The translations under genes were made by a program, and so were the position numbers. A stretch of DNA of 63,525 nucleotides, the filler included, from Phoronis australis (lineage: Eukaryota; Animalia; Phoronida), in NCBI GenBank assembly GCA_002633005.1. It is 7 parts of 7 records of this genome, joined end to end, with 100 filler letters (N's around TTAATTAATTAA, not from the genome) between each part and the next. Parts side by side here need not be neighbours in the genome. Positions count along the whole stretch, not along the records: positions 33,033 to 46,616 come from NMRA01001580.1; 6 more parts are not named here. One strand, written 5' to 3'. Numbering within the stretch: the first letter of the stretch is position 1; each line of letters begins with the position of its first letter. This document shows, in pieces, positions 1 through 63,525 of the stretch. The notes under the pieces were generated by a model. That model searched no databases, had not been told where the DNA came from, and was given only the letters and a program-made list of their open reading frames with translations.

Positions 1-3000
1 GAAAAGTAGTCAGGATAATTCGTTAAACGAGGCTGTCTTGCATTTTACTTTTGAAGGCTTCTTGATTAACTGATATCTTCAACAGACAGGACTAACCGAG
101 CTAGGATATCTGTCTAATCAGATAAGCAAGGAGAAATGCAGTGGACTTGGATTGTGTCAAAAGTCGTTGTGGTGAGGTTATGGTGATAGTGGAGTGGTTC
201 TGGTAGGGGTAGTGGTAGGGTTAAGGGAAGAAGACGTGTGAATATGAAAATAGTGTGGTTGAAGTGGCAATGGTTATTGTAGTTATGGTGATCATGGAAA
301 AGGTGAATATGGCGATGGCGGTGTTTTGGGTGCTTGCCAAGTTGTTCCTCTAACACAAAAAGTCCTCGATGGTGATAGGATGGTCCTGATTATGTGGTTG
401 TGTGTGATGGGGAGGTAGTGAGGAGATTCGTGGTGGAAATGGTGGTAAAGCCAATGTGGGCATTGGTGGTGTTTTGGGCTTGGCTGTGTTCTGCCTTTTG
501 CTTAATCACCTCACTCTCACAACTTAGTTCAGCAATTGGTGGGGTGGCAGTGGTGGGAATAGAGGTTGTGGTGCTACGGGTGAGGACATGACGGTGGCGT
601 GGTGGATACGAAGGAGGTGGACGAATTTCATGTAATTTTAAGGGAACGGGGTCAGCTCCTCTAGGAAGGGTCGCTACTCCCTTTCACTGGAGGCTGCCAG
701 TGGAGTACCTGGGAATAGAATAGGTGGTTATGATAGGTCTATACTAAGCGTTGGCGTTGGAAGGAAAGACCATGTCAATGACGTACTTAGCAAAGCGATG
801 CAAGTGAAACGGTCTAGTTAGACCAGCAAAAGAGAACGTCAGACTATTGAATGTCAATTTTCTATTGATCTGCACTTACTCGAAAAAAGATGTGGAAAAC
901 AGAAAATACAGAAAGCCAAACATTGAAACATTTAAATTTTAGATTTACTTTTTGAACAAGCAATCGAGATGTTACGTTAATTATGACTGACTTTCATTTT
1001 ACTTTTGAAAATATCTTCAACAGATAGAGAAAACTGAGCTAGGATATCTGTCTACTCGGATAAGCAAGGGGGAGCACAATGAACTAGGACTTGGATTGTG
1101 TCAAAGGTGGTTGTGTTGAGGTTTTGGTGGTAGTGGAGAGGTTCTGATGGGGGTAGTTGTAAAGTTAAGGGAAGAAGACATGTGAATATAAAAATAGTGG
1201 GGTTTGAGTGGCAATGATGATTGTAGATATGGTGATCATAGAAAAGGTTAATATGGCGATGGTTGTGTTTTGGGTGCTTACCAAGTTGTTCCTCTTTCAC
1301 AAAAACGCCTCGATGGTGGTGGGATGGCCTGATTATGTGGTNAAGTTAGTTTTACTCTTTGAACAAGTAGTCAAGATATTTCGTTAAACGAGTCTGTCTT
1401 GCATTTTACTTTTGAATGGTTCTTGATTAACTGATATCTTCAACAGACAGGGCTATCCGAGCTAGGATATCTGTCTAATCAGATAAGCAAGGAGAAATGC
1501 AGTGGACTTGGATTGTGTCAAAAGTGGTTGTGGTGAGTTTTGGTGGTAGTGGAGTGGTGCTGGTGGGAGAAGTGATGGAGTTACGGGAAGAGGACATGTG
1601 AATATAAAAATAGTGTGGTCTGAGTGGCAATCGTGATTGTAGTTATGGTGATCGTGATGATGGCGATGGGGTGTTTCCGGAGATTGCCAAGTTCTTCCAC
1701 TTTGACATAAACGGTTTGGTGGTGTTGGAATGGTCGTGATGAGGTAGTGCATTGGTTGTGCTCTGGCATTTGCTGAATCCCTTTACCCTCACAACTTAGT
1801 TTAGGAAATGGTCGGTTGTAACTAATGGGGGTAGTGGTGGTGGTGCTAGAAGTAGGACATGATGATGGCGTGGTGGATGTGAGGAAGGTGGACGTGTTCC
1901 AGATAATTTGAAGGGAACGGTGTCAGCTCCTCAAGGAAGGGTCGCTACTCCCTTTCACTGGAGGCTGCCAGTGGAGTGCCTGAAAATAAAATAGGTGGTT
2001 ACGTTAGGTCTATACTAAGTTTTGGGCTTAGAAGGGAAGGCCAAGGGAATGACGTGCTTAGCAAAGCGTTGAAAAGGAAACGGACTAGTTAGATCAGCAA
2101 AAGAGAACTTCAGACGTAATGAGTGTCACTTTTCTATTGATCGGCACTTACTCGAACAAAGATGTGGAAAACAGAAATTACAGGAAGCCAAACTTTGAAA
2201 CATTTAAACATTAGATTTACAGTTTGAACGAGCAATCGATATGTTGCGATAAACAGGACTGGCTTTCATTTTACTTTTGAAAATATCTTCAACAGATAGG
2301 GTTAACTGAGCTAGGATATCTGTCTACTCTGATAAGCAAGGACAATCACAATGAACTAGGATCATGTCAAAAGTGGTCGCGGTGAAGTTGTGGTGGTAGT
2401 GGAGTGGTTGCGGTAGGGTAGGATAGTGTTACGGGAAGGGGACATGATGGTGGTGGGTGTGGTGTAGGTGCAGGGAATTGGGTTAGCTTCTCTAGATAGG
2501 GTCGCTACTCTCCTCACTGGAGGCTGCCAGCAGAGTATCTTGAAGCAATTTATGTGGTCGCCGTAAACCTATATGAGAAGTGGCAGGAAGAGACAAACTG
2601 AAGGAGGCGCTTAGCAATGAACAACTAGAAAGATTATTGTCACGGCGTGACAATAATGGACTCTGCACGTGCGTATTAAAGGAATTGTTATGGGAAGTTA
2701 CTGACAGCAACCCGGTTACCAATATGAAAAGGAATTCTTTAAAATTGTAGGAGAAATTACATGTTAATATTTTGATGACCTTTCCTCTAACTGACCTCTT
2801 CCGGTGCATTATGAACCCCGATGAGGGAATAATTGTAAAACCAATTTAAAGTGTGGTTAATGCTAAGAATCACAGATGTTTTACTTTAAGCACTTAAGAA
2901 TACAACATGAATGAATTGGTCACACTTTCAGAAGAAAAATGCACCTAATGACCCCATGGATGCACCAAATCACCCAAAAATTGAAAATTCAAACTCAATC

Positions 3001-6000
3001 GCATTTAGTAAACAGATTTGTAATTTTGAAGTCACTAGCTCAAAATTTTAATTTTGCACTCAATGACATTTGACCTATTTTTTCTGATTGGTTAGGCCTA
3101 TTGCGTAGTTAGGTAGGTTGTTCAATTGGCATGTTGACTTACACTAGTGTGCTGAAATTGAAAAGAATTCCTTGAAAAACGTAAGATATAACGTTGTGAA
3201 CATATATGACCTTTGCACCAAACGACCTCTTCCGGTGCAATATGGAAAATGATTATATAACCAATCAAAATGTATATACTGTCAAAAGTCATATACTGAA
3301 TTTAAACACCGTACCTGCACCCAATTTGGAGTTATTAAGCCTCAAAGTAGGTCGGAAGAAGAATAAGCAGAAGAATAAAAAGAATAAGAATAAAATTGAA
3401 GAAAACCCAGGAACAACAGTACTCTGCGCTTACACGCGCAGAGTAAGAAATTAAAGAAGGACAAATATTGAAATATTTGAAGTTAAGCTCTACTCTTTGA
3501 ACAAGTAGTCAAGATATTTCGTTAAGCGAGGCGGTCTTGCATTTTTCTTTTGAAGGCTTCTTGATTAACTGATATCTTGAACAGACAGGGGTAACCGGGT
3601 TAGGATATTTATCTAGTCAGATAAGCAAGGAGAAGTGCAATGGACTTGGATTGTCTAAAAGGTGGTTGTGGTGAGGTTTTGGTGGTAGTGGAGTGGTTTT
3701 GGTGGGGGTAGTGGTAGGGTTAAGGGAAGAAGACATGTGAATATAAAAATAATGTGGTTTGAGTGGCAACGATGATTCTAGGTATGGTGATCATGCAAAA
3801 GGTTAATATGGCGATGGCAGTGTTTTGGGTGCTTAACAAGTTGTTCCTCTGTCACAAATAGGCCTCGATGGTGGTGGGGTGGTCCTGCTTATGTGGTTGC
3901 GTGTGATGGGGAGGTAGTGAGGAGATTCGTAGTGGAAATGGTGGTGACGCCAATGTGGTCATTGGTGGTGTTTTGGGCATTGCTTGTGTTCTGGCATTTG
4001 CTGAATCGCCTCACTCTCACAACATAGTTCAGGAATTGGTGGGGTGGCAGTGGTGGGAATAGAGGTGGTGGTGCTACGGGTGAGTACATGATGGTGGCGT
4101 GGTAGATATTAAGGAGGTGGACGTGTTCCATGTAATTTTTTAGGGATCGGTGTCAGCTCCTCTAGGAAGGGTCGCTACTCCCTTTCACTGGAGGCTGCCA
4201 GTGGAGTGCCTGAAAATATAATTGGTGGTAATGATAGGACTATACTAAGCGTTGGCGTTGGAAGGAGAGACCAAGTCAATGACGTACTTAGCAAAGCGGT
4301 GCAAATGCAACGGTCTAGTTACACCAGCAAAAGAGAACGTCAGACTATTGAATGTCAATTTTCTATTGATCTGCACTTACTCGAAAAAAGATGTGAAAAC
4401 AGAAAATACAGAAAGCCAAACATTGAAACATTTAAATTTTAGATTTACTGTTTGAACAAGCAATCGAGATATTAACTTAAACAGGGTGGCTTTCATTTAA
4501 CATTTGAAAATATCTTAAACAGATAGGGATAACTGAGCTAGGATATCTGTCTACTCGGATAAGCAAGGGGGAGCACAACGAACTAGGACTTGGATTGTGT
4601 CAAAGGTGGTTGTGGTGAGGTTTTGGTGGTAGTGGAGAGGTTCTGATGGGGGTAGTGGTAGGGTTAAGGGAAGAAGGCATGTCAATATAAAAATAGAGTG
4701 GTTTGAGTGGCAATGATGATTGTAGTTATGGTGATCATGGAAAAGGTTAATATGGCGATGGTGGTGTTTTGGGTGCTTACACGGTTGTTCCTCTTTCGGA
4801 AAAACGCCTCGATGGTGGTGGGATGGCCTGATTATGTGTTTGTGGGTGATGGAGCTAGTGACGAGATTCGAGGTGGAAATTGTGGTGAAGCCAATGGTGG
4901 TACTCTGGGCATTGGTGGTGTTCTTTACTAAGCGTTGGCGTTGGAAGGACAGCCCAAGTGAATGACGTGCTTAGCAAAGCGTTGAAAAGGAAACAATCTA
5001 GTCAACCCAGCGAAAGAGAACTTCAGACGTATTGAATGTCAATTTTCAATTGATATGCACTAGCTCGCTCGAAAAAAAGATGTGGAAAACAGAAATTACA
5101 GAAAGCCAACTCTGAAACATTGAATTTAAGATTTACTTTTTGAACTAGCAAACGAGATGTTACGTTAATTATGACTGGCTTTCATTTTACTTTTGAAAAT
5201 ATCTTCAACAAACAGGGCTAACTGAGCTAGGATATCTGTCTACTCCGAGAGCAAGGGGAAGCATAATTAACTAGGATCATGTCAAAACAGGTCGCAGTGA
5301 GTTTTTGGTGGTAGTGGAGTGGCTCTGGTGGGGATAGGATGGTGTTAGGGTAAGGGGACATGATGGTGGTGATGGTGAGGTGGTGGGTGTGGTGAAGGTG
5401 GAGGGTATTGGATTAGCTGCTCTAGGTAGGGACGCCACTCCCTTCATTGGAGGCTGCCAGCAGAGTACCTTGAATCAATTTATGTGGTCGTAGTATACCT
5501 ATATGAGGTGTTGCAGGAAGAGACCAAGTGAGGGACGCTCTTAACAATTAACAAAGTTACAGCAGGACAAATATTGAAACATTTGAAGTTAAGGTTTAGT
5601 CTTTTAAAAAGTAGTCAAGATATNCTAAGCGTTGGCGTTGGAAGGACAGCCCAAGTGAATGACGTGCTTAGCAAAGCGTTGAAAAGGAAACAATCTAGTC
5701 AACCCAGCAAAAGAGAACTTCAGACATATTGAATGTCAATTTTCAATTGATATGCACTAGCTCGCTCGAAAAAAAGATGTGGAAAACAGAAATTACAGAA
5801 AGCCAACACTGAAACATTGAATTTAAGATTTACTTTTTGAACTAGCAAACGAGATGTTACGTTAATTATGACTGGCTTTCATTTTACTTTTGAAAATATC
5901 TTCAACAAACAGGGTTAACTGAGCTAGGATATCTGTCAACTCCGAGAGCAAGGGGAAGCATAATTAACTAGGATCATGTCAAAACAGGTCGCAGTGAGTT

Positions 6001-9000
6001 TTTGGTGGTAGTGGAGTGGCTCTGGTGGGGATAGGATGGTGTTAGGGTAAGGGGACATGATGGTGGTGATGGTGAGGTGGTGGGTGTGGTGAAGGTGGAG
6101 GGTATTGGATTAGCTGCTCTAGGTAGGGACGCCACTCCCTTCATTGGAGGCTGCCAGCAGAGTACCTTGAATCAATTTATGTGGTCGTAGTATACCTATA
6201 TGAGGTGTTGCAGGAAGAGACCAAGTGAGGGACGCTCTTAACAATTAACAAAGTTACAGCAGGACAAATATTGAAACATTTGAAGTTAAGGTTTAGTCTT
6301 TTAAAAAGTAGTCAAGATATTTCGTTAATCGAGGCTGTCTTGCATTTTACTTTTGAAGGCTTCTTGATGATATGATATCTTCAACAGACAGGACTAACCG
6401 AGCTAGGGTATTTGTTTAAGCAGATAAGCAAGGAGAAGTACAGTGGACTTGGATTGTGTCAAAAGTGGTTGTGGTGAGGTTTTGGTGGTTGTGGAGTGGT
6501 TCTGGTAGGGGTAGTGGTAGGGCTAAGGGAAGAAGACATGTGAATATAAAAGTAGTGTGGTTTGAGTGGCAATGATGACTGTAGTCATGGTGATCATGGA
6601 AAAGGTGGATGTGTAGATGGTGGAGTTTCGGGTGCTTGAAAAGTTGTTCCTCTTTCACGAAAACGCCTCGATGGTGGTTGGAGGGTCCTGATTATGTGGT
6701 TGTATGTGATGAGGAGGTAGTGAGGAGATTCGTAGCGGAAATGATGGTGACGCCAGTGGTGGTACTTTGGGCATTGGTGGTGTTTTGGGCATTGGTTGTG
6801 TTCTCGCTTTTGCTGAATCACCTCACTCTCACAACTTAGCTTAGGATACGGTGGGGTGGCAGTGATAAATATAGAGGTGGTGGTGCTACGGGTGAGGACA
6901 TGATGGTGGCGTGGTCGATATGAAGGAGGTGGACGTGTTTCATGAAATTTTAAGGGATCGGTGTCAGCTCCTCTAGGAAGGGTCGCTACTCCCTTTCACT
7001 GGAGGCTGCCAGTGGAGTACCTGAAAATAGAATAGGTGGTTATGGTAGGTCTACACAAAGCGTTGGCATTGGAAGGAGGTCCCAAAAGAATGACGTGTTT
7101 AGTGAAGCGGTGCAAATGCAACGGTTTAATTAGACCAGCAAAAGAGAACGTCAGACGTATTGAATGTCAATTTTCCATTGATCTGCACTTACTTGAAAAA
7201 AGATGTGGAAAACAGAATTTAAGGAAAGCAAAAAATTTGAAACATTTAAATTTTTGATTTACTGTTTGAACAAGCAATCGAGATCTTACGTTAAACAGGA
7301 CTGGCATTCATTATACTTTTGAAAATATCTTTAACAGAGAGGGCTGAGTTAGGGTACCTGAATACTCGGATAAGCAAGGGGACGAACAGTGAACTAGGAT
7401 CATGTCGAAAGTGGTCACGGTGAGGTTTTGGTTGTAGTGGAGTGGTTCTGGTGGGGGAAGTGGTGGAGTTACGAGAAAAGGACATGTGAACATAAAAATA
7501 GTGTTGTTGGAGTGGCAATCGTGATTGGAGTTATGGTGATCGTGGGAATGGCGATGGTGGTGTTTGCGGAGCTTGCCAAGTTTTCCAACTTCACAAAAAC
7601 GTTTTGATGGTGGTGTTGGGATGGTCGTGAAGAGGTAGTTTTGTCTGGGGGAGGTACTGATGATATGGGTGTTGGAAATGGTGGTGATACCAATGGTGAT
7701 ACTTTGGGCCATGTTTCTGTTTTGCACAATGGTTGTGATGTGGTATTTCCTTAATGCTTTTACAGTCACAGCATATTTTAGGAACTGGTCGGGTGGAAGT
7801 AGTGAGGGTATTCGTGGTGGTGCTACGGGGGGAGGACATGATGATGGCGTGGTGGAAATTAGGAAGGTGGACTTGTTCCATATAATTTGAAAGGAACGGT
7901 GTCAGCTTCTCTAGGAAAGGTCGCTACTCCCTTTCACTGGAGGCTGCCAGTGGAGTACCTGAAAATAGAATAGGTGCTTATGTTAGGTCTATACTAAGCG
8001 TTGCCGATGGAAGGAGAGCCCAAGTGAATGACGTGCTTAGCAAAGCTTTGAAAAGGAAATGGTCTAGTTAGACCAGCAAAAGGGAACTTTAAACGTATTG
8101 AATGTCAATTTCCTATTGATCTGCACTCACTCAAAAAAGATGTGTAACATAGAAAATACAGAAAGCCAATCATTGAAACTTTTAAATTTTAGATTTACTG
8201 TTTGAACTAGCAATCGAGACGTTAGGTTAGTTATGACTGGCTTTCATTTTACTTTTGAAAGTATCTTCAACAGATAGGGATAATTGAGCCAGGATATCTG
8301 TCTACTCGGATAAGCAAGGGGAAGCACAATGAATTAGGATCATGTCAAAAGTGGTCGCGGTGAGGTTTTGAGGGTAGTGGAGTGGTTCCGGTGGGGGTAG
8401 GATGGTGTCACGGGAAGGAGACATGATGGTGGTGATGGTGAGGTGGTGGGTGTGATGAAGGTGGAGGGAATTGGGTTAGCTTCTCTAGGTAGGGTCACCA
8501 CTCCGTTCACTCAAGACTGCCAGCAGTGTACCATGAAACAATTTATGTCGTCGCGGTAAACCTATATGAGGTGTGGCAGGAAGAGACTAAGTGAGGGACG
8601 CGCTTAGCAATAAACAAAATTACAGAAGGACCAATACTGAAATATTTGAAGTTAAGCTTTACTCTTTGAACAAGTAGTCAAGATATTTCGTTAAGCGAGG
8701 CGGTCTTGCATTTTGCTTTTGAAGGCTTCTTGATTAACTGATATCTTCAACAGACAGGGCTAACCGAGCTAGGATATCTGTCTAATCAGATAAGCAAAGA
8801 AAAGTGCACTGGGCTTGGATTATCTCAAAAGTGGTTGTGGTGAGGTTTTGGTGGTAGTGGAGTGGTTCTGGTGGGGGTAGTGGTAGGGCTAAAGGCAGAA
8901 GACATGTGAATGTAAAANTGGTGGTGGGATGGTCCTGATTATGTGGTTGTGTGTGATGGGGAGGTAGTGAGGAGATTCGTGGTGGAAATAGTGGTGAAGC

Positions 9001-11330
9001 CAATGTGGGCATTGGTGGTGTTTTGGGCATTGGCTCTGTTCTGGCTTTTGCTGAACTACCTCACTCTCACAACTTAGTTCAGGTATTGGTGGGATGGCAG
9101 TGGTGGGAATAGAGGTGGTGGGGCTACGGGGGAGGAAATGATGGTGGCGTGGTCGATATGAAGAAGGTGGACGAGTTTCATGTAATTTTAAGGGAGCAGT
9201 GTCAGCTCCTCTAGGAAGGGTCGCTACTCCCTTTCACTGGAGGCTGTCAGTGGAGTACCTGAGAATAGAATAGGTGGTCATGATAGGTCTATAATAAGCG
9301 TTGGCGTTGGAAGGGAGCCCAAGTGAATGTTGTGCTTAGCAAAGCAGTGCAAATGCAACGGTCTAGTTATTCCAGCAAAAGAGAACTTCAGACGTATTGA
9401 ATGTCAAATTTCGATTGATCTGCACTTACTCGAAAAAGATATTGAAATCAGAAATTACAGAAAGCCAAATATTGAAAGAATTAAATTTTAGATTTAGGGT
9501 TTGAACAAGCAATCGAGATGTTACGTGAAACAGGACTGGCTTTCATTATAGTTTTGAAAATATCTTCAACAGATAGGAATAATTGAGCCAGGATATCTGT
9601 CTACTCGGATAAGCGGGGGGAAGCATAATGAACTAGGATCATGTCAAAAGTGGTCGCGGTGAGGTTTTGGTGGTAGTGGACTGGTTCCAGCGGGGGTAGG
9701 ATGGTGTTACGGGAAGGGAATATGATGGTGCTGATGTTGAGGTGGTGGGTGTGGGGAAGGTGGAGAGAGTGGGGGTAGCTCCTCTAGGTAGGGTCGCCAC
9801 TCCCTTCACTGGAGGCTGCCAGCAGAGTACCTTCAAACAATTTATATGGTCGCGGTAGACCTATATCAGGTGTCGCAGGAACAGACAAGTGAGCGTTGCG
9901 CTTAGTGATTAACAAAATTACAGAAGGACAAATATTGAAATATTTGAAGTTAGCTTTACTCTTTCATCAAGTAGTCAAGATATTTCGTTAAACGAGGCTG
10001 TCTTGCATTTTTCTTTTGAAGGCTTCTTGATTAACTGATATCTTCAACAGACAGGGCTAACCGAGCTAGGATATCTGTCTATTCAGATAAGCAAGGAGAA
10101 ATGCAGTGGAGTTGGATTGTGTCAAAAATGGTAGTGGAGTGGTTCTGGTAGGGGTAGTGGTAGGGTTAAGGGAAGAAGACGTGTGAATATGAAAATAGTG
10201 TGGTTGGAGTGGCAATGCTGATTGTAGTTATGGTGATCTTGGAAAAGGTGAATATGGCGATGGCGGTGTTTTGGGTGCCTGCCAAGTTGTTCCTCTATCA
10301 CAAAAAGTCCTCGATGGTGGTGGGGTAGTCCTGATTATGTGGTTGTGTGTGATGGGGAGGTAGTGAGGAGATTCGTGGTGGAAATAGTGGTGAAGCCAAT
10401 GTGGGCATTGGTGGTGTTTTGGGCATTAGTTGTGTTCTGGCATTTGCTGAATCATCTAACTCTCACAACTTAGTTCAGGTATTGGTGGGATGGCAGTGGT
10501 GGGAATAGAGGTGGTGGTGCTACGGGGGAGGACATGATGGTGGCGTGGTGGATATGAAGAAGGTGGAAGAGTTTCATGTAATTTTAAGGGATCGGTGTCA
10601 GCTCCTCTAGGAAGGGTCGCTACTCCCTTTCACTGGAGGCTGCCAGTGGAGTGCCTGAAAATAGAATTGGTGGTAATGATAGGTCTATACTAAGCGTTGG
10701 CGTTGGAAGGAGAGACCAAGTCAATGACGTACTTTGCAAAGCGGTGCAAATGCAACGGTCTAGTTAGACCAGCAAAAGAGAATGTCAGACTATTGAATGT
10801 CAATTTTCTATTGATCTGCACTTACTCCAAAAAGATGTGGAAAACAGAAAATATAGAAAGCCAAACATTGAAACATTTAAATTTTAGATTTATTGTTTGA
10901 ACAAGCAATCGAGATATTACCTTAAACAGGATGGCTTTCATTTTACTTTTGAACATATCTTCAACAGATAGGGATAACTGAGCTAGGATATCTGTCTACG
11001 CGGATAAGCAAGGGGGAGCACAATGAACTAGGACTATGTCGAAAGTGGTTGTGGTGAGGTTTTTGTGGTAGTGGAGTGGTTCCTGTGGGGGTAGGATGGT
11101 GTTACGGGAAGGGGACATGATGGTGGTGATGGTGAGATGGTGGGCGTGGTGAAGGTGGAGAGAACTGGGTTAGCTCCTCTAGGTAGGTTCGCCACTCCGT
11201 TCACTGGACGCTGCCAGCAGAGTACCTTGAAACAATTTACTTTATCGCGGCAGTGCTTTACGAGGTGTTGCAGGGAGAGACCAAGTGAGGGACGTTCTTA
11301 TCAATTACACAATTACAGAAGGACAAAACA
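1..11330. repeat. Complex higher-order satellite array with long and short subunits (~1.4 kb dimer)
   Basis: The core CCCTT(T)CACTGGAGGCTGCCAG recurs at about 680, 1951, 2511, 4181, 5441, 6139, 6991, 7929, 8501, 9230, 9802, 10625 and 11197. Spacings are ~572 (long to short), ~825-850 (short to long) and ~938 bp (long to long). The motif GATATCTTCAACAGA..GAGCTAGGATATCTGTCT also recurs, and the + strand is GGT-rich. Confidence 0.95.
2623..3449. mobile_element. Non-autonomous Helentron-type element (HINE/DINE-1-like) inserted into the satellite
   Basis: It splits the satellite motif AACAA|AATTA(C/A)AGAAGGAC. Left hairpin ATTATTGTCAC/GTGACAATAAT (2633-2657). Subterminal inverted repeat ACTCTGCACGTG (2660-2671) vs CACGCGCAGAGT (~3433-3444). 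Right hairpin TACTCTGCGC/GCGCAGAGTA (3420-3445). AAGAAT-type microsatellite near the right end; A-rich insertion site with no TSD. Confidence 0.7.
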
Positions 11331-12555
11331 TGGAAATAATTGTCTCCAAAATATCCAGATATAGAGCTCAATGTACGTGCTTTCAGCTCGAAGTTGTGGA
11401 GAGGCAATATTTTGCGGTGCAGCACACGCTTTGTCTTGTTTATAAACTAACATGACCTGTGGCTTGAGTGAATTATTACGAAACAGGAAAATTGTGAAGG
11501 AGATGAGGTTGAGGGTGAAGTCAGTTGACAAGGCATGTGCTAGTGATTTGTTGATTCATTTTCCAACATGACTAACTTTTTGACAATGTGTTTCTGTATC
11601 ACAACAGCGCGTTGGTCATCAGAAATTGCAAATACTAATAGTTCTTTGCCAAATAATACTAGTCATAGTCTTCATGAAGTGCTTAGAAGTCCCCGCAACA
11701 AAATGAGGACACATTATACAAATGAGTGAGTAATTAGCGATATGAATTCCCACGGTTCAAAAACCAAACCCCACGTTGAGTTCAACAAATGAAAAAGATC
11801 AAAAAGATACGGAAGATTCGTGAAATATCGGGCAAAAAATCAGCGCATACAAAGCACTTGATGTTCGATTAAACGCGTCAGTTTGAGGACACAATTTATT
11901 CCCCTGGAAAGAAAAAAACATTGTTATTCAAGGATACAATCAAATCGGCACGACGATCGGAACACAATACCCTGTATTTTTCAGATACATTTTCAAACTG
12001 TTATAAAGCCACATTGCTTCATGAAATTGGTCTCAAATTAATTGAAGTAGGTGTGGTGTTGGGGCTTGCGAAAGAACTGACAACTCCATATTGCTTGAGA
12101 TTAAATTCTACAGTTCGATTTGTCAATAAGTATAATTTTTATTCCCGACCACGGAACCGATAATGACGAACTGTCACTTCTTTGAAAGACCAAGACCACT
12201 TATCATATCAGTAAGGAACAAGTTGAGACCAATTTTACAGTGGTTCTATTGATCGAAATCAAAAGTTAGCTTCTTCAGCGAAACTCAAGTTTATTGTCGT
12301 TCTAATAAGCTAAGTTTGGTGTTTAAAAAAACAATATCGGTATAATTCGATCTGAAGTTTTACAATATAATTCAATTTTAATTTAAATGTATTTGAGTAA
12401 AAAGCTATTTCCAAATTAACATGCTCTATCGCTGACCAACGAAGTACGTCTCACTCATATAATGGCTTCAAAAGTAAACACTCCGGTCATCAATACAGGT
12501 AATTCTAAAACGCTGAAAATCGTAAATTCAGTCAAACTGCAGATAATCCTGAATA

Positions 12556-13216
12556 CAAGCCACCTCGCTTAACTCTTCATCGCATAATTCGTCCGTCTGT
12601 AGAAGTCATCGCATGTTCTTGGTTCCTTTTACACGCTTATCACGCTTATTTATTAACATGTACATGTTCACGGTTAAGTACACGTGTTTAAGTGGTCGTG
12701 TTCGCTTAACTCGTGTCTCAAAAGCGAGAATATCCGACATTAATATGCAAACACTTTCAGGTAAGTTGTCACCAATTGACTTGTGTTGTCATGCTTATTT
12801 TCAACAAATATGATCGTGAGAGTTTAAGCTCATGCAAAGTAGCGCTGGCAACAAGAGATGTTGCAACGAACTGTCAAACTTCACTCCTATGAAAATAAAA
12901 TATCAAAGATTAAACTCGATAGTTCTAACCCAGTCTCTAAAGAATGTTTAGTAGTTAAGCTGCCATTTACAATGAAACTATTTGATATATAAATAATGAC
13001 GAAAACGACCTTTATCTGAATTTATCAAACTACACTTGCTAATCATTAGAAATCGATGATGTAGAAATTGATATACCCGACCATCATCGCAATATCAGTA
13101 AGTACAAGTATATCACACTTACGTCGTCAAAACGAAGACTGAAATATGAGTCGTCACTCTTATAAGTCGTCGCATTTTCGCGGTGCTAAAGGGGACGAGT
13201 TAAGCGAGGTCGCTGG
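12556..13216. mobile_element. Tc1/mariner-pogo-type MITE
   Basis: TIRs CAAGCCACCTCGCTTAACTC and GAGTTAAGCGAGGTCGCTGG (18/20 match) are flanked by TA on both sides (12554-55, 13217-18). No ORF inside. Confidence 0.75.
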
Positions 13217-13356
13217 TATCCCTTTCAACCACAACAAGCAAAATAATGTTCATTGTAAGAGTTGCTTTTGAAGTGGCTCCCTCTTCTAGTATTTTTTAAA
13301 TACATTTATCATCAAAATGCAATATTACAATGTATGTAACAATGAACACATACGTA

Positions 13357-13385
13357 CACGCACGCACGCACGCACGCACTCACTC
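13357..13385. repeat. (GCAC)n microsatellite
   Basis: Directly visible CACGCACGCACG... run. Confidence 0.85.
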
Positions 13386-16300
13386 AATGGTCGCTTAATC
13401 TTCAATGATGTGAGCAAATTGTAACCATCTATTTCTAAATCTATCAAACTGTCTATTTTTCTAAAACATATTTCTCTGTGAGATAATACTCTTTTCAAAT
13501 ATTCGCAAAAGCATTAACAGATGGTAACCCCCCATCACGGAAAGTATACGTGATATTTCGCTAGAACCAAAAATAAATTTGTAGATGAATATGTGTTGTT
13601 AATTCCAAAAAGAACATTAGCGTTCATTAATGTTTCATCGCTATCACTAAAGTAAAATTCGAAAACATCGTTCCAGAAGGTTCTGGTGTATTTACAATAT
13701 ACAAATATGTTCATCAAAGTTTCTGGGATTTGATTACAAAATGTGCAAGTAAATTAACAGTATGTAAACCATTTGTCGCAACGATGGCAATGCATTCATA
13801 CCCCACAGCACTGAAAATTTGCATATCAACATCATCACGCTGTCAAGACTATAAATAGATATACCTGCATCTCTTCAGATATTTTGGTACAAATCTCAAT
13901 TACCTGCCTCGTGACATCGTTTGCCTGGTGAACTGGTTGTGGGATTCTGTAATGACGGTACTTTTTTCCAGTTCATGTTGGCATTTCGTTTGGGATTTCT
14001 GTAATAAAAAGCGCGATAGCATCACATGACACTAGTGATGAAGTAACAACATCGACTTCAACTAAAGTAATAGGCTTTAAAACTCATAGCTGGTTCTGCC
14101 ATGTATATTTTAATGAAAATGGATGTGGTATTTTACGTTGTTCAATTTTGAAAAAAAAACCACCTGATATCAGCAAATGGTGCGTGTTTGTCTTCTGAAT
14201 GCATCTTATGTGATGCGATTGACTGCTTTGGTGTTGAACGAAGGAGAGAATAGCCACGTCGGTGATGTTTGTCAATCAGTAGTCATAAATGATCTACAGC
14301 CAATGAAAGCTAAAAATGAGGAGACTGTTGTGGCTGAAATGACAAGACAAGTCGTTAAAAACTAGCTTGGAAGCGTCTCTGTGGTATTTGAAGAAAATTC
14401 AGATCGCAAGCTTGGCTAAAATGACGGAGCTGTGGCGTTTTCAAGCACTGCTTCCCTAACATAACTGCCTCCTTTCCAGCGTATCTTTATCTTCTTATGA
14501 TGATAGACGGGTCCTATGCGTGGTTTCAAAAATGTAACAACTTCCGAGTATCAAAGAATGTAGCCAACAACTATACAATGTACAAACCATTATCTCTTTC
14601 TCCTCAATGCCTAAGGTTACCCGCACTCATTTGATCAGTGTACTAAGAGAGTCAATGGCTGTTGCGGGACCAAGTCTTGTCAAACAATTTCGTGGTTAGA
14701 GATGAGTGTTCCAAACGATCCTGCAAAGTATACCGGTTGTTCGGATGACGTCATACACTCTATCGATCTTAGGTTTTCACCACTAAAATTTACCTCACAT
14801 TGTCGACAAAAATAAAGTATGGAATAAGCATTGAAGAAAACAGTTTTTAACTTGTTGTATATTTCTACTAGGGATCCGCTGTTGGAGATCTGCCTTGTCC
14901 GTGATACATTCCAGCAAGTTTAACCACTATTAATAGCCTTTATGACACCAACTTCTTTAGTAACTTACATGTACATTATGGTTTTTACTGCCGAAAAACG
15001 CATTTTGGTATTTTTTGGGGATACACTTCTTGAAGTTGCTAACTTTGACCAGAGCTATAAAACAATCAAACAATAAAATTCGTTTTGTTTTTTGGATTTC
15101 ATAATAAATAGGCAATTATGGCCGTTGTCTACCAGAGATTTACTGTCGATAATCAACGCAAGTCATTTGACTATACACTTAATTAAAATATTCTTCCACT
15201 TAGATCAATTTAAAGTACCTCAATGGCAGGCGATTTGGATGCTGCCGCTGGGACTATTCTTATAAAATCATTTTCTCTCCGATAATGTCATTTTAAAACA
15301 TCAATATCAATTCTTGATTTATTCTATTTTTCTTTTAATTCCAACCTTTAACTAGAAATCTAATGCACGCTTTAAGCTACTTACGGATACTTCCCTCAGG
15401 GATGATTATCCCATGTTGCTCGCTCTCCCATTGGAAACATGGCGTTGGCAACATCTTGTGAGAGGAATCTGTACTAGAAAGTTATAACAATGACATACCA
15501 ACGTATTTATTCTCAGCTACTTTATCTTGATTATTTTACCTATTGAGTGTAGCAATTTCTAACAACCAAAAAGTTTGCTGTAACTAGACAAAGGATTGCC
15601 TTATCCTTGTCAAAGCCCAGTGAAGGTGAAAGACGGTTGCTGAATATTACAGTGCCGAGTCCGGTTAAGGAGCTCGTGTTTGAAATGGCACCTGAAAAAT
15701 ACACGTACTAACATTTCGATCATTTGGGTTACGACAGACACTTCATCGAATTTTGGCACGCACCAGCGGTAATGTCAGATATTCAACGAAAATACAGTGG
15801 CAATAAACCAGTCTGCCGACACAAAAACAATCTTTGGCTTAGAGCACTTAGAAATTAGTTTCAAATTGTACCTTAGGTGTGAGGCTTACAGAGAACTGAC
15901 AGTTCGTCTTTTCTCGAGATAGGGATCCACAGGTTGACTTGCTAGAGTGTCGTTTTATTCGCCGATCATGGTCTTGCGAACAGACAGCAGGAAATTTTAC
16001 TCAAGAACGATATAATAAGTATTTCTTCCCAGTTGCCTAGTGATGTTTTCAGCTGTTGCAATGCCGAGTCTTGTGAAACAACTGAGCTACTCATGCTATT
16101 ACGGTGGTAAGTCTTGGAAACGAGACTGTGAAAAGAACGTAAAATAAATTTTAGTTAAATGGACGATGACGGATACTTCGAACTTAGTCTGTCCCCATAA
16201 TAACTTCAGATACTCAACGAAGAAAGAATTTGGTTTGAATAGTTTAATGAATTTACCAGAGAGCCTCTACTATATATTTTTCACTTACTTGAAACAACAT

Positions 16301-18083
16301 TCCAGTGACCGTACTTATTTTACTGCCCCTGATAATCATGGCTCTTGAACGGTTTGATAACCTAAAAAGTATACGTTATTCATTATTTTTGTTGTCTGGT
16401 TTTAAAAGTATTACAGGCATTCAATGTACTCTTTCTTGTACTTACATCGTGCACTTCTTCCACGACGCTGGTTCTCCCCAAGTCAGTTTGGTTTGGCAGC
16501 GCGAAACCGTCACGGTGACAAAACGTCAACATGACGTCGTCGTTTGTTTTGCTTGTTGATTTCATCATAAATTATAGCTATGCTCATTCGATACGATGTT
16601 CGCCCATTTCCGGGTGACATTACTACACATACATTGCAACGTCGTACGGAAAATGACGAATATTCCATCGAATGAGGGTGATAATGACCAAAAGCTCGCC
16701 TATTACTTACATGACGTAAAAAGGCGCCAGTTGTCATGCTAGCTGAATTCAGTATAATGCCTCCAAATTTATTTTTGCCGCTGCTGCCATTAACTGTTAG
16801 AGCACTCATGTTAGGCCGACACACATCGATTAGGATTCTACTTCATAAGCCATAGTAACGTATATTTTCTTCCTTAGATGCAGTGCGGTTATCTTCCTAT
16901 GTAATCTCATGCGGTATTTTCAGACGAAACAGAAATGACATTATCTTTAATAGCGGTCATCAACCATGTTGTACACCCCTTTCTATTAAATTGTCCCTAT
17001 AAAACTATTTTTGAGTGGTCTCACGAGATGTCGTCGATTTCCACAGCATGTTGTGTGACAGTTTCAAATGAGCCGACTCGTGGACGAGGCCGTTTTACCA
17101 TCGGTACTTTTGTCAGTGACAAACTGGCGGAGCATCGGCAAAAAATTTGCTTCATTTATTTCTTTCAAAAATCCAGTCCCAATTGGAAAGTTTCTGATTG
17201 GCAGTCATCGAAAGCTCGTATATATTGTTCAACGTTAAAGATGGCCTAATCAAGCGTTACTCAAGTAACTAACAGAAAATCTATCAGCAATTCGAGCATG
17301 ACTTGACGGGTACCCTATTTTCTTGTTCAAGCCGTTTTTGTGTGTGTAGAAAAAAAGCGAACGGTGGGAAGCAGACCACCCACTCCTCTGCCATTTAAAC
17401 ACATTGTAGTTGGATATGATTACCGACACATTCTGAGTAGATTTCAAGTGTTCTACGTTAATTTGAAGTAGTTCTTTGTTTTACAAAATAGACTTCAAGT
17501 TTACAGTGAAATTGGCGACGGAATGGTGAAACTTTTCGCTTCTTTTTTTCTTAGGAGTTTTCAATAACAAAATATGAGTTGTTTGATCGGAATTCATTGA
17601 GGTAGTTATTCGATTAACAATTAGACTGTGTTCCTTACACTCTTTTCTCGTTTAGCTGCGTTTTGCCTTGTTACAAAAGGTTGAAAAGGAAAATCGAACA
17701 TGGCCTTTTACTTTCATAATAATTCTTGCCTCGATATGATTCTACTTCTGTAACCAACAAGAACATCGAGACAATCCGACCCTAAATCTGCTATACCTGT
17801 AAGAGTTTAATTTCTGTATATTTTGAAATGTGCACACATCAAAAATGGATTTGTCCACTTTTCCGATCTGGATCTCAATGATTCTTTGCCATTGCGATGA
17901 GTGGTCGGTTGCTTACGTTTCTTTATCATACAAGTGTGTAATTGTAACTTTTATTACGCAAATGAGTTAAATCCTCTGGATGGTATCCACTTGGGTGCCA
18001 GAAATTGCACCCTTGTCAACACATTTGGAGTACCATTTTCCTGGAGGAAGACGAAAATTCGTTGTTCGTCGATATCTCAATAC

Positions 18084-18183
18084 NNNNNNNNNNNNNNNNN
18101 NNNNNNNNNNNNNNNNNNNNNNNNNNNTTAATTAATTAANNNNNNNNNNNNNNNNNNNNNNNNNNNNNNNNNNNNNNNNNNNN
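18084..18183. other. Assembly gap placeholder (N-TTAATTAATTAA-N); also at 29724, 32933, 46617, 52391 and 61146
   Basis: Same ~100-bp filler with stop codons in all frames at six positions. Confidence 0.97.
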
Positions 18184-18394
18184 TTTTTTTTTCATGCATC
18201 GGTAAAGTATACATATTTTTTAAGTGTTGTTCGGAAGGAAGTATGCCGATCAAAAGCGTAGATAAACATGGTAGGGTTAGGGCCGGTGACGAAGTACTTG
18301 AAAAGGCCTAATAAACAACATATCCAAGGGTGAGTACAGTATCTCCGTATCTTTCATGGAAAGTCGAATAAAATGTCAACAATGACATCCAAAG

Positions 18395-18552
18395 GTTTTT
18401 TTTTTATTATTAGTTTTTATTACTTTATTATTATTATTATTTATTATTATTATAATTATTTTTACTTTTTTATTATTATTTTTGTTTTATTACTATTATT
18501 ATTTTTTATTATTGTTTTGTTTTACTTAGTACCTAAATTTTATTACTATTGT
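18395..18552. repeat. (TTA)n low-complexity tract, possibly the 3' tail of a decayed minus-strand LINE
   Basis: TTA/TAT-rich run. Adjacent minus-strand sequence (18560-18850) contains scattered VRDLG- and PPW-like words, which is only weak LINE evidence. Confidence 0.6.
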
Positions 18553-21500
18553 TTTACCCACCAAGGTGGTTGCGCGCTATGTGAGGATACTCCCATGTGT
18601 TAGACGCGGCACTTTCGAGGTTTATCGCACCAGGCTTCAGGGCGATATGGAATATATTCCCATCTAGGTCTTAACCATTGTAAATCCCATCTGTTTACAT
18701 CAATAATACCTCCAGTCCTGTTGGAATAGTACCAAGTCTAGTGTAATGTAATTCCAGTATCCGCCATGTACCCAAACCATAAGTACGTCTGCAACCGAGG
18801 TCACGCACTTGTCAAACCGCTGGCATTCAAGCTCGTTCTACATGGGTTTCCAGACCCCAACTCCTTGTTCAAGGCTTAAAATAGCTAGTGTCACGCGCTA
18901 TCGTCACGCGCTTCTCTGTCTCGCGCTAGCCTTTGCCTAACGCGCGTGACTCAGTGGACATACTTTCGGTGAAAAAGCCAACGGGAACCAAAAAAGTGGA
19001 GTTGAAATTCTTCGGCGAAATCACCCCAATCTCATAACTAAGCTTCATCGAAGATATGTATAGAAGTAAAATAAATGGATCCATGAAGAAATGAAGCGCT
19101 TTTCTAAGTGATAGTTTTAGGTGTGGAATGTATTTTTGACGAGGTTAAACTCAAAATCAGTGGCCGGATTTGGCCAGACGAAATGGTGCAGAAAGGGATG
19201 GGAAGTATTCTAGCCCCCAACCGGCTAACCGAGGGTCTACGCGTTGACTAGCCCCTGTCCTACCAGCCCCGTTGATAACCTTTATACCTCGCCGCCGGGT
19301 CTCATCCCCAAAGCAGACGGCGATTGTCACACGATATACCACTTATACCCAGGGAAATGGTGAAATGGCGAGGAATTGGTTTGGGTTTGAGGGATCATTA
19401 AAATCGAAAGAAATCGGCCGTTAGAAAAGCCATCTGTGGCTACAAATAATAGATAAGGGACGTATCGTTTGTCCAGGACAATTAACAACGAACGGGAAGG
19501 AGTCTACTAGTTATAAACTTGTCTAATTAGGAAAACTTACGAGTGAATGTACTGTTGCTTGAGGCTGGGCCAACAGGAAGCTGGAGAGAAAGAACAAACA
19601 GCGCAACCATCGGACTTGGTAGGAACTAACCAGCAGTTGGATACGAAGCATAAAGGGCTCTATAATGGTATTTGCCCAAATAATAGGATTTATGTCAGAG
19701 TGCCATAAATCTCATTATCTTTTCTAATATCGAGAATTTCCTCAAAATGAACACACAGAATTTTTTTTCGACTGCCCTATTCCAAGACAATTCGGTCTTT
19801 TCCGCTTGATGGTAAAAAATTTAGGAAGACTATAGAACTACGTAACATCTCTATTACCCCTGCTCGAGCAGCAAACTATTGCACACTACTACCATTATGC
19901 TGAGTAAATTTTGCCGGAAATTCAGATAAGAAATATCTTTTTGCTTCGCAACAAAAAGAGCAATGCTGTAGTCTTTGTCACCTTAATCAATGAAAGAGCT
20001 ATAGTTTATATGTGCATTGAGATTCACTCCATATGAAACACTAGAGACTGAATATCAAGAAACCAAATATGGACATCAAGAATAAAAAGCGCGTCGTGAG
20101 CAATAGATTGAAACAGAAAAACGCCAAATGGCAGATGAAACGAATGCATTTGAGTGAGTACTTGGCTTTTTCACAGTTGCCTGCGCCCGTCAACGTCCGG
20201 AAACTTGGTGCGTTGTGTGAATGGATTTTTAATCGAACGTTTCAGATGTTTTAATTGCTATAGTGAGAAAAAATTACGAAAATTTCATAAGTCGACAGGT
20301 CTGGTAAAAATTAAGAGAATTACAGCTTGCCTTGCTTCAGTCTCTAGCATATGTAACTCGCACACTCGATTTGAGTGACAGCTCTGTAGAAACTTTGGAC
20401 CTTGCTCTGTTGTTGACATGTCTCCACACAGTTAAAGGTGCTGCTACGAAATTTGCTTTTTCTTGCTACATGTTATGTGCAGTAGTTTGTATCTGAGATT
20501 AACTGAGGTTGAAAATGTTTATACGTGGAATATTACAAAGCGGCTCCTTCTTATACATGAGGTCTGGCATATCTTAAGCCTGTTTCCCTGACACTTGTTG
20601 ACATTTGGAACAAGTTAGAAACCGTAGAAATTTGTTGTACAAATGTAGGCCTATTGACCTTCATTTGGGGGGATGTTAACAGAAAATACCGTCAATATGG
20701 AAAGGCGTTGTCGGAGCTGTCAATCATCTTACGTACTGTTTGCACGAACGGCGTTCTCATTAACAGCGACCTTTTCTCATTAATGCAATTCTCTTCTTAT
20801 GACCAGTCGAAATCCAGTTCTTACTCAATTTTCTTCTCGTTGTCCGTAATTCGCTTCCATGTTTTGATGTCTTTTTTAACCACAATCATAAATATATCAC
20901 TGTGTCCTTCTGACCCAGAGTACTGTCGATCACACGATGCTGCGCGTGCACATAATTATGGTCATAGATTTATAGGTCTTTTCACATTAGCACGGAACTG
21001 ATCAAGAGTTCGGAACTTTGGTACATGAATTGCATGAATTCACGATTGCCTTTATATCTTATTCGGTGAGCGCAACAAAAATTCCTTGTACATGTATTTA
21101 AACCAGATAGGTGGTCGAACTCGTCTCAGACGGCCGGGCCAGCCAGACGAGATTCAAGTTATGCTGTTCAAGCCTCGTTTCGGCATTAGAATAACAAACA
21201 AGCATAATTAACAATTGCATATGCCGCTTTAAACCCCTAAAGTGAGTTAGAGATTGGCATTGGATTTATTTGGTGTTCGACACTACGCTGGAGAGTGGCA
21301 GCAGGTAGATGGCGGCGCCGTGTAACGTTATAACGAGTTCCGTATCGAACATTAAAACGTAACGTGTGACAAACACGTGAATTTTGCATCTGAATCTGGC
21401 ATTAATGCCACGAATAGGAGATATGTGAGTAGTTTGAGTGCTGTATAATGTCTTAGTGGACAATCGTGTATTTTGAGTGTTTATGAACAAGGAATTGTTT

Positions 21501-22349
21501 AATGCTGTTCAAGAGAAAGGAACACAATTAGAATTAAATTATCGGATTGGGGAGAAAATACCTACATGTACTCAGACCGAAAGAAAAGAATTGCGTTAGG
21601 ATAAAGAGGGAGCAGGTGAAAACGCGCTTGCCGTTTGGGAAGGAAGGAGAGTGGCAGCCATACGCCAATGTGCGACTGTTTGGTCTGAACCTTTCCGGAT
21701 CCGTCTTTGTCATGGAATGTCGTCTGACTATAAACGATGCATTGTCTAGTTTATCTGGCACTGGTTATGAATACCGTTGCGTTACAAATGCAATATACAC
21801 GTTGCTCCATCTAGTGCTAAATTGTATACTAAGCCCTGCGTCATCAAAATGGCCGCGTTCCAGCTTACTAACAAACTGATTGGTACATGTACGCGTGTAC
21901 AGCAGTGTTCGCCGATAAGTGCATCGTTGAGTGCCAAAAGTGAACATGTCGCGACAAATCGTCTCATTTGTAACGACTCTCATAAATTTCGTAATGCGTA
22001 ACATTTTATCGTTCATGTCCAACACTTTGGTTCAAAAATAGCCGAGGTCCTCAGTTTGAAATTTGAAGTGACCGACTGAAGTTATTTCAGCATGTCATTA
22101 TGGTGACCGAATCTCGACATGTCGATCTGAAGACTGCCTGGACGATTCAAAGTTAGAGCAATGCTGCAGATTTTGCGATGAACGCTTTGTAGCCTACAGT
22201 GGACAGGACTTTGACGCAATAAAAAGGTGCCGAGAACAGGCTAACGCAACCCACGTGCGTACATTTTTGTCGCGTCTTTGTTGAAACACGAGTGCAAAAC
22301 TTTACAACAATGACGCCTATTCTATAAGCAATTGATTTATTACATCCAA

Positions 22350-24360
22350 TCAAAATATGCATTTTTAAATGAAGTTACTTAAGGTAAAGCATTCTAGGAA
22401 ACGTGCATGCATTGAACAACATACAAAAATACTGTGCATTGGATAATAGAAAATTGCCACGTGTCGGCTGGAAATGTAGGTTTACTTTTTCTGATGTAAT
22501 TAATTAGTTTGAGCTCCTTTTGATAGGGAGGTAAATTACACACAATCCGTTGCAACGAACCACAAATCCTTGGCCTTGAAATTTCTCGAGCCGAAAGAAA
22601 ACTAACTTTCTTCTTCCGTATTGCTTGCTCCAGTTTTCATCGGTCAGATGGTCTAACGCTGCGTATGTAAACGGCTCCTTCCTCGAAACTCTGTCCGTCG
22701 AAATGATATCAGATGAGACGGTGTGCAGATCTAGTTTCTTCTACAGTATGTGCCACAAGCTACATGTATGACTCAAATCGGCGTTGGCTGTCAAATTATT
22801 AGTCGATATTCTCAAGAGTTCTCGATAGTTTCAAAATGAAAGAATGCAACGGGAATCCAAATTGTTGGGAAAGCAAAGTAGGTATTGGTGATCGGGTGCG
22901 TACGTTGGTTATCTTCCTCGCAAAAACCCTACAAAGGGCAGTAATCACGCCCAAAAGGAACGTCTTTCCCAGGTTCTTCTCATCAACAGCATACGTAATG
23001 GTTCACAACCAGCTCGTTTTTAGCCGTTTGCTTCTACTGCGTTTCACGTCGCAGTACCAGCAGTTTCAGACACACATCGACGCACTTACGGAATTCCATG
23101 TTAAATCATCCCAGGGAACAATGTGCAACGGTTTCACGTGACGGGTGATTAGCTTGGATATTGTGCTTTGGTTTCCAAATTTCGTCGCCACAATCTGCAA
23201 CCTCTGGTGAATAAAGTAGCAGCTACTGTACCAGTTGACTCCTGTAATTGCATCATATACCAGTCGTTGTTTTGCCATATGTCGAATTAGATTGTTCGTC
23301 TCTTCACGAACACAGTTTGTCTGCCTCTCTATATTTTTATTCTAATCATCACCGGTCCTTGACCATTAGGTGACACTACAATTCCAAACACGACTTTTTT
23401 CCACAGCACCAACTACGCCAACTGCCAAGAATTCCCTAATTATCGGATACGCTGGTGAAGACTATGTCCGAACTCAGACACTAAGCCTACCACTACATGT
23501 ACATGCAGCGCCATCTCGTTCATCGTTTCCAATGCACGCTTCTAAGAACCGCAGACTTCCACAGTTTCGTCAGCGTTACAATCGCCCACACCTTTTTCGT
23601 GTAAAATTACAGCAACGTTCACCTATCCAAAATCGTATCAATTTAAGCATATTATTTTGCCACGCAGTCTCATAAATAGGAAACAATATCCTATGAATCT
23701 GTTCGAAGTACATGTAATGAAGTACCGTTTCACACACCTGCCATCGAAGCATAAAGTTTACGACGGCTATCAAGCTCATACTCGAAATACCCAAATCTTC
23801 TTGTCAGTTTCATCATGAAAGAACTCAGGATGACCCCACGTTGTTCCTAATGGCTTGGATAGGCAAAGGACGGGTCTAGTGGCCAAGTGCGCCCATAGAA
23901 TGTCTTCTTCGCGATCAGTCGAACTGCATAAAACTAGGAGGTTGTGTCGCATTGCTTCAACAGCAACACGATTTTCACAAGAGCATGCATTACTTGTCGA
24001 AGAATGTTTTAGGCAAATAGTTCCTTGCTGTTATTTCCTTCTAGTGATTCCCTAAATTGATGTCATACCCATTGTGTAACGTGAAGCGCTGTCGAATGAT
24101 CTGCTCATCAGTGATGATAAAACCAGCACCATCAATGGCTGACTGACTTCGCTGCACAAATCACAGACGTGCGCACTTTTAACAACACCTTGTCGTTTTT
24201 GAAAGGCCAACAACGGCAATATCCGAATTGAAGTCGTCAACCCATAGCTATTCCTTCCTCAATTCATAATTAAATAGATTCCAAACCTTGTTTTGGTGAT
24301 CTCAACCAATATTCGTTCTGTCACCTGCTAATGCATCACTGGCGTCCCATTTGAGTATTA
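22350..24360. repeat. Old diverged segmental duplication, copy 1 (partner ~27120-28335)
   Basis: Shared colinear blocks: TGAAGTTACTTA (22370/27138), TCAAG.TC.TACTCGAAATACC (23770/27716), GAAAGAACTCAG..GACCCCACGTTG (23818/27768), CTGCTAATGCATC...GCGTCCCA (24326/28303). Confidence 0.7.
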
Positions 24361-24903
24361 AAAGCAAGATTCATCTAAAAATTCATGACTACTCTATGAC
24401 AAGGTACCTAAACTACACGGTCAACGGACTCGTAAACACGGGCAAGATTCACGGGGTATATTCAGAGCTAAGAATTTTGGCCTTACCGAATTTTGGTAGG
24501 TCTTGCCTTTTTAGTTAACTTTTGTCTCGTTTTCTACTTTTCTCGGAGTTTTCGTTTTTCTGAGGCGGAACTTTTTGCCCACTTTGCCAAATGGGTGGGG
24601 GGATCTCGAGTCCCCATGGGTGTGCGCGTGCAGGGCCCGCTACAAGAAACTGACTTAAATTATTTTTTTCTACTTAAATCTAAAATTTGGCTCAACTTCC
24701 AAGCTTTGAAACTTCTACGTCCAGTAAGATAGCCACAATTAAAGAGAAGGGTTAGTTAAAATCTTATGTCAAGCTTAAGATCTCTTTCTTGAATTTTAAG
24801 TTTATCTTGAAATTGAAGATTTGTTTTAGTTCAGTCAATTTTCTTGGAAGCATCCTCAGTTGTACACTTAGTCGCTGTAATCACAAGATTTTCTGTTTTT
24901 CAG

Positions 24904-25068
24904 AATACCACCACCGCACCGTCCTCTTCAATGCCGAAATCATCAACAAGAACAACAGATGCTCCTGAAAATTCTGCGACACGCGCCAATTTAGCGGCCA
25001 TGACATACCTGTACATCTCTATCTCTGTCTTTTTTCGTTCTCTAACGACGTCGTACTGTAAACTTTGA
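24904..25068 (+). CDS. Candidate terminal exon of a secreted protein: Ser/Thr stalk plus hydrophobic tail resembling a GPI signal
   Basis: Strong acceptor TTTTCTGTTTTTCAG, followed by NTTTAPSSSMPKSSTRTTDAPENSATRANLAAMTYLYISISVFFRSLTTSYCKL*. Upstream exons were not identified. Confidence 0.35.
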   Translation, partial: NTTTAPSSSMPKSSTRTTDAPENSATRANLAAMTYLYISISVFFRSLTTSYCKL

Positions 25069-25619
25069 AGTAAAAAAACGCGATTCAGTTGACATAAGTG
25101 TTGTCGTTTTCTTGGCATTATCTTAAAGAAGGCGTAACTGAACCTACAAATTTTAATTTTAAATTCTGACCACTTACAGGGACATTATGTGCCAGAACTT
25201 TAATTTTTGTGAGATCAGCCTACACTGTAAAATTGCGTTTTGAATTCAAAAGCAATTCTATGCGCATACATGTAGAAGTCCTCACTTTTTATGCCAAAAA
25301 TTTCTGAACTTATTAAACAACGTAGAAAATAAATCTGAAACTAAAAGAGGCCATCCAGATCCTCTAAATTATACTTTTGTTTGACGAAATGTAGAATATA
25401 TGTAGGTAAATAAAACAACAATAATGGATCAACTGAAATTTTCAAGATATTATAACATCCTTTGTCAACAGAAACAGAAATAAAGTAAAATCAAAGATGA
25501 TATGACAAAGGAAATCTGATATTTGTCGCAATTAACATGGAAGATTGTTGTGGAGAAAAGTAAAGGATGTGATTTAAAAAGCCTTTATGGTTGATAAGAA
25601 AGGTGGACGCCAAAAAACA

Positions 25620-26240
25620 GACTTGAAAACGGTAAAAAATGGCCACTAGGTGGCGCAAAATACAACGATTCCATCTGAAAACGGAAGGATGGTGTCATCT
25701 TACTAACAGTTGCCTATATGCCAAATTTTATGAAAATCCGTTGAGGACCTTTGAAGAAACAGAGATAAATGTAAAAAAAATAAAAGTGCTACTAGGGGCA
25801 CAGTGGTAGTTCGATTCACCCGAAATTCGTCGACGTCTGCTGTCAACATCATATAAATACACATGCTAAATTTAAAAACGATCCTGCAAATATTTGGGAG
25901 ATACTGCCATGGAGGCAAAAAAAAACTGACACTAGGAGGTGTCACAGTATTCGAAGTCGTCGGAAAATCATCACCAGCTGCACTCCTCATAGTAAGAACA
26001 TGCATGCCATGGGGTGGACGCTTAAAAGCAAACTCGAAAACAGTAAAAATGGCCACCAGGTGGCACAAACCACGTATAATCCATCCGAAAAAGGGAGGAT
26101 AGAGTCATCTCACCAATAGATGCCATTATGCTAAATTTTATGAAAATACGCTGAGAACTTTTGATGATACAGAGGTAAGCGTAAAAAATTAACTTTTTAC
26201 GCAATTTATAAATTGCCACAAGGGAGCACACCGGGGATCG
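25620..26240. repeat. Degenerate tandem repeat carrying CCAC(T/C)AGGTGGCRC motifs
   Basis: GGCCACTAGGTGGCGC (~25641) and GGCCACCAGGTGGCAC (~26051) lie in homologous ~410-bp blocks, with weaker copies at ~25789, ~25929 and ~26214. Confidence 0.6.
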
Positions 26241-26304
26241 GATCCGGCCATGGGAGGTTTTAAAAAATGTATATAAGCTTTCAAATTGGATTCATTAGGC
26301 TGCC

Positions 26305-27065
26305 TTGAGAAGTGCGATTAAGTTGAAAGCTGATCCTTCAATTTCAAAATGCATACACCCCCAGTCAAGCCAAATTACTAATGTGTTTTCTAGAAATATT
26401 ATGCTTTCCAAAATTGTTTTGTCTCCTGATAAAGAGTACAGCTTACCTGACATTTACTCTAGACAACGAATTATACAAATTTATGTTCTTCCACACAAAC
26501 TCTTGTTGCCTTCTTATGTTAAAACCTTCAAGGACTTCTATCTTCATAGAAAAGTGTTTACAAAACTTATTTTGAAAACGATGAACGTAGTCATTGATGA
26601 CAAGTTTGCATCTTGTGGAACTGTTGAGACTTTTAACCATATGTTTGTGGAATGTGGTTCTGTGAAAACTTTGTGGTGTGAAATTCAGAAACTTTTAATT
26701 TACGTAACTGCACAACACGATTTAATCTTAGATAGAGATGTTATTTTGACAGCATATTTTGGATGTAATTTGGAAAATATCAATACCATATTAATGTTCT
26801 AGAAGCCAGATTATTCCTAGATATTCAAAATTTTAACGTTTCTTGTATAATTATTGTAAAGTAAGGAATATACAACCCCGCAAAACTGCCTTTTGGGAAG
26901 CCATCAATGCCTATTTATTTTAGACCAACAGTGAATTTCTGTAATTTAGATATATGTGTGTGCGTGTGTGTGTGTGTGTGCCTGTGTTTCATTTGCAAAG
27001 ATCTTATTGTTTGTAAATATTCGTGTATTTAGAAATAAAATGTATTAAAAATAAAAAAGAACAAA
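26305..27065 (+). mobile_element. 5'-truncated, decayed L1/Tx1-clade LINE (C-terminal zf-RVT region and 3' UTR)
   Basis: ORF 26305-26802 ends in CGTVETFNHMFVECGSVKTLWCEI, matching the C..ET..H.F..C...K.LW pattern of the ORF2 zinc knuckle. It is followed by (TG)n, AATAAA and an A-rich tail at ~27035-27065. Confidence 0.75.
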
Positions 27066-27119
27066 ACTTTGCAACTACGACACCTATTCAGTAAGCAATC
27101 AATTTATTACACACAAGGA

Positions 27120-28335
27120 AAATGTCGATTTTTAACTGAAGTTACTTAGGCTAAAACAGTCTAAGGGTCTACAGAAAAGTACATGCATTTCACAACTTAC
27201 TAAAATAACAAATAATGAAATTGCAGTGTACATGTACATATATGCGTTGGGAAATAGAAAATTGCACATAGACGTGGATATATCTTCAATTCCGCGACAC
27301 GTAGTTGACTAAAAACATTGCAAGGTTGCCCAGTACCCGAAATGCATATCGGTACATGTAGGACGTGCGTTCACTAAGCTCAAGTTGGTCCCTCAAAACA
27401 ACTGATTTGGAACTCTTGAGAACCCTGTTATGCATATTTTGTCAAAAGTTCTTCCTTAGAGGGGTTTCAGATATCCGCAATCAGTGTTCGAACTTCAGCA
27501 AATAAATGTGCTGGCTCGGCGGACCATGATCTACTCAGATACAAGACCACGTCCACATAAGCTTAAACTGTACAGGTATTTATGAAAGTTTATGTGCCCA
27601 GCTGCAAATCCACTGGCTCCGGGCCTGTGTGTATTTCGATCCATGTCCGTAACCATGCTTCTTTCACTTGCCCGGTCATTTTTAACCTTCTAACAAAAAG
27701 GATCATTGGCGGCTGTCAAGTTCGTACTCGAAATACCTACGCCTTCGTGTAAGTACCGTCGATAATGAAAGAACTCAGAAAGACCCCACGTTGTGTTTAA
27801 TGGGTCGGATAGACAAAGGAGGGGCGTAGTGGTCAGGTGCCCCCATGGAGGGTTGTGAGGAAATTGCCTCAACAGCCACACGATTTTTATAGTCGGCGAA
27901 TGCATTTCCTTAGAGCTGATCAACTCTGTAGACAAATCCTTCTCCTGAATGCATGCTGAACACCGGTGTAAGCAAATTATATTTCTTGGCTTTTTTTTTT
28001 TCTAAAGTGATTCTCTAATGATCTCATGCCCAACGTGTACAACGTGAAGTGCTCTACAATAATCAAGTCTTACCTGCTAGTAAATCCCACACCACCAATG
28101 GTTGCTTTACTCCGCTATCCAAAACACAGACGTAAGCACTTTTGATCAGCTTGTCGCTGTTCTAAGGCCAACAATGTCCAAATGGAAGGCGTAGGTTGAT
28201 CGTCTATCCATACATGTAGATATTTGATTCTGATTGTCAATTCATAATTTAAAAGGATACTGAACCCTGTTTTGGTGATCTCAATCAATCCATGGTCTTT
28301 CACTGCTAATGCATCCCGAGCGTCCCACTTGACCA
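27120..28335. repeat. Old diverged segmental duplication, copy 2
   Basis: Colinear similarity to 22350-24360. Confidence 0.7.
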
Positions 28336-28915
28336 GGATTCAAGTATAACATACAGGAACATATATTCTAAGAGTCACAAATTGGATAATATGGTTCTTG
28401 ATTTATGGTTTTCCCCTAAAGTTGGTGTGTAATTCACCTAAAACTTGGGCCACATTTTCTCGTTTAGCAGACTTTGTAAGGATGTTTCAGATGTTGCTCC
28501 AAAATTTTGAGGGTTGTCGAGCGGGTTACTTAGCATTATTTTATCTTAGAGACTAAGGTGGGTGAGTTGTTTAAGTGTCTCTTAATAGGTCAAAACGGGG
28601 TTTAGTATCCTTTTAAATTGTTAATCTTAACGTTGTCGATGATAACCATCATAGACTATTGCTCACTAAAAGATCCAATAGTAATTTTCTAAACTTGCTG
28701 GTGGTTCTAACTAAGTTGCATTATTTGAAAACTTTTTGACTGATATGTATGCGCATCAATCTATATTATGTTTATGTTGGCCTCTTAGGAATGTCTGTGC
28801 CTGCAAACACAGAGAGGCGAGATACATGTAGACCATTGTAGTTTAGACATTATAAGACCCTCCCTACAAGTTGTTCATAAAAGATCAACCAATAAGCTTC
28901 CATGTCGTCATCCAG

Positions 28916-29357
28916 GTACCACCAACAGTGATGGCCCAATCAACGACTGCTGCGGCTGCTTCTATCTCTGATCACAAAGCAACGACAATGTCCAGCTCCC
29001 TTTCTGCTACCACATCGTCAACGCCAACTTATGCCATGCGAGAGACCTCTGATAAACATGTTACGACAATCGCCAAATCCACAAAAGCAACTTCAGCCGT
29101 GGGACAGACCTCTGATAAGCTGACTGGAACAAAAACCACCGTCCACAACTACAATTTCTGCTGTTGGATACACCTCTGATCAGCAGGCTAGGACAAACAC
29201 CAAATCCCCAAATACCACATCGGCTGTGGGATACATGTACACCTCTGATAAGCAAAGTGGGACAACCACCAAATCAGCAAAAACAACTTCTAGCGTGGGA
29301 CAGATCTCTGATAAGCTGGCTAGGACAAGCATCAAATCCACACATACCACTCCTGGG
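28916..29357 (+). pseudogene. Mucin-like Ser/Thr-rich exon with ~60-63 bp internal repeats, frameshifted
   Basis: Acceptor CATCCAG|GTA. Repeats of type TSDK.xTTTKS.KTTS.VGQ occur in ORFs 28871 and 29226, which lie in different frames (shift near 29135). Confidence 0.4.
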
Positions 29358-30758
29358 CCCGGTCTCCAATCTCCGTACTCAGACTCGAATCATGCTCAAA
29401 CTCACACTTCATACTCAACTCGAGTACAGACTCAGCTTTGGTATATTCAATGTCATACTCGAAAAATCTGTACTCGAAATTTCGAGCACGTACTCAGTTT
29501 TCGAGTGTACTCGAACTGAAGTGTATCTCATCTATATTTCGAGAACGATTTTGAGTAAAAATTTGGAGTCTATGCTCAAATTTCAAGTTTGGTATGGCAG
29601 TGTGCTTGAAATCGTACTCGAAAATAAATACGAGCCAGAGAACAAAATATCGAAAGGGAACCAAGAAACACAGCAAATCTAAAAAAATAAATCCTCTTAC
29701 CGTATCTCAGCACTTCAACTTCANNNNNNNNNNNNNNNNNNNNNNNNNNNNNNNNNNNNNNNNNNNNTTAATTAATTAANNNNNNNNNNNNNNNNNNNNN
29801 NNNNNNNNNNNNNNNNNNNNNNNACCATGAGTGTACCATACACCTGTGCTCATTCTTCAAAGAACACAATGACACCTGAAGACGGCCATAGAAATGAAAC
29901 GTTGTGTCAGTATACATAGGCTTAAGGTTGGGGTAAATAAACAAATGGAAAAAGTAATTCTCACACGTTTCCATAAAAGATAAATAGCACAAAAAATAAT
30001 GGTTTGCCATGTTTAGCTTCTTCACCATAATTATTTCTCAGAAACTGTGAGAATTCCCAGTGTTAGATTCCCTTGAAAATGAAACCCAGGCAATTCTGCC
30101 AATTGGATTTACCCAAAATTGGTGAGATTCTATAGTAAATACAGACAACTTCTTTCCATGTGAAATATGTGAAATTTGTAAAACTAAGAAGGCATCATTT
30201 ACATCTCACACCAAATCGGACATTCCTAAGCGTGTCAGCGATGACGTAACACGTGATGGGTCCCAAACCATCATTTCTGTTATTTAAATACTTCAGAATA
30301 ACTAAAAACAGGACAGAGTTGTTTGCAGTTAGTAAAAGAGGACAGGGTGAAAACACAATGTGAAACAGCGAGATAAGAGGACATTTAGCATTAAGAAATA
30401 AATAGCACATGTCCACATTGTTGATTGTCTTGTGACATTTACAAGACATTTGACTCAGCTAGTTTGCAATAAACAAGCTATTAGCAACTTGCACTTCACA
30501 AAAAACATGAACTTAAATGGCAATAATACTATATTTGCCAGAAGATCTCTTTTTAAAGGGAAAGCAAGTGTTTTGATGATACCTTTAGCAAAAATGCAGA
30601 TCCCTGGTTATCTTGTAGACATTTTACTGTGTTAATTAAACATAAACGTTCCCATGGCAAGTATGTAAAATCCAAGAACAACAGAATGTGATGTAAACGG
30701 CCCAACAAAGGCCTGCAACTTGGTTCTCCATTCACTTGCATTGAGCAGAAACAAATGA

Positions 30759-30929
30759 CATGCAGAGACTGTTCATTGTGTGCATGCAGAGACTGTTCAT
30801 TGTGTTCATGCAGATACTGTCCATTGTGTTCATGCAGAAACAGTTCATTGTGTTCATCCAAAGACTGTTCATTGTGTTCATGCAGAGACTGTTCATTGTG
30901 TTCATGCAGAGACTGTTCATTGTGTTCAA
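30759..30929. repeat. 24-bp minisatellite, ~7 copies
   Basis: Unit CATGCAGAGACTGTTCATTGTGTT. Confidence 0.95.
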
Positions 30930-31778
30930 TAGGGAGTAGAACATCATGCTTCCTCAATGGAAGCGAGTGCAGAACAAAGATGCGGGCCTTTTGTTGGGCC
31001 AGTTACATCACTTCCTGTCGCTCCATGGATAGTAGAACAGTAATTAACGTGGAAAAATGTATTTCCAAGACAACCAGTATTTTTACTATAGCATCAAAAA
31101 TGTCTGCTATCTCCCATTAAGATCCATGAGTTGAATGCTACAAAAATTTCTACTTTAAGGGCCGTTTCAGATGAGAGGCATTGTCGCCCGAAAAGCCGAG
31201 CGACATGTCACCCGATATCAAAATGGCACGTGTAAATGATTCCACAGGTCATGAGACACATTTCAGGTGTAAGCCAACAAGTTGTGGGGAAGTTGAGCAT
31301 GTTCAACTTGGTGCAACTTTTTGGCCAACACTTGGGGAAGCGGAACGACTAAGGTAAGTGGGTTCTGACCAATCAAACATCACATTTGCATTACCAACGC
31401 TACTCAATCCCACACTTTCAGTCAGTTTTTAAACATTTCGTTCAACTAGTGCAAAATCCGCAGAAACTAACTGAAAGCTGTATGAAACTTAAAATCAAAA
31501 GATTATAATAATACCAGAAATCTCAGATAAAAACAACTACCCAACAAATTTGTTGTGATTGGACAAATCTTTCATTTGTATTTTGAATAGTGCCGTGCAT
31601 GAGAACCCTTTATCACAGACACCTTATTCAGTGCTACATGCCTGTGTAATCAGTTAGGGCTGCCAGTGACATCTCACCATAAAGACTTCTCAACTTTTCA
31701 CAATAAGAGTAATGTAGTAGGTGTTTTGGATGTAAAATCTACCAAACACAGCCTATTACAAAATAGAAGCTTACTCAC

Positions 31779-31878
31779 CAGATCGTCTTGGCTTCATCCA
31801 CTTGACAATGTTCTCATTCACCCCGTCTGTACTGTCCACTGGTGAGGCCAACATTGTGTCCAGGAGGTCAGCACGGGT
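31779..31878 (-). CDS. Isolated 100-nt exon candidate of an unidentified gene
   Basis: Minus strand CATTCATTACAG|ACC...TCTG|GTGAGTAAG has canonical splice sites and an open frame TRADLLDTMLASPVDSTDGVNENIVKWMKPRRS. Confidence 0.4.
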
Positions 31879-33353
31879 CTGTAATGAATGGGGTCAACAG
31901 ATTAGGCTGGACACAACCGACAGGCCAATGTGGACAGGACCAAGTGAACAGGGAGGACACATGGGCTAAACGACAACTGCACACTGAGAAATTCACCAAA
32001 CGGTACTAGCCAACGATCCAGTCTGTAAAAATGCGTATGAAACCCTTAGCCCACACTAGCGCTCCCTGGTGAACAGCCATCTGTTCCTCAGTCTATTCAA
32101 GTGACAAGAGGGGCCTTCTCCAACAGCACCACTGAGTGTATACTTTGTCACCCACGTGCATCTTTTGCATTAGTCAGGATTTTGAAGGTGTCGCGGCAAC
32201 CCCTACCCGCTATGTGGAACAGACCCACAAAACTATAGATGCACATGATGTCTGGGACCTGGAATGATGAACCCGAAGAGGAACACAAGACTCCAGGGCT
32301 TGTTGCTATGAAACTCCCTCCCTCCCGAGTCTCAACTTGGACAAAATCAACCTGTCAATACTCACCACAGCACTTCACCGAAACTTAAATTAAAAACGCA
32401 AACGATAGGAAATCAAAAAATTTCAAAATATGCACAAAAATATTATTTTTTACATTGCCCACAACATTATCTCTGCCCTTACCTGTTTAATACTAGCACA
32501 AAAACAATGCAGGCGGCTTCAAAAACAAGATGCAGAGAAAGTTTTATATGATAATCCGACAGTGTAATCGCACACTTGTGTCTGTTAGCATTAATCCTGG
32601 CCAAATGGTGATTGAAGACCCAAGCCTATCTCTAACCATTAGATCTGATCAAGGCCAATCAGATTATGTCACAACATCAGTTATGGCTGACATCCAGACG
32701 TGACTGATCTCTTGTTTACAACCAGAGAAACAAAAATGTGACATTTGAAGATGTCAAATAAACAAGACTTGCATAGGGTTCATGCCCATGTGAGCATCAC
32801 TGCTAGTTTTGGTGTAAACAGTCAATTAGAATCACTTAGTAAGATGGTGTTGTAGGTAATAGGCCATGATGCAGTGTTTAGTCACCCATAATGACATCTG
32901 CAGAGACTGTCATCAGTGTCTGTAAACTGTGCNNNNNNNNNNNNNNNNNNNNNNNNNNNNNNNNNNNNNNNNNNNNTTAATTAATTAANNNNNNNNNNNN
33001 NNNNNNNNNNNNNNNNNNNNNNNNNNNNNNNNCAGATAGGTCAGGAGAGTTCAACTCAGCTCGTAAGAATATGCCGGAGTTGCGAATCTGTTGTCTATAA
33101 TCTATGATAAGACAGAGAGACAGAGATCGTGTGACTCCGGAATTTAATAGTTTACAAAACAGCCACAGGCTTCGCATACCAGAAGTCAGCCATTACAATA
33201 ATGTCAGAAACGAAAACAGAACAGCTGTTCACCATGTTAGTGAGGTATTCAAAGCCGTATTCCTGGATTATATAAGGTCTGTGTTTTATTAAAAATGTGA
33301 CGTGACATGAATTTGTTGTTTGTTATTATTCTAACTGAGGTTTTAATTATTTC

Positions 33354-33609
33354 TGTTGTAATCGGCAACATCATTGGCCCTTTGTTTTTCCTGTGGCGTC
33401 TTGTGATTGGTCTGTTTTTGTGTGTTCCCCGTATGTAGGATATATAAGTCGTTGGCGCCACTGCCGGAAGGGTTTTTTTCAAGAACCGGCAATAGATATA
33501 CAAGTCCATGGTTGCTCCGCTTGGCGTCAACTGACTGACTGGCTGATATCTTCATAAAAGTAAGACAAGTACTCTTGTGCCTAACTAGTGAACCTGTAGG
33601 AATACAACA
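33354..33609 (+). repeat. 5' LTR of element A (256 bp)
   Basis: TGTTGTA...TACAACA terminal inverted repeat and TATATAA box. Very similar to 46306-46541 and less so to 40536-40779. Confidence 0.95.
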
Positions 33610-33611
33610 TT

Positions 33612-33625
33612 TGGCGTAGTCGGCA
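33612..33625 (+). promoter_or_regulatory. Primer-binding site, tRNA-Ser
   Basis: TGGCGTAGTCGGCA begins 2 nt after the LTR end and is complementary to the metazoan tRNA-Ser 3' end ...TGCCGACTACGCCA. Confidence 0.9.
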
Positions 33626-34299
33626 CTAGTTAGGGGTAACATAAGAGTATTTAACCGACTAGTTCAGACAGTCCACTTAGCGGCAATGATGCTTGATATA
33701 GACAGAAGAACGGTTATGCAGTGGAATTCGTATTTCCGTGACGAGTGTGGCCACAAATCCAAGACAGGTCGGTGGTCCTGGCATTAGAGTACAAATCAAT
33801 GAGTCTTCGATGACGTGCAGAAAGAATAACGTCGGCCACTCTGTACCAGCGCAGTGGATGTTTGGGGACTGTTACCCAACACAGGTTTTCAGATTTTTGG
33901 AACTGGTTCCTGATCAGTCCCACAGACACTGCTTCCAATCATACAGCATTACATAGCACTAGGGTCCATTCAGCCTAGTTCGGTCAAACGAGTAGGCTGT
34001 TTTGAATTTCCAAGAATGTCCTCTGGTGATTTTTTTTTACCTTGTAGTGAGCTTGATTATTGACCCTCGTCCTGAATATGATAAAGTTCAAGATCAAGAG
34101 CTGACTACTTTTAATGGTTCGTATAGAGGGACGAGAGTTAAAGCAGGCTTGTAACTGGGTTGGGTAGAACCAATCGCTGATGATGTTGATAATGTAGTAG
34201 TGCAATCTACAGGTGTCACTGCTATGTCCGAGAATGCTGATTCTTCGTCTGCCAGTCCCGATTCCTCTCAAGGGGGTAGTGCGGGGCTGTCAGCCGATG

Positions 34300-35446
34300 A
34301 GGATGGTTCCACCACTTTACCTCCAAAGCTGCTGTCACTTATTGAAACCTAAGACTGGCTTGTCTTCTAATGAGGCATCATTTCTTGAGAATCTCTTGTT
34401 AAGAGTATCCGGATGTGTTTGTGACTGACGATTTAGATCTGAGGAACTTTACAGCATTCGAACATGTCACCGTCACCAGCTCTGAACTTCCTGTCAAAAC
34501 AGCTACGAGGCGAACCCGTTTGTCTGTTTTGATTCGTAAGTCCGATGGTTCGGTGAGTTACTGTATTGACTACAGTGCTCCCAATAAATTACTAAAAAGG
34601 AAGCGTGGCCCCTTCCCTTGATTGATGAGTGTATCAACCTTCTATCTACTCCCTACCGACCCTCATCTGATGATCAGGTGGCAAAATTTAATCGTATATT
34701 GATGGATGCTGTGCGTTGTTGCATTTCCAATAGTCAGGATGACTGGGATCATTTCTTGCCGCAGATTGCATGTGCTATTATCAGGTCTTCAGTTAATAGG
34801 CAGACAGGTTACACTCCCAACATGCTTATGCTGGGCCGTGAGATATCCAGTTACTCTCATGTACCCAGTGGCATGAGGGCAGGACCCTGTTTCCCCTATT
34901 GATTTTGTTGACACTCTTCAAAAGAGAATTTCTAGTGTGCATGAAGTGGCCAGGAAGACCCTAGTCATTACCCAAGCTCGTATGAACCGCGATTACGACC
35001 TTGGGGCACATCGTCGTGATGTTGTATATATCATTGACACCGCGGTCATTAAAGGCAAACGTAAGAAACTAAGTCCACCTTGGAAAGGTCTTGGCATTGT
35101 TATTGATGTTTTTACGCCCTTTCTTTTCAGGATCTGACTTGAGAATTCTGTTTCTATGGTTAATCATGATCGTTTAAAGAGTTGTACTGATAAATTGGAA
35201 ACGTTGCCTAATTGGATTAAAAGGATGTTAGCTGTGGGTAATTCTACCAGTCCCCTTCTTGTTGATAACGACCTGTACTGTGTATGTCGCCGCCCGGATG
35301 ACGGAGGATTTATGATCCAATGTGATTCGTGCGATGAATGGTATCATGGTAGCTGTGTCGGAATAAACAGTGAGGTGGCGGCTACCATCGACAAATATTA
35401 TTGCCCTCGGTGCAAGCCTGTTAGGCGGTCTTACTTATCATGTTAA
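34300..35446 (+). pseudogene. pol: Element A pol remnant: RT N-terminus, deletion, then integrase C-terminal half with fused PHD finger
   Basis: DVFVTDDLDL..EH, VLIRKSDGSVSYCIDY and LIDECINLL (RT). At ~34646 it jumps to TPYRPSS...FNRILMD and PPWKG (IN, GPY/F), then in the same frame LYCVCRRPDDGGFMIQCDSCDEWYHGSCV...YYCPRC (C4HC3 PHD). Confidence 0.92.
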
Positions 35447-35755
35447 ATTGTTTTTATTTGTAGGTTCTCTTGTCAAGACGTAAGATTAAAGGAGAATCCC
35501 GACCTACCCGTTTTTAGGGGTAACGCAAATGCCCCTACTCAGGTAACGGTTTCAGCTGTGTCGGAATCAACAGTGAGGTGGCGGTAACCATCGACAAATA
35601 TTATTGCCCTCAGTGTAAGCCCACTAGGTGGTCTTATTCATCATGATTACTTGTTTTTATTTACTGGTTCTCTTGTCAAGATGAATGGTTAAAAGAAAAC
35701 CCTGATCTGCTAGTCTTCAAGGGCAATGCTAATGCCCCCAGTCAGGTAACAGTTG
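35351..35755 (+). repeat. Diverged 203-bp tandem duplication of the PHD 3' half and the accessory ORF start
   Basis: AGCTGTGTCGGAAT.AACAGTGAGGTGGCG at 35351 and 35554. Confidence 0.9.
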
Positions 35756-35965
35756 AAGCGGCCGTCGCCGTCATGCCAGTATCCCAGGGAGGGTATGCCG
35801 GTGCCGGTGCCATCTTTGGGTAATGGACCATTGACTTCAGTGGAAAGAGAAGGTCCAGTACCTCAGGAACCCTTCCACGCAATTCTCTTCAGAGGCGGAC
35901 CTGGACGATTCCATTTTGGATGATCCCGCGTCATCTGCCCCTGTGGCTTCAAAGTCTCGACCATT
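35464..35965 (+). pseudogene. Element A accessory ORF, N-terminal remnant (homolog of the TatD-ORF N-terminus in C)
   Basis: FSCQDVRLKENPDLP and EADLDDSILDDP match MFRCTDVRLKTNPDLP and ESDIDESVLDDDP of ORF 43588. Confidence 0.75.
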
Positions 35966-36030
35966 GGACAACTGTGAGTAGCACCGTGGAACCAATAGCC
36001 ACAATCTACAACATTTGGCGTAGCTGCAGT
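35966..36030 (+). repeat. Truncated 5' LTR (U5 stub) of element B plus degenerate tRNA-Ser PBS
   Basis: GGACAA..GTGAGTAGCACCGT.GAACCAATAGCCAC....TACAACA (ends 36013) matches 40039-40086 and is followed by TT-TGGCGTAG. Confidence 0.8.
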
Positions 36031-36314
36031 CAATGCTTGCGGTGCTTTCCCCTTGTTTACTTTCACCAGAGGCATTAAACTTAAAGTTCATAAAGTTAAG
36101 TTTCCGTCCCGGTACTACCCCATGGAGGGTGGTAACTGAAAACCACGTGGTTTCAGTTTTTCTTTAGACATTTTTGTACAGATGTACATATTTCCTTGTA
36201 CATATTATCATTTTTTAGTTTCATTATTGTTTTTTTTCCAGATGGTTAATTGTATAATTTAGTATTTTTCAGTAATTGTCTTAATTTCTCAGTGCCTTTA
36301 GAGCACCAATCACC

Positions 36315-37728
36315 ATGGCATCTAAGATCCTTATCAATTCTTGTGATGCTACAACACTGTTAGACCTTCCAGGTATGACTACTGATGTTGCTGCTGCAGT
36401 TATTTACTTCAGGGCAGTGTCAGCGATTACACCGGATAATATTACTAAGATACATTCCGCTTGGAAGCCGACCAAAACGATGCATAAACACATCGACTTC
36501 TCCATCCCATCTTGTCTGCCGGAAGATTTGGCTAAAGTTACAGAGTTGGTCGACAATTATGGTAAGGAAACACCATCGAAAATGGTTTCAGCTCCTGTTT
36601 CTTTTCCAAAATTGGCAACTAAATTTACCCCATCCAAGACCAATATTGCTACTGGTGGTGCTTAAGAAAAGACAACCTCATCTCCACATACTAGCATGTC
36701 ATTTAAGCCGTCGGGGTCTTCAGCTAATTACCTACAACATGCTCCATGCAACCTAACTTTCAGTGGTATGCTAGGCACCTGGGAAGATTTTTTCTGGAAG
36801 TTTGAAAATGTTGCCAAAGGTAACTGTTGGCCTAGCCAAAAGTGCCGTACTGAATTAGGTATGTGCTTAGAAGGAGATGCTTCTCGTTGGTTCGCCAACC
36901 ATATCAGAGCTTTAACAGATGCATCTTACAAACAGATCATCAAAGATATGACATATTGCTTTGGTGCAGAAATCAAGTGTAACGAAGTACACCAGCTTAT
37001 ATTTCAGTCAGCCAAACAAACTCCTGATGAGTCGCTTGAGCAATGAGCTGACCGCTTAACCAGTTTATTTTTATTAGCTTTTCCAGATGCTAGGGACTCT
37101 TGACAAAGATCAGGCTGTCCTTCGTTTCCGCTTGGGTTTGAAGGACAGAGATGTTGCTCAATGGACAATAAATAGTAAACCGGAATCAGTCATGGAGGCT
37201 TTGAATGCCACACGATGGTTTTCAACCACCAAAGACCTTATGACACAGTCGAGACCAACCAAGACTGTTTCTTTCTGTAGGGAAACCTTTTCAGAGGAAG
37301 AGGAGGAAGAAGTCTCGGTCCGTCAGTTAAATAAGAAGCCCACTCTTAAATTCATTCCTCGTGGCTCTTTAGAGTCTCGTTTAGATGTTCTTGAGGGTAG
37401 GTGCAACGATTTGGATACATCGGTTTCATTCCTCAAGACTGATAATATTAAACTTCACAAGAAAGTTGATGAGTTGAAATCTGACCTGTCTAAATCTCGT
37501 GCTGAAGTATCAAGCAATTTTAATAAGTTGTTTGCAATGTTGCAGTCACAGTCGCCGAAGCGACCTTCTCCGTCTTCGCCAAGAGCTTCGCCATATTCAT
37601 CTCCGGGAAGACCGTCTACTCTTCCTAGGTGTTTCAGGTGTGGTAAACTGGGGCATTACCAGTCAAGCTGTAGGAGTTCTCCAGTGGCGGCTCGACAAAT
37701 GTTCCTAGGTGACGAAGATTTAAAATGA
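36315..37728 (+). pseudogene. gag: Element B gag with N-terminal helix-hairpin-helix, capsid-like region, coiled coil and CCHC zinc knuckle
   Basis: INSCDATTLLDLPGM (HhH-like); TFSG..GTWEDF.WKFE...W...LEGDA (Gypsy capsid); CFRCGKLGHYQSSC. Broken by frameshifts at ~36660 and ~37100 and by a TGA at 37044. Confidence 0.9.
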
Positions 37729-37761
37729 TAGGGGCTGGGGGACAAGGTCTAATCCCAGTCC
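37719..37761 (+). promoter_or_regulatory. Putative -1 ribosomal frameshift signal between gag and pol
   Basis: Slippery heptamer T TTA AAA directly before the gag TGA, followed by a GGGCTGGG/CCCAGTCC stem. The -1 frame stays open for ~25 codons. Confidence 0.55.
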
Positions 37762-38172
37762 GTGCCAAGTCCAAAGACTTCCCTGATACTAAAACATAGT
37801 TGGTCTGTTGGGTTACATGAAGAAACACACGCATAATTCTTCAAAGTCTTGCAGTTCAACCAATAGTTCAGTTCTTAAAACTGCTGAATCGTGTACTCAG
37901 ACTAGTGAGTTACCTGTTGCTTTAACTGATGAAGTCGTGCCTGTACATAGTTCCGCTAACAGAGCTGAAGTATCAGACTCATTGGTTTCCGCTAATAGTT
38001 TCATTCCTCAGAATGTTGTAAGTAGTTTCACCTGACCTCCCACCAACTCCAGGGGAGCTGTCTCAGGTTCAACCGGCTGAGGCGTTGGGTGTGGCTGTTG
38101 TGTTATTCCTACGATACCAACTGTGGACCCTGTTCTGGAAAGATATAGATAACGAAAACTGCTCCTGGGAGT

Positions 38173-39490
38173 ATGTACTACATACCTATCATCATCAACG
38201 GTACAAGTATCAGTGTGGTTATTGATTGTGGTGCGGATAGAACTATTATCTCTCACCGGTTGTTCAAACTATTGACTGATGTGGTGTTTTCTCATGACAT
38301 CAATGTCCATACTGCTGGCGAAGATCTATCTAAGAAAGGTTTCTGCACTAAACCTGTCACTTTATCGATAGGTGACCAGTTGTATCAATCTTCGGTAGTT
38401 GTGGCCAACATCAGCGATGATTGCCTTTTATGCCTTGATTTAATGAAGCAGTTATTGATATGAAATCAGATTCCATAACTTTCGCTGACAAGACCTTAGT
38501 TATGAATTATGGAGTTCCTAGTAAATACCAGCCTTCTGTTAAGCTGTCAAAAGGTGTCGATATTCCAGCAAATATGGTTAAGCGAGTGGACTGTATAACT
38601 TGTCCAACACAGTATATTTTGAACCAAGCTTAACCATTGGCTCTCGAGTTATGATCCCTCGAGCTCTGCTTAATACGGAAATCTCCCCAGTTTTATTTAT
38701 TTTCAATTCTTCGGAGCACCATGTCAAGTTGAAGGCTGACTCTGTCTTGGGTTACTTAGATTACATGGAAGACTGGGAAGAGTGTCCTGTGGACCGGCCG
38801 CCTACCTAAGAGAGTGAAACTGTCGTCAAGCAACTGTCTGCCGGTTCTGGTGATTCATCTGTTGGTGTAAGTCCAGTGAGTGAACTTCCTGAAAAGGTGG
38901 ACAGTCTGTATAACAAACCTAAAGATTTACTAACTGAGGGACAATCGTCTAAACTGTATCAATTATTACTAAGTTAGTCAGACGTTTTTGTAGCAGACGA
39001 CCTTGATCTTGGTAATTTTACAGCAGTTGAGCACAGTGTTGACACAGGCGATGCCCAACCTATCAAAATGGCTATGCGGCGTACACCAAGATGTTTTGTG
39101 GCAGAAGAAGAGAGTCCCCTTAACAAGATGCTTAAAGCTGGTGTAATTGTTCCTTCTTCTAGCGAATGGGCTGCAGATCCTGTTCTGATTCGTAAAAAAT
39201 TGATGGGTCAGTTTGTTACTACATTGATTATAGAAAACTGAATAATGTCACTAGAAAAGATTCATGGCCTTTACCTCTCATTGATGAGTGTATTGACTTA
39301 CTGTCTGATAACAAGTGGTTCAGTAAGCTAGATGCCAATTCTGCCTATTGGCAAGTTAAAATCCATGAAACCACATATGGGTTATTTGAGTTCAATGCCA
39401 TTTGGACTCTGTGGTGCGTCTTCTACGTTTTCCAGAGGAATGAGTTTAGTTCTCAGAGGTTTAAATTGGCACACAGTTCTTGCATTTTTA
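38173..39490 (+). pseudogene. pol: Element B pol remnant: aspartic protease and RT N-terminal half, truncated just before the catalytic DD
   Basis: VVIDCGADRTII (protease); IDYRKLNNVTRKDSWPLPLIDEC, FSKLDANSAYWQV and MPFGLCGASSTF..M..VLRGL.W..VLAFL (RT). Multiple stops and frameshifts. Confidence 0.92.
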
Positions 39491-39826
39491 GTACAAAGTA
39501 GTCTAGTTAACAGTTAGGGTACTAGACCTGCCAGTTTCTTTAGTTCATTTTTTGTTTTTTTCTTGTTTTGACTTTTTGCCATGGTAATGGCTCAGTTTTT
39601 CTAAGGTTTTATAATTTAGTTTAGTACCCACAGTCACATTGTTTTTTTATAAATAGTTTAGTTTACCGGACACCATAGTTTTGTACTAACTTGTCTCCTT
39701 TATCGAGGCTGTTAGTCCACTAACTGTCATTTAGATAGGGAGGGAGGAGTAGTTATAGTTTTTTTAGTTTTCTTTTTCACATTCACTCCTCCTTAGTTTT
39801 TTTCAATGAGTTTGTTAGTCAATTTT

Positions 39827-39840
39827 AGGGAGGGGAGGAG
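39827..39840 (+). promoter_or_regulatory. Polypurine tract of element B
   Basis: AGGGAGGGGAGGAG directly abuts TGTTGT at 39841. Confidence 0.85.
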
Positions 39841-40086
39841 TGTTGTGAACTTAGGTAGGTACTTGTTGTTGTGCCTCAATGCGTCTGTCCTTGGTCGTCT
39901 GAGTGTTTATGGTGGACCGGATGTAGTTCATAGTTTATATCACGTGAATGGGGAAATGCTGGACCTGCTCGTGTCGTCCTTCCTGAGTGAAGGACGTGTA
40001 TTCAACGCCTATATAAGTGTAAAGACAAGTCAAGAAATGGACAATGGTGAGTAGCACCGTCGAACCAATAGCCACTAATTACAACA
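39841..40086 (+). repeat. 3' LTR of element B (246 bp, distinct LTR family)
   Basis: TGTTGT...ACAACA termini, TATATAA box and upstream PPT; its 3' end matches the stub at 35966-36013. Confidence 0.85.
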
Positions 40087-40535
40087 GTACCCATGGAGGT
40101 GAGAGATGAGGAGACACCCCAAAAACCAAAAAAATCTTCAAAAGGGGGTCCAGTAGTCTTCCAAACACCGTAAGGCTGGTCCGGAGACTTTTCCTGCTCC
40201 TCCACAACAAAGCGACGTCATTTCTTGCCCTCTTTGTGGTTTCCACGTTCCTGGAGACCACAGTGGTAAGTGCGAGGCACACAACATACATTTAGATTGT
40301 ATTTTAATACTGTGGCGTCTCTATGTTGTGATGTCCTTTTCGTTAAACGATGTTGGTCTTGGCCTGGTGCGACACCTGACGCCAGAAGTGCCCAGCAGAG
40401 GTCACCCTGTCATCACGTGACCTGTCACCTCTCAAGACCACGTGACAAGATCGTCTGGGACTTCTGGAGTTCGCTGCCGTCTTGTGCGGACATTATGACC
40501 ACGCGAGTACACTCTAGACTTTACTCTGACACTAT
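40087..40535 (+). pseudogene. Continuation of the element A accessory ORF after the B insertion
   Basis: QQSDVISCPLCGFHVP (~40205-40252) is homologous to QPTDQYQCPLCPFTVP in element C. Confidence 0.6.
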
Positions 40536-40779
40536 TGTTGTAATCGGCAACATCATTGGCCCTTTGTTTTTCCTGTGGCGTCCTATGATTGGTCTGTTTT
40601 TATGTGTTCCCCGTATGTCCCTTATATAAGTCGTTGGCGCCACTGTCGGATGGGTTTTTTTCACGAAGAACCAGCAAGTCGTCCATGTTTGTACAGCTTG
40701 ACGTCAACTAGGACAGACTTAACCATCTTCAAATGTAAGTACTCTTGTGCCGAACTAGCGAACCTGTAGGAATACAACA
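40536..40779 (+). repeat. 5' LTR of element C (244 bp)
   Basis: TGTTGTA...TACAACA termini, homology to the A LTR, no upstream PPT, followed by a PBS. Confidence 0.95.
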
Positions 40780-40781
40780 TT

Positions 40782-40795
40782 TGGCGTAGTCGGCA
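40782..40795 (+). promoter_or_regulatory. Primer-binding site, tRNA-Ser
   Basis: TGGCGTAGTCGGCA. Confidence 0.9.
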
Positions 40796-41170
40796 CTAGT
40801 TAGGGTTATCATAAGAGTATTTGACCGACTAGTTCAGACGGCTTTTAACTGTCCAGGGCTTTTTCTATGATCCGGGGGGAAAGTTGGAGAATTTAGTCGG
40901 TGCCGTGCTAACAGGTGGTTAGTACCGTGGCAAACGGGTTCTTGGTCTTTAGGTATAGGTTGTTTTAGGTTGTTTGGGCCTTATTTTGGGGTTTTTGAGG
41001 TTTATTTTTGGGTCTTTGGTATTTTGGGGTTTAGTTGCCGGTTCGAAGTGGGTGTGGTTCCCTTTTGACTTGAGTCACGTGGTAGGCAGTGTTTTGGTTA
41101 CAAACGCCAATTCATTCCCTTACTTTTAGCCCTTCTATAACGTATATATATTGGCCTTTGATAGCCAACC

Positions 41171-42155
41171 ATGTCAGTAGGTTTCACAATTCCCATTAAC
41201 TACTGCCATGAGTCGGACTTGTTAGATTTGCCGGGAGTTGACGAGGAAATCGTCCTGCAAATAGTTGACTTCCGGGAGAGGTATCCTATCGATCGTCACA
41301 ATATTTACCAGATATCTGATGATTGGGGAGTGACCAGCTTGGTGACTGACCGGGTGGATTATTCCTTAACCCCCAGTTCAGGTTCTCGAAACTATGATTT
41401 GCCAGCGGGGTTAGCTCAAGTGGCTGACGCTTGCGACAGGCTGAATAGATCCCCTAGTCCTCATTTGGGTAGAACCTCTAGGTACCGAGGGGGCTCCCGA
41501 TACCAGGTCGATGAGGGTAGGCGCGACAGTGGCATAAGTCCCGGCGTTTATACTCCTTCTAGTAGGCGAAGAGGGTATTCGGGAAATGTAGGAGGTAGGA
41601 GTAACAGTGGTCTGGATCCCGACGCTTTTATTTCTCCTGTTAGCCCAAGGGAGTACTGGGGAAATAGAGAGGGAAGGCGCGACAGAGGCGGAAGTCCCGG
41701 CGCAAGAAATGCCAGGGGGTATAAAGTGGACTCGCATGCTCCTAATAATTTAGTTTTCAAGGGCTTGCGAAATACCTGGAAAGATTTCCACTGGAAGTTT
41801 AGCCGTTTTGCTAGGGAAAACTTCTGGTCTGGTGATAAATGTTTAGCAGAGCTAAGTCTTTGCTGTGAAGGGGATGCACTCCGCTTTCTTTGTAATTTTA
41901 CAGAAAGTTGGCCAGAGGCATTGTATGACGAAGTAGTGGAAACAATGAGAAAACGTTTTGGTGTTGCTTCAGGGGTGCCAGGAGTAGACCAACTACAATT
42001 TCACTCTGTGTCCCAAAAACAAGCCGAGTCCTTACATCAATGAGCTGACAGGCTGAATCATCTGTATTTTTCGGCCTTTCCAAACCCCTCAGATGGTGAC
42101 CGCCATCTGGCCATACTCAGGTTTTGTTTGGGGTTAAGTGATCAGGATATAGGCA
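41171..42155 (+). pseudogene. gag: Element C gag with N-terminal helix-hairpin-helix, Arg/Gly/Ser-rich linker and capsid-like region; C-terminus deleted
   Basis: IPINYCHESDLLDLPGVDEEIVLQIVDFRERY; VFKG..TWKDF.WKF...W...CEGDAL. Homology to the B gag continues past the TGA at 42041 (ADRL...AFP...AILRFCLGLSD). Confidence 0.9.
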
Positions 42156-43634
42156 AGCAGAGGGAGGACACAAATCTGACTTTCCTATTTGACTGGTAAT
42201 ATAATGGTGTTGAACTTTCACAATTCCGCTTATTTATCGCCAGCGCTACGGCCAAAAACTATTGGCTCAATAGGGAGCGGTTTGTTGTGTCAAATAATTT
42301 ATTATATTGGAAGGCTCCAGATAAGGAGGATACTCTAAAATTAGTAGTGCCCGAGTCCTGCAAGTCAGATATTATAAAGCATTGTCATGACTTACCCTCC
42401 GCGGGTCACCAGGGAATTGACCGTACCAAAGCGAAGTTGAAAGATAAGTAGTTTTGGCGTGGTATGGCCGCGAGTATAAAATCTTATATTGAAACATGTG
42501 CTGGCTGTAATTTAAATAAGCAAGGTAGAGGCCGCTATGGTAAGTTTCCCTTAACTACATTCCATGCAGGGGTGCCCATGGAACGCGTCCATTTAGATTT
42601 CCTGGGTCCGCTCCCTGTATCCGATCAGGGCAATGAATATATCCTCATGATGGTAGACCAGTTCACCAAGTGGGTGGAATGTGTAGCCCTCCCGTCGCAG
42701 ACGGCAGAGGTCACGGCGAACGCTGCAGTGGGCCAGTTCTTTAGTAGATTTGGGTTCCCATTGCAGGTGTTTACCGATCAGGGACGAAATTTTGAAAGTC
42801 ACTTGTTCCGTCATATTTGTTCCCTTTTAAAAATCAAAAAAACAAGAACGACTGCGTATAGGCCCTCTTCTAATGGACAATGTGAGCGATTCAATCGTAC
42901 CCTTATGGATGCAATACGGTGTTATGTCAGTAGTTTCCAGACTGATTGGGATATGTATTTACTCCAAATTGATGGTGCTATCCGGTCTTGTGTTAATCGT
43001 CATACTGGCTTTACAGCTAATAAAATGATGCTGGGTCGGGAAATAATTCAGCCAGTAGACCTCATGTATCCACCGCCCTTACAGGATGCTGAGGACCCAA
43101 TAGGTTATGTGAACCGGCTCAGTAAAGCGATTACTCAAACTCACGAGATAGCTAGAGGAACATTGCAGACTACCCAAGCTGTTATGAAACGCGATTATGA
43201 TGTGTCTATGGTCAAACGTTCATATAGTATTGGAGATTTAGTCTATGTCCTTGATTCAGCTAGCGTTAAGGGGAAGTGTAAAAAACTATTACCCCCTTGG
43301 AAAGGGCCGGCCATTGTTCTCGAGGTCATTACTCCCTATCTATTTCGAATTAGGCATGAGAATTTTGTGTCGGTAGTCAATCATGACCGTCTGAAACTCT
43401 GTAAGGATAGGTTTCAAGACCTACCTATCTGGCTTAAGAGAATGATCCAGGTAAATTCCACAGTGAACCGAGATAGTCTAGCAGAAGACATACTGTTTTT
43501 GTAGGAGACCTGATCATGGCGGGTTCATGATTGCTTGTGACGTATGTGATGAGTGGTATCATGGGGAATGTGTAAGCATTACCACTGATGACGCACTGCA
43601 CATTGACTGGTACATCTGTCCTAGTTGTGAATGA
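42156..43634 (+). pseudogene. pol: Element C integrase (HHCC, DDE, GPY/F) with C-terminal PHD finger
   Basis: CHDLPSAGH...CAGC; HLDFLGP, FTDQG, QCERFN; PPWKGP. After a +1 shift at ~43490: YCFCRRPDHGGFMIACDVCDEWYHGECV...YICPSCE* (43491-43634). In-frame stops at ~42197 and ~42449. Confidence 0.93.
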
Positions 43635-43656
43635 CATTTGCTTTGCAATACTTCAG

Positions 43657-45665
43657 ATGTTTCGATGTACAGATGTGAGGTTGAAGACGAATCCGGACTT
43701 ACCTTGCATTACCGACATTCCAAGTGAGCGGGAGGACTCTACGCAGCCCCCGCCTCAACCAAGGGAGGAAGATCAATCCCCGGTGCAAGAGGTGTCCGTT
43801 ATAGCAGCAAATACGGGGGAATCAGACATCGACGAGTCTGTCTTAGACGACGACCCGGTCGTAATGGTCTCACCCCCACGGCCTATTAGTGTAAATGTGC
43901 CCCTGTCAACCCCCGCAGATTTTCTTACCAGTCCTTCGTCCCCTATGATGGTAGATTCTGCGGTAGTGTCAACAGGTTCCGCAACTACGCCGCTGGCTTC
44001 GCTTGGTGAGTCTATTTGGGCCCTTCCCGAATACTCCCACGGAGTGCAGATGGCAGAAGCCTTGTTACAACCCACTGATCAATATCAGTGTCCCCTGTGC
44101 CCCTTTACCGTTCCTCTCGGTGAAGATGAACTGTTGTGCAAACATATTTTCGCATGTCATCTGCCACCCTTGTTTTCAACTAACCAGGCTGACGTGGTTG
44201 CCAGCCCTCAGCTTCATCGAGAGAGATACGACTCTTTGGCCTATCTTTTTTCATTGTTGGAGGGACGTAGCATGAAAGACTCGTTAGATCTTGTAGACAG
44301 GTGTAACCTGGTATGCCGAGGCTTGAGCCAGCTGCCACGGGTACTCCCCCTGGATCAAATGGCGATGTCCGTAATGTCTACCACATTTGGCTGGGACAGA
44401 GTGCCGAGTTTCACGTTAGACTCAACTCGCCAGCCGCCTGCTTCCACTGGTATGTGATCACTCTTCTGCTCCAAAAATTACCAGAGAGTGACCGTGCCCG
44501 ATGGTTTGTAAGTGCACATAATGTGAGGCTCCCTCAGTCCTTCTTGGACTCCTTGTCCGGAGAGGTCGGACCAACGTCCTTTATAACCCCAAGGCCTCAG
44601 ACCTCTACTTCAGCCCCTTCACCCCCTAAAAGACCACGGACTTATGCCCAGGTTGCTTCCTGTCCTGAGGCTCAGTCTGCACCGCTCCCTCCTGTACCAT
44701 CGGCGCCGGCAACTACCTCCTCGGCGAAACGATCCGCTAAACTGCCATCTTTGTATGGTCCCCAGTCGACCGCTAATCCGCAGCCTGCTGCATCCGCCCC
44801 AAAGCCAGAGGCAGTCGATTCGCATTTCCAACTAGATCGACTGACCTTCGCGTGCCAACGGTTTTCCCCCGAATTGGCCGGCCGACTACTTACCATCCCC
44901 GAGATCACGAATATGACGGCCATGCTCCCGTGCCCCTCAAAAAATCCAGTCCATTTAACAGGGGGCATAGCGGTATTTTGTGATCCGATTCACTATAAGC
45001 TTGTGGAGAAATCCACGGAGGCGTTCCCTTCGGGTTGGAAGGCTGCCATAGGCATCCATCCGAAAAACGCCATGTCGTACAATCCGGCCATGGAGAAGGA
45101 GATTTTCAGGCTCCTCCGGTTGCCCAACGTTGTTGCACTAGGTGAGTTGGGATTAGAAGAAGGCCACGGTAGCGGTGAAGTACAGCAGCGAGTAGTCGTG
45201 TCGCTGGTGCGCGGTCTTGCCCGCTTCCAGACGGTTCACGGCACTCGTGTGCTTGTATTGCACCTTCGCGCCTGGGAGTCCACTTCACCCTTTCACTCTG
45301 GTCATCAGTACATGAGACGGTTGCTGAGTGACGTTCTGCCCAGAGCCCAACCAATCCACCTCCATTGTTTTTCCAGTAATCCCCAGGAGGTGTGATCATG
45401 GATGAAGGCTTTCCCAAATGACTATTTCGGCTTTGCTGCCACTGCTCGCCACTTTTCCTCTCCCCAAGCTAAAGCTTTGGCAGCCGTACCCCTTAATCGG
45501 CTTCTTTTAGAGACCGATTCCCCCCATTTAGCGACGTCCTCTCGACCTATGGCCCCATATTTCATTGGGGAAGTGGCCTGGAAAATAGCACGCCTGCGTC
45601 ACTGTAATGCTGACTATTTATTGGAGCACTCGGCCAAGAACGCACGTGTTTTATACCGATTGTAA
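43657..45665 (+). pseudogene. tatD: Retrotransposon accessory ORF: acidic/Pro-rich N-terminus, CxxC..H..H motif, C-terminal TatD-family nuclease (44811-45665)
   Basis: TatD motifs in order: VDSHFQL, AIGIHP, VVALGELGLE, LVLHLR, HLHCFS, YFGF, VPLNRLLLETDSPHL. One frameshift (~44420) and one in-frame TGA (45393). Lies between pol and the PPT/3' LTR. Confidence 0.9.
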
Positions 45666-45745
45666 GTCCGGAGAGGGTCTCTAGTGAGTATTTCTACCAC
45701 TAGGTGTCTGCTCTCCCATCCAGGGGGGTGGGTGGTTCCCCATAN

Positions 45746-46043
45746 CTCGCCACTTTTCCTCTCCCCAAGCTAAAGCTTTGGCAGCCGTACCCCTTAATCG
45801 GCTTCTTTTAGAGACCGATTCCCCCCATTTAGCGACGTCCTCTCGACCTATGGCCCCATATTTCATTGGGGAAGTGGCCTGGAAAATAGCACGCCTGCGT
45901 CACTGTAATGCTGACTATTTATTGGAGCACTCGGCCAAGAACGCACGTGTTTTATACCGATTGTAAGTCCGGAGAGGGTCTCTAGTGAGTATTTCTACCA
46001 CTAGGTGTCTGCTCTCCCATCCAGGGGGGTGGGTGGTTCCCCA
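45746..46043 (+). other. Apparently identical duplicate of 45446-45743 across a single N (probable assembly overlap artefact)
   Basis: ~300-bp copy separated by one N at 45745; no mismatches noticed. Confidence 0.75.
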
Positions 46044-46291
46044 TAAGGGTGACTATTTATTATTTATTTCATGTGTTCAAGGGTGCTGGCTCTTTGAACT
46101 TCTATATTATTTGATGATACTTCTGTTCTTAACCCATGTGTATTATGCTCTCATTCTAGGGGAACTGTCCTTGTGCTACCAACACGCTGAATTTTCTTCT
46201 TTTTTGGAGGGGGGAGGAGGATCAAAAATTTTCGGGCATTTTTTGATAAATTGGCAATGATGTTGTTTCCCGGGTGGGTCCCACGATTTTT

Positions 46292-46305
46292 AGGGAGGAG
46301 GGGAA
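46292..46305 (+). promoter_or_regulatory. Polypurine tract
   Basis: AGGGAGGAGGGGAA abuts the LTR start. Confidence 0.9.
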
Positions 46306-46541
46306 TGTTGTAATCGGCAACATCATTGGCCCTTTGTTTTTCCTGTGGCGTCTTGTGATTGGTCTGTTTTTGTGTGTTCCCCATATGTATGCTATATAAG
46401 TCGTTGGCGCCACTGCCGGACGGGTTTTTTTCAAGAACCGGCATATACAAGTCTATGGTTGCTCCGCTTGGCGTCAACTGACTGACTGGCTGATATCTTC
46501 ATAAAAGTAAGTACTCTTGTGCCTAACTAGTGAACCTGTAG
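46306..46541 (+). repeat. 3' LTR (A-type), missing the last ~10 bp
   Basis: Near-identical to 33354-33599; ends at GAACCTGTAG without GAATACAACA. Confidence 0.93.
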
Positions 46542-48315
46542 TAGCGAGGACAGCATTCTTCAGCGAATCGCTTCGCGTATCTGTCACCGTGTTAAATTCG
46601 CTCACTACAATCGGCANNNNNNNNNNNNNNNNNNNNNNNNNNNNNNNNNNNNNNNNNNNNTTAATTAATTAANNNNNNNNNNNNNNNNNNNNNNNNNNNN
46701 NNNNNNNNNNNNNNNNTGACAAAAATCTCAGCTCGCATTTCCAAATTTCAGGTCGCAAATGCGACCTGCAGCTCGTTATGTCGAGCCCTGATGATGCAAT
46801 TAGTAAACCTATACATTTGCATATTCATATGTACTAACTTGTATAATGTTATCAAATATATGCCAAAGTATCAGGTTGTTGCCGTCAATAGCTGATATGG
46901 CATGTCATATACCTTCAATATTGTTCAATATTGTTATCTGGAGTGACAAAAATGAAAAAGCCATGGTCACCACGTTAGAAATGTAGCCAGACTGCGGAAT
47001 TTTTCTCTGATTTTCCTTAATAACAATTTTCCATAAAAACACTTCACAGTCAGTTACCACCTAGTTTTCACAATGGCCATCAAAGTATTTATTGATTTGT
47101 AGATTTCTCCGGGGCTGTAATCACTTTATACAGGAATACTCAAGGGATTTTATACTCTTTTTGTCTTCAGATCTCCATGACATCACATTCTTGACTTCCT
47201 GATGTTTTACAACTGATATGATACAGCGTATTGAAAGTCTAAACCTATTAGAACTGGTGATTTATTCCATTACTTAAAGCTTCGGCTAGGTTGACGTGGG
47301 TAACGAAAATATGAATTTTTTTCCCAAACACTTGCGCTTTAATTAGTAGCCAAAGGAGTGACACTTGTGCTGAGGTGTTGTTGGTGGTATGAGTTACCCC
47401 AGGACTGCTGGTGTTTTCTTAGCACTTCTGTTTGTAGCCAATACTTTTATTTTCAGGGACATGCATGCCCTTTGTGGAGGTTGTTACAAGATCACTGCAG
47501 TAATACCGTAATCGTTCGGGTTAACGCCCTGGGTGGTTAAATTGGCGAGTCCAAAAAATCGGGGGAGGGCGGTTAACCGAGCAGTGGGCGGTTAAATCGA
47601 AAATCCACCTAAAGTAGGGGATGGGCGGTTAACCGAACATGGGCGCTTATTACGACAGACAACCGCCCTGGGCGGTTAATCTTACCTGGCGATCTAAATC
47701 CCGACACGGCAATCATACTCGGAACGCGTAGCCCTTTTCAAAGAGCTTTATCGTCACGTCGCCAAATGACTGTGAAAACGTCATAACAGCGGATGATCCC
47801 AACAAAGGTTCTCTTGCCCTCAGAGTAGTCATTTACAATTAATTTTACAAAATTGCTGAGTAATAGCCGTCCTGCGGTGCGCAGACGACCAGTCACCACT
47901 AGAATTAAAACTGTTTCAAGATGTTAATCTGCTTAAGTGCGCGCGTGCAAGCTTCACGTGTTTCAGAGGTCAGACATCAAATTTATGGTTACAGTCTCGT
48001 GCTATATGTAGCTGTCAAGTTCTGAGTCAGACAGCAGTTTTAAAATTGGTTGTAATAAAAGTTTGAAAAACTTAACTCTGCTGTTTTTTTGTGTTGGGGA
48101 TGTTATAGTCGACACTCCATGACTCAATGACATTTTCGGCGTATGGTTCTGTGGCTAGCTGTCTTATGTCGACAGCCCGGCATTGCTCTTTTGCCGTTGC
48201 GCCAAACATGCTATGCAAAGAAGTAAGACAAGGATCGGGGGTGGTCGAGCCAGCCGTCGATCAAGAATAAAATTGCAAGCAACTGCATAAATATGTTACA
48301 AAATGTCAGAAAACA

Positions 48316-48715
48316 GCAATGTTTCAATTCATAATTCTAAACGATCACCTTACCAAACTTCGTGGTGGAAAAACATTTATTTTTCATGCAAGATGTCCAG
48401 ATTATCCTATTTATATCACTTGTAATATCGCACTGCGGTACTGTTCGGTCCCGCTGTTATTGCGCAATGTCTCGGTCGGCTGACAATCATGACTTGGAAA
48501 TTCCGTCAAGTAATAACAATGTTTCAATTCATAATTCTAAACGATCACCTTACCAAACTTCGTGGTGGAAAAACATTTATTTTTCATGCAAGGTGTCCAG
48601 ATTATCCTATTTATATCACTTGTAATATCGCACTGCGGTACTGTTCGGTCCCGCTGTTATCGCGCAATGTCTCAATCGGCTGACAATCGTGACTTGGAAA
48701 TGCCGTCAAGTAATA
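48316..48715. repeat. 200-bp tandem duplication
   Basis: Two near-identical units; ORFs 48362 and 48562 are offset by 200. Confidence 0.95.
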
Positions 48716-49467
48716 TAACAGCCTCTTTCAATGTGCATCTCGTTTTTCAAGGCCAAAGATAGTGGCGGTATTCAGCACGCACGTAGGCCTACGTGTGAGT
48801 CACCTGTCAATCACATGTTGGTGTCAAGCTAACATGCACTCCAAAGTGTGGGAACTTGCGCACGTGCACCACTACAAATCAGTCACACATAGCGACAGTC
48901 CGACGAAGTAACAAAAACGGGCGTGACTATGTACTTTTAAGCTGTTGTTACGAAAGACCCAGTTCTTTACGATATTCCTCCGTTGCCAATGTTCCCCAAA
49001 ACTGCCATGTCAAGTCTATTCCCATATTTCCCGGCACGATGCTCCCTAAGCCCATTCCTGTAACTAGCTGCGTGAATCTCCTACCCACTATCGTCAAGCA
49101 GTCTACGTCGTAGATATTTCAGACTCGAATGGTAAGAATTTTTGTTCAGGCTGAAAATGGCCAATGTATAAACAAAATTATTCTCGATGGCTAAAAAGTG
49201 GATGTGGAAACGATAATTCACACAGTCACACTTGCGTGGGGGCTGACGCAAGAAATAGTAAAGAACAGCCAGCGACATTAGTTAAATCTGCTAACCAGTT
49301 TGACTGAGATGCAATAAGCGAAAAACAAAATTTGACTAGCCGTTTTTTATTACTTCAAGATCATACACAAACATACATTATTGCCAACGTTTGAATTCAG
49401 AAATCGACAGGCAGCAACGAAATCGGTAACCCAGTAAGGCACTTGTACTGTCCCTTCGGTCGCCCCA

Positions 49468-49752
49468 CATCCTCTATAACCCAGCAGTTATATTCATCGA
49501 AATATTGAAAATTTGATATCTTTCCGTGAGTTGTGAGATTTGTTCAAAACACGAGAGCTTCCCACCAGGCCTTCATGCAGCATACGTCCTGGGCGTCCAT
49601 TTGGACGCCCTAGCACTAATATAGACGCCCTGGCAAGGACGCCCAATGTATCATTTGGAACATCCTCTATAACCCGGCAGTTATATTCATCAAAATATTG
49701 AGAATCTTTCTGTGAGTTGTGAGATTTGTTCAAAACACGAGAGCTTCCCACC
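49468..49752. repeat. ~90-bp direct repeats flanking a short palindromic core
   Basis: CATCCTCTATAACCC...GAGAGCTTCCCACC at 49468-49566 and 49661-49752; the core contains GGGCGTCCA/TGGACGCCC. Confidence 0.85.
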
Positions 49753-50244
49753 TTAATAGAATTTGGAGGGTTGGCAAAACCATTGTCACATTTCTCTGGC
49801 CTGATTTTTTCGAATATGTGTTTTATCTAGTGCACTGCAGACGGAAACGCAGCGTGGCAGACAAAGTCGGTGAAAGCGGAGGTTTTGATGCCGGTGGCGT
49901 TCTTAAACTTTGCAAACAAGGGAAGAAAATAAAGTGACAAAAAGGTTCAAGTATTATATTTTGAAGTGAGTTCATGACCCAAGACAATAACTCGTTACCT
50001 GTATTGTAATTCAGATTGCTAAACCACTGTCTTGGAGTCCCGGCGTCGTTGCACTCATTGTGATCATCGATCTTTTTCTAAAAGTCGGGGAATCGCGCGT
50101 TTCCTTAGCACTAGGCGCTAAATCTTCATTCTTTAAAAGTCGGGGATGGGCGCTTAACCGAGAGGTGGTCGCTTAACTAGAAATCTTCAAAAATTGCAGA
50201 GGGGCGCTTAACCAAGCAGTGGGCGGTTAAATCGAAAATCCACT

Positions 50245-51503
50245 TTTATGATCGACATATGTCCCGGATAATAGATAAATGATACATGCGTCGCAAGCTC
50301 GTTACCAGAGATGAAAGGAGACTGATGTAGGCGATAATAAGGTCATTTATTATGACTAGTACAATTACAATAAAATTAATACAGGTAAATAAGTATAATA
50401 GGTAATCTCTGGTAAGATGGGCAATAAAAAGCGAGCGCCGGCCACGTGGAAGTACGAGAGAACGACGAAAACTGGGAGGAAGAGGGTGGGAAAATTGAAT
50501 GAGTTTTTGACATACGACAATGTGGCCGGAACAAAGTGAATTGAAAGCGAGGTTACAATAACAAAGTAAAATGCCCCTAAAGACACGTGACAATCATCAG
50601 CCTATAACAGCCAAGAGCTGACCAAACTCGAGGCACGTGATAACAACAGACCAATGCGAAGGCTGGAAAAATGTCATGTAGTCCTGCACGAGGGAATAAT
50701 GGAATAGACCAAGATGAAGGGGAAAAGGAGTAAGGCGAGTCCATATGCTCACATAAATATATTTAACGAGTGAAATACCATTTATGATCGACATATGTCC
50801 CGGATAATAGATAAATGATACGTGCATCGCAAGCTCGTTACCAGAGATGAAAGGAGACTGATGTAGGCGATAATAAGGTCATTTATTATGACTAGTACAA
50901 TTACAATAAAATGAATACAGGTAAATAAGTATAATAGGTAATCTCTGGTAAGATGGGCAATAAAAAGCGCCGGCCACGTGGAAGTACGAGAGAATGACGA
51001 AAACTGGGAGGAAGAGGGTGAGAAAATTGAATGAGTTTTTGACGTACGACAATGTGGCCGGAACAAAGTGAATTGAAAGCGAGGTTACAATAACAAAGAA
51101 AAACGCCCCTAAAGACACGTGACAATCATCAGCCTATAAGAGCCAAGAGCTGACCAAACTCTAGGCACGTGATAACAACAGACCAATGCGAAGGCTGGGA
51201 AAAACGTCGTGTAGTCCTGCACAAGGGAATAATGGAATAGACCAAGATGAGGGGGGAAAAGGAGTAAGGCGAGTCCATATGCTCACATAAATATATTTAA
51301 CGAGTGAAATACCATTTATGATCGACATATGTCCCGGATAATAGATAAACGATACGTGCGTCGCAAGCTCGTTACCAGAGATGAAAGGAGACTGATGTAG
51401 GCGATATTAGGTCATTTATTATGACTAGTACAATTACAATAAAATGAATACAGGTAAATAAGTATAATAGGTAATCTCTGGTAAGATGGGCAATAAAAAG
51501 CGC
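50245..51503. repeat. ~536-bp tandem repeat, 2.35 copies; possibly split terminal repeats of a DIRS/Ngaro-like element
   Basis: TTTATGATCGACATATGTCCC at 50245, 50781 and 51316. Confidence 0.9.
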
Positions 51504-51749
51504 CACAGAGATGTTGTAAGACAGCTCATGGTCCTGGTCAGCATCTGTCGTCTGGACTATCTCTGGAACTACAAGAGATTTGTCCGTTTGAAAGATATGG
51601 CCTCCGTCAAAGCTCCCTGTACAAAGGATCGTTCAAGAACAAGAAAAGGCTAAGAAAATCCTGAGGCCCGTTCGTTACCGAGAAACAACTAAACAATTCC
51701 AAAAACAAGGCTCTTTTCAACCATTACCTTTTTCACCTATGCAGCTATC

Positions 51750-52330
51750 GCCTTCCATTCGAGGTCACGCCGGTTAGAAAAACCACTTTGTAGTTACCCG
51801 TGCTGAGGCAACTATAGGCGGTAGAATTTATAGGCGCGTGTTGAAAGCGGTGGATGAAGATGCCCACACCATCAGAATCCTCGTAGGTAGGACAGCACTG
51901 ACTTCTCCCTGCTTTTGGTTTGTTGAACATGTCTTGGAGGACAGTTGACGCCAAGATTCAAATGCGGAGGTGGAAAGGTAATATTTTTGATATTAATAAA
52001 AAGGTCTAGAGATTAGACCCCAAAAAGTACACCCAACTTCTCCGCAAAATTCATTCAGCGTCAGCTAGGTTGCAACACGATGTTTTATTTCTTTGGAAAG
52101 GGAAAACTGGCAGCATCCATACGCTAAGAAACAAACATTCCAGAGGTTGATGCAACCCACGCCGAGCCCTAGTAGTCTATAGAAAATGTTATGCCAGTGC
52201 AGTCTTCTTGCCTTTGAATCGGCAGCAGAGTTGTCCAACAATTAATGAATGGGGCTCGTGTCTACTTCTATCGTAGGCGAAGGGTGCCTTCACCAAATGA
52301 CACAATAGATGCCTAAGTTCGCGTGCAGAG
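51750..52330 (-). pseudogene. Highly decayed RT remnant resembling DIRS/Ngaro tyrosine-recombinase retrotransposons
   Basis: Fragments IVSFGEGTL, TLLPIQRQED..GITF, LNEFCGEVG and ED...IFIHRF loosely follow the order of DIRS-type RT motifs. No intact YxDD seen. Confidence 0.3.
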
Positions 52331-54554
52331 ACTCTGTGCATAACTTCAGATGGTTGCTATGGAAGGCATCTGTCTAAGGACATACACCGCNNNNNNNNNN
52401 NNNNNNNNNNNNNNNNNNNNNNNNNNNNNNNNNNTTAATTAATTAANNNNNNNNNNNNNNNNNNNNNNNNNNNNNNNNNNNNNNNNNNNNATGCCATTTA
52501 TTGTAGCCCTGAAACTAAACTGCAAGAGAATAACGCGATAGCTACACTGCGAAGACAGTTGATGTCATTTAACTCCAACACATGGTTTTAGCAGGGGGGC
52601 CGGGTTGATAGAGTTGCATTTTGAATTCTTTTAAACCTAACTGATTAAGATTACAATTGCTTGAACAAAAACACTCTTTTAAATCCTGTGATTAAGTGAT
52701 ATTTAAGTTGAAGAGCGACTCACTTGGTATTCCGAGATTATAGTCTTTTGTTCGCCACTTCATTTTGAAAAAAAAAACACTCAGTTGAAAAAAAAATCGT
52801 TTAAATGTGTCGGAAAAGGAATTTAAAAGTAATATTCTTATTTTTTGTGGGATATCGGCACCGCGGTTAACCAAATTGTTTTATGCGCGTACGGATGCGG
52901 GGTTTTCCGGCACAGGCCAATTCCCAGACTACTTTCGAATTTTTGTGGAAGTAGGCAAAGAATAAAAGGTTGGGCAAGGAAAGATTAGAAAAGTTGGCCA
53001 TAGAGGTTCATTCAAATGAGTGTTCAAAATTTAATATTTTTAGAAACGATGGTTAATGTGGACTCTGTCAGTGTGAGGTGAATTTCTCCTACCCTTTAAT
53101 TGAAGGTTTTCTTAGTATTAAGTTTCGAAGTCATTTTTCTTCGCCTAAAGAAAATTTTTCATGTGGTATGTATAAAAATGTATTAGATAACTTTTTCACG
53201 GGACGTGGTTAAGGCCATTGCCAGTTAGTAAAATGTGGAATTGCAAGCTTGTCGGTTATTGACGCGTTCGGGTTTTACTCGTTGGTGCGTTACACGAGCG
53301 ATTCCTGAGTCAAATGTATGAACATTCAAATCGGACACTTAACCCTTTCCTTAGGCAGAAATAGTATTTAGAAACTGGCAGAAGCAGTAGAATCCATTAC
53401 AGTAACTGTTTGGTGACATATGTGAGGAAGATGACATATATAACGACAATTGACCCCAGAAAACCCTGTGGATTGAGATACAACAGCGCCGTGAGCGGAC
53501 AGTTTCGGAGGCTCTCCAAGCTGTTTGGTGGTATGTTCCTATTTGAACTACTTTGTTATAAATGGTGCCATGGTGTATATCCAACTAACAGGAATGCGCT
53601 CAAAAGTCATAGTCATTAGCAGTCTGTATGAGTTGCTTCTTTTTTACATTGATTTGGATGATATTGAAGTAAAAGTTATATAGTGGCCTGCATTCCAACT
53701 CGTTTATCAAAAACTAGGCTTTGCCAACCAGTAAAATTATATATTTTCTGAAAGAAAAAAGATCAGGGAATACAAAAATACGCTTTTATGAATTTTCGAT
53801 TAGTATTTTCGTTTGATTTCTACGACAAATCAACTCGCAAAACGTTAGGTATTTTTGTAAAAATAGAAGTCGCATTCGGTTTTGTTACCTTGCGCAAAAT
53901 CTAGGTCTGTATATAAAAATTCTAAAAGCGGTTTTGAGATTGATGAATAATATCCAGTTTATAAAATTTCAGCGAAATCTACCACATAGTTTTCGAGAAC
54001 TCGTGTTCCTTATTTCAAATTAAGTCGATTTGCCGAAGCCGAGAAAAAGCCGATAATATGGCGAGACATGAAAATATCAAGGACTTCACTGAGTTAATTA
54101 CTAAGTGAAAAGTTGTTTTTGGTCAATATAACCTATACATCCCTTGGCCGTGTTCATTCTTTCAACATTCACGCGCAATGTCGACTTAATTTGCAGAGCG
54201 TAATTAACTTAATTATCACAAAAACGTTTTGTCAGCCAAGTCGATTCACGATGCATCGAATCCAACGAGCTCATGCGGGCGGAGTGGGTCAACAATGATG
54301 TTCACTTTTAAGTAGGCCAACACTTCATTGTTATACACACCAGGCGCCGGGAGACTGGTAAGAAATTAGCTAGACAGTGACCACCGTCTTTAGCTGACTA
54401 GAGACGGTGTAGCTCCTACAGAAGCTTCATACACCGTAAACTTTTCGGCATATTATGCCTCACACTGTCTAAAACATCAAAGTCACGTTGTTATGAATAC
54501 CTTTTGCGCATAGAGGGACACCTTAGGACGCCGTCGATGTATTCAATTCCTTAA

Positions 54555-55478
54555 ACAGTACACACCATGGATTTTTGCACATTTTGAATTACCGGTGGCT
54601 ACAGACTAAATACATGACGTAAAATTCAGCTAAACCCATCTTTATTTTGTGTAATTAGCTGAAAATTTTGATTTTTCTTTCAATTTTGCCAACTCACATT
54701 TCCCGCCATGTGACGTCATGGGTTGAACACAAGAGATCAGTGACTAGCATTGAACAATGGCGGAGAGCAGGGAATTTGAAAGCGACGACGATTATGAGCA
54801 AGAATTGAACAAATACTATGAAGAAACGTACGGGAATGGTGGCCAGGATGAGAAAATTTGGTTGCACGAAAGCGAGAATAAGTTTAATGCGATTCGGTAG
54901 CGTACTTTTCTACTTTAAGCCTTCAGAACTGGATCCTACCGCGAGAGAAGCGGCCTCGGGCTCGGCGAGTCAACCCAGTCATCCAGCAGGCGATCCTGAA
55001 TTAAAAGCTGATGTTTATGAATGATAAATATTGTCCTTTATTGAACCAGGCCTTCATCGTAACATCTCCTGTGACTGGAGTCGAAACACGAGTCCTCAAA
55101 GTGGGCAGAACACAGAGTGACCCCGGACCGAATCGCTTGGCCCACGATGACGTCCAGCACTCTCGTTCGGCGCAACTTTTGTGTCTTTCGGAACACCGAG
55201 ACGTTCTCCGCCTGGTTGCTGTGGCTGCAGCCTCCGGAAACACGTCTTTTGATCCTTCTACGAACATTCTCGACGCTAAATGTACTTTGCTTTTTCTTCA
55301 CTCTCTGATCCGGACACTATAGCGAACGACTTGGGTTCAACCCATGACGTTGTACATAATTATTATTTTTTTCAATGTTTGCGTGTTTCTTTATGAGCTG
55401 TGCACTAAAGGCACTGAAATCTAGTAAGATATAATAATAAAATTTATTTTGAGGTACTAGAGTCATGTTGTGTACACT
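54555..55478. mobile_element. Internally deleted Kolobok-like DNA transposon with THAP remnant
   Basis: TTAA on both flanks (54551-54, 55479-82). Imperfect TIRs ACAGTACACACCATG / CATGTTGTGTACACT. Internal 21-bp inverted repeats (54713-54733, 55330-55350). Minus-strand THAP-like RVSGGCSHSN..NVSVF...LCSAHFEDSCF and a convergent acidic ORF start MAESREFESDDDYE. Confidence 0.65.
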
Positions 55479-57117
55479 TTAANAAATGCACCATTAATGA
55501 AGCTCGATAGGTATGCAAATTTTATATGACCTTTTTCCAGAGAAACATGACTGTCTGGATGCCAGGTCTCGTAGTAGACTGGACGTCCGCTTAACGCCGC
55601 CCCGCCGAAAGTCTCACTCATCAGGTCGCAAAACGTCATCAAGTCCCAGCAACCGGCATTTGCACAGTCGACATAAATCATCGAAGTCGCGAACGTGTAT
55701 AGACTCGCACAAAAAACCCAAATCCAAGAGGCATTCGAGACTCCGTCCTGTGTAATTACATGAATTGCCTGGTTCTGGGAATGCACGCCCGCAAGCAGAA
55801 GGCAGTGACTGTCACTTTGGACGAAATGATACGACTGTCTGCGAAACAACTGACAGTTTGCTTGGAGATGCCACTCGTCCGCACTGAACTTTGTTGATCT
55901 GTCGATCTACCGACTGACCGAAACCCACGGTTAATTGCTGGTGCAGGACACCGTGTGGTAAAGTCACATCTATGAATAACAATGAAAATAATTCTGAGTG
56001 ACTTGTGTTTATTAAACTGAGCATGCATTCAGTGGCGGATCTACGTTTTCAGTAAGGGGGGGTTTAGGATTCCCGCAAAGGTCGAATCCGAGGCGCGTGG
56101 CGCCGAGCGGGGGGGGGGAGGTCGGGTAAACCCCCTCCCGTGTAAGACAACTTTTTGTTTTTGTAGCCAAACAGTGAAATTTCCATGCATCTTGGTACGT
56201 TTCTGGCACTTAACGTGTCCCTGGAGTTTTTCTTAAGATAATTAAAAACCCTTCTCGATTTCGTCACATGAACTTGGCTCACAAGTTTGGTGAAACCATA
56301 TTTGTGCACATTTGGGTATGAGTCACGCCACCAACAAAACTTTTTGTTGGAACATCGGCTTACACACACCTTTTTAGCATACAAAAAGTGTGGTGTGTAT
56401 ACAGGGGTTTAGACAACTACCAAATATTCAAGAGCATAAGGAGCACCGACGGGCGTAATATCAGATGATCGCAACAGCCTCAAGCTGTTTAAGAACGAAG
56501 ACCTGTACTGTTAGTCCGGAAATAAACACAGTGTGTTCTGTATCGTTACGAGAAAAACTGGCGAGCGACGGTGCTCTTAGCTCATAGTCTATTATTAAAA
56601 GTGACAATAAACAATTAAGTATTACTTTATTAAGCTGAATCACGTTGACAACAATTGAAAAACGTCAAATGTATAAGGAAACAAATCATCTGAAACGAAA
56701 CCAAAACATCGTGTGCACCGTCACGAGACCTAAAGAGTACTTTGCAAAAAAATTTGAATTGAAAACTTCTATCTAGACACTTTTTAATCCCCAGTGGTTG
56801 TTCATACGTGTAGTTTACACATCTGCGAGAGGTTGTCTAGGAAGGGTTTTCGCACCGTTCTGTAGTACCCGGTACTCCCTGGAAGAAACAAGTATTGAGT
56901 ACATATTGAACTACGCACTATGTGAAATAGATTTTGGATATGAAGCAGATAGGCTCAAGTGGAAATACAAACCAGGATCAGTTTCTGTGCGCTCGTAGAC
57001 CTTTTGCTGTACTGAGTAAATTTGGCATGTCCAAAAATAATTTCTATTTCGTTTTCGTTGTACACAAGCATAAAAAAACGGAATTATTACAAACTGTGTA
57101 GAATTATATAACTTATT

Positions 57118-57520
57118 ACCTGGGTGTTTCGCCAGGAACGTTGGTCCTATCTTTCTGTTGTCTAGGCTGCCGAGGAATCTGTATATCGGATCCAATGGTT
57201 TGCTCGTCTTGGAACCATTCTACCCAGACATATTTGATGTTTGTTCCCAACACTTGCACTTCGTCAACTGCTCTCCTGTTAATGAGCTTGTACGCCTCTA
57301 CAATGTCAGCATCTCGTTTCGCAGCTCAGTTGGCACTAAGCCCCTGAGGTTACCAAGTCCATTCAAAAGACTTACAGCATGCGCAACTAAATTTGATCCG
57401 TTCATCACGGACTACTTCAAACCTTGACGATGTATCCCAGGACCCATTTGCATCTCTTGCAATTTTCGAAATAAGCGTCCCAATGTCTGAACGCTTGAAA
57501 CCCGAAGTACTATCATCAGA
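57118..57520 (-). pseudogene. hAT (PRKRIR/ZMYM1-like) transposase fragment
   Basis: GLGNLRGL / KRDADIVEAYKLIN..VDEVQVLGTNIKYVWVEWFQ...IQIPRQPRQQKDRTNVPGETP resembles the region preceding the hAT dimerisation domain. Confidence 0.65.
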
Positions 57521-57608
57521 TAAATGCCCATGGGCATGGGCGTTTCGTCGGGTGAGCCTTTCTGCGGAAATTCCCAGTATAGAAAATGGCAGTGGTGCTT
57601 ATTGCAGG

Positions 57609-57661
57609 TAGGCAATGACCATCGCCTCTGTTGGCCCGACCAAGGCGATGGTCATTGCCTA
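57609..57661. mobile_element. 53-bp mini-MITE with 19-bp perfect TIRs and 9-bp TSD
   Basis: TAGGCAATGACCATCGCCT - 15 nt - AGGCGATGGTCATTGCCTA, flanked by TATTGCAGG at 57600-57608 and 57662-57670. Confidence 0.85.
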
Positions 57662-60600
57662 TATTGCAGGTAGAAAGACGGTAGGTGTTGAGGACGGCAC
57701 TTCGGGCTCCTTAGGAGGCCTATTGAACATTGCACGAGTCCCGCAAGACTCCCAGCAAATTTCTGGTACTGTACACTGTTCGTGAATGCGGTCACTTTGT
57801 CAATGTGAGTGCCCCCTTGGTCATTCCTTGTATAGACATAACTTGTTAGAGTGCATCTTCAAACAGACTCGCGACCAGACCACGGCGCCCGCCACAANNN
57901 NNNNNNNNNNNNNNNNNNNNNNNNNNNNNNNNNNNNNNNNNNNNNNNNNNNNNNNNNNNNNNNNNNNNNNNNNNNNNNNNNNNNNNNNNNNNNNNNNNNN
58001 NNNNNNNNNNNNNNNNNNNNNNNNNNNNNNNNNNNNNNNNNNNNNNNNNNNNNNNNNNNNNNNNNNNNNNNNNNNNNNNNNNNNNNNNNNNNNNNNNNNN
58101 NNNNNNNNNNNNNNNNNNNNNNNNNNNNNNNNNNNNNNNNNNNNNNNNNNNNNNNNNNNNNNNNNNNNNNNNNNNNNNNNNNNNNNNNNNNNNNNNNNNN
58201 NNNNNNNNNNNNNNNNNNNNNNNNNNNNNNNNNNNNNNNNNNNNNNNNNNNNNNNNNNNNNNNNNNNNNNNNNNNNNNNNNNNNNNNNNNNNNNNNNNNN
58301 NNNNNNNNNNNNNNNNNNNNNNNNNNNNNNNNNNNNNNNNNNNNNNNNNNNNNNNNNNNNNNNNNNNNNNNNNNNNNNNNNNNNNNNNNNNNNNNNNNNN
58401 NNNNNNNNNNNNNNNNNNNNNNNNNNNNNNNNNNNNNNNNNNNNNNNNNNNNNNNNNNNNNNNNNNNNNNNNNNNNNNNNNNNNNNNNNNNNNNNNNNNN
58501 NNNNNNNNNNNNNNNNNNNNNNNNNNNNNNNNNNNNNNNNNNNNNNNNNNNNNNNNNNNNNNNNNNNNNNNNNNNNNNNNNNNNNNNNNNNNNNNNNNNN
58601 NNNNNNNNNNNNNNNNNNNNNNNNNNNNNNNNNNNNNNNNNNNNNNNNNNNNNNNNNNNNNNNNNNNNNNNNNNNNNNNNNNNNNNNNNNNNNNNNNNNN
58701 NNNNNNNNNNNNNNNNNNNNNNNNNNNNNNNNNNNNNNNNNNNNNNNNNNNNNNNNNNNNNNNNNNNNNNNNNNNNNNNNNNNNNNNNNCAAAAAAACAT
58801 ATTTTCAGAGTGAACTCCCCCCTCATTTTTTCCAAGTTGGTTTAGTTGGGGTTTACACACGCTGGCGGTGCCGTTTTCGTTTTGCTGGATACGTTTTTTT
58901 TTTTTTTTATTTTGGGTCCTGGCCCGAGGGGGGGTTTAAACCCCCTGAACCCCCCCCGTAGATCCGCCACTGATAACATTTGAATGTTTAGTCAGTGTGA
59001 AGCATAGCGTAATTCGAGGAAAAGCTTCCGGTATGAAGTTCCCATTGGAGCTACACAGTCTCTAATGGGCTAGAGACGGTCGTCACTGTCTACCATGAAA
59101 CCCAAGGGATATCACAAATCGAGTCGGTGGTTAAAGCGCGTCGCGAGCATGAGATCGAAACAGCGAAATTTCAAATTACTTCGATCAGTATCAAATTGAG
59201 AAATTTGGGTGAGGATTTAGTCACAACTGGCCGTGTTCGTGACTCGTAACATTCGTTCTCGACGATCGTATAGTACGCATGCAGACACACAACTCCCTCA
59301 GGATCAAAACTAAATTTTACATTCGTTTTCCCCGGCATCTTTCTATTCTGTGTACACTTCACTGACACAATACTATGGTGACTCGGTGAATGAAAGAACT
59401 GCAGCTACAGTGTACTTAGCTGCCCTGTGCCTGTGGCGGGAGATTCGATTTGCGTGACAGCCCAGTAACCTTTGACTTCTGATAAATAGTAAACAAATTT
59501 CCACGCGGTTGTGTGGTTTCCAAGCTGGTTCTTCTAAATGTTTTTTTTTTCTCTACACGGCATACATTTAGTATTTGAATTTCTCCAAGAATGAAGATAA
59601 GATATTCTGCTAGACATGCGTGAAATATTGTAAAAAATGGCCAACTTTTATGAATAAGGTTTGAGATATCAGTTTGATTTATGGCATATATATAACTAAC
59701 AACAAATAGCATGTAAAATATACCACAGCCTCAGCTTGGAAAGTCTCAGTTTAGAACCGTACCATTGCAAACTGCCATAAATCTGAGGACAGACTGGCCA
59801 CACCCTACGTCCCACATCTAGAAAGCAAATTAACGAGTTATTCAATTCATAGTATAGGCATAAGCGCTGAGTAAAATCGCCGTGTTACCGACAGGATTGG
59901 AATGCCATAATTGTATTAGATGTCTGTAACTTGCCTCTGGTCTGCCTTATCGAGGTTAGCAGCTTGTAAACCTCCAATTCTAACCCTTTGGCTTGATCAA
60001 ACTGAAATCCTAATGTCCTACATGATGGTATTCGTGATTCTAGACCCAAATCCAGTTGCGTAGCACTATAGCATGTGTTACGGGTCCGCGCTCTCGGCAT
60101 TTTAAACGCACAAATGCCATAAACGTATACATATCTCTACGACTATGGAAGCACTGACCTCGAGTGATGCAAACTTGGAAAGTTTGTATTGGGATCTTGC
60201 CATTTTCAACATGTGCAGTGTCAAGGAGCCGGACGACCGTAAGCGATGTTCAAAGAACTGCACTGTTGCAATCTGATGCTACCGAAAGCTTAAGCGCGGC
60301 CGCACAAAAAACAGCGGACTGCTTAAAGTGCAGGAACTCTTACTCAAATGTACGAGTTCCAAAGTTTGTGCTGGGTGCCTCAGGTGCGAGAAAGGACCTA
60401 ATCACGCGCTTGTTTCAAGTCACGAGGTCAACTGTCACTCCGAAGCCTGAAATCGCACCAAATTTAACCGATAAATAGATAGAGACCAATTTCGTGACGC
60501 CAAGCAGTCTAAATCAAAAATTGGTTTTCGTGGTGAAAGGCGAGTTTACAGTGGCTTTTAATTTTCTATTTTACATGGTGTTTCGCGTGTAGGCACATGC

Positions 60601-61245
60601 CTAATGTCACATACAGGTGCAGCTTTGCCTGCGTTTAATCATAGACATATTCCTTAAGCCTACTATCTGGACACCAGTTTCGCTACTAAGAATGACATTG
60701 AAAGATGGTCTAGGACAGAAGCAGTCAAATTTTTCTAAGAGCATTGATAAGCTAAGCAAAATACGAATATACCAAAAACACTTGAAACAGTCTCAAATGA
60801 TAGCTGCAGAGTTCAGACATGCCATTTATATAATCTTTTTAAAAAGTTTTCGAATTTTTTATGCCCTGGACTATTCTCAAATTAAGACTCAGGAAAAGGT
60901 TCTTTTCAGCACGTCCTCAACAGGAAATGACAAGGTTAAAGGAGAAGGCAACCTTTTTCCATGTCATTTTGAGCTAAAATAAGGTTGGTTGGTTATCCTA
61001 GACATATTTTTCACTTAATTACAGCTTTTCGTAATTTTGTTAATTACTCGTCCGCTATTCCGGAAGTGACGTTTTAGGAGACAAGCGTTTCCCGCCACTT
61101 GGTTTTGCATTGAGTTTACTGTGCAAATCTGTTCTATTCTACTTCNNNNNNNNNNNNNNNNNNNNNNNNNNNNNNNNNNNNNNNNNNNNTTAATTAATTA
61201 ANNNNNNNNNNNNNNNNNNNNNNNNNNNNNNNNNNNNNNNNNNNN

Positions 61246-63525
61246 CGCACGATACAGGTCGCAATTTTCGTCCGATCATCACGAAATTTACACATAACAC
61301 GTACTTCTGGAAGTACTGGAAGCCTATTGGTTTTGGTCAAAATCCGATCCAAGATGGCGGCTATGGCGGCCATTTTGTTTTCATTTTAAGGTTCAAATGC
61401 TTCTGGAGGCTACAATTTTTTACGTAAAAGGCTAAGAATCGGCACGATAAATGAACCGGAAGTTTGCTACAAGTATACCGGAAATTGTTTACTTCCAATT
61501 AAAGATGGCGGAAATATCGGCGATCGCGCATGCGCACCTCGATTTTGGCCTAAAAACGTTTTCTCCTGTAGAGGGCGCATTATGAAACCAATTCCTTTGA
61601 AATTTTACGGATATCAGTTTTTTATGACATGCTATTGTATCAACCCAAAAAACCGGAAGTTGCTTTCAAGATGGCGGATCTGGCGCATGTTGACCCATTT
61701 TCAGTCGTGCTGGAGTGCCATTTTAAACGGGAAGAGAAAAAGACGTGATTTTTTGCATGTAGATTCTTTGAAGTATATCCTTTCAAATGACCTGTAACAA
61801 TTTTTTTCTCAGACTTACCGTTTTCGAGTTATTTGACTTTGAATTTTTTAAAAAATAAGCAAAATTTAGCTCTTTAAACGGGTGAAGGAAAAGACGTGAA
61901 TTTTTGCATGTGGATTCTCTAAGGTATACTCTTTCAAATGAACTGTAACAATTTTTTTCTCAGACTTACCGTTTTCGAGTTATTTGACTTTGAATTTATT
62001 AAAAAATAAGCAAAATTTCATTTTTTTCGAAAAATTTACGGAATTAGGCGATACCATCCGTTTAGATAGAATTTTGAACGGGCTTTCAGAAGATGTTTTC
62101 CATTTTTCGCTAGGACGTCTACTTTTCGAGTTATTTGAGATTTTCTGATAACGCTGTTCCTTTGTTGTGCGCTCTTGCTGCATTGATGTTGGTATATCTT
62201 CTATTGAACTAGACTGTAGCCTATTTCTTATTGATTTATGACATCTAAGTTCGTCATATGAATGTTGTGATGTTGTTCATCATCGCCACCTCCATAATCA
62301 TATTCGTCATCATCTTCGTCATCATCTCCGTCGTTGTCTTTTCCGTTAATTTCGCCAAGTGTCGCACAAGACTGTAGCCTTTTTCTTACTGATTTCGGAC
62401 CTCTACGTTCGCCATGTGTATGTTATTAATACTTCTTTTTTTTCACCATCGTCGTCATATTCGTCATCTTTGTCATCATCTTTATCGTCATCTTTTTGGT
62501 TAATTTCGCCAAGGTTCGCTCCTCGGAGCGCTTTCATTACTTGGCGAAATAAATTTCGCCAAGTATGTTGCTCTTCCACTAAGTTTTTTTTTGTTTGTTC
62601 GCACGATACAGGTCGCAATTTTCGTCCGATCATCACGAAATTTACACACAACATGTACTTCCGGAAGTACTGGAAGCCTATTGTTTTTTGTCAAAATCGG
62701 ATCCAAGATGGCGGCTGTGGCGGCCATTTTGTTTCCATTTAAAGGTTCAAATGCTTCTGTAGGCCACAAATTTTTACGTAAAAGGCTAAAAATCGGCACA
62801 GTTAATGGACCGGAAGTTTGCTACAAGTATACCGGAAATTGTTCAGTTCCGGTAAAAGATGGCGGAAATATCTTCGATCGCGCATGCGCACCTCGATTTT
62901 GGCCTGAAAACGTTTTCTCCTCTAGAGGGCGAATTATAAGACCAATTCCTTCGAATTTTTATAGGTATCAGTTTCTTGTAACATGCTATTATACAAAGCC
63001 AAAAAACCGGAAGTTGCTTTCAAGATGGCGGATCTGGCGCATGTTGACCTATTTTCAGTCGTCTGGGGTGCGATCTTAAACGGGAAGAGAAAAATACGTG
63101 ATTTTTTGCATGTAGATTCTTTGAAGTATAATCTTTCAAATGGCCTGTAACAATTTTTTTCTCAGACTTACTGTTTTCAAGTTATTTGACTTAGAATTTC
63201 TTAAAAAAGCGCAAAATTTCATTTTTTTCGAAAAATTTACGGAATTAGGCAATACCATCAGTTTAGATAGAATTTTGAACGGGCTTTCAGAAGATGTTTT
63301 CCATTTTTCGCTAGGACGTCTTCTTTTCGAGTTATTTGAGATTTTCTGATAAAGCTGTTCCTTTGTTGAGCGCTCTTGCTGCATTGATGTTGGTTTATCT
63401 TCTATTGAACTAGACTGTAGCCTATTTCTTATTGATTTATGACATCTAAGTTCATCATATGAATGTTGTGATGCTGTTCATCATCGCCACCACCATCACC
63501 ATATTCGTCATCATCGTCATCATCT
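61246..63525. repeat. Tandem array (~1.35 kb unit) of Helentron-type non-autonomous elements
   Basis: CGCACGATACAGGTCGC at 61246 and 62600. The junction at ~62535 has a CGCTCC/GGAGCG hairpin, an ATTTCGCCAAG subterminal repeat and a 13-bp hairpin TACTTGGCGAAAT/ATTTCGCCAAGTA (62538-62565). (TCA)n tracts are present. Confidence 0.75.

Follow-up and report, generated by a model that had tools for sequence, protein, structure and literature searches.

Three decayed, nested Gypsy elements in Phoronis australis and a retrotransposon clade combining Gag HhH, integrase PHD and ORF3 TatD domains

Like the elements described below, Juno and Vesta of bdelloid rotifers are of the Gypsy type and carry behind pol a non-env ORF3 with an apparently intact 3'-5' exonuclease (PMC5408684; papers on known systems are cited here from partial text). 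CERV of the C. elegans element Cer1 and env-type subgenomic ORF3s are likewise cases in which a spliced message yields a non-env protein at the env position (PMC10309623). Chromoviruses and CopiaMBD have a chromatin reader at or beside the integrase, which is thought to steer integration (PMC6673714). Since PHD fingers occur in CR1 ORF1 and in Ginger1-9_HM (PMC6673714, PMC2836005), a PHD by itself is not new to mobile DNA. In humans the host protein TATDN2 attacks R-loops by degrading their RNA strand, its R-loop binding requiring the disordered N-terminus (PMC10711561), and it is expressed in the germline of fish and mammals (PMC12709183). Mollusc Gypsy elements (MolGy) have been divided into 16 clades defined by RT and RH only (PMC6238403). 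Literature searches on TatD/TATDN2, PHD and HhH in retrotransposons listed no paper that describes the element type reported here.

We analyzed a stretch of 63,525 nucleotides of joined P. australis sequence (the window), in which positions 33354–46541 consist of three decayed, nested Gypsy (Metaviridae) elements of different families (Table 1). All parts named in the original prediction were present where they had been placed. The claim that they represent three copies of one family did not hold, as the elements share only 33–50% pairwise identity in gag pieces, 50–73% in IN segments and 44–75% in RT. Element 2 is inserted within ORF3 of element 1 and has its own LTR (35965–36013, partial, and 39841–40086). 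No single copy in the window has the full layout. Gag, PR and the remaining RT/RH are deleted in element 1, which also contains a tandem duplication of 203 bp at 35351–35756, and RH and IN are deleted in element 2. In element 3 the end of gag, PR, RT and RH are gone at a deletion junction near 42153, a position at which reads and contigs continue with different sequence. No PPT was found upstream of LTR B. The 300-bp repeat at 45746–46045 most likely reflects an assembly overlap, and its reading as a further TatD was rejected.

Table 1. Features of the three nested elements, in positions of the window.
Feature	Position	Strand	Remarks
LTR A (TG...CA), element 1 5' end	33354–33609	+	94% to LTR C, 84% to LTR B (BLAST)
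tRNA-Ser PBS, element 1	33612–33625	+	complementary to tRNA-Ser 3' end
RT N-terminal fragment, element 1	34376–34647	+	decayed; tblastn with intact pol
Integrase, C-terminal half, element 1	34645–35250	+	frameshifts and one stop
PHD finger, element 1	35273–35416	+	in frame with integrase tail; Pfam PF00628, 8.8e-14
Acceptor-like tract (35447–35463) and ORF3 start, element 1	35447–35964	+	CxDxRL motif
5' LTR remnant (own LTR family) and PBS-like site, element 2	35965–36023	+	
gag, element 2	36315–37728	+	HhH 36324–36521, capsid 36744–37100, CCHC knuckle; one stop, one frameshift
Protease and RT N-terminal half, element 2	38149–39490	+	ends before xxDD motif
PPT (39827–39840) and 3' LTR (39841–40086, TG...CA), element 2	39827–40086	+	
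ORF3 resumed, element 1; CPxC zinc-finger start	40087–40535	+	truncated by LTR B; weak assignment: tblastx to 44068–44115, 56% over 16 aa, E 0.008
LTR B (40536–40779) and tRNA-Ser PBS (40782–40795), element 3 5' end	40536–40795	+	83% to LTR C (BLAST)
gag, element 3	41171–42160	+	HhH 41186–41383, capsid 41741–42160
Integrase, element 3	42146–43471	+	H2C2 42341–42523, core 42581–43045; one internal stop
PHD finger, element 3	43485–43631	+	frameshifted relative to integrase
Splice-acceptor-like tract, element 3	43637–43659	+	CAG end abuts ORF3 ATG (43657)
ORF3, element 3	43657–45665	+	CxDxRL motif, linker, CxxC..H..H zinc-finger/helical domain (44095–44495, frameshift near 44420), linker, TatD (44802–45659, one stop at 45393)
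Exact repeat of 45445–45744	45746–46045	+	100% identical, single N between
PPT (46292–46305) and LTR C (46306–46541)	46292–46541	+	3' end of LTR missing

A PBS follows LTR A and LTR B and is also present on the relatives L234, L235, L236 and L242; among the tRNA genes matching its complement (111 pattern loci), 12 of 13 tRNA calls were tRNA-Ser. The Pfam profiles anticipated for the locus were matched in the window for rve (1e-13), PHD (twice, 8.8e-14 and 7e-11) and TatD_DNase (two pieces of 40.9 and 43.4 bits at a cut-off of 27, compared to 130.8 bits on the relative L174), together with integrase H2C2, aspartyl protease, an RVT_1 fragment and zf-CCHC. No RNase H profile matched in the window, in agreement with the deletion originally noted for all copies. 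The expected HHH_3 match stayed below the cut-off in the window (E 0.0046, 36285 ORF; no match on the 41165 ORF). The window HhH, weak alone, is backed by its counterparts in relatives: HHH_3 was detected in 10 of 35 gag N-termini, namely all 8 core-clade gags, L244 and L247, and in none of the other 25. The Gag HhH, which is ComEA/EEPD1-like, is predicted to bind DNA irrespective of sequence, and either cDNA or chromatin could be its target.

Relatives are known in clams, oysters, scallops and sea urchins. Their intact layout is LTR - tRNA-Ser PBS - gag[HhH-capsid-CCHC] - pol[PR-RT-RNaseH-IN-PHD] - ORF3, with a helical domain, a zinc-finger domain and TatD in ORF3. All domains stand in this order on six contigs (L174, L179, L181, L233, L234, L235); L236, L237 and L239 have the same order, permuted or partial. 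HHH_3, PR, RT, RH, IN and PHD lie within one ORF in P0180, and capsid plus CCHC were found in element 2 and in L174, L179, L181 and L233–L236. The features of Metaviridae (PMC7879559) are present, with LTRs, PBS and PPT, a gag with capsid and nucleocapsid, and PR-RT-RH-IN in the six unpermuted intact relatives. ORF3 and pol clusters have same-sized contigs in common (8316, 8314, 7625, 4927; 2489916, 308087, 5966437).

The window integrase falls into a clade of 12 rows with a support of 100/99, whose 11 other rows all have both PHD and TatD; among 60 rows outside, none has the PHD and one has TatD. Co-occurrence of HhH-Gag, IN-PHD and ORF3-TatD in intact elements, as originally proposed, marks one integrase clade, and we regard this architecture as virtually certain. 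The modules, including TatD, are not one-off captures; they are the trait of a clade and not of a single family. The sister row L244 has HhH and TatD and lacks the PHD, and L247, also a sister row and inside the HhH group, has HhH only, which shows that the three modules were gained stepwise and that at least one lineage can do without TatD. Elements that carry TatD have kept their RNase H (RKELL, TDH and DALS motifs in 8/8). TatD is thus an addition, and its role as a substitute for RNase H was rejected.

A PHD is located at the end of 107 of the 120 nearest integrases found with a PHD-free query; no chromodomain at the integrase C-terminus was among the domains listed for these 120 relatives or for the window, the PF00628 PHD taking this place. 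The closest solved PHDs in the PDB are those of PHF2, CXXC1, PHF8, BPTF, DIDO1 and SPP1. We aligned the PHDs to PHF2 and CXXC1 at the Y, M and W positions which we take to form the cage of H3K4me3-reading PHDs, and found Y or F in 101/104, M in 104/104 and W in 104/104. The fourth cage position is variable, with D in 52/104 as in CXXC1 chain 9c0o. Having the Cys4-His-Cys3 ligands as well as the Y, M, W cage of H3K4me3 readers, the PHD probably reads H3K4me3, and would tether integration to chromatin with this mark.

The only Pfam match of ORF3 is TatD_DNase; an env glycoprotein as in Errantivirus was not found in it. Baculo_F ORFs were seen on the unrelated rows L296, L300 and L302. What had been taken for the N-terminus of the extra ORF is in fact the middle of the relatives' ORF3, and the helical domain of about 80 aa at their N-terminus has no match in six frames of the window. 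This domain was modelled with pLDDT 82 and gave only generic helical VIA matches (best Z 7.8) and no Pfam match. The zinc-finger/helical domain was modelled with pLDDT 90, with H36 and H41 invariant and C21 and C26 near-invariant; it has no Pfam match, no Foldseek match at E<=0.001 and a best VIA Z of 3.6, missing matches that do not demonstrate a new fold for either domain. Searches with the ORF3 alignment in genome, viral and metagenome collections returned prokaryote-type TatD only (E 1e-21 or weaker). A fusion of TatD with Pol was rejected, since none of 17 long TatD matches carries RT or IN domains and the frame of ORF3 relative to pol varies among relatives.

ORF3 is likely expressed from a spliced subgenomic message. 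In 10 of 14 relatives a YAG with a pyrimidine tract lies no more than 20 nt from the first ATG of ORF3, compared to 9.3% of 2284 other ATGs, under a rule that was fixed after inspection of the sequences and in elements that are related to each other. RNA from the same species, of which 18–19% of each run was sampled, covers ORF3 and hardly gag/pol and is likely sense, its direction being inferred. First-mate-minus depth in run X8 is 4.8–14.6x at 43650–45744 and 0–2.3x at 40675–43649, with the step at about 43650, at the acceptor-like tract before ORF3; in runs X6 and X7 a first-mate-plus signal of equal size extends over the entire element. A splice joint from LTR to ORF3 was not among the joints listed for the reads sampled.

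Element TatDs are monophyletic in a tree of 35 rows (SH 99; root not placed). The motifs GExG and E[TS]DxP occur in 25/25 and contain the residues corresponding to E91/E201/D203 of E. coli TatD and E593/E705/D707 of TATDN2 (PMC10711561). The metal-binding GE and ExD are likewise kept in 25/25 and HxH in 24/25; in the window copy the second His of HxH is missing. With these residues conserved, element TatD is very probably an active nuclease. It is under purifying selection, dN/dS being about 0.14 in the three closest informative pairs (0.030/0.224, 0.018/0.132, 0.209/1.47), and TatD distance follows IN distance (Mantel rho 0.78 for 13 rows, 0.61 for 11 core rows). All 25 element TatDs score higher with a TATDN2-like than with a bacterial TatD profile. 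The motif H[LRVIFM]H[CS] is found in 25/25 element and 12/12 TATDN2-like rows and in 0/13 bacterial rows, and mean identity is slightly higher to TATDN2-like (0.289) than to bacterial TatD (0.264), where TATDN2-like labels are automatic annotation and the tree has neither curated TATDN1/2/3 nor a firm root. The best PDB matches are bacterial and YcfH-type, with no TATDN2 chain among the matches listed and human TATDN1/3 as the weakest. Overall, capture of the element TatD from host TATDN2 appears likely.

What would such an enzyme do? The original functional reading, with DNA binding, chromatin targeting and nucleic-acid processing, fits the residue conservation and is a prediction. ORF3 TatD might work in the nucleus as an RNase and remove RNA:DNA hybrids (R-loops) from the loci or intermediates of the element itself, a role that we put forward tentatively; ORF3 has other domains where TATDN2 has its R-loop-binding disordered N-terminus. 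An explanation that combines decayed members of the clade, a spliced ORF3, a TATDN2-derived hybrid-clearing TatD and a PHD tethering to H3K4me3 has, as a whole, slightly less than an even chance in our view. The related idea of an old, still mobile lineage of marine invertebrates with a promoter-colonising kit, in which the PHD aims at H3K4me3, Gag binds DNA and a spliced protein, in which a captured germline R-loop nuclease is linked to a zinc-finger domain lacking solved relatives, resolves hybrids and transcription conflicts caused by insertion, is rather unlikely.

ORF3 could instead counteract silencing, as an RNase or an RNA-binding protein, by removing antisense RNAs, small RNAs or silencing signals on nascent transcripts. 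ORF3 RNA is apparently separate from and above gag/pol RNA, as for a regulator, and opposite-strand reads run over the entire element in X6 and X7; furthermore TATDN2 cleaves RNA hairpins besides R-loops (PMC10711561), and the same idea was proposed for the rotifer DEDDy ORF3s (PMC5408684). However, ORF3 is subject to steady purifying selection, diverges in step with IN and shows no sign here of the rapid turnover often seen in genes for counter-defence, and we consider this function unlikely. Given that RT lacks proofreading and the catalytic residues of element TatDs are intact, ORF3 might also work on cDNA or at the integration site, as a 3'-5' exonuclease or AP endonuclease trimming mismatched RT ends or repairing gaps. 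E. coli TatD, TATDN1 and TATDN3 combine both activities (cited in PMC12709183), but TATDN2, the closest cellular kin, prefers RNA, and ORF3 is unfused to Pol and has no evident route of packaging into the particle, so that such a role is quite improbable. TatD is missing from L247 and perhaps from further sister rows, and many element copies are entered at NCBI as ordinary genes, as might be expected of passive cargo or of a passenger that benefits the host and has no role in the element cycle. The selection between element copies, the co-divergence with IN and the conserved acceptor speak strongly against this, as do near-identical multicopy ORF3s within single genomes (13 members on 11 differently sized contigs in Mya arenaria, 16 in Dreissena). 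Its neutral version is largely refuted, and we give cargo of either kind very little credence.

Returning to the hybrid-clearing reading, an element in control of a TATDN2-like enzyme is expected to process R-loops or RNA, and if the promoter-kit idea were true, no earlier retroelement would have been shown to handle R-loops by means of an enzyme taken from its host. TatD is a new nuclease class among the enzymes in the env slot of LTR retrotransposons and is linked within one clade to two further modules, and the clade's stepwise history is legible from sister lineages. Multicopy genes annotated as 'TatD', 'TATDN2' or 'YabD-like' in the genomes of bivalves and sea urchins, as well as 'TatD family hydrolase' entries attributed to MAGs of symbionts, probably belong to elements.

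With respect to described systems, the RT lineage of the window clade probably corresponds to one of the 16 MolGy clades; PHD, DNase and PBS are absent from the available text of that paper, and TatD, PHD and DNase from four of its supplements (PMC6238403). CERV serves RNA export and is specific to nematodes; the available text reports no nuclease domain for it (PMC10309623). The nuclease of Juno and Vesta is DEDDy (RNase D-like), whereas that of the window clade is TatD; in both cases activity is a prediction, and TatD, HhH-Gag and IN-PHD are not mentioned in the accessible part of the source (PMC5408684). Compared to the rotifer ORF3, that of the window clade adds helical and zinc-finger domains. 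Chromoviruses and CopiaMBD have readers that point to heterochromatin or methylated DNA (PMC6673714); an integrase with an H3K4me3-type PHD is instead predicted to insert close to active promoters, opposite to chromoviruses. Host TATDN2 has the same catalytic residues and a TatD behind a long N-terminal region (PMC10711561, PMC12709183), and TATDN2-like animal proteins have motifs in common with the element TatDs, while the latter form a clade of their own, reside inside LTR elements, are multicopy and are joined to two extra domains that are folded in the models.

The window is a nest of three decayed Gypsy elements. The inventory of parts in the original prediction (LTRs, PBS, PPT, two PHDs, rve, protease, CCHC and TatD) was borne out by self-comparison and Pfam, which matched PHD twice and TatD in two pieces, along with rve, H2C2, protease, CCHC and a fragment of RT. 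The predicted loss of RNase H from all copies agrees with a profile search without a match anywhere in the window. The elements had been taken for three related copies of one family; their LTRs are indeed related (A/C 94%, B/C 83%, A/B 84% pairwise identity in self-comparison), but identities of 33–50% between gag pieces, 50–73% between integrase (IN) segments and 44–75% between RT pieces make them different families. Of the HhH domains claimed for two gags, one lies below the Pfam HHH_3 cut-off and the other gave no match, although HHH_3 is present in the gags of relatives.

LTRs and remnants of the three nested elements in the window
Feature	Position	Content	Source
LTR A	33354–33609	5' LTR of element 1	LTR self-comparison
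LTR B	40536–40779	5' LTR of element 3	LTR self-comparison
LTR C	46306–46541		LTR self-comparison
Separate LTR pair	35965–36013 and 39841–40086	LTRs of element 2	self-comparison
Element 1	behind LTR A	RT fragment, half integrase, PHD, ORF3 start	
Element 2	within ORF3 of element 1	gag, protease, half of RT; own LTR	
Element 3	behind LTR B	part of gag, gap from ~42153 to integrase, then IN, PHD, ORF3, PPT, LTR C	

A PBS follows LTR A and LTR B, and a PPT precedes LTR C and the LTR at 39841. Among 111 loci with the PBS complement behind a tRNA T-loop, 12 of 13 tRNA calls were tRNA-Ser. All ORFs in the window are disrupted by stops, frameshifts or deletions. The TatD end is repeated head-to-tail as a 100% copy of 300 bp across one N (45445–46045), which looks like a scaffolding overlap; a second head-to-tail duplication is found at 48317–48715 (199 bp, 97%, units one position apart). 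LTR A matches LTR C in 98% of aligned columns and LTR B matches it in 89%, yet A and B stand before genes of different families; the A/C closeness may come from recombination, from shared LTRs or from a chimeric assembly. Positions 1–11342 hold a long, diverged array of tandem repeats with strong G-over-C skew; its units measure several hundred to ~1300 bp and are 70–91% alike.

Because no single window copy has the composite layout, relatives were needed to test it. A TatD-region query returned 254 proteins at E≤1e-5. The best 56 among the 120 listed (E 3e-41 to 8e-21, 249–787 aa) are named from Dreissena, Saccostrea, Pecten, Argopecten, Magallana, Pinctada, Lytechinus or symbiont MAGs. Longer matches were of the same kind in 14 of 17 cases, and none of the 17 has a pol domain in its domain listing. 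Full-length members of ORF3, the extra ORF behind pol, have in common a helical domain at the N-terminus, the CxDxRL motif, a CxxC..H..H domain with PxNSxAxLxHW at its end, and TatD. A query consisting of the integrase alone returned 1598 proteins; PHD is present in 107 of the best 120, with a median distance of 4 residues to the C-terminus. The gag query gave 92 matches, 63 of which have at least 130 residues ahead of the capsid; the HhH profile matched 47 of these 63, a count biased upward because the query itself contained HhH. One related protein (P0180) runs from HHH_3 through PHD within one ORF. Another, the same-clade pol P0192 (RT, RH, IN, PHD), additionally lists PF01885 and is named RNA:NAD 2'-phosphotransferase (TPT1/KptA family) by its source.

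A DNA pattern of the ORF3 middle domain hit 30 loci, six of which carry the family, all in two Sedimenticola-labelled MAGs and five with pol sequence immediately upstream. Searching both MAGs (G001 and G002) yielded 36 ORF3 and 121 integrase matches; the Gypsy-type integrase matches divide into 111 and 10, respectively. In all likelihood these contigs are repeats of the animal host that were binned with a symbiont, which would also explain the 'Thiodiazotropha' and 'Sedimenticola' TatD and integrase database entries. We took 17 contigs positive for ORF3 and, of the remaining integrase contigs, the 60 ranked highest, and profiled 83 loci. Six (L174, L179, L181, L233, L234, L235) carry the whole order of HhH, capsid, CCHC / PR, RT, RH, IN, PHD / helical, zinc-finger, TatD, with one stop in the ORF3 of L235. 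In a tree of 71 near-complete IN cores plus the window, the latter groups with 11 loci in a clade of 12 rows (100/99), and all 11 have PHD and TatD; HhH is present in eight, and the other three have no gag on the contig. Outside the clade PHD occurs in 0 of 60 rows and TatD in one (L244), although many of these contigs are incomplete, so that absence counts for less than presence does. The same picture comes from an RT+RH+IN tree of 56 loci. The architecture is real and clade-wide.

HHH_3 was found in 10 of 35 gag N-termini, namely the eight core-clade gags, L244 and L247. A sister lineage (L244:7518–9032; L223, L225, L245) combines HhH-Gag with a shorter ORF3 of ~500 aa that has TatD and lacks the N-terminal helical domain, and an integrase without PHD. 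In the simplest history HhH and TatD would have been acquired before PHD, and TatD lost in L247. In Mya, Dreissena, Argopecten and Magallana, ORF3 exists in multiple near-identical copies, a sign of recent movement, and the ORF3 and pol clusters (oyster-related and other data) include several contigs of exactly equal size. Extra ORFs of other kinds occur in further Gypsy lineages of this data set, coding for a GDSL esterase (L251, L290, L291, L295, L299), BTB/POZ (L282, L293), a baculovirus F-type env (L296, L300, L302) or C2H2 zinc fingers (L254, L258, L260, L271, L279); L306 has integrase upstream of RT and RH, a Gmr1-like order.

The solved PHDs nearest to that of the element are those of PHF2, CXXC1, PHF8, BPTF, DIDO1, SPP1 and TAF3, all H3K4me3 readers, and three cage positions are almost invariant in the element PHDs. 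The Gag HhH matches EEPD1 and ComEA. The helical and zinc-finger domains of ORF3 both model confidently, with no clear match to a solved fold in structure comparison of the models.

Element TatDs, the L244 type included, form one clade in a quick tree (35 rows, SH 99). All 25 examined have GExG and E[TS]DxP, and 24 have HxH, the window copy being the exception; both E. coli TatD and human TATDN2 depend on these residues (PMC10711561). Each of the 25 scores higher on a profile built from 12 TATDN2-like animal proteins (labels automatic) than on one built from 12 bacterial TatDs, and two motifs (25/25 and 20/25) recur in TATDN2-like proteins (12/12) and in none of 13 bacterial rows. Speaking against a TATDN2 affinity, mean identities, 0.289 to TATDN2-like and 0.264 to bacterial proteins, are little apart, and the TatD tree is without a firm root.

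ORF3 starts 1–173 nt past the pol stop, in a frame varying among relatives. YAG with a pyrimidine tract lies ≤20 nt from the first ORF3 ATG in 10 of 14 relatives versus 213 of 2284 other ATGs, by a rule fixed after the sequences were seen and on 14 related rows. Both window ORF3s start behind such a tract, at the CxDxRL motif, and lack the helical domain. Reads from RNA runs X6, X7 and X8 (18–19% of each), which bear the same species label as the DNA runs containing the stretch, were mapped on 40500–45744. First-mate-minus depth in X8 was 4.8–14.6x over 43650–45744, 11.4x over the LTR start and 0–2.3x over gag and IN; X6 and X7 showed the same bias, plus opposite-strand reads along the element's full length, perhaps from antisense or piRNA-precursor transcription. 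Assuming usual library chemistry, the first-mate-minus signal likely comes from an ORF3 message in sense direction that ends within the 3' LTR. The joints listed for these runs on 40500–45744 include no splice joint. Most reads are 90–99% alike to the window copy, so their likely source is other copies or alleles.

We propose that the element would copy as an ordinary Gypsy primed by tRNA-Ser, its PHD being predicted to tether the integration complex to nucleosomes with H3K4me3. ORF3 would be made from a likely spliced message, separate from Pol, and is probably a nuclear nuclease. What this nuclease does can be read in several ways. We tentatively favor clearance of RNA:DNA hybrids at the element's own loci or intermediates, since TATDN2, probably its nearest cellular relative, degrades the RNA strand of R-loops (PMC10711561) and works in germ cells (PMC12709183). 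That ORF3 is instead a counter-silencing factor seems rather unlikely, and a role in processing cDNA or integration gaps slightly more doubtful still. RNase H motifs are intact in all eight TatD-bearing loci possessing that domain. TatD as passive cargo is very improbable: dN/dS is 0.13–0.14 in the closest pairs, and TatD distances track IN distances (Mantel rho 0.78 with 13 rows, 0.61 with 11).

Full-text searches of openly accessible papers gave no description of a TatD-bearing LTR element, nor is one mentioned in the portions covered of PMC13524379, PMC8220671, PMC6962438, PMC10309623, PMC6338049 and PMC6238403. The RT lineage may well be already catalogued under a number, and PHDs are known from other transposons (PMC6673714 and PMC2836005). 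The clade shows the features of Metaviridae (PMC7879559) and belongs neither to the errantiviruses nor to the chromoviruses; its closest described analogue is the DEDDy ORF3 of the rotifer elements Juno and Vesta (PMC5408684).

Follow-up and report, generated by a model that had tools for sequence, protein, structure and literature searches.

The TatD-like gene at positions 43657–45665 of the Phoronis australis DNA analysed here (the window, 63,525 nt in all, a series of stretches with N spacers between them) is almost certainly a decayed copy of the third gene (ORF3) of a Ty3/gypsy retrotransposon lineage, in which a zinc-finger/helical domain is fused to a TatD nuclease. An earlier note on this DNA had proposed that TatD belongs to the element as an extra gene, and the large, conserved clade of element-borne relatives described below bears this out.

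The retrotransposon locus

Positions 33033–46616 hold three related LTRs and two decayed, rearranged gypsy bodies (elements A and B), with the following features:

33354..33609, + strand: LTR1, with a primer-binding site next to it; 94% identity to LTR3 across 246 nt
35465..35960, + strand: element A, what is left of the 5' end of ORF3, immediately after a PHD finger; this PHD-remnant arrangement occurs twice, without TatD
40205..40252, + strand: element A, weak match to the finger of ORF3 at a collinear CPLC motif (tblastn E 0.29; 0/300 shuffles)
40536..40779, + strand: LTR2, with a primer-binding site next to it; 83–84% identity to LTR1 and LTR3
41165..42040, + strand: decayed gag-like remnant of element B, recognized by position and by eye, without a Pfam match
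42140..43441, + strand: decayed integrase of element B (PF00665, E 1e-13); 50% identity to the pol of the complete relative L001
43491..43634, + strand: PHD finger at the pol end of element B (PF00628, E 5.4e-12)
43640..43656, + strand: putative splice acceptor, CAG immediately 5' of the ORF3 ATG
43657..45665, + strand: ORF3, in which a first linker leads to the C2H2-like finger and helical domain and a second one to TatD; frameshift near 44416, stop at 45393
44089..44510, + strand: C2H2-like finger with helical domain, specific to the family and interrupted by the frameshift (profile matches at E 3.6e-5 and 0.0035; predicted fold of a relative)
44808..45662, + strand: TatD TIM-barrel domain of the element-borne clade (PF01026, profile, tree, fold of a relative)
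45746..46045, + strand: exact duplicate of 45445–45744 (100% identical), preceded by a single N at 45745
46292..46305, + strand: polypurine tract (PPT) between ORF3 and LTR3
46306..46541, + strand: LTR3, the 3' LTR, diverging at its 3' end before a sequence gap; a donor-like GTAAGT lies at 46507

Element B thus runs from the gag-like remnant through integrase, PHD finger and ORF3 to the polypurine tract and LTR, with PR, RT and RNase H deleted between the gag remnant and the integrase. Of the pol gene that the earlier note had placed upstream of TatD, the integrase and PHD finger are there, and pol is truncated to those two. A PHD finger closes pol in all six elements examined. Since LTR3 is 94% identical to LTR1 and 83% to LTR2, the locus is a mosaic in which a target-site duplication is unreadable; it is rearranged, and the end of LTR3 diverges just short of the sequence gap.

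Element A retains four short collinear pieces of the 5' part of ORF3, each with a score reached by 0–7 of 300 shuffles, and no TatD domain was found when one was looked for there. The homolog of the N-terminal region reported earlier for this element consequently stands as short collinear remnants that include CPLC (tblastn E 0.29), without TatD. Between 39820 and 40533 lie a further polypurine tract with TGTTG start, at about 39843, and, near 40400–40491, a repeat of high read depth, which indicates that element A is itself a mosaic of several elements. The start of its gag (36285–36662) has a weak helix-hairpin-helix match (E 0.005). Elsewhere, positions 1–11300 of the window hold a big array of diverged repeats of about 0.9–1.4 kb with strong GC skew, unrelated to ORF3.

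Domains and decay of the ORF3 copy

With X in place of the stop, the translation of 44808–45662 matches the Pfam profile PF01026 at E 1.2e-26 (94 bits, cut-off 27), so that the TatD motif series seen earlier does lie after integrase-PHD and before the PPT and LTR. The motifs DSHFQLD, GIHP, GELG, HLR, HLHCF and LETD are all present, and the GELG Glu, both His and the ETD Asp are retained, as is the HFQ reading, in line with the earlier description. The N-terminal region, put at about 380 residues before, measures 384 codons. Both coding lesions noted previously are found, namely the stop at 45393 and the frameshift near 44416, up to which the N-terminal-domain profile matches in one frame before resuming in another.

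Same-species RNA reads differ from the window at the stop (34 of 36 reads), show an indel at the frameshift (23 of 32) and differ at the Gln of HFQ (27 of 27). As these reads are mostly 90–99% alike to the window, they derive from other copies of the element, and a DNA run agrees with them that the breaks are absent from other copies. The stop, the frameshift and HFQ are private to the window copy. The second copy of the TatD 3' end (300 nt, 45746–46045) is probably an assembly artefact, a DNA contig passing directly into the sequence beyond it.

A diverse family with a conserved metal site

Word-based searches gave 57 matches, among them six proteins at E <1e-24, and 13 of 14 long matches, to which a profile added 15. 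HMMER searches against 50%-identity clusters were followed to the best 150 matches, reaching E 4e-66; all 139 new rows among these belong to one clade of 165 rows (FastTree 97). P0007, a 310-aa TatD on a long branch between the element clade and host proteins, is among the best 150 yet falls outside this clade. Named members come from a bivalve (Pinctada), gastropods (Haliotis, Elysia), sea urchins (Lytechinus, Strongylocentrotus, Diadema), a starfish (Acanthaster) and a hemichordate (Ptychodera), i.e., three phyla, and clusters of 27, 17 and 12 members suggest multicopy elements.

Among these best 150 matches, all six metal ligands are kept in 118 of the 127 scorable members. The HxH histidines are present in 128/128 and 126/128 covered members, the GExG Glu in 145/150, the two further His in 147/150 each, and the ETD Asp in 145/149. 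The family is a Group II (HxH) TatD by sequence, and kinship with Group I, to which E. coli TatD belongs, was rejected on this ground; the parallel drawn earlier between the window copy and E. coli TatD, which lacks the HxH pair, falls away, HFQ being private to the copy. Across elements, TatD identity is 31–44% compared with 53–68% for the integrase, and DNA pairs of relatives are saturated. Ligands conserved despite such divergence argue for selection on the metal site, so that ORF3 likely encodes a functional nuclease that has long been kept.

The finger plus helical domain was detected in 82 of the 85 members among the best 150 that have at least 180 upstream residues, and in none of six host and 50 prokaryotic proteins, with a profile built from family members. 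PF01026 was the only Pfam match on the ORF3 proteins scanned, without a DEDDy/RNase D domain. A hydrophobic stretch (19-residue hydropathy mean >2.0) occurs in only two of 62 long members; an env function for ORF3 was rejected, the transmembrane stretch being missing in the other 60. Of 57 long members, 28 have basic clusters ahead of the finger, a raw count without a control. Several members are candidates for domestication: P0098 and P0099, both from Lytechinus pictus; P0204, which has no finger domain and shares an altered HCF motif with P0098; and the Haliotis P0184 cluster, which comprises similar proteins in two species.

Element context of the relatives

Genomic context was read from nine clade loci with DNA (L001–L007, L047 and L081; L002, L005, L007 and L047 were placed by similarity rather than by tree) and one gene model only. 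Two collection scans, covering 9 of 64 parts of each collection, gave mostly bacterial TatD, with clade loci making up 8 of 80 and 1 of 80. Seven of the nine clade loci have LTR-element features; the other two, L002 and L007, are contigs of 1.0 and 1.6 kb and too short. Integrase and PHD stand immediately upstream in five of the nine, and a PPT followed by TG lies downstream in six; none was found in the remaining 584 nt of L004. L001, whose assembly is circular, is a complete element with gag, pol (1414 aa, PR-RT-RH-INT-PHD), an open ORF3 of about 690 aa, PPT, LTR and PBS. In L006, an LTR-like pair of 150 nt (98% identical) flanks ORF3. The Acanthaster gene model P0097 joins integrase, PHD and TatD.

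L006, in which the stretches of note are 242–592 and 3867–4016, lacks pol, and within the clade its TatD branches off deepest. Gypsy integrase-PHD-TatD DNA or proteins also occur in symbiont MAGs (L081, in a GTDB MAG labelled Sedimenticola; P0005, P0078, P0082, P0109 and P0259). Clade DNA in these bacterial MAGs, where it is labelled 'TatD family hydrolase', is likely host contamination; a bacterial origin of these sequences was rejected, L081 carrying integrase, PHD and PPT. Four TatD loci were found on viral contigs, where L161 and L164 group with the prokaryotic rows and the match figures of L162 and L163 equal those of L161.

Predicted structure

The structure was modelled for ORF3 of L001, an intact relative of the window copy, with a mean pLDDT of 79.5 and three confident domains: a helical bundle (residues ~22–105), the finger with helices (~196–345) and the TatD barrel. 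The model matches YcfH, TatD and TATDN structures at E 5.6e-12 to 3.5e-8. The best solved-structure matches are 1YIX, 2GZX and 6L25 (sequence E 4.8e-35; fold E 5.6e-12, TM 0.79 on the target). The extra helical domain of about 85 residues that many relatives have at the start of ORF3 (L001 residues 23–110) is confidently folded and has 12 matches, and is missing from the window's family. Foldseek searches of the N-terminal domains against PDB and BFVD returned no match at E ≤0.001, and a VIA search gave at best Z 7.5 to generic helical repeats, for residues 1–98 only, the finger/helical domain being barely covered. That these domains have no clear structural match is no evidence for a new fold.

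Origin and phylogeny

The tree comparison with host and prokaryotic TatDs that the earlier note had called for places the element-borne proteins in a clade of their own. In a tree of 76 rows, the 27 element rows form one side (99/86, starred), and the element rows together with six animal proteins and P0007 are split from 42 prokaryotic rows (99/97, starred). In a tree of 30 rows, the clade (15 rows) has 100/98 (starred), the hosts 92/90, and clade plus hosts 93/94 (not starred). Forcing the window sequence to group with the six host proteins was rejected (p-AU 0.00065). The root is assumed, and the host set of six proteins covers molluscs, arthropods and a single unnamed source, without TATDN1, TATDN3 or a deuterostome TATDN2; the tick protein P0101 (a garbled model), ten near-duplicates and half of the bacterial proteins were left out of the trees.

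We call the hosts TATDN2-like because one of them is so named, because they have long N-termini and HxH, and because their grouping follows phylum. The name by itself is not a reliable guide, since members of the element clade also bear it. Against PDB, the family profile scores YcfH at 4.8e-35, TATDN3 at 1.5e-12 and TATDN1 at 8.9e-11. The clade appears, from sequence comparison, to be a sister group to the animal TATDN2-like genes rather than an orthologue of host TATDN2, and may work like TATDN2. Its position as sister to mollusc and arthropod proteins suggests an old capture of a TATDN2-like gene, for which long branches or horizontal spread among marine hosts may be an alternative explanation.

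Expression and splicing

Three RNA runs from one study (X6, X7 and X8) were examined at about 19% of each run, or some nine reads deep. In X8, with the first mate on the minus strand, ORF3 is covered at depths of 4.7–14.8, compared with 0–1.6 for gag-integrase. LTR2 is also covered in X8, by reads whose loose ends match the PPT side, which identifies them as reads of the 3' LTR. If the library is of the dUTP type (the strand convention is assumed, without a control gene), this pattern corresponds to a sense subgenomic RNA that extends from about 43600–43660 to the 3' LTR. In X6 and X7, ORF3 is covered on both strands and gag-integrase (40758–43621) mostly on the opposite strand, probably from antisense transcription of the family.

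A CAG stands 0–7 nt 5' of the ORF3 ATG in all six elements against a background of 18% of ATGs, counted on CAG alone and within a range picked after the data had been seen; under a strict polypyrimidine filter, an acceptor-like site precedes ORF3 in three of the six. In the LTRs of the window, L001, L003 and L006, donor-like GT(A/G)AG sites lie 140–200 nt past the LTR start. The 5' LTR copy of L006 ends exactly at the GTGAG donor of its 3' copy, and beyond it comes a piece with similarity to CHRAC-16 (E 0.005), which is probably a host exon taken up when the LTR donor was used for splicing; L006 thus appears to record use of its LTR donor. No spliced LTR-to-ORF3 read and no loose end at 43657 were listed at the sampled depth of X6–X8. 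The acceptor and the LTR donors point to splicing, from which we infer that ORF3 would be expressed from a spliced subgenomic RNA; an internal promoter would also fit the gradual rise of coverage from about 43600.

Proposed function and alternative explanations

The role that we consider best, with a prospect only somewhat short of even, is that of a 3' nuclease of TATDN2-like type, acting in trans, which would remove the RNA of R-loops formed at element loci. A Ty3/gypsy lineage would anciently have captured a TATDN2-like animal gene and fused it to a zinc-finger/helical domain. The product would be made outside the polyprotein from a subgenomic, probably spliced RNA, and would act in trans, in the nucleus and not in the particle. 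Its substrate, if human TATDN2 is a guide, would be the RNA in R-loops, and its N-terminal domains would supply targeting, much as the TATDN2 N-terminus serves R-loop binding. The element might benefit in that its loci would be transcribed more smoothly and be less subject to RNA-guided silencing, and that the host genome would suffer less damage. A nuclear R-loop or RNA nuclease is favoured by the TATDN2-like sister group, the position outside the polyprotein, the missing membrane anchor and the PHD-bearing integrase; the analogy for substrate and benefit draws on one human paralogue with 26–31% identity to the sampled host proteins.

According to the accessible parts of PMC10711561, TATDN2 degrades R-loop RNA with the same Glu residues, needs its N-terminus for binding, spares the DNA strands of R-loops, and acts as a 3' exo- and endonuclease on hairpin RNA. 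The portions of PMC10085689 available describe the human TATDNs as nuclear, and TATDN1, TATDN3 and the E. coli TatDs as DNA 3' exonucleases and AP endonucleases.

ORF3 could instead counter silencing, as a nuclease that would shorten or degrade the small RNAs, or the antisense precursor RNA, directed against the element, which we consider possible but doubtful. The opposite-strand reads over gag-integrase in X6 and X7 are those expected of antisense silencing substrates, ORF3 is covered apart from gag-pol, and the lower identity of TatD relative to integrase (31–44% and 53–68%) resembles host conflict; however, divergence faster than that of integrase is usual in accessory genes, and piRNA 3' ends, being 2'-O-methylated and protein-bound, count against this activity. 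The action of TATDN2 on hairpin RNA as a 3' exo- and endonuclease would also suit it (PMC10711561, in part). A role on element cDNA, in which ORF3 would either be packaged and proofread or polish ends as a 3'-5' exonuclease, or serve as an AP endonuclease in the repair of damaged cDNA or of the integration site, seems to us about as doubtful. Reverse transcriptases are without proofreading, which counts for such a role, and the His and Glu needed are each kept in 145 of 150 members; yet ORF3 is a separate frame outside the polyprotein, X8 covers it while leaving gag-integrase nearly bare, and integration leaves 5' flaps, to which a 3' exonuclease is unsuited. Flap trimming at integration, raised in the earlier note, is for the same reason a poor fit for 3'-5' exonucleases and AP endonucleases, as the known TatDs are in the accessible text of PMC10085689. 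The DNA activity of TATDN1, TATDN3 and the E. coli TatDs favours a cDNA role (PMC10085689, in part), but the nearest hosts are TATDN2-like, and human TATDN2 spared the DNA of R-loops in the parts available of PMC10711561.

Other explanations loosen the tie to the element. That service to the host, or a toxin-like selfish action, is the main reason why the gene persists, with many members domesticated and the retrotransposon link secondary, is improbable: Lytechinus, Haliotis and Ptychodera members are annotated as chromosomal host genes, and P0204, P0198 and P0216 have no finger domain, but every clade locus with enough flank shows LTR features (7/9), and clusters reach 27, 17 and 12 members. 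The intronless, broken window copy could by itself be taken for a neutral recent retrocopy of a host TatD gene that came by chance to lie in an element, yet this is hardly credible, as host grouping was rejected (p-AU 0.00065), other copies are without the breaks (34/36 reads at the stop, 23/32 at the frameshift), and ORF3 occupies the same position in unrelated elements. The single neutral processed host copy that the earlier note had set against its own proposal is likewise contradicted by the element-borne clade and the same AU test. 

A more far-reaching account than the role put forward above is tentative and clearly below an even chance: a gypsy lineage would have taken a TATDN2-like nuclease before the mollusc-arthropod split, fused to it two folded domains that lack a clear structural match, and kept it with an intact active site and separate expression in hundreds of families of protostomes and deuterostomes, as an R-loop- or RNA-clearing enzyme against silencing or genome damage.

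Comparison with known systems

Open literature yielded no description of TatD in retrotransposons; Repbase and subscription journals were outside the scope, and an earlier annotation is possible. Within the accessible text of each paper, TATDN2 appears in PMC5408686 only as a human TATDN2 retrocopy, the matched term in PMC6962438 is only a gene label, the TatD term is absent from PMC8220671 and PMC13524379, and PMC12709183 contains none of the sought terms. Many 'TATDN2', 'YcfH-like' and 'TatD family hydrolase' labels in mollusc and echinoderm genomes and in Thiodiazotropha and Sedimenticola MAGs probably denote transposon genes or host-DNA contamination.

The env-type ORF3 of errantiviruses and retroviruses sits between pol and the 3' LTR. 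The TatD ORF3 shares this position and an apparent LTR donor and acceptor, but is a predicted enzyme rather than a fusogen, 60 of 62 long members being without a transmembrane stretch. Bacterial YcfH and TatD give the best structure matches, but are single-domain cellular enzymes on the other side of the tree. Animal TATDN2 is alike in its Group II HxH, GExG Glu, ETD and long N-terminal extension (PMC10711561 and PMC10085689, in part), and in being the sister group in the trees; it differs in that ORF3 is element-borne, multicopy and in a separate clade, with folded helical and C2H2-like domains where the sources, as far as available, give TATDN2 a disordered region.

The closest parallel in the literature is an ORF3 of DEDDy type in the bdelloid rotifer retrotransposons Juno and Vesta. 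In the available parts of PMC5408684, it too follows pol in the env position as a 3'-5' nuclease with its catalytic residues kept, forms a clade apart from cellular homologues and has an unproven function. That ORF3 has an RNase D/DnaQ fold rather than a TatD TIM barrel (TatD occurs nowhere in those parts), and is reported from one animal class, with acquisition in recent branches, whereas the TatD ORF3 is found in three phyla and has N-terminal domains of its own. Few animal LTR retrotransposons carry an enzyme in the env position, and for none of these enzymes is a demonstrated function known. The TatD ORF3 appears old, is highly diverse and retains its active site, and R-loop activity is known for its host sister, TATDN2; these traits make the role of an accessory nuclease for a retrotransposon directly testable with naturally intact proteins.
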